Notes under the pieces: model-generated
Database searches by the model: none
Seen by the model: the letters and a program-made list of their open reading frames with translations, nothing else
Told to the model about the DNA's origin: nothing
From: Alphaproteobacteria bacterium
GTDB lineage: Bacteria > Pseudomonadota > Alphaproteobacteria > Bin95
Direction of reading: 5' to 3'
DNA: 64,000 bases
Assembly: GCA_964291285.2 (NCBI GenBank)
Contig: OZ219787.1
Location: forward strand, 1,312,001 to 1,376,000
Made by a program: the position numbers and the translations under genes
Part shown: positions 1-64,000 of the stretch, piece after piece
Position numbering within the stretch: position 1 is the stretch's first letter
How the letters are laid out: each line of letters opens with the position of its first letter

Positions 1-271
1 TCCCGCCCGCGCCGGCCCGGTGCGGAACGACCCCGATTCAGCCGACAGACGAGGTGCGCCCTGCGCCTGCCTCGCGCACGCGCAATCAGGCGCGCGAACC
101 GCGCCGGCGCAATGGCGCGCCCGCGCCCGCCCGCGATTGCGCGCGAATAAGGGTCGCTCCCAAGCCGGGACGGCATGGCCGTCAAACCGAAGCGTAACCA
201 AAGGGGATTATCCGTTTGACTAAATATCAGCCCGTCTCCTAGCCTGTGCTCTTCACAGCGGGAGATCAAGC

Positions 272-1652
272 ATGGCGAGGAAATCTGATAGGGTAGAAGG
301 CAGGCGACGCAGCGGCGACGCAGCGGCGACGCAGCGGCGACGCAGCGGCGACGCAGCGGCGACGCAGCGGCGACGCAGCGGCGACGCAGGAAGCCAACTG
401 GCGCAACCGCACCATCTGGACGCGCGACAATCTCCATGTCCTGAGAGGCATGAACAGCGCCACGGTCGATCTCATCTATCTCGACCCGCCCTTCAACTCC
501 AACCGCACCTATAGCGCACCCATAGGCTCGGAGGCGGCCGGGGCTGCCTTCAAGGACTCATGGACCTTCGACGACGCGGACCGCGTCTATCTGGCACTGC
601 TGCAAGAGCGTGACCCGACGACTTTCGCCATAATCGACGCGGCCCGGCTGGCGCACGGGCGCGGCATGGCGGCCTATCTCGGCATGATGGCGCAACGCCT
701 CGTCGAAATGCGGCGTGTCCTGAAGCCGACCGGCAGCATCTATCTGCATTGTGACCCGTTCGCGTCGCATTATCTCAAGATGCTCATGGACGCGATTTTC
801 GGACGCCTTAATCACCGGAACGAGATTATCTGGTGCTATACTGGCCCCGGCTCACCGCATATGCGCCAGTTCAACCGAAAGCACGATACAATCCACTGGT
901 ATTCAGTCGGCGAGACATGGACCTTCAATGCCGACGCCGTGCGTATTCAGCACCATGGCAAGACCAAGGCGAATTTCAAAGACGGTTTGCGCGGTTCTGG
1001 ATTTATCGAGGGCGAATATGGGCTGACGGACGGCAAAGTCCCTGAAACATGGTGGCCGCAAGAGAAAGGAAATGGACTCGCCATAGCGCCCCGCCAAAAG
1101 GCGCAATATGTCGGCTATCCGACGCAGAAGCCGCTTGCCCTTCTGGACCGCATCATCAAGGCGTCGAGTAACGAGGGCGATGTCGTGCTGGACCCATTTT
1201 GCGGTTGCGCGACGGCCGCCGTGGCGGCGGAGCGGCTACAGCGCCAGTGGATCGGCATCGACATTTCCGCGAAGGCGGCCGAGCTCGTCACGACGCGCCT
1301 GCAAGGCATCCTCGACGAAATCCCGCTCTACAAGACCGGCGATGTTGTCCACAGGACGGACCAGCCGGGCCGCACGGACCTGGGAGACCTTCCCCACTAC
1401 CGGACGCACCTGGACTTGCTCTACGGCCAGCAGGAAGGCTTTTGCGGCGGTTGCGGGGAGCATTTCCGCAAGCGCAATCTGACGGTGGACCATATCGTCC
1501 CGCAAGCGCATGGCGGGACCGACCACCTTGAGAACCTTTGGCTGCTGTGCGGCGCCTGCAATTCGTCGAAGGGAACGCGCTCGCAAGAGCAATTCCTGAA
1601 AGAGCGTATGCAGAAGCGCGCCGCCCTGTTCCCGTGGCTGATAGAGGCGTGA
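272..1652 (+). CDS. Beta-class N6A/N4C DNA methyltransferase with C-terminal HNH endonuclease; frameshifted in 5' tandem repeat (catalytic ORF 450-1652)
   Basis: DPPF motif precedes YPTQKP...DPFCGCAT. C-terminal CxxC...DHIVP...GG...NL...CxxCN. The conserved N-terminus NRTIWTRDNLHVLRGM lies in frame upstream of ATG450 with no start codon. RBS GGGAG and ATG272 are in another frame. Confidence 0.88.
303..389 (+). repeat. 11-bp tandem repeat GGCGACGCAGC x ~8
   Basis: 7 perfect units at 303-379 plus 10/11 of an eighth, counted directly. Confidence 0.97.
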
Positions 1653-2621
1653 CTAGTATGGCCGCGCCCCGCTCGCCAGCCCGTTCTCGGCAATCAGCCG
1701 GGCGTAGGTCAGGCGCTTCCCGACCATGCCGGCCGCCAGTCCCGCCATTTGTGCCAGCGTCCCGGCTTCGCGGATGTTGTGCCGCCCGGCGAACTCCGCG
1801 ATGTAGCGGTGAAGGTGCTTCGGCGAGAACTTGTGATAGACGCCCTTGTGCGCCCGCTTCAACATGGCCCAGAAGCTCTCGATCCCGTTGGTATGCGCCT
1901 GCTGGCGGACATACTCGCCAGCGGAGTGATTGACCGCTTCATGCTGAAACCACACTTGCAGCGCCCGATAGACCGTCGCCTCGTCCGAATAGACCGTCGT
2001 GCCGATGCGGGCGTTGTGAGCGGCGAAGCCTGCCAGCGACGGCGCGTCCGCGTGCTGGACATGGCGGGCGCGAACCTGCTTCGTGCCCCGGTCCTTCACG
2101 CCAACGACAATGTCCTTGCCGACAGCGCCGCGACCCTCAAGGCTCTCCCGCTTCGCCTTGTGCATGTTCTTGCGCAGCCCGCCCAGATAGACCTCGTCCA
2201 CCTCTACCGGCCCGTCCATGGGCGGCTCGTCGTCGCGCTTGAAGGCTTCGCGGATGCGCTGGAGCATGAACCATGCGGTTGCCTGCCGGACGCCTATGTC
2301 CCGGCCCAGCTTCACGCTGGAGACGCCCTTGAGCGAAGTCAGGTGCAGGTAGATCGCCCAAACCCACTTGCGGAACGAGAGCTTGGACCGCTCCATGACG
2401 GTGCCGATGCGGACGCTGAAATGCCGCTTGCAGCCGGGGCAGTAGTAGGGCATCGGCGGGTTGCCGGTGCATTCAATCGTCTCGGTATGGCCGCAGCGCG
2501 GGCAATGGCGACCGTTCGGCCAGACCTTCGCCTCAAACCATTCGCGGGCGCTTTCCTCGGTCGGGAACATCTCTCCCAACTCCATGATGGTCACGCCTTC
2601 GCGGTAGTGCTTGCCAGCCAT
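1653..2621 (-). CDS. IS1595-family (ISXO2-like) DDE transposase
   Basis: Zn ribbon CPRCG...CPGC; VEVDE, YSDE, HTNGIESFW, Y..EF..RHN motifs; GGAGG before ATG2621. Confidence 0.93.
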   Translation of the reverse strand: MAGKHYREGVTIMELGEMFPTEESAREWFEAKVWPNGRHCPRCGHTETIECTGNPPMPYYCPGCKRHFSVRIGTVMERSKLSFRKWVWAIYLHLTSLKGVSSVKLGRDIGVRQATAWFMLQRIREAFKRDDEPPMDGPVEVDEVYLGGLRKNMHKAKRESLEGRGAVGKDIVVGVKDRGTKQVRARHVQHADAPSLAGFAAHNARIGTTVYSDEATVYRALQVWFQHEAVNHSAGEYVRQQAHTNGIESFWAMLKRAHKGVYHKFSPKHLHRYIAEFAGRHNIREAGTLAQMAGLAAGMVGKRLTYARLIAENGLASGARPY

Positions 2622-3047
2622 GACGGCCTCCGTTCCGACTGCTTGAGTCAGAATATGGGGACTCGCCGTCATTTAGTCAAGCGGATAATCCCCTAACCAA
2701 AGGAGCCGCCGCACCCCATGCCCATCATCGACCCCTGGTCGCCGGAGAACATCGAACAGCGCCGCCGGGACAGCCTCGACTGGCTCCAGAGGGCCGGACC
2801 CTTCAATGCGCCCGGAGACGCGGACTTCGCCCCGGACCATGACAATACATGACATTCCATGACATCCACGGTGGAGAGGACGATCCCGCCGCCCCGCGCA
2901 CGCGCGGGCGCGCATTATGCGCAGGCGCGGGACGCTCTTCCGGCAACAGGGGCGTCCGGAACCACGGCCCGACCAAGGAGGCTGCAATGCCTTGCGAACG
3001 ACCGGAGCGGAGACCGGCCTGGAGTGGGCCCCTTGGGTCGGACAGTT

Positions 3048-3842
3048 TCACGCGGCATTTTTGACAGGGTTGCGTTGTTGTTTCTCCTCGAAGCGGTTTG
3101 GGCTCAGATATCCGAGGGCGGAGTGCAGGCGTCTGTGGTTGTAGCTGTCGATGAAGCGTGGCAGTTGCCTTGCGACGTCATCGGCGGTCTCGAAGGCCAT
3201 GGGATAGACGCCTTCGACCTTCAGGGTTTTCATGAAGCTCTCCATCATGGCGTTGTCGTAGGGGTTGGCTCGTCGTCCCATGGAGCCGACCATCCCGTGT
3301 TTGTCGAGCCGGGTCCGGTAGGCATGGGCGGCGTATTGCGAGCCCCTGTCGGAGTGGTGGATGCAGCCGGGCTGAGGGCTTCGGTTCCCGATCGCCTTGT
3401 CGAGCGCCGCGAGCGTCAGGCGCGCGTCGATGCGTTGCCCGAGCGCGTAGCCGACAATGCGGCGCGACCAGGCGTCCATGACCGCCGCCAGATAGACGAA
3501 GCCGTCCAGGATGGCGATGTAGGTCAGGTCGGCGACCCAGAGCCGGTTCGGGCCCTCGACCTCGCAGTCCCGGGACCGGTCCGGGAAGACCGGCCCGTCG
3601 TGGCCGCTGTCCGTGGTGGCGACAAAGCGGCGCTTGCGCGGCGGCTGCAGGGCGTGTTCGCGCATCAGCCGCCTGACCTTCTTGTGGTTGACGGTCCGGC
3701 CCCGGTGGCGAAGTTCCGCCTGCATGCGCCGCCAGCCATAGGCCTCGAACTCGTCCTTGATCTCGTGCATCGCCTCGACCAGGGCGGTGTCGTCGACCGG
3801 GCTCTGCGGCTCGCGGTAACAGGTGGAGCGCGCGATCCCCAT
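3048..3842 (-). CDS. IS3 OrfB, rve/DDE integrase core
   Basis: WVADLTY, HHSDRGSQY, DNAMMESF, YNHRRLHSALGY motifs. Confidence 0.93.
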   Translation of the reverse strand: MGIARSTCYREPQSPVDDTALVEAMHEIKDEFEAYGWRRMQAELRHRGRTVNHKKVRRLMREHALQPPRKRRFVATTDSGHDGPVFPDRSRDCEVEGPNRLWVADLTYIAILDGFVYLAAVMDAWSRRIVGYALGQRIDARLTLAALDKAIGNRSPQPGCIHHSDRGSQYAAHAYRTRLDKHGMVGSMGRRANPYDNAMMESFMKTLKVEGVYPMAFETADDVARQLPRFIDSYNHRRLHSALGYLSPNRFEEKQQRNPVKNAA

Positions 3843-4192
3843 CAGTCGGCATCCTTCGGCAACGGAGAGGCCTCGGGGCCGGCGATCACGGACATGGGCG
3901 CGCGCCTCGACCGCCGTCCTTGCCGCAAAGCCCCCTTTAGGAACTCCAGCTCCGCGGCCTGCCGGCCGACCAGCCGTTCGAGCGTCGCGATCCGGGCCTC
4001 ATACGCCCGGAGCGTGTCAGCCGCCTCGGCCTCCTCATCGAAGGCGCCGGCCTCGTATTTCTCCAGCCACAGCCGGATCAGGGTGCGAGACAGGTCATGA
4101 CGGCGGGCCAGACCGTAAAACGTCTCGCCTGCCAGATACTCCTCAACGACCTGGCGCTTGAAGGCCATGCTGTGCGTGCGGTGCTTCCTCAT
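3842..4192 (-). CDS. IS3 OrfA, HTH
   Basis: HSMAFKRQVV...LARRHDL...W HTH plus coiled coil; TGATG overlap with orfB. Confidence 0.88.
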   Translation of the reverse strand: MRKHRTHSMAFKRQVVEEYLAGETFYGLARRHDLSRTLIRLWLEKYEAGAFDEEAEAADTLRAYEARIATLERLVGRQAAELEFLKGALRQGRRSRRAPMSVIAGPEASPLPKDAD

Positions 4193-4612
4193 CGGCGTCG
4201 ATCCTTCCAATGACCGCGCACCTGTCAATTTCCTACAACAAAACTGTCCGAGACCAGGGGCCCACTCCAGCCCCATGACAAAACATGACATTCCATGACA
4301 TGGCGCGAGGGAGTCGCTGTCGCCCCCATCCGTCGCCCCCAGGCGGAGAAGCCGGGGCCTCAAGCGGCCGGACCTCCGCTGCATGGAGGACCCGGCTCGC
4401 CCTGCGGGCGTCCGGGGCGACGAAAAGGGGGGCGGAGACCGGCCGGGACAGCTTCCAACCGGCGGCTGTCGGTATAGTTCCAAGCGGGTTGCGAGTCTGC
4501 GGGTGCTCTTGCTATGTTGGAGGACTGACGGGTTTGGAGGCTCGTTCAGGCGTCAGGCCGGCGCAGGTTGCCGGTCCAAGGGGATTCAAACAACAATCAT
4601 GGGAGTGCAAAC

Positions 4613-5647
4613 ATGAAGATCGTGCGTCTGGCATGCGGCGTAGCCGCTGCGGCCATGGTGGGAGGCGTCGCCATGTCCGCTTCCGCCGCAGATGAGGTGC
4701 TCTGGAACTTCTCCGCCTGGGGCAAGCCCCGCGCCTTTACCAAGGGCATCGATGCGATGAGCGAGTACCTCGCCGAGAAATCGGGCGGCAACTTCAAGCT
4801 CAAGATCCATTACGGCGAGGCGATCTCGCCTTCGAAAGAGAACATCGACGGCATCAAGATCGGCAGCCACGAAGCTGCGATGATGTGCACCTCCTACCAT
4901 CCCGGCAAGAACCCGGCCGGCACGGTGCTCGACCTGCCGTTCCTGCCCATCTCCGACCTGACGGTGCAGGCGAAGGTGCATGAGGACTTCATCGGGCATC
5001 CGGAGTTCAAGAAGGAGATGAAGCGCTGGAACGCCATCCCGATCTTCTCCGGCATCCTGCCGCAATATGAGGCGATGGGCGTCGGCGACCCGGCCAGGAG
5101 CGCGGCGGACTTCAAGGGCCTGAGGGTGCGCGGCCTCGGCGGCATCGGCCAGTTCTTCGACAAGCTGGGCGCGGTTCCGACCACGGTAACGGCGTCGGAA
5201 AGCTACACGGCGCTCGAACGCGGCACCATCCAGGTGATGACCTTCCCCTACAGCTACGCCTTCGGCGCCTACAGGCACCACGAAGTCGCCAAGTGGTACA
5301 CGGAAGGCATGGCGCTGGGCTCGGTCTTCTGCCCGCAGGTCATGAGCGTCACCGCCTACAACGCGCTGCCGGACGAATACCGGGCGTTGTTCAACGACGA
5401 CATGAAGTGGAACTCCTACAACACGCTGATCTCCGCCTACAAAGAGGCCGACAAGAAGTGGATCCCGATCTACGAAAAGGCCATGGAGCGGGTAGAGTTC
5501 AGCAAGGAGCAACGTGACGAGTTCGTGAAGATCGGGGCGCAGCCCGTTTGGGACGAGTGGGTGGCAAACAACAAGGAAAAGCTTCCCGCTCAAGAGCTTC
5601 TCGACTTCGTTCTCGAGCGTGCCGCACACCACAACAAGGAAGCGTAG
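4613..5647 (+). CDS. dctP: TRAP transporter substrate-binding protein (DctP family)
   Basis: Signal peptide; DFKGLRVR and ESYTALERG motifs; followed by dctQM. Confidence 0.9.
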   Translation: MKIVRLACGVAAAAMVGGVAMSASAADEVLWNFSAWGKPRAFTKGIDAMSEYLAEKSGGNFKLKIHYGEAISPSKENIDGIKIGSHEAAMMCTSYHPGKNPAGTVLDLPFLPISDLTVQAKVHEDFIGHPEFKKEMKRWNAIPIFSGILPQYEAMGVGDPARSAADFKGLRVRGLGGIGQFFDKLGAVPTTVTASESYTALERGTIQVMTFPYSYAFGAYRHHEVAKWYTEGMALGSVFCPQVMSVTAYNALPDEYRALFNDDMKWNSYNTLISAYKEADKKWIPIYEKAMERVEFSKEQRDEFVKIGAQPVWDEWVANNKEKLPAQELLDFVLERAAHHNKEA

Positions 5648-5674
5648 AGGGCCGTAGTCCTCGCAAGTCTGGGT

Positions 5675-5700
5675 GGGGCCGTTCCGTCGCGAACGGCCCC
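5675..5700 (+). terminator. Intercistronic hairpin after dctP (terminator or mRNA stabiliser)
   Basis: 10-bp stem GGGGCCGTTC/GAACGGCCCC followed by a T-rich tract. Confidence 0.6.
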
Positions 5701-5737
5701 ATTCTATTGTTTGCCACAAGGGGAGGAAGCGAAGTCT

Positions 5738-6394
5738 ATGGCTCAAGCCCAGACACGGAACGGGCGCCAGAACAGCACTTTGTCGGCTATAGATCGCGCC
5801 TTCAGTCGCGTGGAGGATGCCGTCACGCTTTTTGCGGCGGCAGTTATCTTCGTATTGATGCTGTTTGTCGTCTGCGAAGTCATCGGAAGATACGTCTTCA
5901 ACAGGCCGATTCCGGGAGCGATCGACTGGATTGAAGTCTATATGGCGATCTTCGCTTTCCTTCCTGCCGCATATGCGCAAAGGCTGGGCGTGCATGTCCG
6001 CATGGAACTCGTCGTCGCAAAGATGCGCGGCAGATTGTTGTGGGCCGTCGAATGTTTCGCCGTCTGCATCGGCGTCGTCTATTGCCTCATCATCATCGAC
6101 AAGAGCTGGGAGCACTTCCTGAGGTCCGTCATAGAAGGCGACAGCACGATCGACGTGCAGCTCCAGACCTGGCCCGGAAAGCTGGTCGTCCCCATTGCGC
6201 TCGTGCTGCTTTGCATACGGCTGATCATCCAGGTGTGGGGCTACGGACGGCTGGCTCTCGATCCCGACAAGGCTCCCCAGGCGGTTCCGGTGATACTGGA
6301 CGCCGCTGAGCATGCGAGAGCCGAGATCGAAGAGGTCATGGGAAGAGAAACCGACGATTCGACGGATCCGCCTGACGGCGGCTCGAAGGCATAG
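5738..6394 (+). CDS. dctQ: TRAP small permease
   Basis: Four hydrophobic segments; RYVFNRPIPG and HVRMELV motifs. Confidence 0.9.
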   Translation: MAQAQTRNGRQNSTLSAIDRAFSRVEDAVTLFAAAVIFVLMLFVVCEVIGRYVFNRPIPGAIDWIEVYMAIFAFLPAAYAQRLGVHVRMELVVAKMRGRLLWAVECFAVCIGVVYCLIIIDKSWEHFLRSVIEGDSTIDVQLQTWPGKLVVPIALVLLCIRLIIQVWGYGRLALDPDKAPQAVPVILDAAEHARAEIEEVMGRETDDSTDPPDGGSKA

Positions 6395-6405
6395 GGGGCG
6401 CAATC

Positions 6406-7722
6406 ATGGATCCGTTCAACGCAGGTCTTGTATCGGTCGCGGTCATCATCGGGATGGTCGTGCTCGGCGTGCGCGTCGCCTACGCATCCGGAATTGCAGG
6501 CGTGGTCGGGTTGATCATGCTGCGGGGTTACGACCCCGGCGCCGGCCTCGCCGGTCTGCTCGCCCATTCACAGGTCAGCCATGTCACCCTCTCGGTGCTG
6601 CCGATGTTCATCCTCATCGGCTTCCTGGCATTCTATGCCGGACTGACGCGAAGCGCGTTCTATGCGGCCAGATGCTGGCTCGGCACCCTGCCCGGCGGGC
6701 TCGCCGTTGCAACCGTGTTTGCAACTGCCGGTTTCGCTGCGGTGTCCGGCGCCTCGACGGCGACAGCCGCCGTGTTCAGCCGCGTCGCGATCCCGGAGAT
6801 GCTGAAATACGGCTACGAACGCAGTCTGGCAGCGGGCGTCGTCGCCGCCGGCGGCACGCTTGCATCGCTCATCCCGCCGAGCGCCATCCTGGTGATCTAC
6901 GCCATCATCGTCGAGGAATCGGTGGGCGCCCTGCTGCTTGCGGGCTTCATACCGGGCGCGCTTTCCGCGGTGATTTACGCAGTGCTGATCGTCTTCCGCT
7001 GCAAGCTGAACCCCAAGCTGGGCGCGCCCGTCTCGGCGGTTCCGCTGGCCGAAAAGTTCCGGTCCCTGATTGGCGCCTCGGGCATCTTCTTCGTGATCTT
7101 CATCATCCTGGGCGGCATCTACACGGGCGTGATGACCCCGACCGAGGTCGGCGGCGTCGCCGCATTCGTGATCTTCCTGATTGCGCTTGCGAAGCGCAAT
7201 ATGAGCCTCGGAAACCTGCGCGAATCGCTCATGGAGACCGCGAAGCTCACGGTTTTCATCTTCACGATCATCTGGTCGATCCTGATCTATGTGCGGTTCC
7301 TCGGCTTCTCGGGCCTGCCGGAGGCGTTCGCCACATTCATCGTCAGTATCGACGTGCCGCCCATCGTCGTGATGATCCTGATCCTGCTCGCCTATGTCGT
7401 GCTCGGCATGTTCATGGACGGCATCGGGATGCTGTTGCTGACCCTGCCGGTCGTCTATCCGGCGGTCACGGCGCTCGGCTACGACCCGGTCTGGTTCGGC
7501 ATCATCATCGTCAAGATGGTGGAGGTCTGCCTGGTCACGCCGCCCATCGGCCTCAATTGCTTCGTGGTCAACGGCGTCAGACCGGACATTCCGCTCGAGG
7601 AAGTCTTCAAGGGCATCTGGCCCTTCTTCGTGGCGGACATCATCACGGTCGCCGTGCTCGTCGCCTTCCCCGGCATCGTGCTCTGGCTGCCGCGGTTGAT
7701 GATCCAGAACATCACCGCATAG
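6406..7722 (+). CDS. dctM: TRAP large permease
   Basis: GTLASLIPPS, TPTE, TPPIGLN motifs; many TM segments. Confidence 0.93.
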   Translation: MDPFNAGLVSVAVIIGMVVLGVRVAYASGIAGVVGLIMLRGYDPGAGLAGLLAHSQVSHVTLSVLPMFILIGFLAFYAGLTRSAFYAARCWLGTLPGGLAVATVFATAGFAAVSGASTATAAVFSRVAIPEMLKYGYERSLAAGVVAAGGTLASLIPPSAILVIYAIIVEESVGALLLAGFIPGALSAVIYAVLIVFRCKLNPKLGAPVSAVPLAEKFRSLIGASGIFFVIFIILGGIYTGVMTPTEVGGVAAFVIFLIALAKRNMSLGNLRESLMETAKLTVFIFTIIWSILIYVRFLGFSGLPEAFATFIVSIDVPPIVVMILILLAYVVLGMFMDGIGMLLLTLPVVYPAVTALGYDPVWFGIIIVKMVEVCLVTPPIGLNCFVVNGVRPDIPLEEVFKGIWPFFVADIITVAVLVAFPGIVLWLPRLMIQNITA

Positions 7723-7746
7723 AGCGGGGCCGGCGCGGTTTTCCGC

Positions 7747-9303
7747 TCAGGAAAGCCGCGCCGCCAGCCCCATCGGCTCGTCGCGGAAGAGCGCGGCCGG
7801 CATTTCGCGCAGATCGTCGGCAATGCGGGGCCGGAAGGCCATCCGCGCCAGCACGTCGCGTTCGAGATCGACGCCCGGCGCAATTTCGACGACCACCGGC
7901 CCGGCCTCCTCGATGCGGAAGACGCAACGCTCGGTCACCGCCATGATCGTCTGCCCGCGCGCGAGGCCGGCGCGGGCGTTGAAGCTCACCTGCTCCACCG
8001 CTTCCACGAACTTGACCGGGGCGCCGTCGCGCCGGATGTCGAGGCGGCCGCCGGCGGCCCGGATGTCGGTCTCGCCGGCCGTGAACTGGCCGCAGAAAAC
8101 GACCCGCTTCGCGCCCTGGGTTACATTGAAGAAGCCGCCTATGCCGGGAATGCGCGCCTTCAGCTTCGACACATTGACATTGCCGGCGGCGTCCAGCTCC
8201 GCCATGCCAACGAAGGTTATGTCCAGACCGCCACCGTCATAGAAGTCGAACTGGTAGGTGTTGTCGATGACCGAACTCGGATTGATCGCGGCGCCGAAGG
8301 AAAGCCCGTAGGCCGGATAACCGCCCGTGGCACCGGATTCGACCGTGAGCGTGAAGGCGTCACCGCAGCCCTCCTCGCCCGCCACCGTCGCCACATATTC
8401 GGGCGCGCCCACGCCGAGATTGACCACGTCGTCCCGGCGGAGCTCCATCGCCGCGCGCCGGCCGATCACCTTCTTGACCGACAACGGCTGCGGCGGGCGG
8501 GCGCTCAGGTCCGCGCGCACCTCGCCCGAGAACACCGGGTCGTAGGCTGTCGCGAATGTCTGCGGGTGGTTCTCCGGCCGCGCGACGACGACCCGGTCCA
8601 CGAGATGGCCCGGAATCACCACCCGCCTCGGATCGAGCGAGCCGCGCTCCGCAATGCGCTCGACCTGCGCCAGCACGATGCCGCCGGAGTTCCGCACCGC
8701 CTGCGCGAAGCTCGGCCCCTGGAAGGTGCCGATCTCGCGCTCCATGGTGATGTTGCCGTCCGGGTCCGCCGTCGTGCCGCGCAGCAGGCCGGCGTCGAGC
8801 CGCATGGAGGGGTAGAACAGCCAATCCCGCCCGCTGAGCCGCACGCGCTCCACATAGTCTTCGACGGTGCGGGCGTTCACCTTGCCGCCGCCATGTTCGG
8901 GATCGACGAAGGTGCCGAGGCCCACATGGGTCACGAGGCCTGGCCGCCCGGCAGCGATCTCCCGGTAGAGCTGGACGATCGCGCCGAGCGGCAGCAGGTA
9001 ACCTTCGATCTCATTGTCGATCAGCCGGCGCTGGAGCATCCGGTTGAGATTGAGATAGGAGGTGACGAGCCGGCGGATCATCCCGTCGTGACGCAGACGG
9101 TCGAGGCCGCGCCCGCGTGTGTCGCCGGAGCCGGTGGAAGCGATGACGGTCAGCCCGCCGGGCTCGCCCGTTTCCAGGAACCGCGCCTCCAGCGCCAGCA
9201 GCAGCTCTTCCGGGCAGACCGAGCCGACGAAGCCGTCCACGCCCAACACCGCGCCGGAAGGCACCAGCGCCGCCGCCGCCGCAGCCGTCACGATCTTGCT
9301 CAT
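7747..9303 (-). CDS. Family I acyl-CoA:acetate/propionate CoA-transferase (YdiF/Pct-like)
   Basis: GLGTFVDP, NLGVGAPE, TVESG (catalytic Glu), DFYDGGGLD, GNVNVSK. Confidence 0.88.
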   Translation of the reverse strand: MSKIVTAAAAAALVPSGAVLGVDGFVGSVCPEELLLALEARFLETGEPGGLTVIASTGSGDTRGRGLDRLRHDGMIRRLVTSYLNLNRMLQRRLIDNEIEGYLLPLGAIVQLYREIAAGRPGLVTHVGLGTFVDPEHGGGKVNARTVEDYVERVRLSGRDWLFYPSMRLDAGLLRGTTADPDGNITMEREIGTFQGPSFAQAVRNSGGIVLAQVERIAERGSLDPRRVVIPGHLVDRVVVARPENHPQTFATAYDPVFSGEVRADLSARPPQPLSVKKVIGRRAAMELRRDDVVNLGVGAPEYVATVAGEEGCGDAFTLTVESGATGGYPAYGLSFGAAINPSSVIDNTYQFDFYDGGGLDITFVGMAELDAAGNVNVSKLKARIPGIGGFFNVTQGAKRVVFCGQFTAGETDIRAAGGRLDIRRDGAPVKFVEAVEQVSFNARAGLARGQTIMAVTERCVFRIEEAGPVVVEIAPGVDLERDVLARMAFRPRIADDLREMPAALFRDEPMGLAARLS

Positions 9304-9338
9304 GGATTGCCTCCCGGCGAGACGGAAACCGCAGCGGG

Positions 9339-10121
9339 TCAGGCCGCTTGCGCCGGCACGGCTGTGAAGCCGACCCGCCCGAGAGGACCGAAGTCCGCGA
9401 GCACCTGCGCGCCGGTCCGAATTGCGGCGACGCCGGTGCAGGTGCCGGTGGTTACGCGGTCACCGGCCCGAAGCCCGTCGCCGCGCTCGCGCAAATGGTT
9501 GGCGAGCCAGAGGAGCACCAGCGCCGGATCGCCCAGCGCCAGCGCTCCGGTGCCCTCGGCCAGCGTTTCTCCATCCACCGAGAGCGCCACGCCGGCGTCA
9601 CGCAGATCCCGGTCCCGCCAGTCGGGCCGCACCTCCCCCTCGACGAATGCGATATTGGCGCCGAAATCGGCCGTGACGCCCTCCCGGCCGAGCCCGGCGA
9701 GCCCGCCCTCGAAGCGCGAGCCGACGACTTCGATGCCTCCGGCAATGCCCATCACCGCGGCCAACACCTCGGCGCGCTCGAACGGCGCCTCGCGCGGCGG
9801 CAGGCCCTCGCCCATGACGAAGACGAACTCGCCTTCGACGGCCGGCGCATGCGCGGCGAAGACGGGCACTTCCGCCCCGTGCTCGAAGCAGAAGGGCTCT
9901 AGCAGCGCGCCCGCGCCGGGCCTGTCCGTGCCGAGCTTGCGCCGGGCTTCGGCGCTGGTTGATCCGACCTTCCAGCCGGCGCGGGGACAACCCGACGCCC
10001 GCACCGCCCTTTCCTGGACCCGGTAGGCGTCGTCCAGACCGGCGATGTCCCGCCTTGCCGCCACCTCGACCAGGGTTCCGTCCCGCCGGGCCTCCCACAA
10101 GCGTTGCGCCAGATCGGCCAT
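9339..10121 (-). CDS. 2-keto-4-pentenoate hydratase-like (FAH superfamily)
   Basis: GWKVGSTS, VEGEF, WLANHL...GLRAGD.VTTGT. Confidence 0.85.
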   Translation of the reverse strand: MADLAQRLWEARRDGTLVEVAARRDIAGLDDAYRVQERAVRASGCPRAGWKVGSTSAEARRKLGTDRPGAGALLEPFCFEHGAEVPVFAAHAPAVEGEFVFVMGEGLPPREAPFERAEVLAAVMGIAGGIEVVGSRFEGGLAGLGREGVTADFGANIAFVEGEVRPDWRDRDLRDAGVALSVDGETLAEGTGALALGDPALVLLWLANHLRERGDGLRAGDRVTTGTCTGVAAIRTGAQVLADFGPLGRVGFTAVPAQAA

Positions 10122-10271
10122 CCAGTGCCTGCCTTTCTTCCGCTTCGACGAACCGTGCCGCAACCCTATCCCGCCCGACTGCCGTGCGAAAGGACATCCC
10201 TGTTCCGCCCGAGGTCTTTTCCCGCGCCTGAATCTCTTTAGGCTTCCCCGGCGTCACGAAGGGGGGCGGCG

Positions 10272-11100
10272 ATGAAGCTCGGCATTTTCAGCTACAACAC
10301 GGAATACGGAACCCGGCCCGACGAGCTGGCGAAGGCTGCCGAGGAGCGGGGCTTCGAGTCCTTCTGGGTCGGCGAGCACACGCACATTCCGGCAAGCCGC
10401 GACACGCCCTATCCGGGCGGCGATCCGCTGCCGAAGCCCTACTACCACATGGCCGACCCCTTCGTGTCGCTGATGGCGGCGGCGGGCGCGACTTCGACGA
10501 TCAAGGTCGGCACGGCCGTCTGCCTCGTCATCGAGCGCGACCCCATCGTGCTGGCGAAGGAAGCGGCGACGCTCGACTACCTCTCGGGCGGGCGGCTGTT
10601 GCTCGGCATCGGCGGCGGCTGGAACGCGGAGGAGATGGCCAATCACGGCACCGACTTCACGCGGCGCTGGCAGGTGCTGCGGGAGCGCATCGAGGCCATG
10701 AAGGCGATCTGGACGGAGGAAGAAGCAAGCTACGAGGGCGAGTTCGTGCGCTTCGAGCGCATCGTCTCCTATCCGAAGCCGGTCCAGCGCCCGCATCCGC
10801 CCATCATCTATGGCGGCGCCACGCCGCTCGGGCGGAAGCGGACGGTGCGCTACTGCGACGGCTGGATGCCCATCGACGTGCTGCTGGACGATTTCCCCGC
10901 CGCCGTCGCCGAACTCGACCGCCTGGCCGAGGAGGCGGGCCGCGATCCCGACTCCATCTCGGTCTCGGTGTTCGCCTTCAACGGCGCCAATGAGGAAGCG
11001 CTCAGGCGGCTCGCGGAGAACCCGCGCATCGAACGCGCCGTGCTGGTGGCACCCCGCTACACGGAGAAGGCCCTGCCTTTCCTGGACGCGTTCGGCGCGC

Positions 11101-11120
<20 letters not shown>
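10272..11120 (+). CDS. LLM-class, probably F420-dependent, oxidoreductase
   Basis: GFESFWVGEHTHIP, DPFVSL, SGGRLLLGIGGGWNAEE, PKPVQRPHPPI. Confidence 0.85.
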
Positions 11121-12744
<1,624 letters not shown>

Positions 12745-12857
12745 CGGCGCTCCCCGATAGCCGTGAATGGCATCCTTTGCATCGTCGAATCCTTCCCCGA
12801 ATGCCGGGCCGCTCGCTTGACCCGTCGGCGCGGAGCGGCTAGAAGCCGCCCCTTATC

Positions 12858-12933
<76 letters not shown>

Positions 12934-12961
12934 TTCCCTTCCGCGTTTTCCAGTCGACCGG

Positions 12962-13273
12962 TCAGGCGTCCGTCAGCACGTGGATCGTCCGGTTGGCGAG
13001 CAGGTCCTTCACCTTCGCCGCATAGGCGGCCATATGGGCAGACGCGCCATGCGCGCGGAGCGCGTCCAGGCTCGCCCATTTCTCCACGACGACAAAGGTG
13101 TCCTCGCCGTATTTCGTCTGGATCGCGCCCGCTTCGGCGTCCACGGCCGCGCCGTATTCGATGCAGCCGTCCTCCGCATGCACTGCCGGCACATTGGCGT
13201 TGAAGGCTTCGAGGACCTCGGCGCGGCGGCCGGGCTTGGCCTGGATGACGGCGATGACATGGACCCTGGACAT
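12962..13273 (-). CDS. ABM-family putative quinol monooxygenase (YgiN-like)
   Basis: AKPG, EDGCIEY, VVEKWASLDALRAH...HM motifs. Confidence 0.87.
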   Translation of the reverse strand: MSRVHVIAVIQAKPGRRAEVLEAFNANVPAVHAEDGCIEYGAAVDAEAGAIQTKYGEDTFVVVEKWASLDALRAHGASAHMAAYAAKVKDLLANRTIHVLTDA

Positions 13274-13388
13274 GGATGTTCTCCTGTTCCCGCCGCCCCC
13301 TCGGCAACGGTTGTCCGGCTGTTATTGACCGCTTTCGGCCTCCGGGGTCAAGATTGGGACAATTCCCGGTTCCCGGAGGCCATACCCG

Positions 13389-15533
13389 ATGCCCGAAGCG
13401 CGCGCCCTCTGCTCTTCCTGCGACATTTACTGCCAGGTCCTGGTCGAGACCGCAGGCGGACAGGTCGCCCGGGTCAAGGCGATGGACCCGAGGCCGGGCC
13501 AGGCCAACATCTGCATGAAGGGCGTGCATGCGCCCGCCGGCTTTACCCATTCCGACCGGGTGTTGCATCCGCTCCGCCGCAAGGGGCCGCGCGGCTCCGG
13601 GGAATGGGAGCGGGTCGGCTGGGACGAGGCGCTCGACGACATCGCCGAACGCCTTCAGCGGGCCGTGGACCGCTACGGGCCGGAGGGGTTCGCCGTCTCG
13701 ACAAGCTCCTGGAACACGCAGACCGATCAGGGCATGTGCCGGCGCTTCATGAACCTTGTCGGCTCGCCCAACTGGATTTCCGGCGTGGCGCTCTGCGCGG
13801 GCAACACAGCCGCCGTCAACCGCCTGGTCTATGGCTGGTTCCCCTATCCGGATTTCACGAAGACGCAGTGCATCGTGCTGTTCGGGCACAATCCGAAGCC
13901 GCATTCCTGGACGCCGGAATACAACGCCATCCGCCGGGCGCAGGAGCGCGGCGCGAAGCTGATCGTGCTCGACCCGCGCCGGTCGGAGAACGCCGAGCTC
14001 GCCGACATCTGGCTGCCGCTCAGGGTCGGCACCGACGCCGCCATGTGTCTCGGCTGGCTCAAGGTCATCATGGACGAGGGCCTCTGGGACAAGGATTTCG
14101 TCAAGCGCTGGACGGCGGGCTTCGACGAGCTTCGCAGGCGCGTGGACGAGTTCCCGCTGGACCGGGTCGCCGAGATCACCGGCGTTCCGGCCGACCGGAT
14201 CGCGGAGGCGGCGCGCCTCTATGCGCAGTCCGGCCCGGCGGTGATTCCCTGGTCTCCGATCACCGACCAGCAGCGCAACTCGACCTCCGCCATCCGCCTC
14301 CAGGCGATCCTGCGCGCCATCTGCGGCAATCTCGACGTTCCGGGCGGGGAGGTGCTGCACGGTTTCCACCCGCGCATCGTGCCGGAGACCGACCTGGAGT
14401 TTCACGACGCGCTGCCGGAAGCGCAGAAGGCCAAACAACTGGGGTCCGACACGCACCCGGTGTTCACCTATCGCGGCGCCGCGCCCCTGGAAGAGCCGAC
14501 GCTTCGCGTCTGGGGGCGGCGATACGCCAATCTCGTCTCCGGCTGCTACATGGCGACGCCCTCGGCCGTCTTCCGCGCCATGGCGGACGGCGAGCCATAT
14601 CCGGTCAAGGCGTTCTTCGCGCTCGGCAACAACACGCTGCTGAGCTTCGCCAACATGCAGCTGATCCAAAGGGCGCTCCTGAACCAGGACCTGCTCGTCG
14701 CCTTCGAGCACATGAAGACGCCGACGGCGGCGCTGTGCGATTACATCCTGCCGGGCGATGCCTGGACGGAACGCAAGGCGCTGGCGGACGGCTTCGGCTG
14801 GACCGCGATCTGCCGCACTTCGCAGCAGGCGACGGAGCCGCCGGGAGAGGCGCGCAGCGTTTACGATTTCTGGCGCGGCCTGGCGGTGCGGTTCGGCCTC
14901 GGCAACCATTTCCCGTGGGAAACGGCGGACGCCGTGCTGGACCATCGCGTGGCAGGCCTCGGCATGGATTTCGACAGCTTCGCACGGGAGCACGCCGCGC
15001 ATACGGACGGCCTCCGGTTCCGGAAATACGAAAAGACGGGCTTCGCGACGCCCTCCGGCAAGGTCGAGCTTTCCTCCTCCGTGCTGGCCGAATTCGGCTT
15101 CGACCCCTTGCCCTACTGGCGCGAGGAACCGGCGGGGCCGGACGACATGCCGCTTCGCCTCTTCACGGGCCTGCGCGAGGACGCCTATTTCCAGACCGGC
15201 CACCGCCATATCGCGGCGCTCAGGGCCCGCGCGCCCGAGCCGCTGCTGTTCCTGCATCCGGAAGATGCAAGGGAAGCCGGCATCGCCGACGGCGAGCCCG
15301 CCGTCGCGGAAACGGCGCAGGGGCGGGTGCATATGAAGGCTGCCGTCCGCAACGACATGCAGAAGGGCCTGGTGCGGATACCCCACGGCTGGTGGCTGCC
15401 CGAGGTCGGGCTGGAGAGCGCCTGGGAGATGGCCGACGCCCAGCTCTGTCCCGACGACGAGGATTTCCTCGACCGCGAACAGGGCATCCCGCACTTCAAG
15501 GGCATCCCCTGCCGGGTCGCGCCGGCGGCTTAG
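13389..15533 (+). CDS. Mo/W-bisPGD oxidoreductase, acetylene hydratase-like
   Basis: CSSCDIYC...ICMK 4Fe-4S motif, RRFMNLVGSPNW...CAGNT, ATPSGKVEL, DREQGIP; no Tat signal. Confidence 0.85.
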   Translation: MPEARALCSSCDIYCQVLVETAGGQVARVKAMDPRPGQANICMKGVHAPAGFTHSDRVLHPLRRKGPRGSGEWERVGWDEALDDIAERLQRAVDRYGPEGFAVSTSSWNTQTDQGMCRRFMNLVGSPNWISGVALCAGNTAAVNRLVYGWFPYPDFTKTQCIVLFGHNPKPHSWTPEYNAIRRAQERGAKLIVLDPRRSENAELADIWLPLRVGTDAAMCLGWLKVIMDEGLWDKDFVKRWTAGFDELRRRVDEFPLDRVAEITGVPADRIAEAARLYAQSGPAVIPWSPITDQQRNSTSAIRLQAILRAICGNLDVPGGEVLHGFHPRIVPETDLEFHDALPEAQKAKQLGSDTHPVFTYRGAAPLEEPTLRVWGRRYANLVSGCYMATPSAVFRAMADGEPYPVKAFFALGNNTLLSFANMQLIQRALLNQDLLVAFEHMKTPTAALCDYILPGDAWTERKALADGFGWTAICRTSQQATEPPGEARSVYDFWRGLAVRFGLGNHFPWETADAVLDHRVAGLGMDFDSFAREHAAHTDGLRFRKYEKTGFATPSGKVELSSSVLAEFGFDPLPYWREEPAGPDDMPLRLFTGLREDAYFQTGHRHIAALRARAPEPLLFLHPEDAREAGIADGEPAVAETAQGRVHMKAAVRNDMQKGLVRIPHGWWLPEVGLESAWEMADAQLCPDDEDFLDREQGIPHFKGIPCRVAPAA

Positions 15534-15635
15534 GGCACGCTTCGACCCGGATGGCCCGACGGTCATTCGGGACAGAACCGTCCGAGGCCGGCATCCGGTG
15601 GGGAAGGCGCGGCTGCGGGGATACGCTTGCGGAAG

Positions 15636-16155
15636 TGTCATGAGATGTCATGTTCTGTCATGCGGGGGCCGCGCGGTGTCATGATGTGTCATGATGTGTC
15701 ATGTTTCGTCATGGTCGGCCATGCGAACGGCGCATAGCCCGTAGCCGTTCCGGGCATGCGGCCATCGTTTCAGTCTGGTGCTCCGGGTATTCCATCCGGT
15801 TTCCCCGGCCTTGCATCTTCGGCATGGTCTCTCCTTTCCGTCCGTCGTCGCTCCGTTCTTCCCGCCGCCCGGCGCGGCGGGACCCTTTTTCGCGCGTAAT
15901 GCGCGCCGGCGCCCGCGCGCCCGTCGGCGCGCGTTTCGCGGCGGCGCGGTTTGCGCGCCTGATTGCGCCTGCGCCCGCGAGCCGGACGCAGGGCGCACTT
16001 TGCCCGTTGGCAGAATCGGGGGCTTTTTTCGCGCCGGCGCCGGCGCGAAGGAACGGGGCGGTGTCCGGACGCCGCCTCGTCGGGACCAATATGTCTTCAC
16101 GATTCTCAGAAGTCAAATAATTTTAGGAATTATTACGAAAATTTAACGAACAATG
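15636..16155 (-). repeat. CATGACA-array element, copy C (complete)
   Basis: Minus strand: TTGACT-17-CATATT (16116-16088), GC-rich leader, AAAGGAG, micro-ORF 15825-15709, then 4+3 heptamers at a 10-bp period (15636-15713). Colinear with 57985-58490. Confidence 0.85.
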
Positions 16156-16388
16156 CGCTGATTCGATTCCACTGAATCGTTTACCGCCGCCCGAACAGCC
16201 TGCTTCTTCACATCCCGTTCGCCTCCCCGGATCGAAATGCGGTTCCATCGGGACGGGGCTGCATCGACGGCAGGTCGCGCTCCGGCGTGAGCGTTTTGGG
16301 GTGGGACAGTTTGCGGCTGACAGAATGGAACCGGTTGGGAATACTCTGGCGGACTGAACCGGGGCAGCCGGTGCCGGGGGAGGGCCGG

Positions 16389-17564
16389 ATGAATATCGAC
16401 AAGTGCATCAATCTCGACGACCTGCGCGTACTCGCGAAGAAGCGCGTGCCGAAGCTGGTTTACGACTTCATCGAGGGCGGCGTGGACGGTGAGGAAGGGC
16501 TCTGGCGCAATGAGGACGCCTTCCAGCGGCGCTCGCTCGTGCCGCGCTACATGGTCGATGTCTCGACGCTCGACCAGTCGGTGGAGCTGTTCGGCCGCAC
16601 CTGGTCCAGCCCCTATGGCATCGCGCCCACCGGCGGCATCGGCAATTACCGCCGCGGCGGCGACATGATGCTGGCGCGGGCGGCGCGCGACGCCAATATC
16701 CCCTTCATCATGTCCGGGGCTGCCAACGCCTCGATGGAGGAGATGGCGCGCGAGGCGCCCGAGCATGGCTGGTACCAGATGTATACAGCGAATGACCGGG
16801 CGATCTCCGAGGACATGATCCGGCGCGCGGCCGACCTCGGCATTCCGGCACTCGTCGTCACGGTCGATGTACCGGTCCATTCCAACCGTGAGCGCAACCG
16901 GCGCAACGGGTTCGGCCGCCCGCTCAGGCTGACGCTCGGGACCAAGCTGGACACGCTCCGCCATCCCGCCTGGCTCCGGGACTACATGAAGCAGGGCTTC
17001 GCCATGCTGGAGAACTGGAAGCCCTATGCGCCCGAGGGCGCGAGTTCGCTCGAGGTCGGCGAATTCATGGCCGGACAGGTCCCGGCCAACCTCACCTGGG
17101 CGGATATCGAGCGGTTCCGGGCGCTCTGGCCGCGCACCTTCATCCTGAAGGGCGTCATGCGCACGGACGACGCGCTCCGGGCGGCGGAAGCCGGGGTGGA
17201 CGGGCTGATGGTCTCCAACCACGGCGCCCGCCAGCTCGACCGCGCGCCGTCTCCGCTGGACGTGCTGCCGGCGCTCGACGCGGCCGTGGGCGACCGCATG
17301 GCGCTGATGCTCGACGGCGGCGTCCGGCGGGGCGCTGACATACTGATCGCGCTCGCCAGCGGGGCGAAGTTCGTCTTCCTCGGCCGGCCGACCCTCTACG
17401 GCGCGGTTGCGGGCGGGGCGGCAGGGGCCGTGAAGGCGGTCGATATCCTCCGCGACGAGATCGACAAGGTGATGGCCCAGATCGGCTGCCCGTCGCTCGA
17501 CCAGCTGGGGCCTGATTTCCTCCACCGGGACCAGGAGGACGCGGGGCGCAACATCCGGCTCTGA
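16389..17564 (+). CDS. FMN-dependent alpha-hydroxy acid dehydrogenase/oxidase, copy 1
   Basis: APTG, LKG, VSNHGARQLD, DGGVRRGAD, GRPTLYG. Confidence 0.92.
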   Translation: MNIDKCINLDDLRVLAKKRVPKLVYDFIEGGVDGEEGLWRNEDAFQRRSLVPRYMVDVSTLDQSVELFGRTWSSPYGIAPTGGIGNYRRGGDMMLARAARDANIPFIMSGAANASMEEMAREAPEHGWYQMYTANDRAISEDMIRRAADLGIPALVVTVDVPVHSNRERNRRNGFGRPLRLTLGTKLDTLRHPAWLRDYMKQGFAMLENWKPYAPEGASSLEVGEFMAGQVPANLTWADIERFRALWPRTFILKGVMRTDDALRAAEAGVDGLMVSNHGARQLDRAPSPLDVLPALDAAVGDRMALMLDGGVRRGADILIALASGAKFVFLGRPTLYGAVAGGAAGAVKAVDILRDEIDKVMAQIGCPSLDQLGPDFLHRDQEDAGRNIRL

Positions 17565-17594
17565 CGGCCGCGGCCGGCGCCGGGAGAGGGCCGG

Positions 17595-18764
17595 ATGAAT
17601 ATCGACAAGTGCGTCAACCTCGACGACCTGCGCATGCTGGCGAAGAGGCGCGTGCCGAAGCTGGTTTACGACTACATCGAAGGCGGCGTGGACGATGAGG
17701 AGGGGCTCCGGCGCAATGAGGACGCCTTCCGGCGGCGTTCGCTCGTGCCGCGCTACATGGTGGATGTCTCGACCCTCGACCGGTCGGTGGAGCTGTTCGG
17801 CCGCACATGGTCGAGCCCCTACGGCATCGCGCCCACCGGGGGCATCGGCAATTTCCGCCGCGGCGGCGACAGGATGCTGTGGCGGGCCGCGCGGGACGCG
17901 AATATCCCCTTCGTCATGTCGATCGTCGCCACCGCCCCGATGGAGGACATGGCGCGCGAGGCGCCCGAGCATGGCTGGTACCAGTTGTCCGCAGCGAAGG
18001 ACCGGTCGATCTCCGAAGACATGATCCGGCGCGCGGCCGATCTCGGCATTCCCGCCCTTGTGGTCACGGTCGATGCGCCGGTCGATTCCAACAAGGAGCG
18101 CAACCGGCGCAACGGCCTCGGCGGCAAGATCACGCTCGCGGCGAAGCTGGAGGCGCTCCGCCATCCGCTCTGGCTGAAGGACTACTTGCTGCACGGCTCC
18201 GCCATGCTGGAGAACTGGCGGCCTTATGCGCCGGCGGGCTCCAGCGCCGGACAGGTCGATGAATTCGTGGCCGGACAGAGGCCGACCGGCCTCACCTGGT
18301 CCGACATCGAGCGGTTCCGCGCGCTCTGGCCGCGCACGCTGGTCCTGAAGGGGGTGTTGCGCACCGACGATGCGCTCCGGGCGGCGGAGGCCGGTGTGGA
18401 CGGGCTGATCGTGTCCAACCACGGCGCCCGCCAGCTCGACCGCGCCCCGTCGCCGCTGGATATGCTGCCGGCGCTCGACGCGGCGGTGGGCGACCGGCTG
18501 GCGCTGATGATGGACGGCGGCGTCCGCCGGGGCGCGGACATTCTGATCGCGCTCGCCAGCGGGGCGAAGTTCGTCTTCCTCGGCCGGCCGACTCTCTACG
18601 GCGCCGTTGCGGGTGGTGCCGCCGGGGCCGCCAGGGCCGTGGACATCCTCCGCGACGAGATCGACAAGGTCATGGCCCAGATCGGCTGCCCGTCCCCCGA
18701 CCGGCTAGGCCCCGAATTCCTCCACCGCGACCCGGGGGACGCGGGGCGCAATATCCGGCTGTGA
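17595..18764 (+). CDS. FMN-dependent alpha-hydroxy acid dehydrogenase/oxidase, copy 2 (tandem paralog)
   Basis: Same motifs; highly similar to copy 1, including the RBS region. Confidence 0.92.
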   Translation: MNIDKCVNLDDLRMLAKRRVPKLVYDYIEGGVDDEEGLRRNEDAFRRRSLVPRYMVDVSTLDRSVELFGRTWSSPYGIAPTGGIGNFRRGGDRMLWRAARDANIPFVMSIVATAPMEDMAREAPEHGWYQLSAAKDRSISEDMIRRAADLGIPALVVTVDAPVDSNKERNRRNGLGGKITLAAKLEALRHPLWLKDYLLHGSAMLENWRPYAPAGSSAGQVDEFVAGQRPTGLTWSDIERFRALWPRTLVLKGVLRTDDALRAAEAGVDGLIVSNHGARQLDRAPSPLDMLPALDAAVGDRLALMMDGGVRRGADILIALASGAKFVFLGRPTLYGAVAGGAAGAARAVDILRDEIDKVMAQIGCPSPDRLGPEFLHRDPGDAGRNIRL

Positions 18765-18808
18765 CGGCTGCGGCCTGAAACGCCGGTTTCAGCCCGCGGC
18801 GGCGGCCT

Positions 18809-19870
18809 CTAGGCCGACGCAATGTGCGTGGCGCCGCTTTCCTGTTGGCCTGTCATGGCGGCGAGCTCGCGCAGCGCCTCTTCGGCGCGGCGGCGCTTCG
18901 CCTCGTCCGGGTCGCGCTGGACGATGCGGAGCAGCGCGTCGCGCGCCGCAAGGTCGCCCTCTGCGGCCATGTCGAAGGCCATCCGGTCGCGGCGTTCGTA
19001 ATATTGCCGGTCCAGCGGCACGACCTTGGGCGAGAGCGCGCGCCAGAAAAATTGCCCGTCGTCGGAGGACCAGTCCGCATAGACCTCCTCCCAGGTTCCG
19101 CAGCCGGAATAGGGCACCATGTTGGTGTCCGCGACCGGCTTGCTCGCCGGCTGGTAGCGGTCGTCGAAGGACTGGCGGATCTCGTCCGTGCGGTTGGGTA
19201 GCGCGCAATGCACGACGGTGTCCGCGAAGATCAGCGCATCGCCCGCCTCGAAGGCGCCCGTCACCCACTCGCCGGGGATCGGCACGCTGATGTCCATGCC
19301 GCCCGCTCCGTTGCCGACCTTGGTGTCGAGCACGCCCGCATGGTGCGATCCGGAGGCAACCGCGAGGGCCCCCTTCTCCAGCGGGCAGTCGCCGAGCGGC
19401 GCCCAGAGCGCATGGTTGGTCGCCCCGCCGATATGCACCTTGTCCTGGTGCGCGCCGGTGGTGAAGTCGAAGCTCTCGGTCTGCGGGAAGATGTTGCGCT
19501 GGATGAACATCGGGTGCGCCAGCACCGGCTCGCCGAAGATGCGCTCGAACAGCGCCAGCACATTGGGATGGATGCGGAGCCGGTGCAGCTCCTCGTCCTT
19601 CCACATGCCCCGGAACACCTGCATGTAGCGTTCCTCGGGGTCCTTGCAGGCCGCAGCCTTGTTGGCGACGCCGGCTTCCACCGGATGAGCCGGGTCGAGC
19701 CAGCCACCTTCGGCCGCTGTCTCCAGCAGGCGCCGGCGGACCTCCATCACCTTCCCGCGCGGCAGCAGGCCCCGGAGGAACAGGTAGCCGTCGCGCTCCA
19801 GCCGCTCGGCGAGCGCCGGACCGTCCTCGATGAAAGTGGTCGAATCGAGGAATTCGCCCATCGCGTCCAT
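18809..19870 (-). CDS. PhyH-family Fe(II)/2-oxoglutarate dioxygenase
   Basis: DGYLFLRGLL, HQD, WAPLGD, GSH, H.ALPN...R.S.D.RY. Confidence 0.87.
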   Translation of the reverse strand: MDAMGEFLDSTTFIEDGPALAERLERDGYLFLRGLLPRGKVMEVRRRLLETAAEGGWLDPAHPVEAGVANKAAACKDPEERYMQVFRGMWKDEELHRLRIHPNVLALFERIFGEPVLAHPMFIQRNIFPQTESFDFTTGAHQDKVHIGGATNHALWAPLGDCPLEKGALAVASGSHHAGVLDTKVGNGAGGMDISVPIPGEWVTGAFEAGDALIFADTVVHCALPNRTDEIRQSFDDRYQPASKPVADTNMVPYSGCGTWEEVYADWSSDDGQFFWRALSPKVVPLDRQYYERRDRMAFDMAAEGDLAARDALLRIVQRDPDEAKRRRAEEALRELAAMTGQQESGATHIASA

Positions 19871-19909
19871 GTCCGTTCCTCCCTGTCCGCGCCTGTCGGC
19901 GCCGGCGTG

Positions 19910-21079
19910 TCAGATCGCCAGGTCCTTCGTGTTGTAGTCGCGGATCACCCGTTCGAAGGTCTCGTCATTATAGCGGAACTCGTCCTCCAGCCCGTCGAAG
20001 GGCCGGTAGCGGAAGGGCGACTCGTCGGGGAAGCGCTGCCGCCGCGCGTCGATCGCGACCTGGATGACGGCGGAGCGTTCGAAGATGCGCTGCTCGTCAT
20101 AGACCTCGTCGGCCTTCATGCTGAGCTTGCCCTTCTGGCCCAGCACCGAGCGGCGGCGGTGGAAGCCCATGGTGATCGAGATGCGCTTGTCGGGCGATGT
20201 GTTGGCGAAGGAGCCGTGCAGCATCTGGCGGTTGACGGCGGTCACGTCGCCCGGCTCGCAGATGAGCGGCACGGCGTCCGGGAACTTCTCGTCGCCGCCG
20301 TTCTCCCTGACCCGGCCCGGAATGTCGATCCGCCCTCCCTTGTGAGTGCCGGGCACGACCCAGAGGCAGTTGGCGGGCGTCGTCGGGTAGAGTTGCACCT
20401 GGAAGTTGAAGCCGTGGCTGCCCTCGTCCCAGTCGGGCGAGTCCCAGTGGGTCACGCCGTCCTGGTGCCAGGCGACGGAGCCGCCGACGCCGGCCTGCTT
20501 GACGAAGATGGCGTCGTTGTAGGGCACGAAATCCGTCCCGTTGATCGCCTCCGCCACCGCCAGCAGGTGCGGATGGGCATAGACGCGCAGCGCCGCCGGC
20601 ATCGCCTGGCACATGCCGTACATCAGGAAGACCACATAGTCGGGCGCATCGGTGTCGGGTTGCGGCTGGGTCATCCGGTGGGGGTGGCGGCCGTTCAGCT
20701 TGTCGGTGCCGCCCCAGGGGTCGGAGAGCGGCTTCACCAGCGTGTAGGGCTCGCGGGCATAGTCCCGGCCGAGCGCGGGGCGGCCGTGCGCATCCAGATC
20801 GGCGCCGGGACGGACCGGCGCGCGCTTGATCATCATGTCGGCGTCGGCGCGCAACTCGTCCAGTTCCGCTTCGCCGATCACGCCCTCGAAGACATAGAAA
20901 CCGTGCTTCCAGTAGGCGTCGAGTATGTCGGGATGAAGCCCGCCGTCCGGGCCGAAGCGCACCGGTCCGCGGTTTGCGAGGCTGCGGGCGCGTTCCTCGC
21001 CGGCGCTGAGATAGGCCGCTATGCGCGCGGCATGTTCGGCCCTGGTCGGTTCCGTGTCGGGGGTCGAAACATGGTTCAT
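19910..21079 (-). CDS. PhyH-family Fe(II)/2-oxoglutarate dioxygenase
   Basis: AWHQDG, CLWVVPGTHK, LHGSFANTS..RIS. Confidence 0.87.
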   Translation of the reverse strand: MNHVSTPDTEPTRAEHAARIAAYLSAGEERARSLANRGPVRFGPDGGLHPDILDAYWKHGFYVFEGVIGEAELDELRADADMMIKRAPVRPGADLDAHGRPALGRDYAREPYTLVKPLSDPWGGTDKLNGRHPHRMTQPQPDTDAPDYVVFLMYGMCQAMPAALRVYAHPHLLAVAEAINGTDFVPYNDAIFVKQAGVGGSVAWHQDGVTHWDSPDWDEGSHGFNFQVQLYPTTPANCLWVVPGTHKGGRIDIPGRVRENGGDEKFPDAVPLICEPGDVTAVNRQMLHGSFANTSPDKRISITMGFHRRRSVLGQKGKLSMKADEVYDEQRIFERSAVIQVAIDARRQRFPDESPFRYRPFDGLEDEFRYNDETFERVIRDYNTKDLAI

Positions 21080-21161
21080 CGCGTGTCTCCGGCTGCGGCC
21101 CTCCGGGGTGAAATCCTATGCAAGGGCCTGTTCGGTGGCAACCGGAGCGGGGGCGGCGGCT

Positions 21162-22268
21162 TCAGGCCCGGCCGTCCAGCACCCCGCAATGCTGCGAGAA
21201 GGCCGGCAGGACATCCCCGGCGAGGCCGCGCATGGAGGCGCGGCAGAGGTCCGGGTCCTCCCAGTCGTGCATGCCGATCAGCAGGGTGCCGAAGGGGCCG
21301 ATCTCCTCGCGCAGCGCCACCAGCCGGTCGAGCACCGTCTTCGCCGTGCCGCAGATCGGGATTTCCGCGACCGCCTGCTCCACGTCGAGCAATTCGTTCA
21401 GCGCTTCGGCGGGCGCATCGGCGATGGCCTTGACCTCCGGCAGGCGCCGCAGGCTGCGCAGGTAGCGGAAGTAGAAGTGGAAGAGCCCGTCCGGGTCGCC
21501 GAGAATGTCGTCCGCTCGGGCCTCGCTTTCCGTCACCAGCAGGTTGCGCGCCACCCGCCAGACCGACGGGTCCGCCGGCCGGCCCGCCTTCTCCGCCGCC
21601 TCGGCGTAGAGCGGCCAGTGGGTCGCCACGTCGCGCGAGGGGATGAAATTGGCCGAGATCGGGATCCAGCCGCGCCCGCCGCAGACGCCGGCCGAGCCCG
21701 AATTGGCCGAGACCATCGCCATGGCGATAGGCGGGTGCGGGTCCTGGTAGGGCTTGGCGATCAGCCCGACGCCGTGGCGCGGATAGACCGCCTCGTCGAT
21801 GGCGATGTCCCACCACGGGTTGTCGAAGCGGTAGGGCGGCTCGCCGCGCCAGAGCTCCAGCACGATGTCGATGGCGGCGAGCATCATGCGCTGGCGCTCC
21901 GCCGGGTCGTGATGCCCGTACATCTCGGCGTCGCTGACGAGCCCGCCCGGCCCGATCCCGAACAGGAACCGTCCTTCGCTGAGATTGTCAAACAGAGCGA
22001 CATGGCTCGCGACCGTGACCGGATGGTGGTGGGGGACGTTGATGACGCCGGTGCCAAAGCGGATCGAGCGCGTCTCGCGGATGAGCGTCGCGAGGAAGAT
22101 CAGCGGCGAGGTGATCTGCTCGACCTTGGAGGTGAAATGCTCGCCGATCCAGGCCTCCGAATAGCCGAGCCGGTCCGCCAGCAGGATCGCCTCGCGGTCC
22201 TCTTCCAACGTCTGCAGGAACGGCTTTTCGGGTCGATGCAGGGGCATCGAGAACAGGCCGAGCTTCAT
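21162..22268 (-). CDS. LLM-class flavin-dependent monooxygenase
   Basis: LGYSEAWIGEH, FDNLSEGRFLFGIGPGG, KPYQDPHPPI. Confidence 0.87.
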   Translation of the reverse strand: MKLGLFSMPLHRPEKPFLQTLEEDREAILLADRLGYSEAWIGEHFTSKVEQITSPLIFLATLIRETRSIRFGTGVINVPHHHPVTVASHVALFDNLSEGRFLFGIGPGGLVSDAEMYGHHDPAERQRMMLAAIDIVLELWRGEPPYRFDNPWWDIAIDEAVYPRHGVGLIAKPYQDPHPPIAMAMVSANSGSAGVCGGRGWIPISANFIPSRDVATHWPLYAEAAEKAGRPADPSVWRVARNLLVTESEARADDILGDPDGLFHFYFRYLRSLRRLPEVKAIADAPAEALNELLDVEQAVAEIPICGTAKTVLDRLVALREEIGPFGTLLIGMHDWEDPDLCRASMRGLAGDVLPAFSQHCGVLDGRA

Positions 22269-22320
22269 ACCGCGCTTCCTCTCCGGCGCCGGGACGGGGG
22301 CAGGCTATAGCACCTCCGCC

Positions 22321-23361
22321 TCAGGGGGAATCGCCGCCGCGCGCCTCGCGCCCGAGCGCGGCCAGGCGGATGGCGTGGACCCTGCCGGCGACGCTCTCCG
22401 AGGCCTTCATGTCGGCGATCAGCGCCTCGCGCGCCGGGTCGCCGGGCAGGTCCAGCGCCTCGTAGGCGGCGAGGAAATCGCGCTGCTGCTGCTTCGCCGC
22501 CAGCAGCCGGGCATCGTCCCTGCCGGGGAAAGCGGCCAGCGCCTCGAAGGACACCAGCCGGGCCGCCAGTCCGCCGACCGCCTCGTCCCCGAGCCCGGCG
22601 TCGGCCGCATCGTCGAGCAGCGCCTCCATCGCGCCCCGCTGCGAGCCGAGCTTCAGCAGGTCCTCGACATTGCGCAGCGGCCGGGCGAACGCGCTCCATA
22701 TGTCGGCGTCCGGGCCGAGCTCCGCCGAAGCGGGCAGGCGGACATCGCGGAGGTCGAGGCCGCAATGGCCCGTCGGCCGCAGGAATTCGACGGCGCCCGC
22801 CTCCGTGCGCGCAAGGCCGGGTGCGTCCGCCGGCACCAGGAAGGCGCCGAACCGCTTGCGCCCGGCGCTCTCGCCCTTGACCGCCACCACGATGAAGAGG
22901 CCGGCGGAGGGGCCGTTGGTGATCCAGGCCTTCTCGCCGTCGAGCCGCCAGCCGCCGTTCGGCAGCCTCTCCGCACGCGCCTGCAGATATTTCGGATGCG
23001 CCCCGGCGCCGGGCTCCGAGATCGCCGTCGCCAGCGTGGTCTCGCCTCGCGCCAGGCGCGGCAGCCATGCGCGTTTCTGCGCCTCGTCGCCGAGGCGGGC
23101 GAGCGCGAACAGGCAGAGCGTGCAATGCACCTTCCAGGCGAGCATGGCGCCGAGGCTGCGGCCGTGGCGCACCATGTCCCGGCAATCCTCCGCAAGTCCT
23201 TCGAGGTCCCGGCCTTGGCCGCCATATTCCTCGGGAACGGTGAGGCCGAGCAGGCCCGCTTCGGCGAGGCCCCGCCAGAGGTCCGCCGGATAGTCCGCGC
23301 GGGAGCGCAGGTCGCCGCGGCCGCGGATCAGGCGGGCGGCCGCCGCTGCGACATCGCTCAC
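22321..23361 (-). CDS. Acyl-CoA dehydrogenase-family protein
   Basis: GLLGLTVPEEYGGQG, ISEPGAG, LDGEKAWITNG; GTG overlaps the cupin stop. Confidence 0.83.
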   Translation of the reverse strand: MSDVAAAAARLIRGRGDLRSRADYPADLWRGLAEAGLLGLTVPEEYGGQGRDLEGLAEDCRDMVRHGRSLGAMLAWKVHCTLCLFALARLGDEAQKRAWLPRLARGETTLATAISEPGAGAHPKYLQARAERLPNGGWRLDGEKAWITNGPSAGLFIVVAVKGESAGRKRFGAFLVPADAPGLARTEAGAVEFLRPTGHCGLDLRDVRLPASAELGPDADIWSAFARPLRNVEDLLKLGSQRGAMEALLDDAADAGLGDEAVGGLAARLVSFEALAAFPGRDDARLLAAKQQQRDFLAAYEALDLPGDPAREALIADMKASESVAGRVHAIRLAALGREARGGDSP

Positions 23362-23777
23362 AGGCGGTGGATCGGGTAGCCGTGCTCGTCCGAGGCGCCG
23401 TCGCGGTAGGTCACGATCCGCTTCGGGCTGAGGTGGATGCCCATGAGCCGCATCGGCTTCTCGCCCACGGCGGCGAAGTTGTGCCGGCGCTCCGGGGGCA
23501 GGGCCACGGTGTCGCCGGCTTCGAGGCGGGTGCGCTCGTCCTCCGCGCCCTCCAGCCAGACATCGCAGCTGCCTTCGAGGATGTGCAGGATTTCCACATA
23601 GGGATGCGCGTGCAGCCCCGGCTCGTAGCCGGGCTCGGCCGTCTGGATACCTACCCGGATGGGGAAGCCGGCCTCCTCGCCGAGCAGGATCGGGTTGTAG
23701 AAGGAATCGGCCGCGAACGGCACGGTGTCCGTCTCGGAAAGACGGACGATCTTCGCTTCGGTCATGGTCTCGGACAT
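23358..23777 (-). CDS. Cupin-domain protein
   Basis: HAHPYVEILHILEG and GDTVALPPERRHNF cupin motifs. Confidence 0.87.
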   Translation of the reverse strand: MSETMTEAKIVRLSETDTVPFAADSFYNPILLGEEAGFPIRVGIQTAEPGYEPGLHAHPYVEILHILEGSCDVWLEGAEDERTRLEAGDTVALPPERRHNFAAVGEKPMRLMGIHLSPKRIVTYRDGASDEHGYPIHRL

Positions 23778-23873
23778 GGGGCGCATCCTCCTCGGGCGCC
23801 ATTCTCGCAAAAGCCCCGCCCGGCGTCGAGGCGCCGCGGCCCGGCGACGGACTCAGTTTTTTTCCTAAAAACC

Positions 23874-23903
23874 TTGACATTAGGGAACAAAGCACGATAT
23901 AGG
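23874..23903 (+). promoter_or_regulatory. Putative sigma70 promoter
   Basis: TTGACA (23874-23879) with an AT-rich upstream tract and GATATAGG 16-18 nt downstream. Confidence 0.45.
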
Positions 23904-24069
23904 ACCCGGAGCGGCGGGAGCCGGAAGGAACGGGACGCATGACTATCGCGGAGAAGTTTCCCTGACGCGCCGCCGCAGTGCGGCGATGGGATGGATCGTT
24001 GTGAAGCGCCGCCCCGGCGGCCAACAGGCGAGGTGCGCGCCGAATCCGGAAAACCGGTTTTGGCAATCC

Positions 24070-24245
24070 GATCAGCTTGCCGGCGAATCGCCGCCCCGGG
24101 AGGCCCCGGCGACCCCGCCCGGAGCCGGGCGGATTTTCGATCGGGTTGCCGAGGGGCCGCCGCCCCGGGAGGTCCTGGCGGTCCCGTCCGCCTCCGGGTC
24201 GGCATTTCGATCAGGTTGCCGGCGGGCCGCCGTCCTGGGAGGCGC
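24070..24245 (+). repeat. Degenerate ~70-bp tandem repeat (x2.5)
   Basis: GATC.G.TTGCCG...CGCCG.CC.GGGAGG starts at 24070, 24139 and 24209. Confidence 0.7.
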
Positions 24246-24636
24246 CGGTTGTCCGGGCCCGCTTCCGGTTCGGTATCTTCCATTTGCGGTGCCTCCAGCG
24301 CCTGAAGCCGTGGCGCCTGAGGAAGCGGTAGATGGCGCCGTAGCTGAACACCAGGCCGCGCGCATCGAGGGCCGCGCGCAGCCCTTCGACGGAAAGGCCC
24401 GGATTTTCCGCCAGCAGGCTGAGGACGGTGTCGCGTTCGGCCTCGATTCGCGCGGAGCGGCGGTCGCCGCCCGCCGGCTTCGGCCGCGTGTCGCCCTGTT
24501 GGCGTTCGAGCGCCCGCCATCGCGTGATGGTGTCCTTGCCCACATGGAACCGCGCCGCGGCTTCCCGGCGGGTCGCCCCCGCCGCCACCGCTTCGAGAAC
24601 CCGCTTGCGCAGGTCGGGGGAATAGGCTTTCGGCAT
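24211..24636 (-). CDS. IS630-type HTH-only protein (OrfA-like, no DDE domain)
   Basis: MPKAYSPDLRKRVL...AAARF.V...RW...KPAGGDRRS...RFLRRHG; GGAGG RBS. Confidence 0.78.
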   Translation of the reverse strand: MPKAYSPDLRKRVLEAVAAGATRREAAARFHVGKDTITRWRALERQQGDTRPKPAGGDRRSARIEAERDTVLSLLAENPGLSVEGLRAALDARGLVFSYGAIYRFLRRHGFRRWRHRKWKIPNRKRARTTGASQDGGPPAT

Positions 24637-24661
24637 CTTCGCGCCTCCTCCATGCCGGAGG

Positions 24662-24686
24662 GAACAAATTAGAACAAAATGAGAAT
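24662..24686. promoter_or_regulatory. Possible alphaproteobacterial LexA (SOS) box
   Basis: GAAC-N7-GAAT (24672-24686), one mismatch to GAAC-N7-GAAC, plus an extra GAAC at 24662. Confidence 0.45.
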
Positions 24687-24885
24687 AAGGTAAAGCCCCC
24701 GCCCGCCGCCCGGTGGGACCGAAGACCGGGTCGACCCCCGCATGGGGCGGATGGAGGTCCGGATGGACGGGATCGAAGGCCGGTTCGACGGCAGTGCACC
24801 GACGTTCACGCCGGACCGGTGGACGGAGCATGTCATTCCGGTAAACTAATATATGAGCCCTCGGATATCGGCGAGGAGGCATTTC

Positions 24886-25179
24886 ATGCACAACATCCGA
24901 ATTTCATTGATCGCTGTCGCACTGTTGTTTGCAGTGACGCCTGACGATGCCTCGGCCAGTTCTGACCAGTATTGTGAAGACCAGTGGCTTCTCAGTCCGG
25001 CCTCCGATTCATGCACCACAGACCTCAGCGTCACGTGGAGGTCCGACACCGAGGAATGCAGTGTCAGCGTGAAGTGTACGGAAAACGACGGCGGCCTCAG
25101 AAACAACTACCGCACCGTCAAGCCGCAACATCTTCCGAATTTCGAAAACTGCGACGGGCTCCTGGTTTGGGTGTGCTGA
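24886..25179 (+). CDS. Small secreted cysteine-rich protein, unknown function
   Basis: GAGGAGG RBS, signal peptide ending ASA, six Cys in the mature part. Confidence 0.72.
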   Translation: MHNIRISLIAVALLFAVTPDDASASSDQYCEDQWLLSPASDSCTTDLSVTWRSDTEECSVSVKCTENDGGLRNNYRTVKPQHLPNFENCDGLLVWVC

Positions 25180-25389
25180 CGCAGGCGACCGACGCCCCGT
25201 CATGCGCCCTTGCCCCGTCCGGAGGAGCGGCCGCGTCATGACGCCGTGCAGGGGAATGGCGCCGCTGCCGTAGGAAGCGCCGCCCTTCGATACGCCGCCG
25301 CGGCGGCGCGCAGCGCTATGCATCCGATACGGGCTGCCGGCCCCGGTCCGGCGGGTCTGCTCGCCTCGGCGGAGCGGGCGGTCTCGGCC

Positions 25390-26448
25390 TCAGAGAAGCG
25401 AATACGCCTTGAGGATGCGGTAGGTCGCCTGACCGTCGATCAGGCAGTATTTCCTTTGCGAGCCGCCGGGCTGGACCGTCAATGTCCGAAGCGTTCTTCT
25501 GACTACCGGGCCGATCTGGTGAGAGTGCTGGACCACCGATATGTCGGCGCCGGTGTCCACCATGCGGTGAATCTGGTCGGCCCGCTTGCCGCACATCTCC
25601 AGGGTCATTTCCCGGAATTGCGTAGGCCCCTTCAACAGAAAGGCGGCGGTCCGGCGTCGTCCGCGCACCTCAACATTTCCCGAAAAGTGATCGTCGGACT
25701 CGCCGCCCCAGTCTTTCTTCGGCAGTTCCAGCAACCGGCCTGCGATTGCTTCCTTGACCTTCGACTCCGGTAAATTCTTCATTGCATTCTTCCATTCATT
25801 GGTGCTTTCAATTTCCACATCGCGCATTCTCGAGAACTGATCTATATCTTCTGGAAAAATCTCCCCGAATTCTCCGCCGAAGAACATAAGAAATCTTCCA
25901 TCTCCATCGTTTTTCCAATGGTCCAAGCTTGGCTGCCCTATTACCATCGGTTCAATTTCAAAACGATCCGTCTTGTCATGCAATATGCCAACGATTGAGT
26001 GAATACGGGCCTCACTTGTGCCTTCATGGAGGGTCATTTTTCCGGTGTCGCTGACAAGGTGGTTGGTATGATATGAGATGACTACAGGCTTCCCGAAATC
26101 GAGGTCAAGTTCTACGGCATGACAGACGCGAGCCGCGTCGTAGATATCCAGGCAAGGCGCGAGGCGTTCCGTGCTGCGGAACAAATGGCGCGGCTTGCCG
26201 AGTGTCAGGGCTTTGAGCAAAGTGGGGATAGCGTTGGCCTCCAGACAATCGAGAAGCAGAGTCACAAGAAGGTGGTCGTTGCTGAGCGCCGTCATATGGT
26301 CGGTGCCCGGCTTCTGGCGCTCCAAAAAAATCCGGCGAGCTTCGGGCACAAGGGCGCTTATACATAGACGCCTGTTCAGAAAGCCCATGTCGATATGATG
26401 GAATTCGTCTTTCGTGCGAAGGTCTTCGGGAACGTCGTAAGCTGACAT
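25390..26448 (-). CDS. Hypothetical protein with putative PD-(D/E)xK nuclease-like C-terminus
   Basis: AT-richer ORF 12 bp downstream of the S subunit; GESDDHF...AFLLKGP...GKRADQI. Confidence 0.65.
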   Translation of the reverse strand: MSAYDVPEDLRTKDEFHHIDMGFLNRRLCISALVPEARRIFLERQKPGTDHMTALSNDHLLVTLLLDCLEANAIPTLLKALTLGKPRHLFRSTERLAPCLDIYDAARVCHAVELDLDFGKPVVISYHTNHLVSDTGKMTLHEGTSEARIHSIVGILHDKTDRFEIEPMVIGQPSLDHWKNDGDGRFLMFFGGEFGEIFPEDIDQFSRMRDVEIESTNEWKNAMKNLPESKVKEAIAGRLLELPKKDWGGESDDHFSGNVEVRGRRRTAAFLLKGPTQFREMTLEMCGKRADQIHRMVDTGADISVVQHSHQIGPVVRRTLRTLTVQPGGSQRKYCLIDGQATYRILKAYSLL

Positions 26449-26460
26449 TCGGATGATCCC

Positions 26461-27906
26461 TCACACGCAGGAGGCAGCGGTGTCAAAGCCGTTCTCGTCC
26501 GCGTATATCGCGGTCTCGAAATCGGCCCAAGCCTTGGTGCGCGTCTTGCCTGCCCGCTCTCTCAGGGCCATCGCGGCGGCACGAGATCCGGAGAGGGCCG
26601 TCACCATGTCGGCCTGTTCATCCTTTGGCGGGAGAGGAAATTTCAGGTCCATCAGAGCCGGCTTCGAGATATTCTTCATGGTCGGCGAGGTTCCGGTCAC
26701 ATTCGCTTCTATCTGGCGGCGAACATCGGAAATGCGCAGGATTTCGGCCAGGAAGGCTAGGCAGATGGGCGTGGGTTTGCGCGGAACAACGCGGAATATC
26801 TTGTCGCAAAGTATAAGTTTCGGACGTGTCTCGCCAACCAGGGCCGTTGCGCCGACAAGCCGGGTGATATTGGCGCGGCTTATCAATACCTCCCCCGACG
26901 CGACTTCGAGGCGCCGGCGCGGTTCGAGGTGCTCAGGCAGCGCCTTGTTTTCGTCGGGGTCGAATATGCCGAAGGAAACCGCGCCGAGTTTCAGGACTCC
27001 CCATTTACCCGGTTCGGCAGGCCGGTTGTGGCATTTCGGGCTCCAGCCGTTTTCCAGGTCGGCGATTACGTCGCCGAGCCGCACGAACGGGTAGTGCGAG
27101 GGAGCGGTTGTGTCACCTTCGACGCTCCGGCGGAGAGCAGCCTCATGGCTCCAGCGGTCGAGGTCCTTGAAGGTGGCGATGAAGGCTGGTCGATCCGGCA
27201 GAGGCTCGGGCGGGGCGAAACCGAGTGCCGCTTCGAACGCCGCCATTGCCCGCCGCTCGGTTTCGTCCGCTTCCCGCTCCAGTTTCGTCGCCCGATCCAG
27301 CGCGGCGCAGTGGGCAGCCACGATGGCGCGCTGGCGATCTAAAGACGGCAGCGGGATAGTGCGGCTTTCGAAGAAGGCGGGCCGAATGCGCCGCTTTGTC
27401 GTGTTGCCGGAAGCCGACCCGCTGAGTTGCGCCAGAAACTCCGGCGTGCGCAGCGCAAGGATCAGATAGCCCGGATCGACCTGTTCGGGATCGGGTGTAT
27501 AGACAGGGTATTCGGGGCTCACCGCTACATGGTCGACTCCGTCGCCGATGATGCAGAAGGAACCCTGCCCCACCCTGATCTTCGAGATAATCAGATCGCC
27601 CGGCAGCGCCTCGAAGAGCGGTCCCTTGTAGCCCCGTTTTTCCGCATCTCCCCGAAGGAACAGTTCACCGCCGAAAGTCACTTTGGCGATGACGTTCAGG
27701 CGTTGAAGAGGGCGGGTTTCCTTGTCGATGGCGGAGACACGGCGCATCAGGATATCGCTGAGCGCGGCGGTCTCGAAAGCATATCGCCGCCCTTGGGTCC
27801 CCGGACCCTCGATCCATGTTCCGAGCGCCCTCCACCGCCGGATCAGGCAGCGGAGGGCAGGGGAAAATCCGGCGTGGCCTCCGGGTCTGCGCCGGCGTCC
27901 TTCCAT
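26461..27906 (-). CDS. hsdS: Restriction-modification specificity (S) subunit; start uncertain
   Basis: Two TRD-helix repeats (GDLIISK...IPLPSLDRQRAIV; GEVLISRAN...FPLPPKDEQ). Confidence 0.85.
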   Translation of the reverse strand: MEGRRRRPGGHAGFSPALRCLIRRWRALGTWIEGPGTQGRRYAFETAALSDILMRRVSAIDKETRPLQRLNVIAKVTFGGELFLRGDAEKRGYKGPLFEALPGDLIISKIRVGQGSFCIIGDGVDHVAVSPEYPVYTPDPEQVDPGYLILALRTPEFLAQLSGSASGNTTKRRIRPAFFESRTIPLPSLDRQRAIVAAHCAALDRATKLEREADETERRAMAAFEAALGFAPPEPLPDRPAFIATFKDLDRWSHEAALRRSVEGDTTAPSHYPFVRLGDVIADLENGWSPKCHNRPAEPGKWGVLKLGAVSFGIFDPDENKALPEHLEPRRRLEVASGEVLISRANITRLVGATALVGETRPKLILCDKIFRVVPRKPTPICLAFLAEILRISDVRRQIEANVTGTSPTMKNISKPALMDLKFPLPPKDEQADMVTALSGSRAAAMALRERAGKTRTKAWADFETAIYADENGFDTAASCV

Positions 27907-30329
27907 GACTCGAAGGCGCGCCAGGCGTCGAGGACCGCCGGTAGGTCGTTCGGCACGTCCTCGCCGGTCTCCCCGGTCGAGGTGATGCCGACGGCGGCGG
28001 GCGCAGCCACGAAGACCGGATAGTCGAAGGTCTCGCGCACCGTTTCCCAAAGGGCGGCGTCATGCGCAGCGTCGATGCGCTTCAGGCCGGCCCGCAAGCC
28101 GTCCAGCGCGGCTCCCGACCTTGCGGCGGGGGCTCCGGCGAAAGCGGCGTTGAAGTCCCGCTTCAACCGGGCGGCGTGTCCTGCAGCTTCGCGGTCTTCC
28201 GGCTTGCCGGTCCATCGTGGCCGGCGCAATCTGGCCGGGCCGATGCCGCTCGGATAGGCCGGCGGGTCGCCGGAGGTCCAGTCGGGCCCGGTTCGGTCGA
28301 CGCCGAGGCCTGCCAGCTCATCCAGAAGCGCCTGCACCGCCGGGTCTCCACCAGCGACGGCCTCCGGGCCTGCCTGCCGACAAAGCTCGTCCCGCTGTTC
28401 GTTGAATGCGCCGTCATGGCGCGCATGGGCTGTTTCCCAGGCGGCTTCCCATTCCGCCTCGTCGGCTGCCGTGAAGCGCCGAAGGAAGACCATCGACGCT
28501 TTCACGGTGGCATCCGCCGAGCGGAACGTTTCCTCCAGCAGGCTGACGATGGCGAGAATCTTCGCTTTGCCTTCGCACCAGCGGCGCAGCCAGTCGAGCG
28601 ACGGGTTGTTGAGATTGCCGTCGGGCAGCACGATTCCCATGCGCCCGCCGGGCCTGAGCAGGGAAAGGCAGCGCTCCACGAAGACGATCTCGGTGGCGCG
28701 GTTCGCCTTGCCGCGGCCGATCTCGAACAGGTCGAGAATGTTCGTGCCCGCCGCGCCGAGCATGCGCTCGTGGCTCCGCTCCCACGCTTCGCCGTAGCGT
28801 TTGCGGCAGAGGTCGCGATAGACAGGATCGTCGGGAACCCGCGTTTCGTTGGTATCGCCGACCTTCTGGTCGCTGCCCACATTCGCGCCGAAGGGCGGGT
28901 TGGTGACGACGATATCGAACCGATCGGGGAAGATGCCGTTAATGTCGACAAGGCCGTCATGGTAGTGGATGCCGCCGTGGCCATCACCGTGCATGATCAT
29001 GTTCATCTTGGCGGTGCGCGCGGCGCGCGCTTCGGCGTCGCAGCCGAAAATGCAGCGCCATGCCAGCCTACCGACGCGGGTATCGACCGGCATGTTGTCG
29101 TCGTCCGACGGCAGAAGATCCCGGTTAAGCGCCGCGAACGCCCCGTCGATCCGGGCTTCCTCTTCCTCGGGGTCGAGATCTGCCGCCTCGATATCGGCCC
29201 GCACCCGATCCTTCTCCGCCTGGACATCGGCGGCGATCCGGCCGCGAACATGCTCGAAGGCGCGGATCAGGAAGCCGCCCGACCCGGCCGCGGGGTCGCA
29301 GATAATTTCGTCCTCCTGCGGGTCGAGCAGGTTGACCATGAAATCGACGACCGGGCGCGGCGTGAAATACTGGCCGAGTTCGCCCCGGAATGTCGTGCCG
29401 AGGAAACGCTCGAAGGCGAGGCCCTTGATGTCGTCACCGGTCTTCGACAGGTCGAAGCGTTCAAGCTCCTTCACAATGCGGCGGAAGGTTCCTTCGGAAA
29501 TCTCGAGGCGGTCGGTCTCGGCGAAAAGGTCGTCCGCCCGGTAGTGGTCCTTCGTCTGCTCGAACAGGCCGTCATGGACGAGCGGATCGGTCGGCAACCG
29601 CGTCGAAGCGCGGCGGTCGAGATAATCCACCGTGAATGTGCCGTGCAGGCCCGAACGCTCCACATACATCTTCACGAACAGTATCTTCGACATCGTGTCG
29701 AACGCGCGCCCCGGCTCCATCTTGTGCACTTCCCAAAGGATCGAGTGGCACTTGAACAAAAGGGCCTGAAACTCCTTGCGGTCGAAGGCGCGCAGCGCAT
29801 TCTTGATCTCTTCGATTCGCTTGGCGTCGCCCCAGTCTGCCGCTCTGGGAATTTTGTTGATCTGCACGAATTCGCCCGGCGCTCCCGGAACCAACTTGAA
29901 GACGGCTGTGAAGCGGGCATTGTGCGCAACGAAGAATTCGCAGCCGGCCGCGCGGGCGTAACTCTGGCCCTGGTAATAGTCCCGAACGCTGATCTCGACA
30001 TTCTCGGCCTTGCACTCGACCACGAGGACGGGGGTCCTGTTCGCAGCCTTGGCCTGCTGCGTCTCCCAGACCACGATATCGGCGCGGGGGCTGCGATGCC
30101 CGTGCATCGTGCGCCGTTCCTGGTCCATTTGGCCGAGCGTGTAGCCCAGACTCTCGCAAAGATGGCGAACGAACTGCTGGCGAACGGTTTCTTCCGGTTT
30201 GTCCGATACGTCGCGCCATTCGCCCCGCAGCGGAATCCATAGCCACTTGCCCTGTTCGTGCAGCTTGCCCGGCTCGGCGGGAAACGGTGTTCCCGGCGCT
30301 TCTTTCGGCTTTCCTGAGGAGGCCGCCAT
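27843..30329 (-). CDS. Fused endonuclease-N6-adenine methyltransferase (Type IIB/IIG-like R-M subunit)
   Basis: N-terminal PEETVRQ...RADIVV...VVECK nuclease domain; GQYFTPR, DPAAGSGGFL, TNPPFG. Confidence 0.9.
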   Translation of the reverse strand: MAASSGKPKEAPGTPFPAEPGKLHEQGKWLWIPLRGEWRDVSDKPEETVRQQFVRHLCESLGYTLGQMDQERRTMHGHRSPRADIVVWETQQAKAANRTPVLVVECKAENVEISVRDYYQGQSYARAAGCEFFVAHNARFTAVFKLVPGAPGEFVQINKIPRAADWGDAKRIEEIKNALRAFDRKEFQALLFKCHSILWEVHKMEPGRAFDTMSKILFVKMYVERSGLHGTFTVDYLDRRASTRLPTDPLVHDGLFEQTKDHYRADDLFAETDRLEISEGTFRRIVKELERFDLSKTGDDIKGLAFERFLGTTFRGELGQYFTPRPVVDFMVNLLDPQEDEIICDPAAGSGGFLIRAFEHVRGRIAADVQAEKDRVRADIEAADLDPEEEEARIDGAFAALNRDLLPSDDDNMPVDTRVGRLAWRCIFGCDAEARAARTAKMNMIMHGDGHGGIHYHDGLVDINGIFPDRFDIVVTNPPFGANVGSDQKVGDTNETRVPDDPVYRDLCRKRYGEAWERSHERMLGAAGTNILDLFEIGRGKANRATEIVFVERCLSLLRPGGRMGIVLPDGNLNNPSLDWLRRWCEGKAKILAIVSLLEETFRSADATVKASMVFLRRFTAADEAEWEAAWETAHARHDGAFNEQRDELCRQAGPEAVAGGDPAVQALLDELAGLGVDRTGPDWTSGDPPAYPSGIGPARLRRPRWTGKPEDREAAGHAARLKRDFNAAFAGAPAARSGAALDGLRAGLKRIDAAHDAALWETVRETFDYPVFVAAPAAVGITSTGETGEDVPNDLPAVLDAWRAFESWKDAGADPEATPDFPLPSAA

Positions 30330-30445
30330 TCCCGTTCCCTATCGCAAATCGTCGCTGAACCCGAGGCCGGCGAGCATGACAAGCCCGGCCGGCGCTGTCG
30401 AGTTGGCATCCGTCGCTGCGCCGTCCGGCTGCCGTCCCGATACGG

Positions 30446-30868
30446 TCAGTCCTTCCAGGGGTCGATCACGCGGAGGCCGGCCGCCTCGAACGGGGTTGTG
30501 TCGCGGGTGGCGACCGCCATGCCGTTGGCGGCCGCCGTCGCTGCGATATATCCGTCCGACGCCGCCACGGCGAGGCCCTTGCCGCGCGCCGCCGCCATCA
30601 GGCCGGCATAGGCCTGCGAGGCCGCGAGATCGAACGGGAGGATGCGGCCGGCGAACAGCGGCAGGATCCGGCGCTCGATCTCCTCATCCAGCAGGGTCCG
30701 GCGCCGCCCGGCGGGCAGCGACATGACGCCGAAACGCAGTTCGGCGACCGCGATCGCCGGGAGATACAGGGTTTCGAGGGGCTGGGCGTCGATCCAGGCG
30801 GCCACGCGGGCCTCCGGGCTGCGCCGCAGCGGCTCCGAGACGACGTTCGTGTCCAGTAAATAACTCAT
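30446..30868 (-). CDS. vapC: PIN-domain toxin (VapC/FitB-like)
   Basis: LLDTNVVSE, AELRFG, DGYIAATA, VATRD, IDPW. Confidence 0.9.
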   Translation of the reverse strand: MSYLLDTNVVSEPLRRSPEARVAAWIDAQPLETLYLPAIAVAELRFGVMSLPAGRRRTLLDEEIERRILPLFAGRILPFDLAASQAYAGLMAAARGKGLAVAASDGYIAATAAANGMAVATRDTTPFEAAGLRVIDPWKD

Positions 30869-31233
30869 CGGGACGCACCCACCTCGGCATTCTTGCCAAG
30901 CCCTTCCATTCGAGGCATATGTGACATAAGCGGTTGCGTGGACACGATTATTTTAGTCCGCTAGATTGCGGCCATGGAACCCACAGTCGCCAAACGAGAC
31001 AAGAGAGCGAGTGCTTACGATCCGTTTCGCACGCTCGCATTCCCGCTGCGCTTACGAGAAAATCGACCCGTTCCACCACAGGACGCCATCCGTCGAATCC
31101 GGTTCGGCGAGGCCGTGACGGAGGGAGCGATGGCGCAGACCGAATTCGGACCGGACCTGCCGGAACGCGGAGCCGGCATCGTCGTTTTCGTCGTCGCCAT
31201 GACCGAACGCCCTCGTCTCCGGAGCAGGACGCC

Positions 31234-32415
31234 ATGACGCAACGCCAGTACCGCACCCTCTCCAAGCGTATCGTCGACAGTCTCCCCGTCGATGGCAGGG
31301 ACACCGTCTACTGGGACCGCGAGCTGCCCGGTTTCGGCCTGCGCGTCTACGCGAGCGGCAAAAAGGTCTTCGTCGTCCAGACGCGAGCCTTCGGCCGTTC
31401 CAGGCGCGTGACCCTCGGCGAGCACGGCAACCCGTTCTCCGCCGACCGGGCCCGCAAGGAGGCCGCTGAGGTCATCGTCCGCATCAAGACGGGGCAGCCG
31501 CCGATACCGAAGGACCCGGCCAACGATCCCACCGTCGCCGACCTCGCGGACCGCTACTTCAGAGAACATGTCGAGATGCACTGCAAGCCGGCCACCGTCT
31601 CCCACTACCGGATCATGCTGCGCAAGCACATCGTGCCCGCCCTCGGCGGGCGTCTCGTCGCGGAGGTCGAGCACAAGGACATCCTGCGCTTCCACGACGC
31701 GCTGCATCACAGCCCCAGTGTCGCCAACCGGGCGGCCGACATTCTGGTCAAGATGTTCAATCTGGCCGACGAGTGGGGCTGGTGTCCCTCGGGGCGCAAC
31801 CCGGCCCGGAGCGTGCCCCGTTTCAGGGTCGAGAAGCACGAGCGCTTCCTCACCCGCGAGGAACTCTCCCGGCTCGGCGAGGCGCTCAGGGCCGCGCCCG
31901 CCGGGCGCCGGGCGTCCCCCCATGCGGCGGCCGCCATCTACCTTCTCGTGCTGACCGGATGCCGGCGCAACGAGATCCTCGGCCTGCGGTGGGACGACCT
32001 CAACTTCGACACTGGCGAGATGCGGCTGCGCGACTCCAAGACCGGCGCGCGGATGACGCCGATGCCGGCAAGGGTGGCCGCAGTGTTCGCCGGCCTTCCC
32101 CGCACGCCCGGCAATCCCTGGGTCTTCCCCGGCAGGAAGAAGGGCGCGCACCTGGTCAACCTCAACGACTCCTGGGAGCGCATCCGCAAGGACGCCGGTC
32201 TCGACGGCGTCCGCCTGCACGACTTGCGCCACACCTTCGCTTCCAGGGCGCTCGCGCTGGGCGAGGGCCTGGCGATGATCGGCGACCTGCTCGGCCACCG
32301 CAAGGTGAGCACCACCGCGCGTTACGCCCACCTCGCGCGGGACTCGGTGCGGGTGTCCTCGGCCCGGGTCGCCGCCGACATCGGCGCCAGGATCATGGCG
32401 CCGGACGGCCGCTAG
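31234..32415 (+). CDS. Tyrosine recombinase/integrase with N-terminal arm-binding domain
   Basis: WDRELPGFGLRV; TGCRRNE, HDLRH, LLGH, RYAH catalytic residues. Confidence 0.93.
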   Translation: MTQRQYRTLSKRIVDSLPVDGRDTVYWDRELPGFGLRVYASGKKVFVVQTRAFGRSRRVTLGEHGNPFSADRARKEAAEVIVRIKTGQPPIPKDPANDPTVADLADRYFREHVEMHCKPATVSHYRIMLRKHIVPALGGRLVAEVEHKDILRFHDALHHSPSVANRAADILVKMFNLADEWGWCPSGRNPARSVPRFRVEKHERFLTREELSRLGEALRAAPAGRRASPHAAAAIYLLVLTGCRRNEILGLRWDDLNFDTGEMRLRDSKTGARMTPMPARVAAVFAGLPRTPGNPWVFPGRKKGAHLVNLNDSWERIRKDAGLDGVRLHDLRHTFASRALALGEGLAMIGDLLGHRKVSTTARYAHLARDSVRVSSARVAADIGARIMAPDGR

Positions 32416-32452
32416 AGCGCCCGCGTCAAGGCGTACTCCGGAAGGACACTCC

Positions 32453-33655
32453 ATGCACAGCACCAACAAGCTCACCCTGTCCAGACAGTCCGTCGACCGG
32501 CTTCCCGTCGCCGACCGGGAGATCGTCTACTGGGATCGCCACCTGCCCGGCTTCGGCGTGCGCGTCTATGCGACCGGGTCGAAGGTCTACATCGCGCACG
32601 CGCGTTCCGGCGGGAAGACCCGGCGCGTCACCATCGGCCGTCATGGCGCATGGTCGACCGAGCGCGCCCGGCGCGAGGCCGGAGCGCTGATCGCGGATAT
32701 CAAGGCGGGCAGGACGCCGGGCCGTCCCGGCGCGGACTCCGCGTCCGCCACCGGACCGACGATCGCCGGGCTGGCGGACGACTACATGACCCGGCACGTG
32801 GCCCTGCGCTGCAAGCCGTCCACGCAGCGATCCTGCCGCCATATCCTCGACAGATTCCTCCTCCCCCGGTTCGGGGCGCTGCGCGTCGGCGAGATCACGC
32901 CCGATCACGTTGCCGCGCTGCACTACCGGCTCCGCGAGACGCCCATCATGGCGAACCAGACGGTCTCCCTGCTGTCGCGGCTCTTCCTGAGGGCCGCGGC
33001 CTCGGGCAACGCGCCGCCCGGCGGCAACCCCTGCCGGTTCATCAGGAAGTATCCGGCGCGAAGCCGCGAGCGCTTCCTGTCCGAGCAGGAATACGACCGG
33101 TTGGGCGCCGCGCTCGACGAACTCGAGGGCGCCGGCCGGGTTCTTGCCAGCGCCGCCGCGGCGATCCGCCTGCTGATGCTGACCGGCTGCCGGCGCAACG
33201 AAATCCTCACCCTCAAATGGGAGGATGTCGACCTCGAACATGACGAGCTCCGGTTGCGCGACGCGAAGACCGGAGCGCGCGCGGTTCCGCTGTCGCCGAC
33301 GGCGAGAGGAGTGCTCACCGCCATCCCCCGGCAGCCCGGCAATCCCTGGGTCATCTTCGGGCGCGAACCCGGAACGCACCTCGCCAATCTCAACTCGTCG
33401 TGGCAGGTGGCCCGCCGCGAGGCCGGACTCGAGGACATGCGGCTTCACGACCTTCGCCACAGCTTTGCCAGCAGGGCGCTCGCGCTCGGCGAGAGCCTGC
33501 CGACGATTGCCCGGCTCCTCGGCCACAGCCAGATCCAGACCACCGCCCGCTACGCCCACCTTGCACGGCAACCGGTGAAGACCGCCGCCGCCACCGTCGC
33601 GGACAGCCTCGCGGACGACATGGGGCCGGCGCCCGGCGCTCCCTCCATCACCTGA
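32453..33655 (+). CDS. Second tyrosine integrase (tandem paralog)
   Basis: WDRHLPGFGVRV; TGCRRNE, HDLRH, LLGH, RYAH. Confidence 0.93.
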   Translation: MHSTNKLTLSRQSVDRLPVADREIVYWDRHLPGFGVRVYATGSKVYIAHARSGGKTRRVTIGRHGAWSTERARREAGALIADIKAGRTPGRPGADSASATGPTIAGLADDYMTRHVALRCKPSTQRSCRHILDRFLLPRFGALRVGEITPDHVAALHYRLRETPIMANQTVSLLSRLFLRAAASGNAPPGGNPCRFIRKYPARSRERFLSEQEYDRLGAALDELEGAGRVLASAAAAIRLLMLTGCRRNEILTLKWEDVDLEHDELRLRDAKTGARAVPLSPTARGVLTAIPRQPGNPWVIFGREPGTHLANLNSSWQVARREAGLEDMRLHDLRHSFASRALALGESLPTIARLLGHSQIQTTARYAHLARQPVKTAAATVADSLADDMGPAPGAPSIT

Positions 33656-34540
33656 CCGGCAGCCCCGTGCGCACTGCCGCTGAGAGTCTGTTCCTGGAGT
33701 AGCGGTTGGCCTCAAGACATGGTCGCTCAACGGGTCTTGAGGCCGATATGACAAGATTCCCGTTGATGAGGACGTCCGGGCTGTCGGGAAGGAGCGCAGG
33801 ACAGGGAAAGGGGACATTCCCGAACGCGTCCCGGTCCGGGAATCCCGAAAGAGGCTGACGGGACTCGACTTCCCGTTCCGTTCCGTGACAAATTCTCCTC
33901 GTCAACATTGCACGCACCCGCTCTGTCGGGTCGCCCGCTCAATAGAACAGCCGAACCCGGCGAGGGAGTAGCTACTCGCTGGCCAACAGGCCCGCCAATG
34001 ACGACCCGCGCTGCGTCGAACCGGTTTCGCTCCGCTGATCGCCGACAACTGTTCCCGACCTTGCCGACCGGTCCGGATGAAGCGGGGCCTGACGGCAGTG
34101 GGACGGGCCGCGAAACAGCAAACAGGCATATCCCGCTAAGGCGACAACCGGAAGATCATGCAAGAGGGGGGCTGGCAGACTGCTCAATGTCTGGGATACA
34201 CTTGAACACAATCGCTCCGCTGTCCAAAAGGTGAGCCACTCGGAGAGACGCCAAGTCCAAAGTCCATGGTGCTCGTACCCCCGACATCGCTCCCCTTGGC
34301 CGTGACACGAAGAAAACCAGCATCAGGGTGCAGGTCCCGTATGGCGATTGCAACCATTTGATTTATTGAGATTTTATGTTCTTTTCGGATGGCCTTTGGG
34401 GTCGATCGGTGACAATCGGGGTTTCGGGGTCGGGATTTTGTCACGGCCGCTCGGTGGCAGGGCCGGAAGCGGGACCGCTCCGCCCGCCGGAGGCGGGTAG
34501 GATGTCGTTCTGAAGCAACCGCAACCACAGGAGCGGCCCC

Positions 34541-35957
34541 ATGGCAGTTTCGCAGTCTGCATCCTGCTCGTCCATCGATCTTGCCGGCTTGCCGGCTCGG
34601 ATACTGGAGGCGCTGTCGGGGCTGGTTGCGGTTTGTCGTGAGCCGCCTGCTTCCGCGCCATGCGCGGTTGCATTCGAGGAAGCGGAGCTTCGTGTTCGGG
34701 AGAGCGTGAACGCGCTGGGTTGCGAGGTTCCGGGAGCTTGGGTGGAAGGTCTGGACGACGGGGCGTTGCGGGTCGAGCAGGCCGGGCAACGCCGGTTCCG
34801 TGTGGCGGCGACGCCGAAGACGATCATGAGCACGCTCGGCCCGGTGACCTACAGGCGGGCGCGCTATCGCCACGGCGTGGGCGGCCCCTCGCTCGTGCCG
34901 GTGGACGAGAGCCTGGGGCTGGTGAACGACTGGCTGACGCGCCCGGCCGCCCGGATCGGGCTGATGATGATGGGTCACGGCACGGCGCGGGAAGCGGAGG
35001 GGTTCTTCTCGGAGATGGGCGCCATGAGGCCGTCGGCGAGCACCTTGCAGCGGCTCGCCTGCAGCCTGCATGAGCGCTGGGAGAGCCTGGGGCCGCAGGC
35101 GCTGGACAGTATCCGCAGCACGGAAGACATCCCATCCGGGGCGGTCAGCGCCTCGGTCTCGCTCGACGGCGTCATGGTGGCGCTGCGCGCCGGCGAGGAC
35201 GGGCGCGACGAGGCCTGCTGGCGCGAGGCCGCCTGCGGCACGGTCTCCTTCCACGACGCCCAAGGCGAACGGCTCAAGACCCTCTACTTCGCCCGCATGC
35301 CGGAGAGCGGCAAGCCCACGCTGAAGGCCCAACTCGCAAGCGAGGTCGCGCATATCCGCCGCGCGCGCCCCGATATCGCGGTCGTTGCGCTCGCCAGAGC
35401 CTGCCCCTGCGAAGGCGGGGGGCGCCCCCGACAACTGGACCTTCCTGGAGAGCCTCTCGCCCGAGGCCGAGGCCGTCGACTTCTGGCACGCCTGCGAGCA
35501 TCTCCGCACAGCCTCCGACCATGCCGTCGATCCCCGCTGGTTCGAGACTTACCGCCATACCCTGCGTCATGACCCGTGCGGCGTCGCCAAGGTGACCCGG
35601 GCGCTGCGCTATCTGCGCGACAAGGCAGGCAGCAACCGCACCGCGCGCAACGCCATCGAGCGCGAACTCGCCTTCTTCTGCAAGCACCGCAAGCGCATGC
35701 GATACCGCAACCTCAGCGACCGGGGCATCACCATCGGCTCCGGCGTTGTCGAGGCCGCAAACAAAACCCTCGTCACACAGAGGATGAAGCGCTCCGGCAT
35801 GCGATGGCGCATCGCCGGCGGCCAGGCCGTCCTCACCGTCCGCGCCCTCATCAAATCCGGACGCTTCGACCGCGCATGGAATGCCCTCATGAGCGATGAC
35901 GATATCCCCGCAAACGAAAACAACCGCACCGGAAACCAACAAAGCCGCGCCGCATGA
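34541..35957 (+). pseudogene. ISKra4/ISLre2-type DDE transposase, frameshifted
   Basis: SLDG in one frame; DFWHACEHL and GSGVVEAANK...RMKRSGMRW in another; shift at 35396-35420. Confidence 0.82.
35396..35420. repeat. REP-like mini palindrome inserted in transposase
   Basis: AGAGCCTGCCCCTGCGAAGGCGGGG containing a CCCC(T)GC-GAAG-GCGGGG hairpin. Confidence 0.65.
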
Positions 35958-36495
35958 ACCCTGACCCTCAGCCCAGCGCCATCATCGCCATACGAGATTC
36001 ACGCCCCGCACGGACCGTCGAGACAATCGCAACCACGACCTTCCGGGGCCTCAGTTCCCTGATCTCATTGAAAGCAAGCGGGAACTCAACTCAGGACCCG
36101 TCGGGCGAGGAGAACAAGATGAAGAATCTCAGGCGAATAGCGCGTCTGAAGGTCATTGACGAAGGAGACGCATATAAAATCACCGCAAGGATGTTGAGGC
36201 TGGCGACAAGCCTCCGCCGCGCGGCGGAGATACTTGACCAAGCGCACAACGAAGCAAGGGAAGGCAGAAACCGGGAGGATTTCTCCGCCGCGTTCTACGG
36301 GACACCGATTCTGCGGGCACAGTCAGCAGAAATTGCACTGAAGGCGCTATGGCGCATCGGACACAACGAGGAACGTGGCGCGCCCCCGCATCACCACAAT
36401 CTGACAAAGCTGCATGATGCTCTGACCGAACCGATTGTTAGCGACGGTTACAGAGCGCGCCTATTCGCTGACATTTTTCGGCCGGTTGCGGTTTT

Positions 36496-37368
36496 TCAGT
36501 TGATCTGTTGGTCATCGGTTTCGATTGGTTCGCCGGCTCGGTCGCGGATGAGCATGTCGTTCCAGTCCCGGTTGTCGAGTGCGGGTCGCAGCCGGACGAT
36601 TCTGGTGTCGTTGCGGGCGAGGCGCCTTGCGGCGTGATCGCCGTTTGTGGTGGCGTCGTATGCACAGAAGATGAGGCGCGGGTTCCATGCCTCGATCCAT
36701 TTGGGGACTTTGGTGGCGACGGCGCCGGTGGAGACGGTGGCGCATTCGGTGCGTTTTACCGGGCCGAGGTGGAGGGAGAGGATGGAGAGTGCGTCGAGGG
36801 CGTTGCCGGCCAGGATGACGGCGTGTGGCCATTCGGTCTCCCAGGACATCCAGAAGCCGCCGCCCGCGGTCGTTTTGCGGTCAGCGGTGACGGTTTCGAT
36901 GCCGGTAGCCTCGCCGGCGGCGTTTCGGCGGACGAACACGGGGTTGCCGTGAGGGTCGGCATGGACCAGGCCGAGGTCGCGGCACAGGGTGACGAGCGCG
37001 TCCGCGAGGCCGCGCCGCTCGACGAGGTATCGCCGGAGGTTGGGCCAGCGGGGGTCCTTGGCCGGCGCCTGCCGGCGGCCGCCTGGGGGCATTGAGAGGT
37101 CGGACAGTTCGGCGAGGAAGTCGATGGCGTCCGGCGGGGTGCATCCGAGCGCATGGACCGCCAGTTCGATAGCCCCGGCTCCCTCCTCTGCGCGCAGATG
37201 GTCGTAGAACATGAAGCGGTTGATGGAGAGGACCGATCCTGGCCGTCTCCAGCGCACGGCATTGTCGGGATCGCTGCGGTAGCCGAGGGCTCGGGCGACG
37301 GGTTCGAGGGGATAGCCCCGCAGGCTCTCGGCCCGCACCCGCCGCTCGCGGGGGCGGGAGGGATGCAT
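36496..37368 (-). CDS. DUF3991/Toprim primase-like passenger protein
   Basis: GAGAIELAVH, RYLVERRGL, NPVF, ALDALS, AYDA..GD.AA, DWND. Confidence 0.72.
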   Translation of the reverse strand: MHPSRPRERRVRAESLRGYPLEPVARALGYRSDPDNAVRWRRPGSVLSINRFMFYDHLRAEEGAGAIELAVHALGCTPPDAIDFLAELSDLSMPPGGRRQAPAKDPRWPNLRRYLVERRGLADALVTLCRDLGLVHADPHGNPVFVRRNAAGEATGIETVTADRKTTAGGGFWMSWETEWPHAVILAGNALDALSILSLHLGPVKRTECATVSTGAVATKVPKWIEAWNPRLIFCAYDATTNGDHAARRLARNDTRIVRLRPALDNRDWNDMLIRDRAGEPIETDDQQIN

Positions 37369-37370
37369 GG

Positions 37371-38165
37371 CTATGGCGACGGGACCGGGTTCGCCTTTCC
37401 AGTGCTTTGCCCGGCTTTCGGTCCGCGCCGGCGGCGGCGTTCGGCGCTGCGCTGCTTCTGACGTTCCTCGGCTTCCTTGCGGCGCCAGGAGTCGCCGTCG
37501 ATGGCGACGATCTCGGCGTTGTGGACGAGCCGGTCGACGAGGGCGACCAGGCAGGCGGCGTTTGGGAAGGCCTCGCTCCACTCGGCGAAGGGGCGGTTCG
37601 TGGTGATTATGGTTGAGTTCTGCTGGCTGCGGCTTGAGACGATGTTGAACAGCAGGTCGGCGTGGCGGTTGGAGTAGGAGAGATATCCGACTTCGTCGAT
37701 GACCAGCAGGTGCTGTCGGGCGTAGAAGCGCAGCCTGCGCTGGAGCAGGGTGTCGGAGTCGATGGCGGCGAGTTCGCCGAGCAGGCTGGCGGCGGTTGCG
37801 AAGCGCACGATGTGGCCTTCGAGGACGGCGCGGTGGGCGATATTGGCGGCGATGGTGGACTTTCCGACGCCGTTGGGTCCGACCAGTACGAGGTTTGCGG
37901 CCTCCTTGAGGAAGTCGAGGGTCATGAGGTCCTCGACGGCCATGCGGTCGCAGCGCCTTGGCCAGTCCCAGTCGAAGTCTGCGAGCGGCTTGAACTGTCC
38001 GAGGCGGGCGTCGGCGAGGCGGCGTTTGAGGCTTCGGGCGCGCTTCTCATCTTCTTCCCACGCGATCAGGGAGGCGAGCCAGTCGCGCTCCGCGACTTCG
38101 CCCCAATGGGCGAGGAGGCCGTGCAGGCCCAGCGCGCGGGCGCGGTTCATGAGGGTGTCGGTCAT
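37371..38165 (-). CDS. istB: IS21 helper ATPase IstB
   Basis: FDWDWP, GPNGVGKS, LLVIDEVGY, ITTN, DRLVH. Confidence 0.94.
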   Translation of the reverse strand: MTDTLMNRARALGLHGLLAHWGEVAERDWLASLIAWEEDEKRARSLKRRLADARLGQFKPLADFDWDWPRRCDRMAVEDLMTLDFLKEAANLVLVGPNGVGKSTIAANIAHRAVLEGHIVRFATAASLLGELAAIDSDTLLQRRLRFYARQHLLVIDEVGYLSYSNRHADLLFNIVSSRSQQNSTIITTNRPFAEWSEAFPNAACLVALVDRLVHNAEIVAIDGDSWRRKEAEERQKQRSAERRRRRGPKAGQSTGKANPVPSP

Positions 38166-39667
38166 TCTTCGCTGTCCTTTTCATGGTAGCCGGCCAGCCC
38201 GTCGTATCCGCCGAGATCGTGATCGCGCACGGCGATGTCGCGCACGCGCGGGTCCCTGGGCAGGTCGATGGGGATCGGCGGCGGCCTGTCCTGCAGTTCG
38301 CGCCGCCGTGTGAGGCTGAGGCGCACGGCATTGGGATGGGGGACGCCGCGTTCGAGGGCCTCGTCGATGGCGGCTTCGAGCTCGGCGGCGCCGTATTGGT
38401 CGAGCAGGCGCAGCAGGGCGGCGACGGTGGCGCCGATATAAGCGCCGCGGGGGGCGGCCTCGGCGATCAGGCGCTCGCTGTTGGGCGCGGCCTGGAGCAG
38501 CCGGCTCTGCCCGCGCAGGCTGCGGGCGTGACGCTTGCGCCTGACCAGCTCCTCAATGTGTTCGGGGTTCTCGATGCGGGCCGCCTTGTCGAAGCTGCGC
38601 GGATGGCGGGCGATGACCTCCATGCCGTCGAGGATGCGCACCTCTTCCAGCGTCGCGGCCACGGTGAGGGTGCGCCGGACATGGGTATGCGGGACGCTGT
38701 AGTCATTGAGGTCGAACCTGGCATAGGGGGTCTTGGCGATCCTGACCTCGACCCTCTCGTCGACGGGGGGACGGTCGTCGGGCAGCGCCATCAGGGAGCC
38801 GCGCTCGCGCTCGAAGGCCTCGCTCACGGTGAGGGAGCGGTCGTCCGGCCAGGGGCGGTCGGCGGCGACGCCCTCGCACCACTCCCGGGCCTGGGCGTTG
38901 AGATCGTCGAGGTCACGCCAGGCGCGGGCGGCGAAGAAGCTGTCGCGCACATAGCGTATGGCCCGCTCGACGCGGCCCTTCTCGTTGCCTCGGGCGACCG
39001 CGACCGGCTTCGGCAGGAAGCGGTAGGCGCCTGCGAAGTCGAGAAGCCGGGGATTGAAGCGGATGGCGTCGCCGCGCCGCTCCAGCACGACGCTCTTCAG
39101 ATTGTCGTACCAGAGCTCGCGGGGCACGCCCTGCCAAGCCTCGAAGGCCTCGACATGGCCGCGCAGGAAGTTGTCCATCCCGGCGTTGAGGTAGAAGCGC
39201 AGGAAGAGGCGGCGCGAGTGGCCGAGCACCATCACGAAGGCCATCAGCGGGCGCTCCGCACGCCCGATCCTCACCTTGCCGAAGTGGGCCCAGTCGACCT
39301 GGGCCTGCTCGCCGGGCAGGGCCTTGAGGCGCAGATAGGCCTCGGCCACCGGCCGCGGACGCCCGGGCGCGATCATGCGCCGGAAGTGGCTCTCGCACCC
39401 CCGGTAACCGCGCTCGACCGCCATCCGGTAGAGCCGGCTGGAGGGCAACTTCGGCCAGACCGCCAGGGTCTGGCGGACGAAGGGCAGGAACGGATCGATC
39501 ATCGAAGATCTGCGCCGCTTCTCAGGCGTGGGCGCCCCGGCGGCCGCCACCGCGCGCTCGACCGTGCCGTGGTGGACGCCGAGCTGGCGCGCGATCGTGC
39601 CGATCCGCCACTTCTCGGCAAAATACAGCCGCAGGATCTCGGCCCGGGTCTGCTGGTCGATCGCCAT
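38162..39667 (-). CDS. istA: IS21 transposase IstA
   Basis: PGEQAQVDW, YDNLKS, KGRVERAIRY; ATGA overlap with istB. Confidence 0.94.
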   Translation of the reverse strand: MAIDQQTRAEILRLYFAEKWRIGTIARQLGVHHGTVERAVAAAGAPTPEKRRRSSMIDPFLPFVRQTLAVWPKLPSSRLYRMAVERGYRGCESHFRRMIAPGRPRPVAEAYLRLKALPGEQAQVDWAHFGKVRIGRAERPLMAFVMVLGHSRRLFLRFYLNAGMDNFLRGHVEAFEAWQGVPRELWYDNLKSVVLERRGDAIRFNPRLLDFAGAYRFLPKPVAVARGNEKGRVERAIRYVRDSFFAARAWRDLDDLNAQAREWCEGVAADRPWPDDRSLTVSEAFERERGSLMALPDDRPPVDERVEVRIAKTPYARFDLNDYSVPHTHVRRTLTVAATLEEVRILDGMEVIARHPRSFDKAARIENPEHIEELVRRKRHARSLRGQSRLLQAAPNSERLIAEAAPRGAYIGATVAALLRLLDQYGAAELEAAIDEALERGVPHPNAVRLSLTRRRELQDRPPPIPIDLPRDPRVRDIAVRDHDLGGYDGLAGYHEKDSEE

Positions 39668-39668
39668 C

Positions 39669-40103
39669 TCACTCCCTTCGCGCCGGGCGCAGGCCCGGAT
39701 AGACCGCCCGGGCGCAGAACCGCCCGCAGTGATCGCAGCGGAACACTCCGGCGGGACGGTCGGGTCCGAAGGGCCTCCTTCCCGAGCGCCCCGCCGGCAT
39801 GCCCGCCACAACAGGACGGCGCGGTGAACGGGTCAAAGGGTGATGCGTCACTTTCTGCGCACGGCGCCCCTCCTCAGGCGCACGGACGCGACGGCGCTCG
39901 CGGTAGCGCCGCTGGCGTTCGGCATGCTTGTGACGGCCCCGCCGGCTGTTCTGGTAGCGACGCCCGGCAAGGCGCAGCGAGCGCCGCCGCGCCCGGCCGC
40001 TGCACGGACGCGAGCAGTAGATGTTGCCGTGGTCGCACCGCCGGCACAGCACAACCTGGCGATGGCACGAAGCGCAGGTGAACAGGCGGGCGGCGTTCCT
40101 CAT
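39669..40103 (-). CDS. Cys-rich, Arg-rich Zn-finger protein upstream of istA
   Basis: CASC...CRRCDHGNIYCSRPC, basic helix, C-terminal CDHCG; stop abuts the istA start. Confidence 0.65.
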   Translation of the reverse strand: MRNAARLFTCASCHRQVVLCRRCDHGNIYCSRPCSGRARRRSLRLAGRRYQNSRRGRHKHAERQRRYRERRRVRAPEEGRRAQKVTHHPLTRSPRRPVVAGMPAGRSGRRPFGPDRPAGVFRCDHCGRFCARAVYPGLRPARRE

Positions 40104-40792
40104 CGCAAAGACCGATGAGAACGGGGTGGACCCACGCCCGAACGCCTACGATACTGCGCATACGGGCCGTGCCTTGCATGGCTCGGGGGGTGCGGCGCCG
40201 GTCGTTGCCACCTAGCAAACGGGGCCGGCGCCGCATCGTTCTCAGCAGCCCCAGTCTACCCCCTCGCGCAGCCCGGCGACCCCCGCCGACAGCGCCAGGA
40301 CACCCTCCCCTCGGCAGGCGAAAATATCAACGCGACGGGGGCCGGCGACTCCAGTCGGGCTACGCCCTCCTTCCGTCCCAGGCCCCCGTCACAAACACCG
40401 CCGCACCACAATCACTGCGATCATCACGCCCCGCAAAAACGCGCAACGCCAGCAAATAAGCGCCTTTTACGACCGTCACCTACACCGATCCAGAAGCTGC
40501 TGGCAGAGGAATTTCCCGAGATACGAGACCCGTCGTGTCCACACTTCCCAATACCGGTCCGCCAAGGACTGCGGACAATCCTCAACGAACACGAAACCGC
40601 CCTCGAAGATTGGCGCTACGCCTACGAACTCGGCAGTCTCAGGTTCGAGCACGTGTTCGACGAGGTGCTGGACACGCTTATCAGCGTAGGCTGGCAGCTG
40701 CACAACCTGTGGCTCAGAAGGCTGCTGGAAGAAGACGCACAGGCTCCGAGCCAGCCGTGAATCGCTCGAGGAGTAATACCAGCGGGCATAGT

Positions 40793-41852
40793 TCAGAACC
40801 CATTGGCCCATTTTCGGGTTCCGATGGAGGCGATGCGTTCTGGTTGTGAGACGAGATTGTTCCAGGCCTGGCAGCAGTGATCGAGTATGTCGTCGTAGTT
40901 CTGGAAGACGCGGTTCGAGAGCCAATTTTCGCGCATGAACTGCCAGACATTCTCGACGGGATTGAGCTCGGGGGACCGGGGCGGGAGCGGCATCAGGGTT
41001 ATGTTGTCGGGGACTTTGAGGGCCGGGGATGTGTGCCATCCGGCCCGGTCGAGCATGACGAGGGCATGGGCTCCGGGTTCAACGGTGAGGGCGACCTCGG
41101 CGAGGTGGGCGTTGAGTGCCTCCGTGTTGGCGTGGGGCATGACGAGGCCGGCGGCCTTGCCCTTCTGCGGGCATATGGCGCCGAAGATGTAGGCCGAGAT
41201 GGTTCTCTGGTCCTTGGGCGCTGACGGTCGGGTGCCGCGTTTAGCCCATCGCCGGGTGATCTTGTTCTTCTGCCCGACGCGCGCCTCGTCCTGCCACCAG
41301 ACTTCGACCTCGACGCCGTCGCCGAGTGCAGCGCGGATCTCCTTCAGGCGGTCGGGGAAGTTTTTTTGAACCCTGCCAGCGCGGCTTCGTCCCGGGCATG
41401 GTGGCGCGGGCGCGCAGACAGCCTGGCGTAGCCCATCCGGCGCAACTCCCGCCCGACCGTCGTCTCCGCCAACGAGATGCCGAACTGCTCGCTGAGCCAT
41501 GCCGCCAGGTCGCAGCGCCGCCACCGCACCACGCCGTGGATCGCCGGGTCCGGACCGCTCTCCACAACCGCCGCCAGCGCCGCGCGCTGCTCCCCGTTCA
41601 ACTTGCGCGGCGGACCTGAGGCCTTGCGATCCTTCAATCCCTCCGGGCCTTCCGCGTTGAAGCGAAGAACCCAGTCCCGGATGATCTGCAAGCCCACCCC
41701 CGCAAAACGCGCCGCATCCGAACGACGGTAACCGTCGTAAATCACCGCAAGCGCAAGAAGGCGACGGTTCTGCGAACCATCCCGGCTCCGCTGCGCAAGC
41801 CGCGCAACTGCGCCGCATCAAAATCCTCCCTCAAGGGGATTGCTGCCCTCAT
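40793..41852 (-). pseudogene. IS630-family transposase (OrfA/OrfB with A7 slippery site, extra 5' frameshift, 5' end truncated)
   Basis: WWQDEARVGQK, DRAGWH, SPELNPVENVW; TCAAAAAAACTTC junction near 41360; ATG41852 is out of frame with the OrfA body. Confidence 0.85.
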
Positions 41853-41899
41853 AACGACCCTCCAATCGCAGAATCGCTATTGAGTCAGAACTCGATAAC

Positions 41900-44409
41900 C
41901 TCAGACTTCCTGACCTCGTGACGATGTTTGTTGCGGGCGGCGTTCTGGGAACTTTTTGAGTTCGGTTCATTTTTCGTCTGTTTCGGCTGATTTTCGCTGG
42001 CTGCCGTGTCCAGGTTCGGGTATTTTAATTTGACACTGGATACGAGATTTCAACCATGTCGATTACCCTTCCCCTGAGCCCTCCGGAGGCGGTTCCGATC
42101 GGCAGCAGTTGTTTCGCCATTCTGATTTCGGACGACAGCTTCACCTACTTCTCCAACCTCGTTCCCTTTGACAGCCACGCCGCCGATGACCGCGCGGCCA
42201 TGCTGTTGCGGATCGGCCGCCTGGCTGCGATCAGCGCGGTCTCGCGGCAGGATCTGGCCGACGCTTTCGGTGTCTCGCGTGCAACGGTCCAGCGCGCACG
42301 ACGGCGCTACCTGGCCGAGGGCGAAGCGGAGTTTCTGAAGCCCCGGCGCGGTCGGGGACCTTCGGTGTTCACGCCGGAGCTGGCGGAGAAAGCGACGGCG
42401 TTGCTGGAAGGGGGCCTGAGCGGCTCTGCGGTGGCCCGAGTTCTCGGCGTGTCAGCGCCGTCGGTCAACAAGTGGCGGCGGCAGGGGGTGATCGGCAACG
42501 CGGAGGCGTGTCGGGAGCGCGGCAGCGCGGCAGTGGCGGTGCCGCCTGACGCGGGTGGGGCGCCCGAGGGCAGTGTCGATGACGAGAGTGCCGGTGCCGC
42601 CGGGCCGGCGACGGCAGCGGGGCTGGAGGCGCAGACGGATCGCAGCGCGCGCGACCGGCGGGACCGGCAGGCGCCGATGGGGCGCGCGACTTGCGATGTC
42701 CGGGCTCGGGTGTTGGCCAGCTGCGGGCAGGCGGGACCGGTCGAACCGCAGTTCACCGCCGCCGCCCGCGGCGTGCGCTTTGGCGGCGTTCTCGCCGCCC
42801 TGCCGGCCCTGCTGAAGGAAGGCCTGCTCTGCGAGACCGGCCTCCTGCCGTTGCTGTCGAAGGGCTACTACGGCCTGCCCACGATCCTGCTCTTCCTGGC
42901 CTTCATGACCCTGGCGCGGGTGCGCAACCCCGAGAGCCTGCGCTACCAGGCACCGGGCGAATGGGGTGCGGTTCTCGGTCTCGACCGCTGCCCCGAGGTC
43001 AAGACGCTACGGCGCAAGATCGGGCTCATGGCCAACGACGAAGCCAGCGTGCAGGCGTGGCAGCTCGCTCTTGCGAGACGCTGGCAGGAGGAGGAGCCCG
43101 AGCTCTGGGCGACGCTGGCCGTTGACGGGCACGTCAAGGTCTACGCCGGCCGCAAGGGGCGCCTGCCCAAACACTTCGTCTCGCGCGAGAAGCTGTGCCT
43201 GCCGGCGAGCACCAGCTACTGGATCAACGCCTTGGGCGGCAAGCCCCTGCTGTGCCTGCACAAGCCGCTGGACCCGAAGATGGTCGCCGCGATCGAATCC
43301 GACGTGGTGCCGGCGTTGCAGGCGCTCGGGATCGTCGACGCCGGGACAGCGGACCTGACCGCCGGGCAGCCCGGCCAGCCCGTGCTCACACTGGTCTTCG
43401 ACCGCGAGGGCTGGAGCCCGGAGCTGTTTCGCCGGCTGGCCAGGCGCGGCATTGCCTGCCTGACCTGGCACAAGAACTTCAGGGGCGGGGACTGGCCGGC
43501 CGAGGACTTCAGTGCGATGATCGTTCCCATTCACGGACCCGCGGCGAACGCCAGCGCCACCATGCTGCTGGCCGAGAAGCCGGTGACGTTGAAGAACGGC
43601 TTCAGGGTGCGCCAGATCCGCCGCCTGCTCGACAACGGCCGTCAGGTTCCGCTGGTCACCACCGATCCGCACAAGCCGGTGGCGGAGGCCGCAGGCGCCT
43701 TGTTCTCGCGCTGGTCGCAGGAAAACTTCTTCAAATACATGCGCGACGAGTTCAATCTCGACGCCCTGCCGACCCACGAGATCGAGCCTCTCGCTGCCGA
43801 TACCATGGTCGTCAGCCCGCTGCGGCGGGCCTACGACAAGGCAATCCGCCGCCTCGACCACCAGCTTGGCCGCCTGCGCAACCGCATCGCCGACGCCGCC
43901 CACAGGAAGCAGCCGACGGGCGAACTCAAGAGGGAACTCAGGGACCTCGAGGGCGGCCGTGAGATTGTCAGATCCAGCCGCAGGGAGGTGCCCACGCACT
44001 GCCGGGCCGGCGACCTCGACGAAGCCGGACAGCTCAATGCCTTGCCCTCACGCGAGCGCCTCCTACTCGACATCATCCGCATGATCGCCTACCGCGCTGA
44101 AACCCGCTTGATGCTTCCCGTCATGCAGGCGCAGGGCCACAAGCCCCACCCCCGGAAACTGCTTCAGGCACTCTTCACCGCCGATGCCGACATCCTGCCG
44201 GACCCTGCCAACGGCGTCCTGCGGGTCCGCATTCTCGGCCTCGCAAATGACGCCTGCGACCGCCAGATCAAGCCTCTTCTGGCCGAACTCAACGCCACCG
44301 AAACGCACTTCCCCGGCAACCGTATGCGCATGGTCTACGAGGTCGGCATAACCCCAAAATCCGCGCGCACCGGTGCCAAACAAAATTAGCAGAGGTCAGG
44401 AAGTCTGAG
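41900..44409 (+). mobile_element. Unclassified (ISNCY-like) IS
   Basis: Perfect 18-bp IRs CTCAGACTTCCTGACCTC (41900-41917 / 44392-44409); no TSD. Confidence 0.87.
42056..44389 (+). CDS. Large DDE transposase with N-terminal HTHs
   Basis: VDGHVKVY, VFDREGWS, RWSQENFFKY; bounded by IRs. Confidence 0.87.
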   Translation: MSITLPLSPPEAVPIGSSCFAILISDDSFTYFSNLVPFDSHAADDRAAMLLRIGRLAAISAVSRQDLADAFGVSRATVQRARRRYLAEGEAEFLKPRRGRGPSVFTPELAEKATALLEGGLSGSAVARVLGVSAPSVNKWRRQGVIGNAEACRERGSAAVAVPPDAGGAPEGSVDDESAGAAGPATAAGLEAQTDRSARDRRDRQAPMGRATCDVRARVLASCGQAGPVEPQFTAAARGVRFGGVLAALPALLKEGLLCETGLLPLLSKGYYGLPTILLFLAFMTLARVRNPESLRYQAPGEWGAVLGLDRCPEVKTLRRKIGLMANDEASVQAWQLALARRWQEEEPELWATLAVDGHVKVYAGRKGRLPKHFVSREKLCLPASTSYWINALGGKPLLCLHKPLDPKMVAAIESDVVPALQALGIVDAGTADLTAGQPGQPVLTLVFDREGWSPELFRRLARRGIACLTWHKNFRGGDWPAEDFSAMIVPIHGPAANASATMLLAEKPVTLKNGFRVRQIRRLLDNGRQVPLVTTDPHKPVAEAAGALFSRWSQENFFKYMRDEFNLDALPTHEIEPLAADTMVVSPLRRAYDKAIRRLDHQLGRLRNRIADAAHRKQPTGELKRELRDLEGGREIVRSSRREVPTHCRAGDLDEAGQLNALPSRERLLLDIIRMIAYRAETRLMLPVMQAQGHKPHPRKLLQALFTADADILPDPANGVLRVRILGLANDACDRQIKPLLAELNATETHFPGNRMRMVYEVGITPKSARTGAKQN

Positions 44410-45164
44410 CCTATATCTTCATTCAGGATTGCAAGTGCCCGCAAGTAGTTTCCGCGTGGCCACTTTAGAGTAGAAGCCGAACCGTCAGATAAACGCGCCC
44501 CACTGTCCTTGAAAATTCGCTTAATTGGCCGGTCGATGTAGATAGAATCATAAACGCTGGAGATATCATTGTGAGTCACTCCCTCCAGACAATGTTCTGA
44601 TTTTGTCAATTCAACGAATTCATAGGCCTGCCTTACTTTTGTTTTTGCTATACTTGCGAAATCGAAGGTGATTTTCATACAGTAGCGGGTTTCCCTTCCT
44701 GATAACCGTAATACATTTCTTGGAAGATTTTCTGTCCTGTTCTTTCCCAATTTTCCGACAATATTTCCATTATCATCGACACAACGGAACATTAAAGCAT
44801 AGGCGCTTTCGGTGGCATCCAGCCCCGTTTTCTCTCTCCAGTAACTTATGGTTTCAACAGCATTGTCGAGAAGTGCATCGTCGCTATCCAATATCAGGGT
44901 GTAATCTCCCGACACCAGGCTCTTCCCGGTATTGACCGCTGCGTTCCTCCCCCTGTTGTTGCTGTAGCGATACCAGCTTATCGGAAAGTCCGCCTCCGCC
45001 TGCCACCGGGAGAGCAGCGTCGCCGTGTCGTCGGTGGAGCCATCGTCCACGACAACCCACTCGAAATCGCGCACCGTCTGCCGCGACAAACTCTCGTAAG
45101 CCCGGTGCAGGGTGTGGACGCGGTTGTAGGCCGGCGTCAGCACCGATATGGCAGGCTTGGTCAT
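44410..45164 (-). pseudogene. GT2 glycosyltransferase, 3'-truncated by IS
   Basis: TPAYNR, VVVDDGSTD, LDSDD; reading frame runs into the IS right IR. Confidence 0.82.
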
Positions 45165-45298
45165 GCTTTGTCGTTCCTGCCGAACAGTCGCCACAGTGGC
45201 TGCGTCGCAGGTTAGCAAGAATATTGGAAATATCCATTATAAAATCTTTAATAATCATAGAAACTGATTTTAGACGGGCCGGGAGAGCGATGGAGAGA

Positions 45299-45409
45299 GA
45301 TGCCAGGAATAAGTCCGGGCATGACGGGAAAAGGGTTGGGACGGCGGCCGGCAGTTCGGGGCGGTCCTTCGATATGCGCCCGCTGGCGCGGTCGCTACTC
45401 AGGATGAGG
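45299..45409. repeat. Two alphaproteobacterial REP-like palindromes
   Basis: GATGCCAGGAATAAGTCCGGGCATGAC (45299-45325) and TCCTTCGA...CTACTCAGGATGAGG (45365-45409) resemble known alphaproteobacterial REP types (from memory). Confidence 0.6.
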
Positions 45410-45653
45410 GATGGGCAAGGCTCCTCTTCGTCGCCCCGGCCCTCGAGATAGGGCGTCAACCAGACAGCAATGGACTCGTTCCGGGCATCCCTCCCCCGGT
45501 CCGGCAACGTTCTCCCGGCGGCCTTCGTTGACTCTCCCGGTCGATTCGGACGACCATCCTCTTTGCGACCGTTGGCGCGTCCCGCTCTGTCGGGGCGCCT
45601 GCTGAACAGAACAGCCCGATATCCGGCGCCCGGTCGGGCTTGCGAGGTCCGTC

Positions 45654-46394
45654 ATGCTGCCGGTGTTCGTCATCAATCTCGACCGTCGCCCGGATCGCTG
45701 GGCGGCGATCTCCGGCAATTTGAGCACGCTGGGCATTGTCTCCGAGCGGATCGGCGCCACGGACGCCGACCGGGTCATGGGCGCCATCCCCGACGACCTC
45801 TCGTTCTCCCAGGCGGCCTGCCGGGAGAGCCATTTCGCCGCCCTGGATGCATTCCTGCAAACCGGCGCGCCGGCGGCGCTCATCCTCGAAGACGATGCCG
45901 AGCTGGCGCCGGACGTCCGCGACCTGCTGGCCTCGGCGGACTGGTGGCCGGCCGCTTCGCGTGTGGTGAAACTGGGAGGATGCGACGAGCCTGCCCTGCT
46001 CGGGCGGCCGGTGGGCAGGACGCCGTGCGGCGGCGAAATCCGCCCTATCGCATGGGCGTCCGCAGTGGCCTGCGCCTACATGATCGACCGCGAAGGCGCG
46101 GAGATCGCGATCGACGAAGCGCCGCGCGTCGGCATGACGGTGGACTCGTTCCTGTTCCACATGACCGGCTCGCCGGCGGCGCGGCGCCTGAAACCGGCCC
46201 ATGTCGTTCCTGCCATGGTGCGGGTAAGACCGGGGCAGGGATCGGACATACACCGCGATTTCTCGCCGCGCACGACCGGCCCCATGATGCGGACCGCCTT
46301 CAGGATCGGCGTCTGGCTGCGGCGCATGACGGGGCAGGTCCGGTGGGTGCCGGTATCGGCCGCTCATCCTCCGCCCCGGGATCCGCCGGGCTGA
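45654..46394 (+). CDS. GT25 (LPS biosynthesis) glycosyltransferase
   Basis: VINLDRRPDRW, ACRESH, LILEDDA, AYMIDREGA. Confidence 0.87.
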   Translation: MLPVFVINLDRRPDRWAAISGNLSTLGIVSERIGATDADRVMGAIPDDLSFSQAACRESHFAALDAFLQTGAPAALILEDDAELAPDVRDLLASADWWPAASRVVKLGGCDEPALLGRPVGRTPCGGEIRPIAWASAVACAYMIDREGAEIAIDEAPRVGMTVDSFLFHMTGSPAARRLKPAHVVPAMVRVRPGQGSDIHRDFSPRTTGPMMRTAFRIGVWLRRMTGQVRWVPVSAAHPPPRDPPG

Positions 46395-46471
46395 CGGCCG
46401 CCGCCGGCCCGCCGGCCGGAGGAGGCGGCCAGCGCCCGCGCGCCCGCCTCGCGCCGCGCCGACCTCCAGCG

Positions 46472-46555
46472 CCCCCGCTCAACGCCCCCCGCCTCCGGCG
46501 CAGGCAGCACCTGGAGGATCGTCCTGCCCTGGAAGATATTCAGCGCAGCAGCCAT
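46472..46555 (-). pseudogene. 5' remnant of a GT4 glycosyltransferase
   Basis: MAAALNIFQGRTILQVLPAPEAGGVERG matches the GT4 N-terminal ILQVLP...GGVERG motif, then degenerates. Confidence 0.55.
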
Positions 46556-46676
46556 GAGGGCGCCAGCATTCCCGCTCCTGCTATCCCGGTAAAGTCCGCC
46601 AGCGCCGTCTTGACGGACAGCAGCGCAACGATAGACTGCGGAGAGCGAACGGCATACCGCTTCGGAGAAGAAGAGC

Positions 46677-46883
46677 ATGAATTCGACCGGGAAGTCGTTC
46701 CTGACCAAAAGCAGGCCGAGCGAAGAATTATTGAAGCTTTTTCGCGATACAAAAAGCCATGAGAGGTCCGACGATGAATATCACGAACAAAGAATCAGTT
46801 TTGCCTGGGGTAATGCGATGGACGAATCTGTCACAAAAGAAAGCGTCAGGCGGGCTGCTCGTCTGGATTTGAAAAGCGACTGA
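46677..46883 (+). CDS. Small protein upstream of Fic gene, candidate antitoxin
   Basis: 68 aa, EQRISFAWGN, directly upstream of fic. Confidence 0.6.
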   Translation: MNSTGKSFLTKSRPSEELLKLFRDTKSHERSDDEYHEQRISFAWGNAMDESVTKESVRRAARLDLKSD

Positions 46884-46901
46884 ATACAGGCTTTTCCTTT
46901 C

Positions 46902-47498
46902 GTGGCATTCAGAGAGACCGATGATCCGACCCTGTACCGTAATGTACGGGAAAACAACCTCATGCGTCAATACGACATGCTGGAGGACATGGTCGAGATA
47001 GGATTGTGCAAGGGAATCGAGGCATTCGACAAGTATATGTAATGGACCCTGAATCATGCCGCAGTCGCCAACATGGTGCAGCACGGCGGCCGTTACAGGG
47101 AGGAGCCGGTCTATGTCGGTAAACACATACCGCCACGCTACAACCTGGTTCCCGGTTTGATGGATCGTTTCTTCTCGTTTGTCCACGAAAACTGGGAACG
47201 AGAGACACACCCGACTGCAATCGCTGCTTATGCTTTGTGGAAGATCAACTGGATTCATCCGTTTAACGACGGTAACGGGCGAACTGCGCGCGCATCCTGT
47301 TATTACCTCATTTGCATGAAATACGGAGGCATGCTGCCCGGGCGCAAGACCGTCCCGGACAGAATTCGCGAAGATCCTGACCCGTATTACCGGGCGCTTG
47401 CGGCGGCGGACAGGGCCTGGGAAAACGGCCATTACGATCTGGACGACCTTGCGGATTACCTGCAGGCCCTGCTGGCAGACCAGTTGCGGGAATTGTAG
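46902..47498 (+). pseudogene. Fic-family protein with in-frame TAA at 47040-47042
   Basis: Canonical HPFNDGNGRTAR; the frame is open from GTG46902 except for one stop. Confidence 0.78.
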
Positions 47499-47502
47499 TC
47501 CC

Positions 47503-48276
47503 GTGACGAACAGGGATGACGAAGCGCAACTCCTGACCCGCCCGGTCGGGCCGCCGCTGGCTTACCGGCGCGTTGCCGGGCGGGGGCCGGGGGTGGTGTT
47601 CCTCGGCGGCTTCATGTCCGACATGACGGGTGAGAAGGCCACGGCCCTGGACGCCCTCTGCAGGCGGCAGGGCAGGGCCTTCCTGCGCTTCGACTATCGC
47701 GGCCACGGCGCTTCAGGCGGGCGGTTCGAAGAGGCGGTGATTTCGGACTGGCTCGCCGACACGCTCGCGGTGCTCGACCGGCTGACCGAAGGCCCGCAGG
47801 TGCTGGTCGGCTCCAGCATGGGCGGCTGGCTGATGCTGCTGGCGGCGCTGGCCCGGCCGGAGCGGGTCCATGCGCTCATCGGCATCGCGCCCGCGCCGGA
47901 TTTCGTGCGGCGCATGGAGGCGGCGTTGACCGAGGACCAGCGGCGCGACCTCGACGGGCAGGGCTTCTTCCTGCGCCCGAGCGAATACGGGGACGGGCCC
48001 TATGCGATCACCAAGGCGCTGATCGAGGACGGCAAGCGCCACTGCCTTCTGGAGGGAGGGGTGTCCATAAGCCGCCCCGTGCGCCTCCTTCACGGAATGC
48101 GCGATGACGCCGTCCCCTGGCGGGACTCGCTGCGCCTGGCCGACTGCCTCGAAAGCGAGGACGTGCGCACGGTCTTCGTGAAGGACGGGGACCACCGGCT
48201 GAGCCGCCCCGCCGACCTCGCGCTCCTCGCGACCGTCCTGGAGGGCCTGCTGCGCGCGCCCGGCAGCACTCAGTAG
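47503..48276 (+). CDS. Alpha/beta hydrolase
   Basis: [32 protein letters not shown]. Confidence 0.9.
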
Positions 48277-49556
48277 CGGTAATAGTCGGGCTTGAACGGC
48301 CCGGCCTGCGGGACGCCGATATAGTCCGCCTGGTCCGGGCGCAATTCGGTCAGCCGGGCGCCCAGCCTCGCCAGGTGCAGCATGGCAACCTTCTCGTCGA
48401 GATGCTTCGGCAGCACGTGCACTTGCCGGTCGTATCGCTCCCCGTTGGTCCAGAGCTCGATCTGGGCCAGCACCTGGTTGGAGAAGCTCGCCGACATCAC
48501 GAAGCTCGGATGCCCCGTGGCGCATCCAAGGTTCACCAGCCGGCCCTCCGCCAGAAGGATCAGCCGCTTGCCGTCCGGGAACTCCACCTCGTCCACCTGC
48601 GGCTTGACATTGTGCCAGGCGAGATTGCGAAGCGCGTCCACCTGAATCTCATTGTCGAAATGGCCGATATTGCAGACGATCGTGCGGTCCTTCATGGCGC
48701 GCATGTGGTCGATGGTCACGACATCGGTGTTGCCGGTCGCCGTCACCACGATGTCCACCCGGTCCGCGACGTCGTCGAGGCGTACGACTTCGTAGCCGGC
48801 CATGCAGGCCTGGAGGGCGCAGATCGGGTCGACCTCGCTCACCATGACGCGCGCGCCCTGGCTGCGCAGGCTCTCCGCCGACCCCTTGCCGACATCGCCG
48901 TAGCCGCAGACGAGCGCGGACTTGCCGGCGATCATCACGTCGGTGGCGCGCTTGATCCCGTCCACGAGGCTCTCGCGGCAACCGTAGAGATTGTCGAATT
49001 TGGACTTGGTCACCGAGTCGTTGACATTGAAGGCGGGGCAGGCGAGCGAGCCGGTCTTCGCCATCTCGTAGAGGCGCAGCACGCCGGTCGTCGTCTCCTC
49101 CGACACGCCCCGCACGCCGCCCATGAGTTCCGGGTAGTCGTCGTGCATGAGCCTGGTCAGGTCGCCGCCATCGTCGAGCAGCAGGTTGGGGTGCCAGCCG
49201 TCCGGCCCCTCGACCGTGCGATGCACGCACTGCCAGTATTCTTCCTCCGTCTCGCCCTTCCAGGCGAAGACGGGCACGCCGGACGCTGCCATGGCCGCGG
49301 CCGCCTGGTCCTGCGTCGAGAAAATGTTGCAGGACGACCAGCGCACCTCCGCGCCCAGCGTCTGCAGCGTCTCGATCAGCACCGAGGTCTGGATGGTCAT
49401 GTGCAGGCAGCCCGCAATCCGCGCGCCCTCCAGCGGCCGGGCCGGGCCGTATTCCTCGCGGATCGCCATCAACCCCGGCATTTCGGTTTCGGCAATGGCG
49501 ATCTCCTTGCGGCCCCAGTCGGCAAGCGAGATGTCGGCAACCTGATAATCGGGCAT
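48270..49556 (-). CDS. ahcY: Adenosylhomocysteinase
   Basis: [47 protein letters not shown]. Confidence 0.97.
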
Positions 49557-49670
49557 CGGGAGGTATGTCCTCGTTCCGGAAGGGATGCGCCAGAAGGCGG
49601 GAGGCGTATAGCAACCGGCGGGCCTCCCTTTCAACCGGACGCCGGAGACCCGATCGGCATTCGCACGTCT

Positions 49671-49687
49671 TGATTGCAATGCAATCA
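49671..49687. promoter_or_regulatory. Perfect 8-1-8 palindrome upstream of ahcY (putative operator)
   Basis: TGATTGCA-A-TGCAATCA in the HPr-ahcY intergenic region. Confidence 0.5.
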
Positions 49688-49733
49688 CACCATAGGGTGG
49701 TGTCCCGGACGGCCGGTGAGCGCGCCGGCGCCG

Positions 49734-50000
49734 TCATGTCTCGCTGAAGCCGTCCGCAACGAGCGCCTGTAGTGCGGCCAGCGCGGCTGCAGCCTGCACG
49801 CCCTCGCAGACCACCTCGATTTCGCAGCCCTTGCCGGCGCCGAGCAGCAGCAGGCCCATGATCGAGACGCCCGGCACGGTCATGTCGTGATGGGTGACCT
49901 GCACTTCCGCATCGAAGCGCCCGGCGAGCGCCACGAATTTCGCCGCGGCGCGCGCATGCAGGCCGCGCTCATTCACGATCCGCAACAATGCCGACGGCAT
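49734..50000 (-). CDS. ptsH: Phosphocarrier HPr/NPr
   Basis: GLHARAAAKFV, SIMGLL. Confidence 0.93.
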   Translation of the reverse strand: MPSALLRIVNERGLHARAAAKFVALAGRFDAEVQVTHHDMTVPGVSIMGLLLLGAGKGCEIEVVCEGVQAAAALAALQALVADGFSET

Positions 50001-50001
50001 G

Positions 50002-50418
50002 TCAGCCGGGCGCCTCGGCGAGCAGTTTCGAGGCGATCTGGATGTATTTCCGCCCGGCCTCTTCCGCATCCGCGACGGCCTCGGCGAGCGTCTTGTGCTG
50101 GCGGCAGGTCGCGAGCTTGACCAGCATCGGCAGGTTGACGCCTGCGATCACCTCGACCTCGCCCCTGTTGGACGCGCCCAGCACGGAGATGGCGAGATTG
50201 GAGGGTGTGCCGCCGAACATGTCCGTCAGCAGGACGACGCCATCCCCCGAATTGAGCGTCTTTGCGACCTGCGCGATCTCCACGCGGCGGTCCTCCATGT
50301 CGTCGTCGGGGCCGATGCACACGGCCGAGACCTGCTCCTGAGGCCCGACGACATGCTCAAGCGCCGCGAGCAGTTCGGCGGCGAGGCGGCCATGCGTTAC
50401 GAGCGCCAGGCCGATCAT
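50002..50418 (-). CDS. manX: PTS EIIA, mannose/fructose type
   Basis: VTHGRLA, TDMFGGTPSN, GVNLPML. Confidence 0.92.
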   Translation of the reverse strand: MIGLALVTHGRLAAELLAALEHVVGPQEQVSAVCIGPDDDMEDRRVEIAQVAKTLNSGDGVVLLTDMFGGTPSNLAISVLGASNRGEVEVIAGVNLPMLVKLATCRQHKTLAEAVADAEEAGRKYIQIASKLLAEAPG

Positions 50419-51353
50419 GGGCTGTTCTCCGTTTCCAATGCGACGGCCTGGTCCGCCGCCGTCTCCAGACAGTCCTGCCCGGATGCCGGTTCCGCTTCGA
50501 GGTCGCGGTGGGTCAGCGTGGCCCGCCAGCCCCGTTCGCGCAACAGCCGCGCAAGCTCCTCGGCCGTGAAGACCGAGCGGTGGCGGCCGCCGGTGCAGCC
50601 GATCGCTATCGTCAGATAGGCGCGGCCTTCCTTCGCATAGCGGGGCAGCAGCGTCCGGAGCAGCGTGCCGACGCTTTCGAGGAATGAGGCAAAGTCCGGG
50701 TCCTTCGCGATATGGGCGCCGACTTTCTCGTCGCGCCCGGTCAAGGGCCGCAGGTCTTCCATGTAGTGGGGGTTGGACAGGAAGCGCATGTCGAACACGA
50801 GGTCGGCCTCGCGCGGCAGGCCAAGGCGGAAGGAGAAGGAGGTGACGAAGATCGACATGCCTTCCTGCGGGTCGGATGTGAAATGCGCCCGCAGCAGGCG
50901 GCGAAGGTCGTGGACGTTCAGCAGCGAGGTGTCGATGACGATATCGGCCGCGCGGCGCAGCGGCTCCAGCAGCCGGCGCTCCCGCTCGATGCCGGTGACG
51001 GGACTGCCGTCCGGCGCCATCGGGTGGCGCCGGCGCGTCTCGCGGTAGCGGCGCGTCAGCGTTTCCTCGTCGGCATGCAGGAATACCGGCACGACATCGA
51101 AGCGGGCCGCCGCGTCCGTCATGCGTTCCAGCACGCCCTCGACGGCGAAGTCGCGGGCGCGTGTGTCGATCCCGACGGCCAGCGGACGGCCCGACGGGTC
51201 GGCATCGATGCCGTTCAGCATCGCCAGCGGAATGTTGTCGATCGCCTCGAACCCGAGATCCTCGAGTTCCTTCAATGCGACGGACCGCCCGGCTCCGGAC
51301 ATGCCGGTCACCAGGACGAGGCGCCTCAGCATGGATTCACTACGGGTCGTCAT
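50415..51353 (-). CDS. rapZ: RNase adapter RapZ
   Basis: TGMSGAGRS, ETRRRHP, FDMRFLSNP, GCTGGRHRSV. Confidence 0.93.
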   Translation of the reverse strand: MTTRSESMLRRLVLVTGMSGAGRSVALKELEDLGFEAIDNIPLAMLNGIDADPSGRPLAVGIDTRARDFAVEGVLERMTDAAARFDVVPVFLHADEETLTRRYRETRRRHPMAPDGSPVTGIERERRLLEPLRRAADIVIDTSLLNVHDLRRLLRAHFTSDPQEGMSIFVTSFSFRLGLPREADLVFDMRFLSNPHYMEDLRPLTGRDEKVGAHIAKDPDFASFLESVGTLLRTLLPRYAKEGRAYLTIAIGCTGGRHRSVFTAEELARLLRERGWRATLTHRDLEAEPASGQDCLETAADQAVALETENSP

Positions 51354-51366
51354 GTTTGTCCGAAAG

Positions 51367-51786
51367 TCATGCCGCGCCTTTATCCCCCGATGCCATATGC
51401 GCGGCAAGCCGCAGTTTGACCGCCGCGGAAATCTCGAACGGCGCCAACCGGATACGCCTCACCGGCAAGCCCAGAACCGGCTCGAAACAGGGCTCGGGCA
51501 TCCGTTCGGGCGCAGCCAGGTCCGCGATCAGGAGGAGCGGCGCGCCGTCCAGCGCCGGCAGGCGGACGATCCCGACGCCGCGCACTTCCAGCCTGCCGCC
51601 GGCCTGCGGCAACGGGCTGGCCCAGACCCGGCCGCCTCGCAGCCCGAGCACGACGAGATCGTCGGCGACAAGCTCCGCCCCGGCCTCCACCGCCCGGAGC
51701 GCGAGGTCGGATTTCCCGGACCCGGAAGGTCCGCGCAGCAGCACGCCCCGGCCCTCGAAGGCGATGCAGCTCGCATGGACCTGCAT
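51367..51786 (-). CDS. hprK: HPr kinase/phosphorylase (short alphaproteobacterial form)
   Basis: HASC, GPSGSGKSDLAL, VADD, LEVRGVGI. Confidence 0.92.
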   Translation of the reverse strand: MQVHASCIAFEGRGVLLRGPSGSGKSDLALRAVEAGAELVADDLVVLGLRGGRVWASPLPQAGGRLEVRGVGIVRLPALDGAPLLLIADLAAPERMPEPCFEPVLGLPVRRIRLAPFEISAAVKLRLAAHMASGDKGAA

Positions 51787-53414
51787 CAGGCCTCCGCCGC
51801 CGGTACGCGAAGCTCGAAGCATGCGCCCAGAACGCCGCCGTCCGCGCCCGGCCGGTTGGACGCTGCAATGCTTCCGCCATGAAGCCTGGCGATATCGCGG
51901 GAAATGGCGAGGCCGAGGCCCGAATGTCTTTCCCCGCGTCCTCCGGCGTCGGGCCGGTCGGTGTAGAAGCGGTCGAAGATCGTCTCCTCCTTGCCTGCCT
52001 GGATGCCCGGGCCGTCGTCGTCCACCCGAAGGACCACCTCGTCCCCCCGCCGTGCGAGGAACAGCCTCACACTCCCCGCCGCCGGGGAGAACGACCGGGC
52101 GTTGTCGATCAGGTTGCGGACGACCCGCACAAGCTGGTCTTCGAGGCCGCGGACGATGAACGGCTCCTCCGTTTCAACCGTCAATACCGGACGCGGCGGG
52201 CTCTCCGCATCGATACAGGCCTCCACGGCCCGGCGCATGTCGACCGGGTCCGATTCCGCGCGGGAAAACTGCGCGCCGAGGCTGGAGAAGTCCGCCACGC
52301 TGTCGATCAACCGGTTCAGCCGCCTGACATCGTCCAGGACGATCCGCATCAGCTTGCGCCTCTTGCCCGGATCGTCCTCGCGTATCGCCGTCTCGGCCGC
52401 GCTGTAGGTGGACGCGAGCGGCGTCCTGAGTTCATGGCTGACATCGGCCGCGAACTTCTCGGTCTCCTCCATGCCTTCCCAAAGCGCGCCCGTCATCCGG
52501 CGCAGCGCAGCGGAGAGGTCGCCGATTTCATCATTGCGCCCGCTCAGGTCCTGTATATCGACCCGTCCGTAGCCGGGACGCACACGCTCGGCCGTCGCCG
52601 CCAGGTCCCTGAGCGGCTTCGCAATGGCGCGCGCCATGTAGAGGGTGAGCAGGACGGTCACGACCAGCGCCACCCCGGCGGCCGACAGGATTTGCAGCCG
52701 GATCTCGCTTACGGCCTCGTCGATGGCGCGGCCGTCCGCGGAGACCATGGCGGCGCCCACCACGCGCTTGAAGTCCCGGATCGGCAGGGCGACGCTCAGC
52801 ACCAGGCCCCTCGCGCCGAGCGAGCGGACGACCTGTTCCGTGTCTCCGCGCAGCGCCCCTTCGACCTCGCGATAGTCGGAAGCCTTCTGTTCCGCGCTTT
52901 CCCGATAGGGCTCGATGGTCTCGATTTCGCGGAAAGCCAGGTCGAAAAGCCCGAGCAGCCAGCGCAGGGCTGCCTGGAACATGTCCGCCCCGCCCGCCGG
53001 GGGCAGGGGCTCGCTCTCCACCGCGGGCCCGAAGCCGGCAAACCGCCGGCTGTCCAGCCGGATGGTTCCGTCCGGTCCGAACACCCGCACCCGCATCCGC
53101 ACCCGGAGGCTGGATTCTTCGATGAGCCGTCTCAGCAGGGGTTCGGCGCTCTTCGCGTCGAGGGCCGGTTCGCCGTCGGCCAGAAGTTCGATGGAGGCGT
53201 GGCCGAGGGCGACCGCGATGGTCCGGCCCTTGGCCTCCACCAGCCGCAACTCGGTTTCGATCAGTTCGCGCTTGTAGCCGCCGAGGTAGAGCAGGCTCGC
53301 AGCCAGGATGACGAGCGCCAGCAGGTTCACCGCCAGAAGGCGGCGCATCAGCGGCGAGCGGTACCACCGCCGCGCGCCGCGCCGCACCGCCGGACGGCTG
53401 CCTCGCCGGGCCAT
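51786..53414 (-). CDS. chvG: Sensor histidine kinase ChvG/ExoS
   Basis: Two TMs, HAMP, ADVSHELRTPL, NLIDNARSFSP, FYTDRP, SGLGLAIS; synteny. Confidence 0.9.
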   Translation of the reverse strand: MARRGSRPAVRRGARRWYRSPLMRRLLAVNLLALVILAASLLYLGGYKRELIETELRLVEAKGRTIAVALGHASIELLADGEPALDAKSAEPLLRRLIEESSLRVRMRVRVFGPDGTIRLDSRRFAGFGPAVESEPLPPAGGADMFQAALRWLLGLFDLAFREIETIEPYRESAEQKASDYREVEGALRGDTEQVVRSLGARGLVLSVALPIRDFKRVVGAAMVSADGRAIDEAVSEIRLQILSAAGVALVVTVLLTLYMARAIAKPLRDLAATAERVRPGYGRVDIQDLSGRNDEIGDLSAALRRMTGALWEGMEETEKFAADVSHELRTPLASTYSAAETAIREDDPGKRRKLMRIVLDDVRRLNRLIDSVADFSSLGAQFSRAESDPVDMRRAVEACIDAESPPRPVLTVETEEPFIVRGLEDQLVRVVRNLIDNARSFSPAAGSVRLFLARRGDEVVLRVDDDGPGIQAGKEETIFDRFYTDRPDAGGRGERHSGLGLAISRDIARLHGGSIAASNRPGADGGVLGACFELRVPAAEA

Positions 53415-53421
53415 CGCCCGG

Positions 53422-54111
53422 CTATGACGGGCGGTAGCGGTATCCGCCGCCGTAGAGGGTCTCGATGGACGAGAAATCCGGGTCTACAGCACGGAATTTG
53501 CGCCGCATCCGCTTGATATGGCTGTCGATGACCCGGTCGTTGGCCATGGCGTCGGCGCCATAGGCGGCGGTCATCAACTGGTCCCGCGTCTTCACATAGC
53601 CTGCCCTGTAGGCCAGCGCCTGCAGGATCAGCAGTTCGGTGACCGTGAGCTTTACCGGTTCGCCCTTCCAGGTGCAGAGATAGCGGTCCTGGTCGACGGC
53701 GAGGTCGCCGCGCACCAGCACATCCCGGACTCCGCGGTCCCGCTCCAGTTCCTTGCGGCGCAGCAGGGCGCGGATGCGGGCGATCAGCAGGCGTTGCGAG
53801 AACGGCTTCTTGATGTAGTCGTCGGCCCCCATGTTCAGCCCGAGTTCCTCGTCCCGCTCCTCCACCTTGGTGGTGAGGAAGATCACGGGGAGCACGGACT
53901 TGGCGCGCAGGCGCTGGAGCAGTTCCATGCCGTCCATGCGAGGCATCTTGATGTCGAGAACCGCGAGATCGACGCCGTTGTTCCGCAGGGCCTGCCAGGC
54001 CTGTTCGCCGTCCACATAGCTCCGGACATCGAACCCTTCGGCTTCGAGGGCCATCGTGACGGAGGTGAGGATATTCCGGTCATCGTCAACGAGGGCGATC
54101 GTGTGTTTCAT
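53422..54111 (-). CDS. chvI: Response regulator ChvI
   Basis: [39 protein letters not shown]. Confidence 0.93.
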
Positions 54112-54315
54112 GGACCTTGGATCCTCCCGCGAACATGCGCCTTCCGAAGCATAGAGCCTCCGCTCTCAATATGGCGGAATTCCGGCGAATGGCGCATGAA
54201 ATCCGCGTAATGTTGCCATCGGCGCGTCATGACGGCGCATTGCACGGGCCATGCCGCTTGCATAGAAGTCAAGCGAACCGTTCCGGCGCCCCGAACCCGC
54301 GACTCGAGGCCTTTA

Positions 54316-55887
54316 TTGTCCTCTGACAAACGCCTGGCCGCAATCGGCATCACCGACCCCGGCACGCTGCACTGGAACGCCGGCCGCGAATCCCTGGTCG
54401 AGTCGGCGGTGCGCGCCCGCGAGGGCCTGCTGGCGGCAGGTGGCGCCCTGGTCTGCGAGACGGGCGCGTTCACCGGCCGGTCGCCGGACGACAAGTTCTT
54501 CGTCCGCGATGCGGCCACGGACAAGGGCATCGACTGGGGCGACGTCAACCGGGAGATGGCGCCGGAGAATTTCGCGACGCTCCGCCGCCGGATGCTGGAC
54601 CATCTGCAGGGCCGCGAGCTTTTCGTGCAGGACTGCGATGCGGGCGCGGACCCCGCCCACCGGCTTGCGGTGCGCGTGGTGACGGAGCAGGCATGGCACA
54701 GCCTGTTCGCCCGCAACATCTTCCTGCGGCCTTCCGGGCCGTCCGGCGGCGATCCGGAATGGACCATCCTCCATGCGCCGAGCTTCCAGGCAGACCCCGA
54801 AACCGATGGCTGCCGGTCCTCGACGGTCATCGCCATCGGCTTCTCGGAGAAACTGATCCTGATCGGGGGGACCTACTATGCCGGCGAAATCAAGAAATCC
54901 GTCTTCACGCTGCTGAACTATCTGCTGCCGCCCGAGGGCGTGATGCCGATGCACTGTTCGGCGAATATCGGGCCCGAAGGATCAGCTGTGTTTTTCGGCC
55001 TGTCCGGCACCGGCAAGACAACGCTGTCCGCCGACCCCGGGCGCGATCTGATCGGCGATGACGAACATGGCTGGTCGGACGGCGGCATCTTCAATTTCGA
55101 GGGCGGCTGCTATGCGAAGGTCATCGATCTCAACCGGGATGCCGAACCGGAGATCCATGCCGCGAGCCACCGTTTCGGGACGGTGCTGGAGAATGTCGCC
55201 ATCGATCCCGACACAAGGCTGCTGGACCTTGTCGACCGCCGGGTGACGGAAAACACCCGGTCCTGCTATCCGCTGGAATTCATCCCCAATGCCTGCCCGG
55301 ACGGGCTCGGGCCGCCGCCGAAGAACATCGTCATGCTGACGGCGGATGCCTTCGGCGTCCTGCCGCCGATCTCCCGGCTGACGACCGAGCAGGCGATGTA
55401 CCATTTCCTCTCCGGCTATACCGCCAAGGTCGCCGGCACGGAGCGCGGCCTCGGCAGCGAGCCGGTCGCCACCTTCTCCACCTGTTTCGGCGCCCCGTTC
55501 ATGGCCAGGAAACCGTCCGTCTATGCCGGGTTGCTCGGGAAGCGGGTCGCCGAGCGCAGGGTCAATTGCTGGCTGGTGAACACCGGCTGGAACGGCAGGG
55601 GCGAGCGGATGTCCATTGCGCACACCCGCGCCATGGTCAACGCCGCCCTGGGCGGCGCGCTGGACGGGGTGGAGACCGCCCGGCATCCGGTGTTCGGCCT
55701 GCACTGGCCGACCGCCTGCCCCGATGTGCCGCCCGAAGCCCTCGACCCGCGCACGAGCTGGCAGGACAGGGACGCATACGATGCGCGCGCCTCCGCCCTC
55801 GCGCGGGACTTCGAAAGCAACTTCAGGCGCTTCGAGCCGGATGTTTCCGAAAAGGTCAGGGACGCCGCCATCCGCGCTCCCGGCTGA
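54316..55887 (+). CDS. pckA: Phosphoenolpyruvate carboxykinase (ATP)
   Basis: TGRSP, YAGEIKKS, MHCSAN, GLSGTGKTT, IGDDEHGW, NFEGGCYAK; TTG start inferred. Confidence 0.96.
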   Translation: MSSDKRLAAIGITDPGTLHWNAGRESLVESAVRAREGLLAAGGALVCETGAFTGRSPDDKFFVRDAATDKGIDWGDVNREMAPENFATLRRRMLDHLQGRELFVQDCDAGADPAHRLAVRVVTEQAWHSLFARNIFLRPSGPSGGDPEWTILHAPSFQADPETDGCRSSTVIAIGFSEKLILIGGTYYAGEIKKSVFTLLNYLLPPEGVMPMHCSANIGPEGSAVFFGLSGTGKTTLSADPGRDLIGDDEHGWSDGGIFNFEGGCYAKVIDLNRDAEPEIHAASHRFGTVLENVAIDPDTRLLDLVDRRVTENTRSCYPLEFIPNACPDGLGPPPKNIVMLTADAFGVLPPISRLTTEQAMYHFLSGYTAKVAGTERGLGSEPVATFSTCFGAPFMARKPSVYAGLLGKRVAERRVNCWLVNTGWNGRGERMSIAHTRAMVNAALGGALDGVETARHPVFGLHWPTACPDVPPEALDPRTSWQDRDAYDARASALARDFESNFRRFEPDVSEKVRDAAIRAPG

Positions 55888-55932
55888 TTCCGGCGAGACA
55901 GGCGCGGAACGATGCGCTAGCGTGACCGCGCC

Positions 55933-57297
55933 ATGACGAAACAGCTTACCCTGGTCGTGAAGCGGGACTGCCCGACCTGCACCCTGCTGGAGCCGGTCTA
56001 TGCCGAGCTTGCGGCGTCCGGGATCGCGCTCGATGTCTGGACGCAGGACGATCCCGCTTTCCCGGAAAGCGTGTCCGGCGTGCTCGACGAAGGGCTGGAG
56101 CGTTCCTTCCGGCTCGGCGTGGAGATCGTGCCGACCCTGATCCGGCGCGAGGACGGCGAGGAGACGGAGCGCACCTGGGGCTGGGACCGCGCCGAGTGGG
56201 AGCGCCTGACCGGCCTCGCAGGGCTGGGCGCAGGCCTGCCGCCCTTCAGGCCGGGCTGCGGGGCGAAGAATGTCGAGCCTGGAATGCCGGAGGCGCTGGC
56301 GGCGCGCTTCGGCTCGGCGCGGCTCAAGTCCCGCCGGGTTCCTCTCGCGCCGCTGGAGGACGAGGTCGAGGCGGCTTACGACCGCGGCTGGTCGGACGGC
56401 CTGCCCGTCGTGCCGCCGACCGAGGCGCGCGTGCTCGCCATGCTCGACGGCACGACCCGCGATCCGGGCGAGGTACTGGGCCTCGCGCCGCCCAACCTCC
56501 AGCCCTGCACGGTCGAGAAGGTGGCGGTCAACGCGGTCATGGCGGGCTGCAAGCCGGAATATCTGCCCGTCGTGCTGGCGGCCGTCGAGGCGGCGCTGGA
56601 CGATGCCTTCTGCATGCACGGCGTGCTCGCGACGACCTACTATATCGGCCCCATCGTCATCGTGAACGGCCCGGTGCGCCGCGCCGTCGGCATGAACGCG
56701 AAGGGGAACGTCCTCGGACAGGGCAACCGCGCCAACGCCACCATCGGGCGCGCGCTCCAGCTCGTCGTGCGCAATGTCGGCGGCGGCAAGCCGCAGGGCG
56801 TGGACCGGGCCGCACTCGGCAATCCCGGCAAATACACCTTCTGCTTCCCCGAGGACGAGGAGGGCTCCGCCTGGCCGCCGCTCTCCGAGAGCCGGGGCGC
56901 GGGCAAGGGGGCCTCGGCGGTCACGCTCTTTGCCGGCTACGGCGTGATGGGCGTGGTGGACCAGGATTCGCGCACGCCCGAGGCCCTGGTGGAAACCTTC
57001 GCCGACGTGTTCCGGGGCCTCGAGAACCGCAACCGGCGCAATATCGACGCGGTGGTCGTCGTGTCGCCGGAGCATGACCGCGTGTTCCGGGACGGCGGCT
57101 GGTCGCGCGAGGACCTGGAGGCCGCGCTCCGCGCCGCGCTCGACGAGCCGGGGCACGCCACGCCCAAGCTGCGCGACGGCGGCCTCTTGATCGTCCGCGC
57201 CGGCGGCGGCGCGGGCATGTTCTCCGCCATTCTACCCGGCTGGGCCGCCACCGGCCCGGTCGGCAGCATTCCGGTAACGAAGGAGGTAGGAACGTGA
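55933..57297 (+). CDS. Thioredoxin-fold (CPTC) fusion protein, partner of UGSC selenoprotein
   Basis: KRDCPTC, PGCGA, GWSDGLPVVPPT, NAVMAGC, RANATIGRA. Confidence 0.8.
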   Translation: MTKQLTLVVKRDCPTCTLLEPVYAELAASGIALDVWTQDDPAFPESVSGVLDEGLERSFRLGVEIVPTLIRREDGEETERTWGWDRAEWERLTGLAGLGAGLPPFRPGCGAKNVEPGMPEALAARFGSARLKSRRVPLAPLEDEVEAAYDRGWSDGLPVVPPTEARVLAMLDGTTRDPGEVLGLAPPNLQPCTVEKVAVNAVMAGCKPEYLPVVLAAVEAALDDAFCMHGVLATTYYIGPIVIVNGPVRRAVGMNAKGNVLGQGNRANATIGRALQLVVRNVGGGKPQGVDRAALGNPGKYTFCFPEDEEGSAWPPLSESRGAGKGASAVTLFAGYGVMGVVDQDSRTPEALVETFADVFRGLENRNRRNIDAVVVVSPEHDRVFRDGGWSREDLEAALRAALDEPGHATPKLRDGGLLIVRAGGGAGMFSAILPGWAATGPVGSIPVTKEVGT

Positions 57298-57815
57298 GAA
57301 ACGCACCAGTGCTGGTCGATCCGACCGGCGAGGTCGAGCCGGCGCGGCGCGAGCCGCTCGCCCGGCCGGCCTCGCTGGACGGCAGGACCGTGGCCCTGCT
57401 CGACATTTCCAAGGCGCGCGGCGACGTCTTTCTGGACCGCCTGCATATGCGCCTGGACGAGCGGGGCATCGAAGTGAAGCGCTACATGAAGCCGACCTTC
57501 GCGCGCATCGCCCCGATCGGCGTGAAGCAGCAGATCGCTTCCGAGGCCGCCCTCGTTGTCGAAGGGCTGGCCGACTGAGGCTCCTGCACATCGTGCTGTA
57601 CGCATGATATCGCAGACCTGGAAGCGAGGGGCGTCCCCGGCGTGGGCGTGGCGACCACGGAGTTCGTGGAGGCCTGGCAGGCGCAGTCCGCCGCGCTCGG
57701 CTACGAGCCGCCCATGATTTTCGTCCCGCACCCGATCCAGGACCGCACCGACGCCGAAATCCAGGCGCTGGCAGACGCCGCCGTCGACGAAATCGTAAGC
57801 CGCCTTACCGCCTGA
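57294..57815 (+). CDS. UGSC-family selenoprotein (TGA 57576-57578 read as Sec)
   Basis: LAD-TGA-GSCTSC; frame stays open for 78 more codons (HD...LE.RGVP...HPIQDRT). Confidence 0.85.
57590..57608 (+). promoter_or_regulatory. Bacterial SECIS-like hairpin
   Basis: Stem ATCGTGC/GCATGAT with loop TGTAC containing GU, starting 11 nt after the UGA. Confidence 0.6.
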
Positions 57816-57982
57816 GGCCGGGCTGCCCGGCGGGGCGCCCGCTGGCCCGGTCATGCCGCGAGAGTCCAGGCTGGGCCCCGGATCGCTGCTGGCGCGCCGT
57901 CCGGGGCGACGGTTGGGGGATGCAAGGCAATGCCGCCGGACGGAAACATGCGTATCCGGTGGACAGGTGATGGTGCAGTGAT

Positions 57983-58490
57983 TTGTTCTGGAGAAATCTG
58001 GTAATAATCCCTTTACAGGGGTTGCATTTTTAGAAATTATGATATGATAGGTCCGAGGGAAGAGGCATCCGGAGCCGCTTCCTGCCCGTGCCGGCCCGGT
58101 GCGGAACGACCCCGATTCAGCCGACAGGCGAAGTGCGTCCTGTGCCTGCCTCGCGTGCGCGCAATCAGGCGCGCGAACCGCGCCGGCGCCGACACGCGCC
58201 CGCGCCGGCACAGGCGCGCGCAGGATACGCGCGAATTGGGGTCCCGCCGCTCGGGCAACCGGGCGGCGGGAAGAACGGAACGACGACGGATCGAGAGGAG
58301 AGACCGATGCCGAAGATGCAGAACCCGGGAAACGGGATGGAATACCCGGAGCCATCGCCCGAAACGACCACTTCATGCACCAACCGGCTATGGGGTATGC
58401 GTCTTTCGCATGCAGAACATGACATCCCATGACATATCGCGCGGTATCCCGCAGCTCCGCATGACAAAACATGACATATCATGACACATC
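57983..58490 (+). repeat. CATGACA-array element, copy D (complete)
   Basis: AT-rich promoter-like head, GC-rich leader, GAGGAG, micro-ORF 58307-58432, heptamers at 58418, 58428, 58460, 58470, 58480. Confidence 0.85.
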
Positions 58491-58491
58491 G

Positions 58492-58510
58492 CTGGAGTGG
58501 GCCCCTTGGG
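58492..58510 (+). mobile_element. Solo IS3 terminal-repeat remnant
   Basis: CTGGAGTGGGCCCCTTGGG is identical to 3019-3037. Confidence 0.65.
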
Positions 58511-58598
58511 CCGGGCGGCTGTCGGCGCGCTGCAAGTGGGCATGCGGGGCCGTCCGGGGTAAAGTCGGCCGGTGCGGCACGGATGCGGGGGGTCCTGC

Positions 58599-59825
58599 GT
58601 GACGGAACGATTGCCTTTCGACGGCCTCAGGGTCATCGACTTCACGCATGTGATCGCGGGGCCGCTGGCGACCTTCCAGCTTGCGATGCTGGGCGCGGAT
58701 GTCGTGAAGGTCGAGCCGCCGGGCCGCGGCGACCAGCTGCGGCGCATGGGCGGCGAGCCGGACCGCGCCGGGGACGGCCTCGGCACGGCCTTCCTCGCCA
58801 TCAATTCCGGCAAGCGCTCGCTGGCGCTCGACCTGAAGCGGCCCGAGGGACGCGATACGGCGCTGCGCCTGATCGCCGGGGCCGATGTCGTGGCGGAGAA
58901 CTTCCGCCCCGGTGTGATGGAGCGGCTCGGCCTCGGGGCGGACGCGGTGCGGGCGCTGAACCCCCGCGCGGTCTATTGCTCGCTCTCCGGATACGGCCGC
59001 CACCCCGACTGGGCCTGGCGGCCGGCCTACGACCATATCGTGCAGGGCGTGGCGGGCGCGATGTGGACCCAGGGCGGCGAGGGCGACCCGCCGATCAAGA
59101 TCGGCTTCCCGATGGCCGATACGGCGGCGGGCTATGCCGCCTTCACGGCGGTCTGCGTCGCGCTGATCGAGCGGAATGCGACGGGCCGGGGCCGGCATGT
59201 CGATGTGTCGATGACCGCGGCAACGCTCGCCATGATGGCGACGCCCGTCCACGGCTTCCTCGGCGCCGGCCAACCGCCGGCGCGGATCGGCAACACGGCC
59301 TTCTCCGGCTCGCCCGCGTCCGGCACCTACGAGACGGCCGATGCGGCGGTGGTGCTGACCGCAAACACGGAGGCGCAGTTCCGGGGCCTTTGCGGAGCGC
59401 TCGGGCTGGAGGGGCTCGAGACGGCGTCGGACCCGATCGCCTGGCGGGACCCGGCGGTGGACCTCTCCCATGTGCGGAGCGCCATCGCGGACTGCCTCAG
59501 GCGGCGGGACGCCGCGCATTGGGAGCGGGTGCTGAACGAGGCGGGCGTGCCCACGGGCAAGGTGCGCACCGTGCCTGAGGCGCTGGCGGAAGCGTGCATC
59601 GCCGAGCGGGGCTTCGTTTCGGCGGTACCGGATCCGGGGCGGCCGGGCGAGGACATCCGGGTCCACGGCACGCCCTATGCCTTCGACGGCAAGACGCCGT
59701 CGCCCTCGGCTCCGGCGCCGCATCTGGGCGAGCATTCGCGCGCCCTGCTCGCGGAGGCGGGACTCGCGGGGAACGAGATCGACGCCCTGCTGGAGGCGGG
59801 TGTCGTGGAAGAGAGGCGGGCATGA
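58599..59825 (+). CDS. Family III CoA-transferase (CaiB/BaiF)
   Basis: HVIAGP, GADVVKVEPP, NSGKRSLALDLK, ENFRPG, AYD. Confidence 0.92.
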   Translation: MTERLPFDGLRVIDFTHVIAGPLATFQLAMLGADVVKVEPPGRGDQLRRMGGEPDRAGDGLGTAFLAINSGKRSLALDLKRPEGRDTALRLIAGADVVAENFRPGVMERLGLGADAVRALNPRAVYCSLSGYGRHPDWAWRPAYDHIVQGVAGAMWTQGGEGDPPIKIGFPMADTAAGYAAFTAVCVALIERNATGRGRHVDVSMTAATLAMMATPVHGFLGAGQPPARIGNTAFSGSPASGTYETADAAVVLTANTEAQFRGLCGALGLEGLETASDPIAWRDPAVDLSHVRSAIADCLRRRDAAHWERVLNEAGVPTGKVRTVPEALAEACIAERGFVSAVPDPGRPGEDIRVHGTPYAFDGKTPSPSAPAPHLGEHSRALLAEAGLAGNEIDALLEAGVVEERRA

Positions 59826-60832
59826 CGCTGAGAATACCGCTCGACCATCCGGGCGTCTGGCGGCGCGAGGACATGGAGGGGCGCGACGACTGGATAAGGA
59901 CCTTCTCCGACGCCGAGCTGGAGGAGATACGCGCCGCGCTGCCCCGGCGGTTCGGCGCGCCCGGTTTCGGCAGGGCGGACTTCCCCTTGCCGGTGCTCGG
60001 CCCGCGCCTGAAGGACATGGTGGACGAGCTGGAGAACGGGCGCGGCTTCACGGTGATGCGCGGCCTCGACCGGCTGGAGCTCGACCCTGCGGGGTTGCGG
60101 GATGTCTATTGGGGCCTCGCCCAGCATATGGGGCGGACGATCTCCCAGAACTCGACCGGGGCGCTGATCGGCGAGGTCTATGACAGGGGCCTCGACTACG
60201 CCGACAACAATGTGCGCGGCCACACGACCAATGCCGAAATCGGCCCGCACTGCGACACGGCGGACGTGGTGGGGCTGCTTTGCGTGCATCCGGCGGAGGA
60301 GGGCGGCGAAAGCCTGATCGCCTCCTCCGGCGCGATCTACAACGAAATCCTCGCGACGGCGCCGCACCTGGTCGATACGCTGGCCGCCGGCTTCCGCATC
60401 GACCTCGCGGGCAAGGGGCCGACAGGGGCGGCGGACGAGGTGACGCGGGCGCGCATCCCGGTGTTCTCCTGGTATGCGGGCCGGCTCTCCTGCCGCTTCA
60501 ACCGCAAGCAGATCGAGGACGGCCAGCGCAAGCTGGGGCGCGAGCTCTCGGCGGAGGAGCAGGAGGCGGTGGAAACGGTGGAGCGCCTCGCGCTCGACCC
60601 GCGCTTCCGCCTCGACATGGACTTCCGCCGGGGCGACATCCAGTGGCTCAACAACCACGCCATCCTGCACGGCCGGGCCGGATACCGGGACGCCAACGAC
60701 CCGGAACGCCGCCGCCTGCTGCTCAGGCTCTGGATGAACATTCCGGACGGCCGGCCGCTGGCGCCGGCTTTCGCCGACCGGCTGAACACGGGGCCGCGCG
60801 GCGGCGTCTATGCAAGGGAAGCGAGGGCGTAA
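59822..60832 (+). CDS. TauD/TfdA-family dioxygenase
   Basis: PHCD, GGES, GDIQWLNNHAILHGR, RLLLRLW. Confidence 0.88.
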   Translation: MTLRIPLDHPGVWRREDMEGRDDWIRTFSDAELEEIRAALPRRFGAPGFGRADFPLPVLGPRLKDMVDELENGRGFTVMRGLDRLELDPAGLRDVYWGLAQHMGRTISQNSTGALIGEVYDRGLDYADNNVRGHTTNAEIGPHCDTADVVGLLCVHPAEEGGESLIASSGAIYNEILATAPHLVDTLAAGFRIDLAGKGPTGAADEVTRARIPVFSWYAGRLSCRFNRKQIEDGQRKLGRELSAEEQEAVETVERLALDPRFRLDMDFRRGDIQWLNNHAILHGRAGYRDANDPERRRLLLRLWMNIPDGRPLAPAFADRLNTGPRGGVYAREARA

Positions 60833-60836
60833 CGCG

Positions 60837-61829
60837 ATGGCTCGAATACGGACCCCGATCTGCGAGCGGCTGGGGATCGAGCATCCGGTGTTCCAGGCCG
60901 GCATGGGCTGGGTTGCGCGCGCGGACCTGGCGGCGGCCGTCTCGGAGGCGGGCGGGCTCGGCGTCGTGGGCGCCGGCTCCACGATGGATGGCGATCAGCT
61001 GCGCGCCGAAATCTGCCGGGTGCGGGAGCTGACCGACAAGCCCTTCGGCGTCGATATCCTGTTCGCAACCGTGCGCGCCGAGGGCGAGCGGGTAGCGCGC
61101 TACACCGACGCGGTGCAGGGCATGGTCGAGGCCGTGCTGGAGGAGCGGGTGCCGGTGCTGGTCTCCGGCCTCGGCAGCCCGGCGGCGGTCGTGCCGGCGG
61201 CGCATGAACGCGGCATCTATGTCATGTCGGTCGTGGGCGCGGTGCGCCATGCCGAGAAGGCGGTCGCGGACGGCGTGGATGCGGTGATCGCGTCGGGCAT
61301 GGACGGCGGCGGCCATGTCGGGCGCATCGGCACGGCGGCGCTCGTGCCCGCCGTGGTGGACGCGGTGGACGTGCCGGTGCTCGCCGGCGGCGGATTGGCG
61401 GACGGCCGCGGGCTTGCGGCGGCGCTCGCCTTCGGCGCCCAGGGCGTGTGGATGGGCACTCGCTTCATCGCCACGGCCGAGAGCCGCAGCCACGACAACT
61501 ACAAGCACCGGATCGCCGATACCGACGTGGCCGGAACGGTGGTGACGCGCGCCCACAGCGGCAAGCCCTGCCGGCTGATCGACAACGGCTTCACGCGCGG
61601 CTGGGCCGGGCGCGAGGCGGAGATCAAGCCCTTTCCGCTCCAGGCGATGGAGGTCGGCCACCCGGCGTCCGAACGCGGGCGGATCGAGGGCGATGTCGAG
61701 GCGGGCGTGCTGCCGGCCGGCCAGAGCTGCGGCATGATCGGCGATGTCGTGCCGGCGGGCGAAGTAGTGCGGCGGGTCGTCGAGGAAGCGGCGCTTGCCA
61801 TGACGAGAATGCAATCTTTCGGAGGATGA
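60837..61829 (+). CDS. Nitronate monooxygenase/FabK-family flavoprotein
   Basis: QAGMG, GGGH, AGGLADGRG, MGTRF, AGQ. Confidence 0.9.
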   Translation: MARIRTPICERLGIEHPVFQAGMGWVARADLAAAVSEAGGLGVVGAGSTMDGDQLRAEICRVRELTDKPFGVDILFATVRAEGERVARYTDAVQGMVEAVLEERVPVLVSGLGSPAAVVPAAHERGIYVMSVVGAVRHAEKAVADGVDAVIASGMDGGGHVGRIGTAALVPAVVDAVDVPVLAGGGLADGRGLAAALAFGAQGVWMGTRFIATAESRSHDNYKHRIADTDVAGTVVTRAHSGKPCRLIDNGFTRGWAGREAEIKPFPLQAMEVGHPASERGRIEGDVEAGVLPAGQSCGMIGDVVPAGEVVRRVVEEAALAMTRMQSFGG

Positions 61830-61837
61830 CCGGGCAC

Positions 61838-62617
61838 ATGCGTATGAAGGACAGATGCGGGATCGTGACCGCGGCGGGCTCCGGCATGGGGCGTGCGGGC
61901 GCCATCCGGTTCGCAGAAGAGGGAGCGGCGGTCGCCGTCGTCGATATCGACGCCGAAGCCGTGGCGGCGGTCGTGGCCGAGATCGAGGCGGCGGGCGGGC
62001 GCGCTGTCGGGATACCCGCCGACCTCACTCAGGACGATGACAGCCGGCGCATCGTGCGCGAGGCGGCGGGTGCGCTCGGCGGCATCGACTTCGTGTGGAA
62101 TCATGTCGGCCATCCGGGCCCGGCCTCGGTCGAGGGCATCGAGATGAAGGATTTCGACACGGCCGTGACGCTCAACATGCGCACGGTGCTGATTACGACC
62201 GATGCGGCGATCCCGGAAATCCGGGCGCGGGGCGGCGGCTCGCTGCTCTACACCGCCTCGACTTCGGGCCTGCAGGGCTCGCAGTTCAGCCCGGTCTATT
62301 CGGCGGTGAAGCATGGTGTGGTCGGCTTCGTGAAGGCGCTCGGCAAGCGGCTCGCGAAGGAGAACATCCGCGTGAACGCCATCTGCCCCGGCCCCATCGA
62401 CACGCCGATGCTCAGGGTCTTCGTGTCGCGGCCCGACCAGCAGTCGACCCACGGCCTCGACAAGGAGGAGCTGATCGCGAGGCATGGCGGCGCGCTGCCC
62501 ATCGGCCGGCCGGGCCGGCCGGAGGAGATCGCCAACGCGGCGCTCTTCCTGCTCTCCGACGAAGCCTCCTTCGTCACGGCAACCACGCTCGCGGTGGACG
62601 GCGGCTCGACCGCGTGA
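61838..62617 (+). CDS. SDR-family oxidoreductase
   Basis: TAAGSGMG, YSAVK, RVNAICPG, VDGG. Confidence 0.92.
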   Translation: MRMKDRCGIVTAAGSGMGRAGAIRFAEEGAAVAVVDIDAEAVAAVVAEIEAAGGRAVGIPADLTQDDDSRRIVREAAGALGGIDFVWNHVGHPGPASVEGIEMKDFDTAVTLNMRTVLITTDAAIPEIRARGGGSLLYTASTSGLQGSQFSPVYSAVKHGVVGFVKALGKRLAKENIRVNAICPGPIDTPMLRVFVSRPDQQSTHGLDKEELIARHGGALPIGRPGRPEEIANAALFLLSDEASFVTATTLAVDGGSTA

Positions 62618-63786
62618 CGGCCTCGGGCGGAGGCCTGTCGGCCGGCCCGCTCCAGCATCCCGCGGCGCTGGCGCTTGCCGGGTGCCTGGCGCTGGCGGTC
62701 GCCATCGGGATCGGGCGGTTCGTCTATACGCCCATCCTGCCGTTCATGACGACGGGGCTCGGGCTCGGCAAACCGGAAGCAGGGCTGATCGCGTCCGCCA
62801 ACTTCCTGGGCTACCTGCTGGGGGCGCTGGCGGCGGCGTGGCGGCCGGTGCCGGGCGATGCGCGGCTCTGGCTGGTCGGCGCGCTGGCGGCGAGCGCAGC
62901 GACGACCGGCGCCATGGGGCTGACGGAAGACCTGGGCGCGTTCCTTGCCCTGCGCTTCGCAAACGGGGCCCTTGCGGCGCTGGTGATGGTGCTGGCCTCC
63001 TCGCTGACGATGGACCGGCTGGCCGCCGCCGGGCGGGCGGTCTGGGCGGCGGGCATCTATGCGGGCGTCGGCGTCGGCATCGCGGTCTCGTCGCTGGCGG
63101 TTCCGCTCGCCGCGCTTGGCGACGGCGATTCGCAAGGCCCCTGGCTCGTCTGCGGGGCGCTCGCGCTCGCGCTGTCGGTTCCCGTCTGGGTTCTCCTGGG
63201 AAGACGGGGGCAGGCGAAACCGGCCGAAGCCGCCGGCCCCGCCGCGGCGGGCGCAAGGGCGGAGAGCTTCGCGCGGTTCGCCGCCGCCTACGGGCTGTTC
63301 GGCTTCGGCTATGTCATTACCGCCACCTTCATCTCCGACATGGTGCGCGCCGACCCGGTGCTGCAGCCGGCGGAAAACCTGGTCTGGTTCTTCGTCGGGC
63401 TGGCGGCGGCGCCGTCGGTGGCGTTCTGGGGCTGGGCGGGACAGCGCTGGGGCAATGAGCGCGCCTTCGCGGCCGCCTGCCTGGTCGAGGCGTTCGGCGT
63501 GCTGCTGAGCGTGCTGGGCGGCGGCATCTGGATGGTGCTGACGGCCGCGGCCCTCCTCGGCGGCACCTTCATGGGCCTGACGGCGCTCGGCTTGGTCAAT
63601 GCGCGGCGCCTCTCGATCGGCGACCCGCGCCGCAACCTCGCGCTGATAACGGCGGCCTTCGGCCTCGGCCAGATGGTCGGGCCGGCGCTCGCGGGCGTCC
63701 TGCACGACTGGACGGGCAGCTACCTCGAACCGTCGCTCATGGCCGCCGCCGTGCTGGCCGCCGCCGCCATGCTGGCCGCACGGTGA
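62614..63786 (+). CDS. YbfB/YjiJ-family MFS transporter
   Basis: GIGRFVYTPILP, ANFLGYLLGA, GFGYVITATF, FGLGQMVGP. Confidence 0.9.
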   Translation: MTASGGGLSAGPLQHPAALALAGCLALAVAIGIGRFVYTPILPFMTTGLGLGKPEAGLIASANFLGYLLGALAAAWRPVPGDARLWLVGALAASAATTGAMGLTEDLGAFLALRFANGALAALVMVLASSLTMDRLAAAGRAVWAAGIYAGVGVGIAVSSLAVPLAALGDGDSQGPWLVCGALALALSVPVWVLLGRRGQAKPAEAAGPAAAGARAESFARFAAAYGLFGFGYVITATFISDMVRADPVLQPAENLVWFFVGLAAAPSVAFWGWAGQRWGNERAFAAACLVEAFGVLLSVLGGGIWMVLTAAALLGGTFMGLTALGLVNARRLSIGDPRRNLALITAAFGLGQMVGPALAGVLHDWTGSYLEPSLMAAAVLAAAAMLAAR

Positions 63787-63796
63787 GTGCGGAAGC

Positions 63797-64000
63797 TCAG
63801 GCGAGATATTGTCCGCCGTTGATATGGACGGTCTGCCCGGTGATGCGCCGCGCGGCGGCGGAGGCGAGGAAGACCGCCAGTTCAGCCACGTCTTCGGGCA
63901 AGGTCAGCCCTTTCAGCGGAATGAGGCCGGCCGCCTCGGCAATCTCGTCCTCGGTCATCCCGTAGCGCGGCTGCGCGGTGTCCGCCAGGCCCGGCGCGAT
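63797..64000 (-). CDS. SDR-family oxidoreductase, C-terminal part (runs off window)
   Basis: IAPGLADT...PEDVA...FLAS...ITGQTVHINGG-stop. Confidence 0.85.
   Translation of the reverse strand: MAPGLADTAQPRYGMTEDEIAEAAGLIPLKGLTLPEDVAELAVFLASAAARRITGQTVHINGGQYLA

Follow-up and report, generated by a model that had tools for sequence, protein, structure and literature searches.

The window, the 64-kb stretch of DNA analysed here, contains at 203-2693 a 2,491-bp transporter insertion sequence (tIS) of the IS1595 family, inside which a transposase gene and one convergent passenger gene are found. The passenger encodes a DNA methyltransferase (MTase) fused to an HNH nuclease, and the element is delimited by terminal inverted repeats (IRs) and a target-site duplication, as follows:

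195-202, no strand: target-site duplication, left copy, TAACCAAA, directly abutting the left IR and 8/8 identical to 2694-2701
203-225, plus strand: terminal IR, left (cargo side), starting GGGGATTA, with a TTGACT hexamer within
272-274, plus strand: putative true start codon of the MTase-HNH gene (leader MARKS..., from comparison with the leader of homologue P0006)
297-1652, plus strand: open frame of the MTase-HNH enzyme, open from the TAG at 294-296, with no ATG, GTG or TTG before 450
303-389, plus strand: perfect tandem repeat in the 5' coding region, putative phase-variation tract, 7.9 copies of the 11-nt unit GGCGACGCAGC
465-1286, plus strand: beta-class DNA methyltransferase domain (PF01555 N6_N4_Mtase, E 4e-46, residues 6-279)
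1443-1580, plus strand: HNH nuclease domain with two CxxC pairs (PF01844, E 5e-14, residues 332-377; also PF14279)
1653-2621, minus strand: IS1595-family transposase, 322 aa from the ATG at 2621, downstream of GGAGG
2652-2680, minus strand: promoter-like site of the transposase (TTGACT, 17 nt, CATATT; 9/12 consensus matches)
2671-2693, minus strand: terminal IR, right (transposase side), matching the left IR
2694-2701, no strand: target-site duplication, right copy, TAACCAAA, followed by GGAG

The two 23-nt IRs are identical at 22 positions, with a T/C mismatch at position 13, and their arms can be extended to 38 nt with 82% complementarity, the left arm then covering 202-239 in the repeat search. 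A pattern search tolerating up to three mismatches returned these two sites only in the 64-kb window, where none was expected from 100 shuffles. Together with the 8/8 duplication of TAACCAAA, such ends are those of an IS1595-family element. The passenger, apparently unrelated to transposition, lies within both IRs, and the duplication encloses both genes, which argues that it moved together with the IS. An earlier note on this DNA had described 23-bp IRs and a perfect 8-bp duplication around both genes, stop codons abutting at 1652/1653 and a cargo that had travelled with its IS; our analysis agrees on all of these points, the stops being those of the passenger (1650-1652) and of the transposase (1653-1655).

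The transposase, whose longest open reading frame (ORF) covers 1653-2672 on the minus strand (339 aa), matched PF12762 (DDE_Tnp_IS1595, E 1e-38) over positions 2-153 of the 153 in the profile, at about 1776-2219, as well as the N-terminal zinc ribbon PF12760 (E 5e-8; residues 37-83 of the 339-aa ORF, about 2424-2564). It also matched the NCBIfam model transpos_IS1595 (NF033547) over all of its positions 1-215 of 215, with 183 bits for a cut-off of 75. Both the DDE catalytic domain and the N-terminal zinc ribbon of the family thus appear to be present, in line with the family assignment made previously, and the text seen of PMC8101967 attributes such a ribbon to every IS1595-family group but IS1016. 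Homologues of the transposase are 322-333 aa long, with a coverage of 99-100%, and no PADLOC model matched it. Its predicted -35 hexamer, TTGACT, sits in the right IR, as judged by consensus match alone.

The passenger is listed as an ORF of 450-1652 on the plus strand. In its methyltransferase part, motif IV (DPPF) lies close to the N-terminus and motif I (DPFCGCATA) close to the C-terminus, on either side of a variable target-recognition region, and the motif residues did not vary in either alignment of homologues (26 of 26 and 28 of 28 sequences). In the HNH part, residues D347, H348, N362, N371, C332, C335, C367 and C370 were likewise invariant (26/26 sequences). The PF01555 and PF01844 matches are consistent with the proposal that the only cargo is a single-chain MTase-HNH protein, and a single polypeptide is predicted to combine methyltransferase motifs I and IV with a nuclease motif, as in single-chain restriction-modification (R-M) enzymes. 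The closest structures to the methyltransferase were CcrM, M.BceJIV, M.RsrI and M.MboIIA, and Foldseek further indicated a resemblance to the Mod proteins of EcoP15I and Mbo45V; the modified base is probably N6-adenine. PADLOC matches were limited to generic models (MTase_II, MTase_III and orphan-MTase), with E 8e-46 for MTase_III. No PDB entry spanned both the methyltransferase and the HNH parts, either by sequence or by fold. A structure model was made for P0006, a natural intact homologue which stands in for the ON form of the window gene, and its HNH part was of low confidence (pLDDT 50-60). From these domains and motifs, we infer that the passenger methylates and cleaves DNA and plays a role in defence.

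Expression of this enzyme would depend on the repeat tract at 303-389, the strongest tandem repeat of the 64-kb window (TRF; 100% matches, score 174). The frame opened by the ATG at 272 reads MARKSDRVEG, enters the tract and is out of frame with the catalytic core, while the tract itself is stop-free in all three sense frames. In the enzyme frame, Met450 is preceded by a conserved N-terminal segment, NWRNRTIWTRDNLHVLRG, at about 393-449. Homologue P0006 (75% identical) is an uninterrupted form, which starts MARKSS and runs in frame into this conserved segment; in its model, residues 21-50, the counterpart of the region upstream of Met450, were predicted as a strand and a helix with a pLDDT of 84-89, so that the segment belongs, according to the model, to the confidently folded core. 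The listed ORF thus begins at 450 because the gene is frameshifted. The earlier description of an intact element therefore holds for the transposition machinery but not for the cargo gene, which as assembled has no full-length open frame. The frame would be restored by one extra 11-nt unit or by the loss of two, and the 1.2-kb frame 3' of the tract is intact, with all motifs present. The gene thus shows the hallmark of phase-variable genes, a perfect repeat within the coding sequence whose unit length is not divisible by three and whose copy number decides the frame. With its 8 units as assembled, the window gene would be OFF, and 9 or 6 units would turn it ON; switching in the population would follow from changes in unit number.

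Relatives provide further indications of such switching. Related loci were the best-scoring 76 of 591, a non-random sample, and 8 of these 76 harbour other repeats at the equivalent 5' spot, namely (GCGACCG)x20.4, (GCCAGCCC)x7.1 and runs of 9-21 C or G. Across the 76 loci, 10 tracts were found in 33.9 kb of 5' regions and 27 in 876 kb elsewhere, for an expectation of 1.04 in the former, an enrichment of about tenfold (Poisson P = 1.7e-7). Six of the eight tracts located within genes, window included, put the gene out of frame and two leave it in frame; for relatives only, 5 of 7 are out of frame. Homopolymers account for 5 of the 8 relatives' tracts and may be assembly errors, since homopolymer lengths are error-prone in metagenome-assembled genomes, and only the tracts with 7-, 8- and 11-nt units are robust. 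Leaders coding for periodic peptides occur in database homologues, e.g., P0041. The leader was short and repeat-free in 87 of the 120 best homologues, and the repeat is therefore a minority feature. The occurrence of different repeats at an equivalent position, with a tenfold enrichment, makes phase variation of the passenger likely.

The nuclease part varies within this family. The same methyltransferase core was fused elsewhere to Mrr_cat in five of the six PD-(D/E)XK-type proteins scanned, and tail comparison, independently of any domain scan, revealed a similar PD-(D/E)XK-type tail in a seventh protein (L066) and a broken eighth (L076). A T5orf172/GIY-YIG domain was present on the same core in all four other proteins scanned. 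When all ORFs up to 3.5 kb away from the gene were clustered for 77 loci, transposases were the only recurrent neighbours, and hence no separate nuclease or helicase partner emerged; in particular, the res helicase-nuclease gene that adjoins Type III methyltransferase genes was not found in these 77 loci. That one core should bear nucleases of three kinds (HNH, Mrr-type and GIY-YIG-type) and lack a conserved partner gene suggests a one-protein R-M enzyme. The target region also appears to be exchangeable, as the N- and C-terminal parts of P0009, P0010, P0019 and P0020 are 85-93% identical and their middles are unalignable.

The IS-passenger arrangement recurs. In 11 of the 76 related loci, distributed over several phyla, an IS1595 transposase has a homologous methyltransferase-nuclease gene as its neighbour, and IRs enclose both genes in all 11, with the passenger in both orientations. 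Eight of these 11 loci are flanked by perfect 8-bp duplications (L002, L003, L004, L028, L035, L057, L068 and L073), two by duplications matching at 7 of 8 positions (L011 and L025), and one lacks any (L022); termini of the GGGGATTA or GGGAATTA type were found in 10 related elements. Besides these 11 loci, a transposase fragment of 42 aa lies at the end of the contig in L029. The possibility that such homologues would never be met between IS1595 IRs elsewhere, put forward as a refutation of the earlier proposal, is thus contradicted by 11 of 76 loci, 10 of them with duplications of 7-8/8. L003 and L035, from two gammaproteobacterial families, represent one element, 98% identical at the nucleotide level, that sits at two separate sites with a distinct duplication around each copy; its target-recognition segment is swapped between alike ends. 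An IS1-like transposase lies beside the homologous passenger in 4 of the 76 loci, and the remaining 61 have no transposase neighbour. Several locus titles name lineages that we take to be sponge symbionts. Cassettes of this kind are found in uncultured bacteria that differ widely from one another.

A single ancient capture by an IS was considered as the origin of these cassettes. A tree was built with 54 methyltransferase-HNH proteins, leaving out 18 HNH-less loci and five broken or short ones (L014, L026, L042, L063 and L068). The IS-linked genes were scattered across it (8 changes, an equally low count being reached in 65 of 500 shuffles), and a single ancient capture was therefore rejected, on a topology which is rough because recombining target-region columns were included.

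The fused form was also sought in other collections. At the DNA level, the whole element gave only 6 short matches in plasmids, with 4-7% coverage, and therefore no related element exists in that collection. The cargo protein was covered to at least 80% in none of 15 plasmid records and none of 54 phage records; these protein matches all end near residue 285-292, so that the methyltransferase part alone was matched. Neither of these two collections, composed mostly of cultured organisms, contains the fused form. A HMMER search with the HNH domain and linker alone retrieved 656 cluster representatives (E <=1e-10) of many lengths, with a mostly C-terminal match, and in the ESM Atlas only automatically named N6_N4_Mtase + HNH clusters were found, with 56-87 members.

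Transporter ISs of the IS1595 family were described by Siguier et al. (2009), as cited in the text seen of PMC11891212, PMC8101967 and PMC2853133, and the window element shares with them the single DDE transposase with its N-terminal zinc ribbon, the IRs, the 8-bp duplication and the passenger within the IRs. The passengers that the same text reports are a regulator (ISNha5, IS1595), methyltransferases (IS220, IS1380 family) and resistance genes; unlike the window passenger, none of those named there is a methyltransferase-nuclease fusion or phase-variable. In the main text of the articles searched, no methyltransferase-HNH fusion was described either as cargo of an IS1595 element or as an enzyme subject to phase variation. 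The earlier note had presented the element, together with the phase switch, as the best candidate for an undescribed system, a word that overstates the case for the tIS concept, which was already published.

Two other kinds of R-M systems deserve comparison. Canonical Type IIG enzymes possess an N-terminal PD-(D/E)XK nuclease and a gamma-class N6_Mtase/Eco57I-type methyltransferase, and are about 900-1,200 aa long. The passenger family departs from this format, with proteins of 400-450 aa in which a beta-class PF01555 methyltransferase precedes a C-terminal HNH domain (Mrr_cat or GIY-YIG in relatives). Another gene of the window, at 27846-30329, looks like a canonical Type IIG. Restriction and modification on one polypeptide, together with an on/off repeat tract, are nevertheless shared with Type IIG enzymes including Cj0031, presented as phase-variable in the text seen of PMC4889913. 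Furuta, Abe and Kobayashi (2010, PMC2853133) reported transposon-like R-M units with imperfect IRs and 8-bp duplications, and the window element resembles these units, as far as their description was seen, in its compact R-M gene, imperfect IRs and 8-bp target duplication. In the parts seen of that paper, the transposase that moves the IR-flanked units is left undetermined, units containing annotated genes of mobile elements were set aside first, and the third gene of an N. gonorrhoeae unit has a transposase motif. By contrast with the units described there, the window element holds a transposase of a defined family inside, and its cargo is a single fused gene.

Taken together, these data are best explained by an intact IS1595 tIS carrying a one-protein R-M enzyme gated by a hypermutable 11-nt repeat, a reading to which we assign a probability of about 0.6. 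This agrees with the minimal mobile R-M unit proposed earlier, which remains plausible. From a mechanistic point of view, the zinc-ribbon DDE transposase of this intact and apparently single-copy tIS would recognise terminal repeats of the GGGGATTA type and insert the whole 2.5-kb unit, generating the 8-bp target duplication. The passenger would be a stand-alone enzyme, made of a beta-class methyltransferase with a swappable target region and of a C-terminal HNH domain, and would most likely mark host DNA and cut unmarked incoming DNA. The 11-nt repeat, between start codon and core, would gate enzyme synthesis, and slipped-strand mispairing would, in some of the cells, turn the two activities on or off jointly. 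It counts against this reading that a one-protein enzyme, once turned ON where the genome is unmethylated, is expected to harm its own cell unless some safeguard exists.

The passenger may alternatively be an epigenetic switch of the phasevarion type, whose role is a reversible genome-wide methylation altering expression, the nuclease being secondary or inactive. Its layout is indeed that of phase-variable Type III mod genes (see PMC8125046 and PMC10123105): a beta-class N6_N4 methyltransferase is conserved at both ends, can exchange its central target region and bears, in its 5' coding sequence, a repeat whose unit is not a triplet. Unlike Type III mod genes, however, the passenger has no Res partner gene, its nuclease is fused and it rides in an IS; the repeat units are here of 7, 8 and 11 nt, plus homopolymers, and the hosts are uncultured environmental bacteria rather than host-adapted pathogens. 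The invariance of the HNH catalytic residues in all aligned homologues also speaks against a dispensable nuclease, as do the three unrelated nuclease folds found on the same core, from which it can be argued that the nuclease is selected for. We thus regard this switch, as the main role, as rather unlikely, and the phasevarion and restriction roles are mutually compatible.

The earlier note had also evoked an addiction unit, in which the MTase-HNH protein would kill, post-segregationally, those cells that lose the IS, and would thereby stabilise or spread the element. Some Type II R-M systems act in this way, according to the text seen of PMC2853133, and the cargo recurs within ISs of two families. 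This is at odds with the frequency of out-of-frame copies (the window copy, and 5 of the 7 relatives whose repeat lies inside the gene) and with the persistence of copies bearing nonsense or frameshift lesions (L014, L026, L041, L044 and L068), which indicate that cells tolerate loss of the protein. Moreover, nuclease and methyltransferase form one polypeptide and decay jointly, so that the nuclease cannot outlast the protection conferred by methylation, and 61 of the 76 loci have no adjoining transposase. Such a killer is therefore an unlikely role, and this part of the earlier proposal is not upheld.

The same lesions bear on a third explanation, that of a decaying pseudogene or an assembly artefact, with a repeat that is accidental or mis-assembled and devoid of any switching function. 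In its favour, the assembly shows the gene out of frame, clear damage is seen in several relatives and homopolymer lengths in metagenome-assembled genomes are prone to error; the frameshift might just be the sign of a dying gene. The tract is nevertheless 100% perfect, although old unselected repeats usually gain mismatches, it is free of stops in the three sense frames, and the 1.2-kb frame downstream keeps all its motifs. Other repeat units, furthermore, occupy the equivalent position in 8 of 76 relatives, with the enrichment reported above (about tenfold, P = 1.7e-7), and decay or artefact would in our opinion be a poor explanation of this locus.

Finally, a mobility helper, in which an MTase-guided HNH domain nicks or cuts targets and thereby aids IS transposition or homing into unmethylated alleles, would fit the recurrence of transposases of two related IS families beside the cargo, but this idea, close to the spread-favouring nuclease of the earlier note, is very improbable in view of the 61/76 loci devoid of a nearby transposase, the occurrence of the cargo in both orientations, the lack of co-divergence between transposase and cargo identities (Spearman -0.17, P = 0.27; 45 pairs from 10 elements) and the fact that IS1595 elements are normally cargo-free, as stated in the text seen of PMC8101967.

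Beyond this locus, the tIS with its repeat-gated R-M enzyme may belong to a widespread and so far unnamed class of one-protein R-M enzymes, with a compact beta-class methyltransferase core, an exchangeable target-recognition region, interchangeable C-terminal nucleases (HNH, Mrr-type PD-(D/E)XK or GIY-YIG) and stochastic switching by 5' repeats that arose independently, carried as passengers of IS1595 and IS1-like elements across phyla and hosted by uncultured marine bacteria, in which they would amount to mobile 2.5-kb cassettes for phase-variable immunity or epigenetic control, a generalisation that we put forward tentatively and with more doubt than belief. If the enzyme is active, the element would be among the smallest self-mobile R-M units known, a transposase and a fused enzyme in 2.5 kb with a built-in stochastic switch. 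To our knowledge, phase variation of DNA methylation has been studied almost solely in host-adapted pathogens; if our reading is true, its repeat-driven form would also operate in uncultured environmental bacteria, and insertion sequences could ferry defence or epigenetic functions across phyla. The compact methyltransferase core would moreover tolerate three nuclease folds, which would be useful for enzyme discovery, and the L003/L035 pair, with its swapped target-recognition segment, would offer a natural experiment on specificity change.

The layout proposed in the earlier note, an IS1595-family transporter insertion sequence (IS) carrying a methyltransferase-HNH gene, was borne out by the inverted repeats, the flanking duplication and the two convergent genes, the stop codons of which abut at 1652/1653.

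Features of the element (window coordinates)
195-202 and 2694-2701, flanking duplication TAACCAAA, abutting both repeats
203-225, left inverted repeat, 23 nt, 1 mismatch with its partner
2671-2693, right inverted repeat, 23 nt, 1 mismatch with its partner
303-389, tandem repeat GGCGACGCAGC x 7.9, 100% matches (Tandem Repeats Finder)
450-1652, plus strand, cargo ORF, complete PF01555 DNA methyltransferase domain, then HNH domain
1653-2672, minus strand, transposase ORF, IS1595 DDE domain over the whole profile length, IS1595 zinc ribbon, NCBIfam IS1595 model

The inverted-repeat arms reach 38 nt when extended (82%), and the 64-kb window held no further copy of the 23-nt repeat, none being expected by chance either. 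The transposase probably starts at ATG 2621, 3' of GGAGG, which gives 322 aa, the same length as its homologues. G+C content was 62.7% in the element versus 67.0% in the window. The IS1595 features agree with those listed for the family in PMC8101967, and the identification as a transporter IS is about 95% probable. Many of the terminal repeats of the window and of the related loci L002, L022, L025 and L073 have a TTGAC(T/A) hexamer about equally far from the tip; in the window it forms the -35 of the sole promoter-like site found, which faces the transposase. Inward-facing promoters for the two genes may lie within these repeats. An IS3-family element (3016-4273; HTH_Tnp_1 and rve ORFs, minus strand; 33-nt inverted repeats, 88%) lies 320 nt away from this element, between direct copies (2827-3023 and 4273-4448) of a roughly 200-bp stretch with 10-bp periodic CCATGACA-type repeats. 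The region 37374-44386 is also rich in insertion sequences, its mobile genes being an IS21-like pair, in which IstB accompanies a Mu-transposase C-terminal domain, together with a DDE_3 transposase at 40796-41821 and, at 42056-44386, a Transposase_29 gene.

The cargo family is large, with at least 8,000 scored candidates, all within E 0.001, and HNH Pfam domains in 117 of the 120 matches listed. One scan of species-representative genomes, with an alignment of 26 homologues as query, gave 591 relatives, of which 76 loci were kept; as these are the best-scoring ones, fractions over them are biased. Homologues were indeed found between IS1595 inverted repeats elsewhere: among these 76 loci, tblastn with the window transposase placed a full-length IS1595 transposase beside the methyltransferase gene in 11, all with both genes inside terminal repeats (46 nt and perfect in L028). 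A 42-aa transposase fragment also came up in L029, where the contig ends, and another in L018, far downstream. Nine of the 11 are co-directional with the transposase upstream, while L025 and L073 are convergent as in the window. The 8-bp duplication was perfect in L002, L003, L004, L028, L035, L057, L068 and L073 and matched at 7/8 positions in L011 and L025, and no duplication was seen at the element ends of L022. Two gammaproteobacterial loci, L003 (Ca. Poriferihabitaceae, Arenicellales) and L035 (Halioglobus), share one element (98.5% over 1,393 nt and 97.8% over 536 nt) at different sites, each with a different duplication. Their sole unalignable part, about 300 nt in mid-methyltransferase (L003:6345-6657 versus L035:6345-6618), is the target-recognition region, swapped in nature; an extra 1.16-kb insertion is present in L003 near the right end. 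At the edge of the 13-kb L028 locus (11633-13158), a second, different IS1595 transposase precedes a further methyltransferase gene of which the 5' portion is present (79% identical at the nucleotide level over 209 nt), so that two such cassettes lie side by side. The gene interrupted by the L025 element (L025:8909-9773) encodes a Type I specificity-subunit domain (Methylase_S, E 6e-12); here one putative restriction-modification cassette disrupts the specificity gene of another system.

An IS1-like transposase (PF03400) adjoins the gene in four more loci, where the inverted repeat starts with GGTAGTGTCTCAG (L026:3365-8154; L074:4817-6923; L053:5500; L007:7329). In L026 a 4.8-kb unit lies within perfect 22-nt repeats, and L074 has a decayed unit; this is a second, IS1-like type of transporter element with a methyltransferase-HNH gene. 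In three of these four loci the methyltransferase gene is preceded by a small ORF (75-80 aa) that belongs to no Pfam family. In a tree of 54 methyltransferase-HNH proteins, which left out the 18 non-HNH loci and L014, L026, L042, L063 and L068, IS-linked genes were scattered, and transposase identity did not correlate with cargo identity (L022 versus L073: 77% in conserved parts of the cargo, 41% in the transposase). The cargo has thus passed between IS backbones more than once. Genes from different phyla group together on the same tree, which indicates horizontal transfer.

The core is a beta-class methyltransferase by sequence and fold, closest to CcrM, M.BceJIV, M.RsrI and M.MboIIA and next to Type III Mod subunits; its DPPF motif IV suggests N6-adenine methylation. 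Two alignments showed no variation in motifs I and IV or in the catalytic and zinc-binding residues of the HNH domain. Close homologues are 85-93% identical in their N- and C-terminal parts with unrelated middles, which looks like target-recognition swapping. HNH was present in 58 of the 76 loci. Among the other 18, seven whole genes and a broken eighth (L076) have a PD-(D/E)XK-type tail; Mrr_cat matched five of the six tails scanned (L038, L057, L059, L065, L075), the L056 tail had no domain match but aligns by eye, and L066 lay outside the scan. Four loci have a T5orf172/GIY-YIG domain (4/4 tested), and the rest are truncated. In L057 the transporter IS carries the Mrr-type form as its passenger. 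No recurring neighbour gene other than transposases was found among the 76 loci. Since three unrelated nuclease folds sit on one core without a partner gene, the cargo is best explained as a one-protein restriction-modification enzyme of predicted activity, and restriction as its role has a slightly better than even chance. A purely epigenetic role is possible, and is compatible with restriction.

Expression of this enzyme probably varies by phase. The repeat at 303-389 is the strongest tandem repeat in the 64-kb window; another, of 69 nt (24062-24248; 2.7 copies, 74% matches), lies at the 5' end of an ORF on the minus strand with acyl-CoA dehydrogenase domains. The methyltransferase frame is open from 297, and its first ATG/GTG/TTG comes only at 450. 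The segment NWRNRTIWTRDNLHVLRG, encoded 5' of Met450, follows a few-residue leader in 87 of the 120 best homologues, and in the AlphaFold model of the intact homologue P0006 residues 21-50 form a strand and helix (pLDDT 84-89), so that this segment is predicted to belong to the fold. The sole suitable start, ATG 272 (MARKSDRVEG...), lies in another frame, which terminates at 514, whereas P0006 (75% identical) begins MARKSS and reads in frame into the conserved segment; because of this, the cargo gene as assembled is predicted to be OFF. Gain of one unit (+11) or loss of two (-22) would restore the frame of ATG 272, and the tract is free of stop codons in every sense frame. One fixed rule, applied to 460 nt around the gene 5' end in the 76 loci, gave 10 tracts in nine loci (1.04 expected; Poisson P = 1.7e-7), versus 27 tracts in 876 kb elsewhere in the loci. 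Setting aside the A9 of L058 as not meaningful in an A+T-rich locus left eight convincing cases.

Repeat tracts at the 5' end of related genes
L002, (GCGACCG) x 20.4, out of frame
L053, (GCCAGCCC) x 7.1, in frame from GTG (presumed start codon)
L001 (closest relative, 82% identical), C9 and C11, in frame from ATG
L021, G12, out of frame
L026, C9, out of frame
L069, G9, out of frame
L057, C21, out of frame from GTG (presumed start codon)
L056, C15, about 140 nt 5' of the start codon

Homopolymer lengths may be wrong in assembled genomes, a doubt from which the 7-, 8- and 11-nt units are free. The L068 frameshift falls exactly at an internal G10, and in some database homologues the leader contains periodic peptides (P0041 and, by eye, P0015) or runs of proline and lysine. 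Differing repeats at one position of one gene family are the classical signature of selection for phase variation, known from mod genes (PMC8125046, PMC10123105).

Most likely, the IS would transpose as one unit by DDE transposition, with a self-contained methylate-and-cut enzyme as passenger, and slippage of the 11-nt tract would give subpopulations in which the complete enzyme is switched on or off. The addiction role suggested in the earlier note is weakened by the many OFF or broken copies and by the fusion of the nuclease to the methyltransferase itself; its other suggestion, a nuclease favouring retention or spread of the element, is, as far as a mobility-helper role goes, contradicted by the 61 of the best 76 loci without a transposase. 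The perfection of the tract, the intact frame that follows it and the 5' repeat enrichment all contradict the idea of a pseudogene or artefact. The "phase switch" of the same note may be the region 27846-33652, where a canonical-looking Type IIG gene (HSDR_N_2, N6_Mtase, Eco57I; 828 aa; minus strand) adjoins a PIN-domain gene and a tandem pair of genes for tyrosine integrases.

Transporter ISs have already been published; PMC11891212 names passengers such as a regulator in ISNha5 (IS1595 family), methyltransferases in IS220 (IS1380 family) and resistance genes. Furuta et al. (2010; PMC2853133) described transposon-like restriction-modification units with 8-bp duplications, mostly without assigning them to a transposase, and cited the 2009 IS1595 paper for IS-flanked genes, either restriction-modification genes or solitary M genes. 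Phase variation is likewise known for Type III and Type IIG enzymes (PMC8125046, PMC10123105, PMC4889913). In the literature searched, which lay outside ISfinder, REBASE, the 2009 IS1595 paper and supplements, no description was found of the methyltransferase-nuclease fusion, its nuclease swapping, its 5' repeats or its status as an IS1595 passenger. The finding is real and richer than first described, a new combination of known principles.

Follow-up and report, generated by a model that had tools for sequence, protein, structure and literature searches.

A probable 11-bp repeat switch in the coding leader of a methyltransferase–HNH gene carried by an IS1595-family insertion sequence

Introduction

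Phase-variable DNA methyltransferases (MTases) have been described mostly from host-adapted pathogens, where they belong to chromosomal Type I and Type III systems. At the locus considered here, a gene for an MTase fused to an HNH nuclease lies within an insertion sequence (IS), and a perfect 11-bp repeat tract between its start codon and the conserved part of the enzyme leaves the two out of frame. The question is whether this tract represents a reversible ON/OFF frameshift switch, as proposed in a first-pass annotation of the sequence, or whether the gene is decaying, is translated by another route or has been incorrectly assembled. By the window we mean the whole stretch of DNA that was analysed, 64 kb in length.

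Results

The insertion sequence and its passenger enzyme

The first-pass annotation had placed the gene inside a mobile IS, and the inverted repeats, the target-site duplication and the transposase bear this out. The IS1595-family element spans positions 203–2693 (2,491 bp) and is bounded by inverted repeats and a perfect 8-bp target-site duplication, the length typical of this family. Its parts are as follows:

195–202, no strand: left copy of the target-site duplication, TAACCAAA, identical to 2694–2701
203–239, plus strand: left terminal inverted repeat (inverted-repeat search), with the core GGGGATTATCCGTTTGACTAAAT at 203–225
297–1652, plus strand: MTase–HNH reading frame, with the N6_N4_Mtase domain at nt 465–1286, the HNH domain at nt 1443–1604 and the stop codon at 1650–1652
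1653–2672, minus strand: IS1595-family transposase of 339 aa, convergent with the MTase–HNH gene, the stop codons of the two genes abutting
2657–2693, minus strand: right terminal inverted repeat, holding the single sigma-70-like promoter match, oriented towards the transposase
2694–2701, no strand: right copy of the target-site duplication, TAACCAAA, read in the sequence

The inverted-repeat arms (202–239 and 2657–2694) are 38 nt long and 82% complementary, and the 23-mer GGGGATTATCCGTTTGACTAAAT at 203–225 recurs as its reverse complement at 2671–2693 with one mismatch (22/23). The transposase matches the Pfam families DDE_Tnp_IS1595 (1.1e-38) and, with its N-terminal zinc ribbon, Zn_ribbon_IS1595 (5.4e-08), and scores 183.3 bits with the NCBIfam model transpos_IS1595, against a cut-off of 75. 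It is the sole other gene inside the duplication-bounded element, and no sigma-70-like promoter was found ahead of the MTase–HNH gene. The next genes beyond the element encode an IS3-type transposase, a TRAP transporter and a CoA transferase, the window covering only 202 nt on the upstream side.

A tblastn search of the window with the MTase and transposase proteins returned this locus only. The element had no match among the plasmids of PLSDB (megablast), and none of the plasmid-borne IS1595 transposases there exceeds 43% identity to its own; tblastn of plasmids with the MTase–HNH protein gave 20 records, all below 60% identity, none covering at least 80% of the query and none reaching past query residue 366, i.e., all falling short of the HNH domain. 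Of 80 related loci, 13 have an IS1595-family transposase next to the MTase–HNH gene, and in 11 of these the alignment exceeds 200 residues. The record titles of the related loci name Candidatus Poribacteria in about 45 of the 80 cases, the others being Arenicellales, Dehalococcoidia and Alphaproteobacteria. IS1595-family insertion sequences with passenger genes are known as such (grouping according to ISfinder).

The fusion of an MTase with an HNH nuclease, also claimed at first pass, could be confirmed from the Pfam matches to PF01555 (5.5e-46), PF01844 (5.4e-14) and PF14279 (4e-13), which place the nuclease and MTase domains in one polypeptide with the catalytic residues kept. Among 72 aligned relatives, the DPPF motif, the four Cys residues of the HNH domain, D398, N413 and N422 are invariant, and H399 is present in at least 90%. 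The PADLOC model MTase_III matches residues 30–339 of the frame opening at 297 (hereafter the 297-frame) at 1.2e-47, a Type II MTase model being slightly better (1.2e-53).

The repeat tract and the reading frames

The leader had been described at first pass as about eight 11-bp units following GGGAG and ATG272, with a stop at 514 ending an 80-aa product and with the MTase frame closed by TAG at 294–296 and lacking a start before 450. Tandem Repeats Finder, the open reading frames (ORFs) and the sequence itself agree with every part of this description:

260–264, plus strand: Shine-Dalgarno (SD)-like GGGAG, read in the sequence, 7 nt before ATG272
272–274, plus strand: start codon assigned to the MTase–HNH gene, now out of frame, whose peptide MARKSD... 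matches the start of protein P0005
294–296, plus strand: TAG closing the MTase frame upstream, read in the sequence
303–389, plus strand: simple sequence repeat (SSR) tract (GGCGACGCAGC) x7.9, the proposed slipped-strand switch (Tandem Repeats Finder, shuffle test)
390–449, plus strand: conserved N-terminal enzyme codons (EANWRNRTIWTRDNLHVLRG) with no in-frame start ahead (family alignments)
450–452, plus strand: first in-frame ATG, the internal Met of the conserved RGMNS, with GAGAGG 1 nt upstream
512–514, plus strand: stop of the 80-aa dead-end product from ATG272 (ORF translation)

The tract consists of seven full units and 10 of the 11 bases of one more (87 nt), with period 11 and 100% matches, and its score of 174 is the highest of any tandem repeat across the 64-kb window (runner-up 69). 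A two-unit pattern of GGCGACGCAGC gave 7 matches at no more than two mismatches and none in 100 shuffles. The tract contains no stop codon in any of the three frames, has no second copy in the remainder of the window and is without a single mismatch, though dS to the nearest relatives is 0.6–1.2. As single-stranded DNA it is predicted to form a long imperfect hairpin (-40.1 kcal/mol, z -5.0); the RNA fold of the leader is unexceptional (z +0.98). The peptide encoded by the 11-mer repeat is carried by none of the best 120 protein matches listed, and among the 18 matches of a leader-restricted protein search for it none was seen carrying the repeat peptide. The same search, directed at alleles of this peptide, turned up P0272, which is described below.

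A helical-phasing or iteron reading of the 11-bp period was dropped because units of 8, 7, 2 and 1 nt occupy the same site in relatives. A known RNA element was rejected as well: Rfam over positions 1–4600 gave one match, of chance level, to an miRNA model (E=0.24), located elsewhere in the region.

The 11-nt unit, which is not a multiple of three, sits between ATG272 and the enzyme core at 390. The distance from ATG272 to codon 390 is 118 nt, or 1 mod 3, and the arithmetic given at first pass is correct, since one unit more (129 nt) or two fewer (96 nt) make it divisible by 3. The sequence confirms that the gene and its start codon do not share a frame: the ORF at 272–514 encodes 80 aa, while the MTase frame is open from 297 to 1652 (1,356 nt) and contains no ATG, GTG or TTG between TAG 294–296 and position 450, from which an ORF of 400 aa runs to 1652. 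The non-canonical starts ATC 414 and CTG 441 in the enzyme frame were dropped, no SD lying ahead of either. The 80-aa product matches no Pfam family, and none of 1,153 candidate homologues of 44–140 aa reached E≤0.01.

The start codon and the conserved N-terminus

P0005 (74% identical) begins MARKSSGLERG..., in frame with the enzyme core, and the ATG272 peptide MARKSD... aligns with the start (MSDTLK...) of L002, the gene of a sister element. In L002, the 23-mer IS end (22/23) precedes the gene and is followed by an SD (GGGAGG, 5 nt ahead of its own ATG) and the ATG. Judged by these sequences, ATG272 is the authentic start of the MTase–HNH gene.

The earlier placement of a conserved N-terminus at 390 holds in part: codon 390 is GAA (E), the first after the tract, and opens the conserved stretch EANWRNRTIW, whereas the NRTIW within it begins at 405 and not at 390. 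In the family alignments, the conserved enzyme core is seen to begin directly after the tract. Solved Type III Mod chains (EcoP15I Mod 4zcf; 6k0w_B) align from their N-terminus at residues 31–33 of the 297-frame, the alignment beginning at profile position 6–7. At least 18 residues stand ahead of the VDLIY-DPPF motif in 97 of the 120 best protein matches and in 102 of the 111 motif-bearing 50%-identity representatives, and 65 of 78 gene copies from the 80 related loci have an ATG 66–93 nt ahead of this motif.

The dN/dS ratio of the window gene is 0.10 against L001 (411 codons); against L002 it is 0.057 in the N-terminal part and 0.11 in the C-terminal part, these two genes being about 93% alike at both ends with an unalignable middle. 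In the 18 codons at 396–449, before ATG450, there are 6 synonymous versus 1–3 non-synonymous changes (dN/dS 0.03–0.10), and by this measure the start-less codons ahead of ATG450 are under purifying selection.

Leader repeats in the relatives

A comparison with other copies of the element had been suggested at first pass, and L002 provides it: behind the same IS end, SD and ATG, it has at the same site an 8-mer repeated 8.4 times and is likewise one base off (OFF, 1 mod 3). P0005 and P0272 contain one in-frame period, QSGSPAVR (8 residues), of the L002 tract peptide, and the one unit compatible with this peptide is CAGTCCGG, which is the L002 8-mer unit in rotated form. The QSGSPAVR period in these two proteins would correspond to three 8-nt units, and the tract length of the sister 8-mer would then differ between relatives (8.4 units in L002 versus a deduced three in P0005 and P0272).

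Other leaders contain (AG)9 (L053, OFF), C8 (L008, OFF), C9 and C11 (L001, ON) and a 19-mer repeated four times (L061). P0024 and P0014 have 7-residue peptide repeats, each fitting exactly one 7-nt unit (random-peptide chance about 9e-6), which suggests that their leaders contain tracts of 7-nt units. All leader repeats sit 54–162 nt ahead of the VDLIY-DPPF motif. With the two C tracts of L001 taken as one, there are eight distinct units (11, 8, 7, 7, 2, 1, 1 and 19 nt), and none has a length divisible by 3.

Six of 29 non-triplet SSRs fall in leader windows, which make up 1.86% of 619,543 nt (P=1.4e-5; the six stem from four loci). Across 77 gene copies, a leader SSR is present in 3/3 start-less copies versus 2/74 with a start (Fisher P=1.4e-4). 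Of the 111 motif-bearing 50%-identity representatives, 22 have longer leaders, and repeats of period 7, 8 or 11 were found in none of these; the leader SSRs are confined to a subset near the window gene.

Discussion

The tract as a probable contingency switch

The presented data suggest that the IS1595-borne MTase–HNH gene probably has a contingency (phase-variation) switch, formed by the 11-bp tract in its 5' coding leader. The ON/OFF switch proposed at first pass thus gains support, although indirectly, from the start homology with P0005, the selection on the start-less codons ahead of ATG450, the recurrent non-triplet repeats and the length difference of the 8-mer. Translation would start at ATG272 with its well-placed SD, pass through the tract and reach the core at 390, while slipped-strand mispairing would add or remove whole units. 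The unit of 11 nt is 2 mod 3, and therefore each gain or loss of a whole unit rotates the frame. The current tract of 87 nt puts the start one base out, therefore giving the 80-aa dead-end product, and would represent the OFF state; the addition of one unit or the loss of two (also +4, -5, etc.) would fuse the start to the full protein and turn the gene ON. This mechanism presumes that the tract changes length at a useful rate, and the ON protein would be expected both to methylate and to cut DNA.

Alternative explanations

The passenger gene may be decaying, with the tract an accident in an unconstrained leader that broke the frame without any adaptive reversibility. Signs of decay do occur among the relatives: P0272, with its leader in frame, lacks the conserved C-terminal and HNH motifs in its last ~70 residues and looks frameshifted at the C-terminus, L020 has a C17 run within the DPPF codons, the enzyme matches in L004 and L010 are limited to C-terminal parts (query residues 263–449 and 296–451, respectively), the transposases beside L002 and L004 are down to 54 and 46 residues, and an internal Met is called as the start in 4/5 of the closest protein matches. 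We nevertheless consider decay of the window gene unlikely. Behind the tract, the frame is unbroken over 1,356 nt, with the invariant DPPF, HNH Cys residues and D398 and the nearly invariant H399, dN/dS is about 0.1 even in the start-less codons, and the IS keeps its inverted repeats and perfect target-site duplication. Moreover, the SSR breaks recur at one site only and are always non-triplet, each of the three start-less copies has one, and two lineages, dS about 1 apart, both retain perfect tracts.

It is still less probable that ATG450 serves as the start of an active enzyme with a shortened N-terminus, whether ribosomes initiate there internally or re-initiate once the 80-aa ORF has ended; the gene would then always be on and the tract irrelevant to expression. 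No in-frame start precedes ATG450, the modelled Pfam domain opens further downstream (residue 57 of the 297-frame), a purine-rich GAGAGG stands just ahead, and the equivalent Met was taken as the start by gene callers in P0002, P0006, P0016, P0018 and P0054. However, with a single nt between GAGAGG and the ATG the spacing is poor, and GAGAGG simply represents conserved L-R-G codons, while the residue equivalent to ATG450 varies among M, L and I, many relatives having L or I. The 18 codons upstream are conserved in the family, constrained by selection and alignable to solved MTase chains, and the in-frame relatives begin upstream.

An assembly or consensus artefact, in which case the true tract would comprise 6 or 9 units and leave the gene intact, seems very improbable. 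Deposited tract lengths can fall short of those obtained by fragment analysis, with short-read assemblies collapsing repeats, as noted in the survey of phase-variable Type III mod genes of Atack et al. 2018 (PMC5909438). The tract is, on the other hand, only 87 nt long and perfectly periodic, and L002, from an independent assembly, is likewise one base off although its unit differs, L053 and L008 being out of frame as well.

Programmed +1 ribosomal frameshifting from the ATG272 frame into the enzyme frame would accommodate the fact that all out-of-frame alleles (window, L002, L053, L008) need a +1 shift and that the L002 start frame meets TGA directly after its tract, but we find it hardly credible, given that these four alleles (11-mer, 8-mer, (AG)9, C8) have no common slippery motif, that the same frame in 4/4 has a chance of 1 in 8, that the start frame of the window runs 41 codons past the tract, that in-frame relatives exist and that the Rfam result described above also speaks against it.

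Possible role and significance

If the tract is a contingency switch as we suggest, mobile elements can bring a stochastic epigenetic or restriction switch from genome to genome, and the convergent growth of unrelated repeats at one site would be a clean natural example of selection for mutability. Only tentatively do we propose the more general picture of an IS family with a one-polypeptide, restriction–modification (R-M)-like MTase–HNH behind a self-generated contingency switch, in which leader repeats of 1, 2, 7, 8, 11 and perhaps 19 nt would have grown independently in different lineages, the central specificity region would be swapped, and the element would randomly and reversibly toggle methylation or cutting genome-wide in any host it enters. 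In the OFF state, over 1.1 kb of message would be untranslated, which may change the antisense pressure on the convergent transposase and couple the state of the enzyme to transposition. One can speculate that the OFF state might help a toxic HNH nuclease to enter an unmethylated host.

There is also a consequence for annotation: gene callers start these genes at an internal Met, and therefore the proposed switch is invisible in protein databases.

Comparison with known systems

The closest parallel is the phase-variable Type III mod genes, with which the window gene shares a beta-class PF01555 MTase with conserved ends and a variable central target-recognition region, as well as a GC-rich non-triplet SSR directly after the SD and ATG and, in the reading proposed here, a frame-based ON/OFF state (Atack et al. 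2018, PMC5909438). The search described in that survey covered repeat units of 1–9 nt and required at least three units where the unit is at least 3 nt; the 7.9 units found here exceed this minimum, whereas the unit of 11 nt lies beyond the range searched. Triplet-multiple units are absent from the repeats given in the survey and equally from the window gene and its relatives (PMC5909438). Unlike Type III mod, the window gene is a passenger of an IS1595-family element, has an HNH nuclease fused at its C-terminus in place of res, and has its relatives in uncultured metagenome-assembled genomes and not in host-adapted pathogens. No adjacent res gene (helicase-nuclease) was found within the element or among the next genes, and a Type III mod/res system was rejected because of this absence.

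The poly-G-controlled, phase-variable Type IIG enzyme of Campylobacter jejuni, like the protein described here, combines nuclease and MTase in one polypeptide, with expression toggled by an SSR, as we propose for our locus. In enzymes of this kind, the nuclease is N-terminal and of the PD-(D/E)XK type, the MTase belongs to the gamma class and the gene is chromosomal with a homopolymer tract, while the window gene has a C-terminal HNH domain, a beta-class MTase and an 11-mer and is located on an IS.

In the open-access literature searched, we found no description of a phase-variable MTase that is carried by an IS or fused to HNH, of a phase-variation unit of 11 bp or of an MTase–HNH passenger of IS1595 elements. 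The carrier itself agrees with the IS1595 family in its DDE_Tnp_IS1595 transposase, N-terminal zinc ribbon, terminal inverted repeats and 8-bp duplication, and differs from the usual members in that its passenger is an R-M-like enzyme of phase-variable appearance. The known logic of phase variation would thus be found in another setting, comprising a fused MTase–HNH, an 11-nt unit, an IS carrier and uncultured lineages.

The repeat tract and its reading frames

The 11-mer tract in front of the MTase–HNH gene is real and exceptional for the 64-kb window: it is the top tandem repeat, every other one scoring at most 69, and its two-unit pattern occurs seven times versus 0 in 100 shuffles.

Features of the MTase–HNH element (window coordinates)
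195–202 and 2694–2701: perfect direct repeat TAACCAAA, flanking the inverted repeats
202–239 and 2657–2694: extended inverted-repeat arms
203–225 and 2671–2693: terminal inverted repeats, 22/23 positions matching
260–264: Shine–Dalgarno-like GGGAG, 7 nt before ATG272
272–514: 80-aa frame opened by ATG272, stop at 512–514
294–296: TAG closing the enzyme frame upstream
297–1652: enzyme frame, open throughout, stop codon 1650–1652
303–389: 11-mer tandem repeat, period 11, 7.9 copies, 100% matches, score 174 (Tandem Repeats Finder)
1653–2672, strand opposite to the MTase–HNH gene: IS1595-family transposase

The tract is stop-free in all frames, and the earliest ATG, GTG or TTG of the enzyme frame is ATG450. 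ATG272 lies 118 nt from codon 390 (GAA, the first after the tract), and its one-base offset can be cancelled by whole-unit changes, the reachable in-frame distances being 129 nt (one unit more) and 96 nt (two units fewer). Repeat finding, shuffles and ORF reading thus reproduced the tract, frame anatomy and unit arithmetic of the first-pass annotation. Its placement of the conserved N-terminus at 390 held as regards a conserved core from the tract end, but the codon at 390 encodes the E of EANW, and NRTIW does not start until 405.

The enzyme and its carrier

The 297–1649 translation carries an N6/N4 DNA methylase domain (PF01555, 5.5e-46, residues 57–330) and a C-terminal HNH domain (PF01844, 5.4e-14; PF14279, 4e-13). 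The first protein search gave at least 8,000 matches, and the family numbers 41,162 representatives at E ≤ 1e-3 in a 1.84-billion library. An alignment of 72 relatives shows no variation in DPPF, the motif-I F-x-G, the four HNH-domain Cys, D398, N413 or N422, and at least 90% of the sequences keep H399; by this pattern both activities look maintained. Against the two nearest DNA relatives, loci L001 and L002, dN/dS is about 0.1 overall (0.10 over 411 codons for L001; 0.057 in the N-terminal and 0.11 in the C-terminal part for L002), and the 18 codons ahead of ATG450 show 6 synonymous versus 1–3 non-synonymous differences. Thus, codons with no start in front of them have been preserved as protein sequence.

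When window 297–1652 is compared with L002:3561–5039, identity is ~93% over the N-terminal ~125 and C-terminal ~190 residues, and the central ~100–190 residues cannot be aligned, which suggests that the alleles have exchanged their target-recognition region, as mod alleles do. In another locus (L047:1–6006), five MTase–HNH paralogues lie head-to-tail, each overlapping the next by 29 nt, and a 300-nt block recurs every 1,258–1,300 nt with 87–95% identity. Such an arrangement may represent a set of arrayed specificity variants, and reading through a similar array may have produced P0122, a 1,598-aa protein with four matched stretches.

The gene had been called transposon-borne, and this is confirmed because inverted repeats and the flanking direct repeat bound a 2,491-bp element transposed as one unit. 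The carrier is a bona fide IS1595-family element, its transposase matching DDE_Tnp_IS1595 (Pfam, 1.1e-38), a zinc ribbon and an NCBIfam model (183.3 bits; cut-off 75). The two genes are convergent, and their stops (1650–1652 and, on the minus strand, 1653–1655) abut with zero spacer and no terminator-like site found between them (1650–1655); therefore, convergent transcription could link both genes. No sigma-70-like promoter was found ahead of the MTase–HNH gene.

The element neighbours an IS3-type element, a TRAP transporter and a CoA transferase. The IS3-type element (2837–4301; HTH_Tnp_1 and rve ORFs, minus strand) directly adjoins it, with inverted repeats at 3016–3048 and 4241–4273 and bracketing 29-nt CATGACA-rich direct repeats at 2837–2865 and 4273–4301; similar runs occur at 15676–15703 and 58460–58486. 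Immediately beyond the IS, 130 nt of GC-rich sequence (1–130) recur 58 kb away at 58080–58209 with 89% identity.

Where the protein starts

Among the 120 best protein matches, 97 have at least 18 residues ahead of the VDLIY-DPPF motif, usually beginning M-x-x-P-N-W-x-N-R-T-I-W-T-G-D-N-L; 13 have 7–17 residues, 7 have six or fewer, and 3 do not show the VDLIY-DPPF pattern. The same minimum is found in 102/111 motif-bearing 50%-identity representatives. At the DNA level (78 gene copies in 73 of 80 related loci), an ATG lies 66–93 nt before the motif in 65 copies; 3 have longer leaders, 6 only GTG/TTG there, 3 lack any start in frame, and a contig end truncates the last one. In the 297-frame, alignment to a PADLOC Type III MTase model starts at residue 30 and alignment to solved Type III Mod chains at residues 31–33 (profile position 6–7); the short M.MboIIA chain is aligned from its own residue 7. 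Taken together, these upstream residues and alignments place the start of the enzyme core near nt 390, immediately beyond the tract.

Initiation may occur at ATG450, the first start available in the enzyme frame. ATG450 is, however, an internal Met, and many relatives have L or I in its place. P0005, a protein 74% identical, starts MARKSSGLERGQSGSPAVREEASRNW..., in frame with the core, and the window starts MARKSDRVEG...; by this comparison ATG272 is homologous to the in-frame starts of relatives.

Recurrent repeats in the leader

Repeats recur in relatives at the same site, 54–162 nt before the motif.

Repeats at the leader site (OFF, start codon out of frame with the enzyme core; ON, in frame)
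Window: 11-mer ×7.9, OFF
L002: 8-mer ×8.4, OFF
L053: (AG)9, OFF, ATG 145 nt from the motif
L008: C8, OFF, ATG 106 nt from the motif
L001: C9 and C11, ON, 231 nt
L061: perfect 19-mer ×4 at 3426–3501, containing the gene's ATG

L002, a MAG locus, is the sister element. It shares the IS end (22/23), GGGAGG, an ATG and an alignable leader (TCTGATA...), after which stands a different perfect repeat, GGCAGTCC ×8.4. Its ATG has the one-base offset as well, the distance to the motif being 166 nt, compared with 193 nt for the window gene (each 1 mod 3), and the start frame terminates immediately past the tract. P0005 and P0272 (MDNDGTLKEGQSGSPAVRQEANW..., in frame) each contain the peptide QSGSPAVR a single time, and the only unit compatible with it is CAGTCCGG, a rotation of the L002 8-mer; both proteins thus most likely hold three units in frame versus 8.4 out of frame in L002. 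This length difference concerns the sister tract and is read from protein sequences; between-strain evidence of a like kind is used in the phasevarion literature (PMC5909438). In P0272 (362 aa), no conserved C-terminal or HNH motif is seen over the last ~70 residues, and the protein looks frameshifted downstream, in which case the switch would be ON in this relative and the gene damaged beyond it.

Other in-frame proteins have 7-residue tandem leader peptides (P0024, AAGSGQR ×3; P0014, RKPQAAS ×2), each producible by exactly one 7-nt unit read in three frames. This test recovers the true unit of the window tract and is passed at random by ~9e-6 of 7-residue and 1.7e-6 of 8-residue peptides. 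All eight distinct repeat units have lengths not divisible by three. When all 619,543 nt of related loci were scanned by the criteria that Atack et al. 2018 set for tracts, the leader windows (1.86%) hold 6/29 non-triplet SSRs (P = 1.4e-5), these six stemming from four loci and so not being fully independent, and 3/6 tracts of at least 18 nt (P = 1.2e-4). A leader SSR is present in 3/3 start-less gene copies versus 2/74 copies with a start (Fisher P = 1.4e-4). Such SSRs are confined to a subset of the family, as judged from 111 motif-bearing 50%-identity representatives. A second allele of the 11-mer was not found in the rest of the window, the listed protein matches or a leader-restricted protein search.

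The repeat of L061 has an effect of another kind, decoy starts: since its 19-mer contains the ATG, the last copy starts the protein unshifted, and the earlier copies add out-of-frame ATGs running into stops. Some relatives are decaying. In L020:3607–3623 the catalytic DPPF codons are replaced by a C17 run, read as L-A-P-P-P-P-P, with a shift of frame; either CCN CCN codons have expanded into a homopolymer or the run is a sequencing artefact. The start codon is 1 mod 3 from the enzyme frame in all four OFF alleles (window 272, L002:3464, L053:3467, L008:3470), which therefore need the same +1 correction (chance, 1 in 8); no shared recoding signal was seen among them.

A probable phase-variation switch

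The window holds a Shine–Dalgarno sequence with a start codon, a perfect non-triplet tract and a conserved enzyme frame needing that start. The homologous start, the selection on start-less codons and the recurrent non-triplet leader repeats support the proposed ON/OFF frameshift reading, and we consider it probable that the 11-mer tract is a phase-variation switch of the MTase–HNH gene. Slipped-strand mispairing would alter the unit number at an appreciable rate, which fits a mismatch-free tract despite dS of 0.6–1.2 to relatives. It also fits the long imperfect hairpin predicted for the tract as single-stranded DNA (−40.1 kcal/mol, z −5.0), a structure that could stabilise intermediates of slippage. 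The ON protein would methylate a site set by its central region, which is entirely different between the window gene and L002, and the HNH domain would cut DNA. It is possible, as the first-pass annotation suggested, that the OFF state eases entry into unmethylated hosts.

Comparison with known systems

Searches of an open-access library yielded no description of an IS-borne, HNH-fused MTase switched by an 11-nt unit. The window gene would work like a phasevarion mod gene, but its fused HNH domain and the lack of a res-like gene among the genes around it set it apart from Type III systems, to which it does not belong. In PMC5909438, the nearest described case is an STEC mod gene with CAGCGAC[n] just after the Shine–Dalgarno sequence and ATG, and the survey of phase-variable SSRs covered units of 1–9 nt. 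The novel features are an 11-nt unit, the fusion to HNH, an IS as carrier, and the convergent repeats of differing units at one site in uncultured lineages.

Follow-up and report, generated by a model that had tools for sequence, protein, structure and literature searches.

The window, that is the whole analysed stretch of 64,000 nucleotides from an alphaproteobacterium, possesses four related copies (A to D) of an intergenic element, whose features are collected in Table 1. Copies C and D are colinear over about 520 bp, the latter from about 57983 to 58490, with a mean column identity of 81% as against a nucleotide identity of 77% in a separate pairwise comparison. Every sequence block quoted for them in the first-pass annotation is present in the alignment. 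Positions 1-130 of copy A are 89% identical to copy D. In all copies of the window a Shine-Dalgarno sequence and an ATG open a short ORF which ends at a TGA within an array of CATGACA heptamers.

Table 1. Features of the four element copies and of the insertion sequences (IS) within them, in coordinates of the window.
Feature	Position	Strand	Remarks
Copy A, leader part, window edge to IS1595 insertion	1-203	+	leader profile E 1e-29
IS1595-family IS within copy A	204-2693		Pfam; ends and 9-bp duplication TAACCAAAG read from the sequence
DNA methylase-HNH gene inside the IS1595-family IS	450-1652	+	Pfam
Transposase of the IS1595-family IS	1653-2672	-	Pfam
Copy A, distal part	2694-2864	+	RBS, 44-aa ORF 2718-2852, heptamer triple 2838-2864
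Copy B, proximal part	2880-3019	+	partial leader, AAGGAG, start of 12-aa ORF (ATG 2987)
IS3-family IS within copy B	3020-4269		rve and HTH_21 domains; duplication GCC; ends read from the sequence
Copy B, distal part	4270-4300	+	heptamer triple 4274-4300
Copy C, gene-less cassette derivative	15636-16155	-	promoter, leader, short ORF, two heptamer triples; identity to D 81%; leader profile E 4e-63
Copy C, heptamer array 2	15636-15662	-	three CATGACA, 10-bp period
Copy C, heptamer array 1	15677-15713	-	CATGACG and three CATGACA, 10-bp period
Copy C, short ORF MPKMQGRGNR...	15709-15825	-	38 aa, after AGGAG; stop in degenerate first heptamer
Copy C, GC-rich leader (5' untranslated region)	15826-16087	-	blocks GCGCAATCAGGCGCGC.AACCGCGCC and ACGCGCGAAA.AGGGT
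Copy C, AT-rich upstream region and promoter-like hexamers	16088-16155	-	TTGACT 16116-16111, 17 nt, CATATT 16093-16088
Copy D, gene-less cassette derivative	57983-58510	+	leader profile E 2e-75; end extended over the post-array motif
Copy D, promoter-like TTGCAT, 15 nt, TGA-TATGAT	58022-58048	+	extended -10 type; alignment with 34 copies
Copy D, hairpin at leader start (GGGAAGAGGC/GCCGCTTCC)	58057-58082	+	
Copy D, short ORF MPKMQNPGNG...	58307-58432	+	41 aa, after GAGGAG; stop in second heptamer
Copy D, heptamer array 1	58418-58434	+	two exact CATGACA, third position degenerate
Copy D, heptamer array 2	58460-58486	+	three CATGACA
TGGAGTGGGCCCCTTGGG	58493-58510	+	6 nt past D array; identical to left inverted repeat of the IS3-family IS at 3020

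Copies A and B had been described as split by IS, and the inserted elements were found to belong to the IS1595 family in A and the IS3 family in B. The latter sits 4 nt before the array of copy B (GCCC, in which GCC is the target duplication). The proximal module of copy B is also present in the loci L006, L021, L037 and L049 of the family described below, and L006, L021 and L049 possess the identical junction sequence between the A and B modules. As A and B thus form one two-module unit, the window holds three loci and not four independent insertions; the relatedness of the four copies, claimed earlier, is retained. Different IS families often land in these elements: besides the IS1595 and IS3 insertions of the window, L073 has an IS110, L023 a DDE_Tnp_1-type and L077 an IS66 element. 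The passenger gene of the IS1595-family element encodes an N6/N4 DNA methylase fused to an HNH nuclease, and seven tandem copies of an 11-bp unit (292-400) are situated just upstream of it.

The window contains 22 CATGACA heptamers against 4.38 expected, and none of 100 shuffles reached 22. Seventeen of them are accounted for by five exact triples with a 10-bp period (starting at 2838, 4274, 15636, 15677 and 58460) and a pair at 58418/58428, while the other five are isolated singletons at about chance level. The phased array of the first-pass annotation is therefore real, and it is no CRISPR array, as was also stated there. Because of the 10-nt period, each of the three frames contains a TGA and an ATG; any frame entering the array thus closes there, and a role of the array at the RNA level is conceivable. 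The last heptamer is followed by a loosely conserved YNTCSC and then by a G-run and a C-run, together about 20 nt, and the flanks beyond are unrelated between copies. A motif like the inverted repeat of IS3-family elements, starting with TGGAGTGGGCCCC, occurs at +6/+7 (+7 once) in 14 of the 139 listed array ends. Either the IS targets that position, or the native end of the element resembles the IS repeat and attracts it. An identity of the element with the end of a known IS, which the earlier annotation had named as a way to refute its reading, applies only to the 18-bp motif after the array of copy D, while nothing in the other roughly 500 bp corresponds to an IS. Past the IS3-like motif, the sequence of L010 and L058 resembles the IS interior, and in L111 left and right IS3-type repeats abut with nothing between them. 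On the chromosome OY730441.1, the arrays of L098, L100, L050, L069, L079 and L035 are followed by a GC-rich palindromic repeat (…CATGCCCGG…CCGGGCATG…), and in L100 the whole module is present three times with a 266-bp period.

To analyze the distribution of the arrays, three heptamers spaced at 10 bp were sought in one genome per species, and at least 113 stretches were found. Sixteen assemblies, all of uncultured organisms and titled either Alphaproteobacteria or Rhodospirillaceae, account for at least 94 array loci. Among the stretches listed, 18 lie on a single chromosome of 4.59 Mb (OY730441.1) and 10 on OZ253490.1, and the expectation of many more copies genome-wide was thus borne out in the relatives, with at least 18 array loci on that one chromosome. 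Nineteen of the 113 listed loci belong to other phyla (Dyadobacter, Brachyspira, Planctomycetota and others); none of the 19 matches the leader profile, and they were therefore treated as unrelated repeats. The leader of C and D matched 40 listed loci by blastn, and in all 40 the match precedes the array in the same orientation, about 100 to 2400 bp away from it. The leader profile, in turn, matches 58 of the 113 listed loci, a lower bound since 33 loci carry just 300 nt per side, and the leader is the most widely conserved part of the element.

The left edge of the element is an AT-rich block of about 70 bp extending from (T)TTGTTC to GAAATAATTCC. Downstream of it, TTGAC, a spacer of 15 nt and an extended -10 element of the form TGnTAnnAT were found in 34 pattern-matched copies, 15 further rows being unmatched by the pattern; the spacer is shorter than the usual optimum. 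A consensus scan of the C region gave two promoter-like sites against 0.2 in shuffles, of which the minus-strand one is that of copy C, and the upstream region of C is homologous to the promoter block in 34 other copies. For copy D, a generic promoter scan chose a different hexamer pair than the family consensus.

The 5' hairpin of the leader has covariation support. Across 34 copies, 85.8% of its cells are paired as compared to 44-66% in slid controls, and 20 cells are changed on both sides, a figure not matched by any of 500 shuffles. A second hairpin (GC, then an A-run) and a third one vary in sequence while their stems are kept; the third, positioned just before the purine-rich RBS region, was found in 30 of 57 copies with a mean z of -1.25 against mononucleotide shuffles. 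The blocks between the hairpins are conserved as sequence. The consensus fold of the whole leader is weak (-9.5 kcal/mol, covariation term +0.11, 29 copies), in an alignment in which MAFFT misaligned the variable hairpins. The structured RNA proposed by the first-pass annotation is hence upheld for the 5' hairpin and the hairpin before the RBS, and not for the leader as a whole.

The elements could be portable promoters that drive or tune the downstream gene by means of cis-regulatory leader RNAs or of small RNAs, the heptamers being an operator or roadblock. Such a role would agree with the conserved promoter block, with the compensatory changes in the 5' hairpin and the recurrent hairpin before the RBS, with the wide conservation of the leader and with the orientation of A/B and D, which point at downstream operons. 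The gene downstream is co-oriented in 27 of 45 cases and opposite in 18, by gene calls from a custom GC3 filter; the lack of a clear bias speaks against a general promoter-donor role, and in nine cases no gene lies within 1 kb. Copy C points at the 3' end of a convergent gene. Rfam 15 at gathering scores gave a single match in the whole window, a tRNA at 12858-12930, and at E up to 1 copies C and D drew only differing chance-level matches (E 0.75 and 0.66), so that no Rfam family accounts for either copy. With the weak whole-leader fold in addition, a role as portable promoter appears very unlikely.

The short ORFs differ in length (12, 38, 41 and 44 aa), and those of C and D share about 53% of their amino acids, as counted from the translations, at a nucleotide identity of 77%. 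A family of small-peptide genes had been envisaged, and a good RBS, an ATG and an open frame in each of the four window copies would fit it. On the other side, length and sequence of the ORFs change from copy to copy, the frame of the MPK... ORFs is lost after about 15 codons in the seven copies that possess it, the array closes every frame regardless, and the ORF of copy A is a remnant of a larger gene (see below). The small-peptide reading, with secreted or regulatory products, was rejected on the frames of the MPK... copies and is regarded as extremely improbable.

In related genomes, a gene of 320-345 aa occupies the space between the same promoter and leader and the same heptamer triple, with its stop inside the array. 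Complete ORFs of 322-345 aa are situated between leader and array in L025, L048 and L018; the gene copy in L050 is frameshifted, and that in L013 is cut by the contig end, its 5' part being beyond the end of the locus. Homology to this gene, which encodes a small-terminase-like (TerS-like) protein, was detected in 10 of the 113 loci listed. The search for copies beside a conserved protein gene, advised by the earlier annotation, thus led to an intact partner, though to a small-terminase-like one and not a transposase. In tblastn with the intact protein the sole match in the window was at 2724-2843 in copy A (residues 266-321, E 0.003), and C, D and B gave no match. The 44-aa ORF of copy A consists of the first six codons of the gene joined in frame to its last 38, and the C-terminal motif DPWSPENIEQRRRDSLDWL is common to this ORF and L013. 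Judged from these alignments, the ORF retained in copy A is an in-frame internal-deletion remnant of the TerS-like gene, and C, D and B are derivatives without the gene. The 520-bp unit is accordingly best read as a putative gene-less descendant of a multicopy cassette of about 1.35 kb, composed of an AT-rich promoter, a GC-rich leader of about 250 nt, the TerS-like gene and a heptamer triple. The membership in a non-autonomous multicopy family proposed at first is consistent with the longer coding form in relatives, while an independent RNA or peptide gene gives way to a derivative of the cassette.

The first ~70 residues of the TerS-like protein match Pfam Terminase_2 (PF03592) with an E of 3e-13; L025, L048 and L018 score 41.6-51.2 bits, against a curated cut-off of 26.1 bits. 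PHROG small-terminase families are matched as well, and a profile of 38 family members matched only the SF6 small terminase in the PDB (2cmp, 4zc3 and 3zqp, E 6e-8 to 8e-9). The AlphaFold model is all-helical with a mean pLDDT of 70.8. It is composed of a helix-turn-helix at 12-49, long helices at 52-107 (pLDDT 85-95) and further helices at 146-199 and 244-291. In Foldseek the DNA-binding domain was placed on SF6 4zc3/2cmp with a TM score of 0.82, and the first 130 residues on the full-length SF6 protein (3zqq_C) with a probability of 0.99 and a TM score of 0.36 on the target. From the model, the first ~120 residues would represent a small-terminase DNA-binding domain and a predicted oligomerisation core. 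Ordinary phage small terminases of 150-200 aa match residues 9-120 only, and among the 68 matching records of a phage collection none covers 80% of the protein, all matches being N-terminal. The C-terminal ~200 residues form a helical, acidic extension which has no phage counterpart in that collection. PADLOC (5027 models), NCBIfam and, for the C-terminal part only, the ESM Atlas gave no match, and no catalytic domain was found by Pfam, the structure model, PADLOC or NCBIfam. The protein family is large: one search yielded 299 members at E up to 0.001, another 1319 representatives, and where a source gives these proteins a name, it is 'terminase small subunit'. The dN/dS values, obtained with a custom Nei-Gojobori script, were 0.14-0.38 over residues 1-120 and 0.45-0.88 in the tail; the low values of the former indicate purifying selection on the protein core. 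In the acidic tail of L018 and L050 an expanding GAC/GAT (Asp) codon repeat differs in length between the otherwise near-identical copies. A long antisense ORF across the intact copies showed no Pfam match and a lower GC3, and was judged to be a by-product of the high GC.

All intact copies stop inside the array (…EFAPGHDIS*), the heptamer triple overlapping the stop codon. An HDxx end, with the stop in CATGAC, is possessed by 101 of 120 close homologues and by 12 of the top 40 representatives at 50% clustering, and by just 2 of the 70 most distant matches, which are ordinary TerS proteins. Relatives down to about 40% identity retain the CATGAC reading at their ends. The heptamers thus travel with the TerS-like gene family, and their persistence in copies without the gene argues for a role of the nucleic acid and not of a peptide.

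The flanks of the intact copies L025, L048, L018, L050 and L013 contain only metabolic genes, regulators and IS elements. Genes for large terminase, portal or capsid were not found within 3 kb of these five most complete copies as far as the contigs extend (L013 being truncated), nor anywhere in the 64-kb window. The multicopy spread in unrelated flanks and the decay by deletion and IS insertion are evident from the loci compared. L018 and L050 lie on one chromosome with different flanks and show 19 mismatches and a few indels in the acidic tail in an alignment of 1358 columns. For 19 of 50 leaders the nearest relative is in the same genome, and truncated (5'-truncated) and tandem modules are common. 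For each of the three leader-bearing copies of the window, the closest relative belongs to another genome. Window positions 12962-15662, through the last triple of copy C, are 90% identical to L073, which holds the element of C at the same place, split by an IS110-family IS. The occupation of the C locus in a genome of just 90% identity implies that at least some copies are old, stable and not recently mobile, and together with the affinities of the window leaders it suggests that several subfamilies predate the species.

Such a pattern could belong to an undescribed transposable element with MITE-like gene-less derivatives, whose enzyme is encoded elsewhere and for which the TerS-like protein is an accessory or passenger. 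Like MITEs, the family has many short copies in unrelated genomic contexts whose two ends recur in a longer and rarer form that carries the gene, at least one of these copies (A) being of internal-deletion origin. Sharp boundaries, about 10 coding against about 100 gene-less array loci among those listed, the near-identical pair on one chromosome, the enrichment of nearest relatives within a genome, the 5'-truncated tandem modules and the IS3-type motif at 14 of the listed array ends are in line with transposition. Unlike MITEs, the cassette has neither terminal inverted repeats nor a target duplication, as the first-pass annotation had noted. The left end, (T)TTGTTC plus the AT-rich block, is not complementary to the heptamers with their G-run/C-run, and a comparison of 25 nt of left with 30 nt of right flank in 39 bounded copies gave no consistent direct repeat of 5 nt or more. 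The coding form likewise has no transposase, its protein lacks a catalytic domain, and the IS3-like motif is present at one end only. The orthologous occupation at 90% genome identity also speaks against recent movement, and gene conversion between old copies could yield the near-identical pair. An origin of this kind is considered unlikely; as regards proliferation, it overlaps the explanation preferred below.

Small terminases are known from the packaging modules of phages, satellites or gene transfer agents (GTA), in which they are present in a single copy. By its DNA-binding domain the protein of the cassette belongs to the small-terminase superfamily, and its gene falls outside the context of a packaging module. 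Both by sequence and by fold it resembles the SPP1/SF6 G1P protein (PF03592; 3zqq, 4zc3, 2cmp) in the helix-turn-helix and the long helices which follow. It differs in being twice as long, with an extension of ~200 residues, in standing alone among metabolic genes and not beside a large-terminase gene, and in occurring in many copies per genome together with gene-less derivatives. The pac site of SPP1 is described as three sets of direct repeats spanning promoters and the start of the small-terminase gene, and in both systems short direct repeats are thus situated right at the gene (PMC4737164). In the cassette the repeats lie at the 3' end over the stop codon and not at the 5' end as in SPP1. 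Clusters of short direct repeats in or beside a small-terminase gene are a pac-type feature, and the intact copies display it.

The pac site of phage P1 has two hexamer clusters which flank the cleavage site and are bound by PacA. Copies C and D resemble it with two clusters of three to four short direct repeats some tens of bases apart, 3(+1)+3 heptamers. They differ from it in the motif CATGACA, in the strict 10-bp spacing and in the single triple of the intact copies. No cleavage or methylation control as in P1 is evident for the cassette. The GTA small terminase of Rhodobacter capsulatus, likened here by its description, is also alphaproteobacterial and serves the packaging of host DNA; it is located in the GTA cluster, and the excerpt of the source used here mentions no multicopy sites (PMC6854486). 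In the mostly open-access literature searched, neither this element nor multicopy stand-alone small-terminase genes were described, and CATGACA was not linked to a terminase. What is rated as new is the stand-alone, multicopy cassette of TerS and site with its decayed derivatives; the small-terminase superfamily as such was already known.

The anatomy of the cassette, the homology of its protein, the linkage of gene and array and the purifying selection on the protein core are all observed. On these grounds there is about an even chance that the phased heptamers are the sites of the TerS-like protein and a pac-like signal which gene-less copies could use in trans, and we infer for binding, oligomerisation and packaging the following course. 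Intact copies elsewhere in the genome would make the TerS-like protein, which would assemble as an oligomer and bind, through its helix-turn-helix domains, heptamers that would all lie on one face of the DNA helix. It would occupy the array of its own copy and, in trans, those of gene-less copies such as C, D and B. Arrays bound in this way would mark pac-like packaging-initiation signals for the terminase of a phage or a GTA, and the DNA adjoining each copy would be packaged preferentially. The SF6 DNA-binding domain, from the closest solved relative, showed little sequence preference for the pac repeats (PMC4737164), and homology alone hence does not predict specific binding of the heptamers. 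A pure DNA-site role leaves unexplained why the gene-less copies keep a promoter, a structured leader and a translated start, and packaging by itself leaves the arrival of copies at new loci unexplained.

Phage satellites of the SaPI/PICI type encode small terminases; these islands measure several kb, comprise an integrase, a replication module and regulators, and are present in one or few copies. Like them, the cassette has a TerS gene outside a phage which could redirect the packaging machine of a helper to DNA of the element. It is distinguished from them by its 1.35 kb, its one gene, the lack of an integrase and its tens of copies. The cassette might even represent the smallest packaging parasite, a stand-alone TerS plus pac element of 1.35 kb multiplied through the chromosome, with pac-only copies diverting the terminase of a helper phage or GTA. 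Copy-bearing alleles would then be enriched in particles and spread by transduction and homologous recombination. This extension is considered quite unlikely; if true, it would amount to a transduction-based drive and not to transposition. In another scenario the TerS-like protein and its many sites act as a decoy in defence, diverting the terminase of an infecting phage onto host DNA and so spoiling packaging. A decoy would accord with the way in which small terminases of satellites work in general and with the strong, autonomous promoter; the protein was not matched by any of the 5027 PADLOC models and no defence genes were seen beside the intact copies, and such a decoy is judged highly improbable.

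A TerS-derived gene stands alone here with its own promoter and a phased repeat site; each genome has tens of copies, the gene is under purifying selection, and many gene-less copies retain the site. Should the heptamers be packaging signals, the chromosome would be seeded with cognate pac sites, and the way in which DNA is chosen for transduction or GTAs could be tested directly in this clade. Otherwise, a duplicating element family without a recognisable recombinase would be of interest as well. For annotation, the intergenic repeats and the scattered 'terminase small subunit' calls belong together and are not prophage remnants.

Other features of the window were also recorded. A mobile-element-rich island at about 24000-44400 contains a type I/IIG-like restriction-methylase, a PIN-domain protein, two tyrosine integrases side by side, an IS21 pair (Mu-type transposase and IstB), a DDE_3 transposase and a Transposase_29 protein, and no phage structural genes were seen in it. 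Two adjacent FMN-dependent dehydrogenase genes at 16287-18764 on the plus strand are a tandem duplication with 80-92% nucleotide identity by the repeat finder. Directly upstream of copy D, a gene of the UGSC family (PF24696) occupies 57294-57815 on the plus strand as two ORFs in the same frame, divided by a TGA at codon 95. With this TGA read as selenocysteine the product contains ...EGLAD-U-GSC-TSCC..., the motif that gave the family its name, and the gene probably encodes a selenoprotein.
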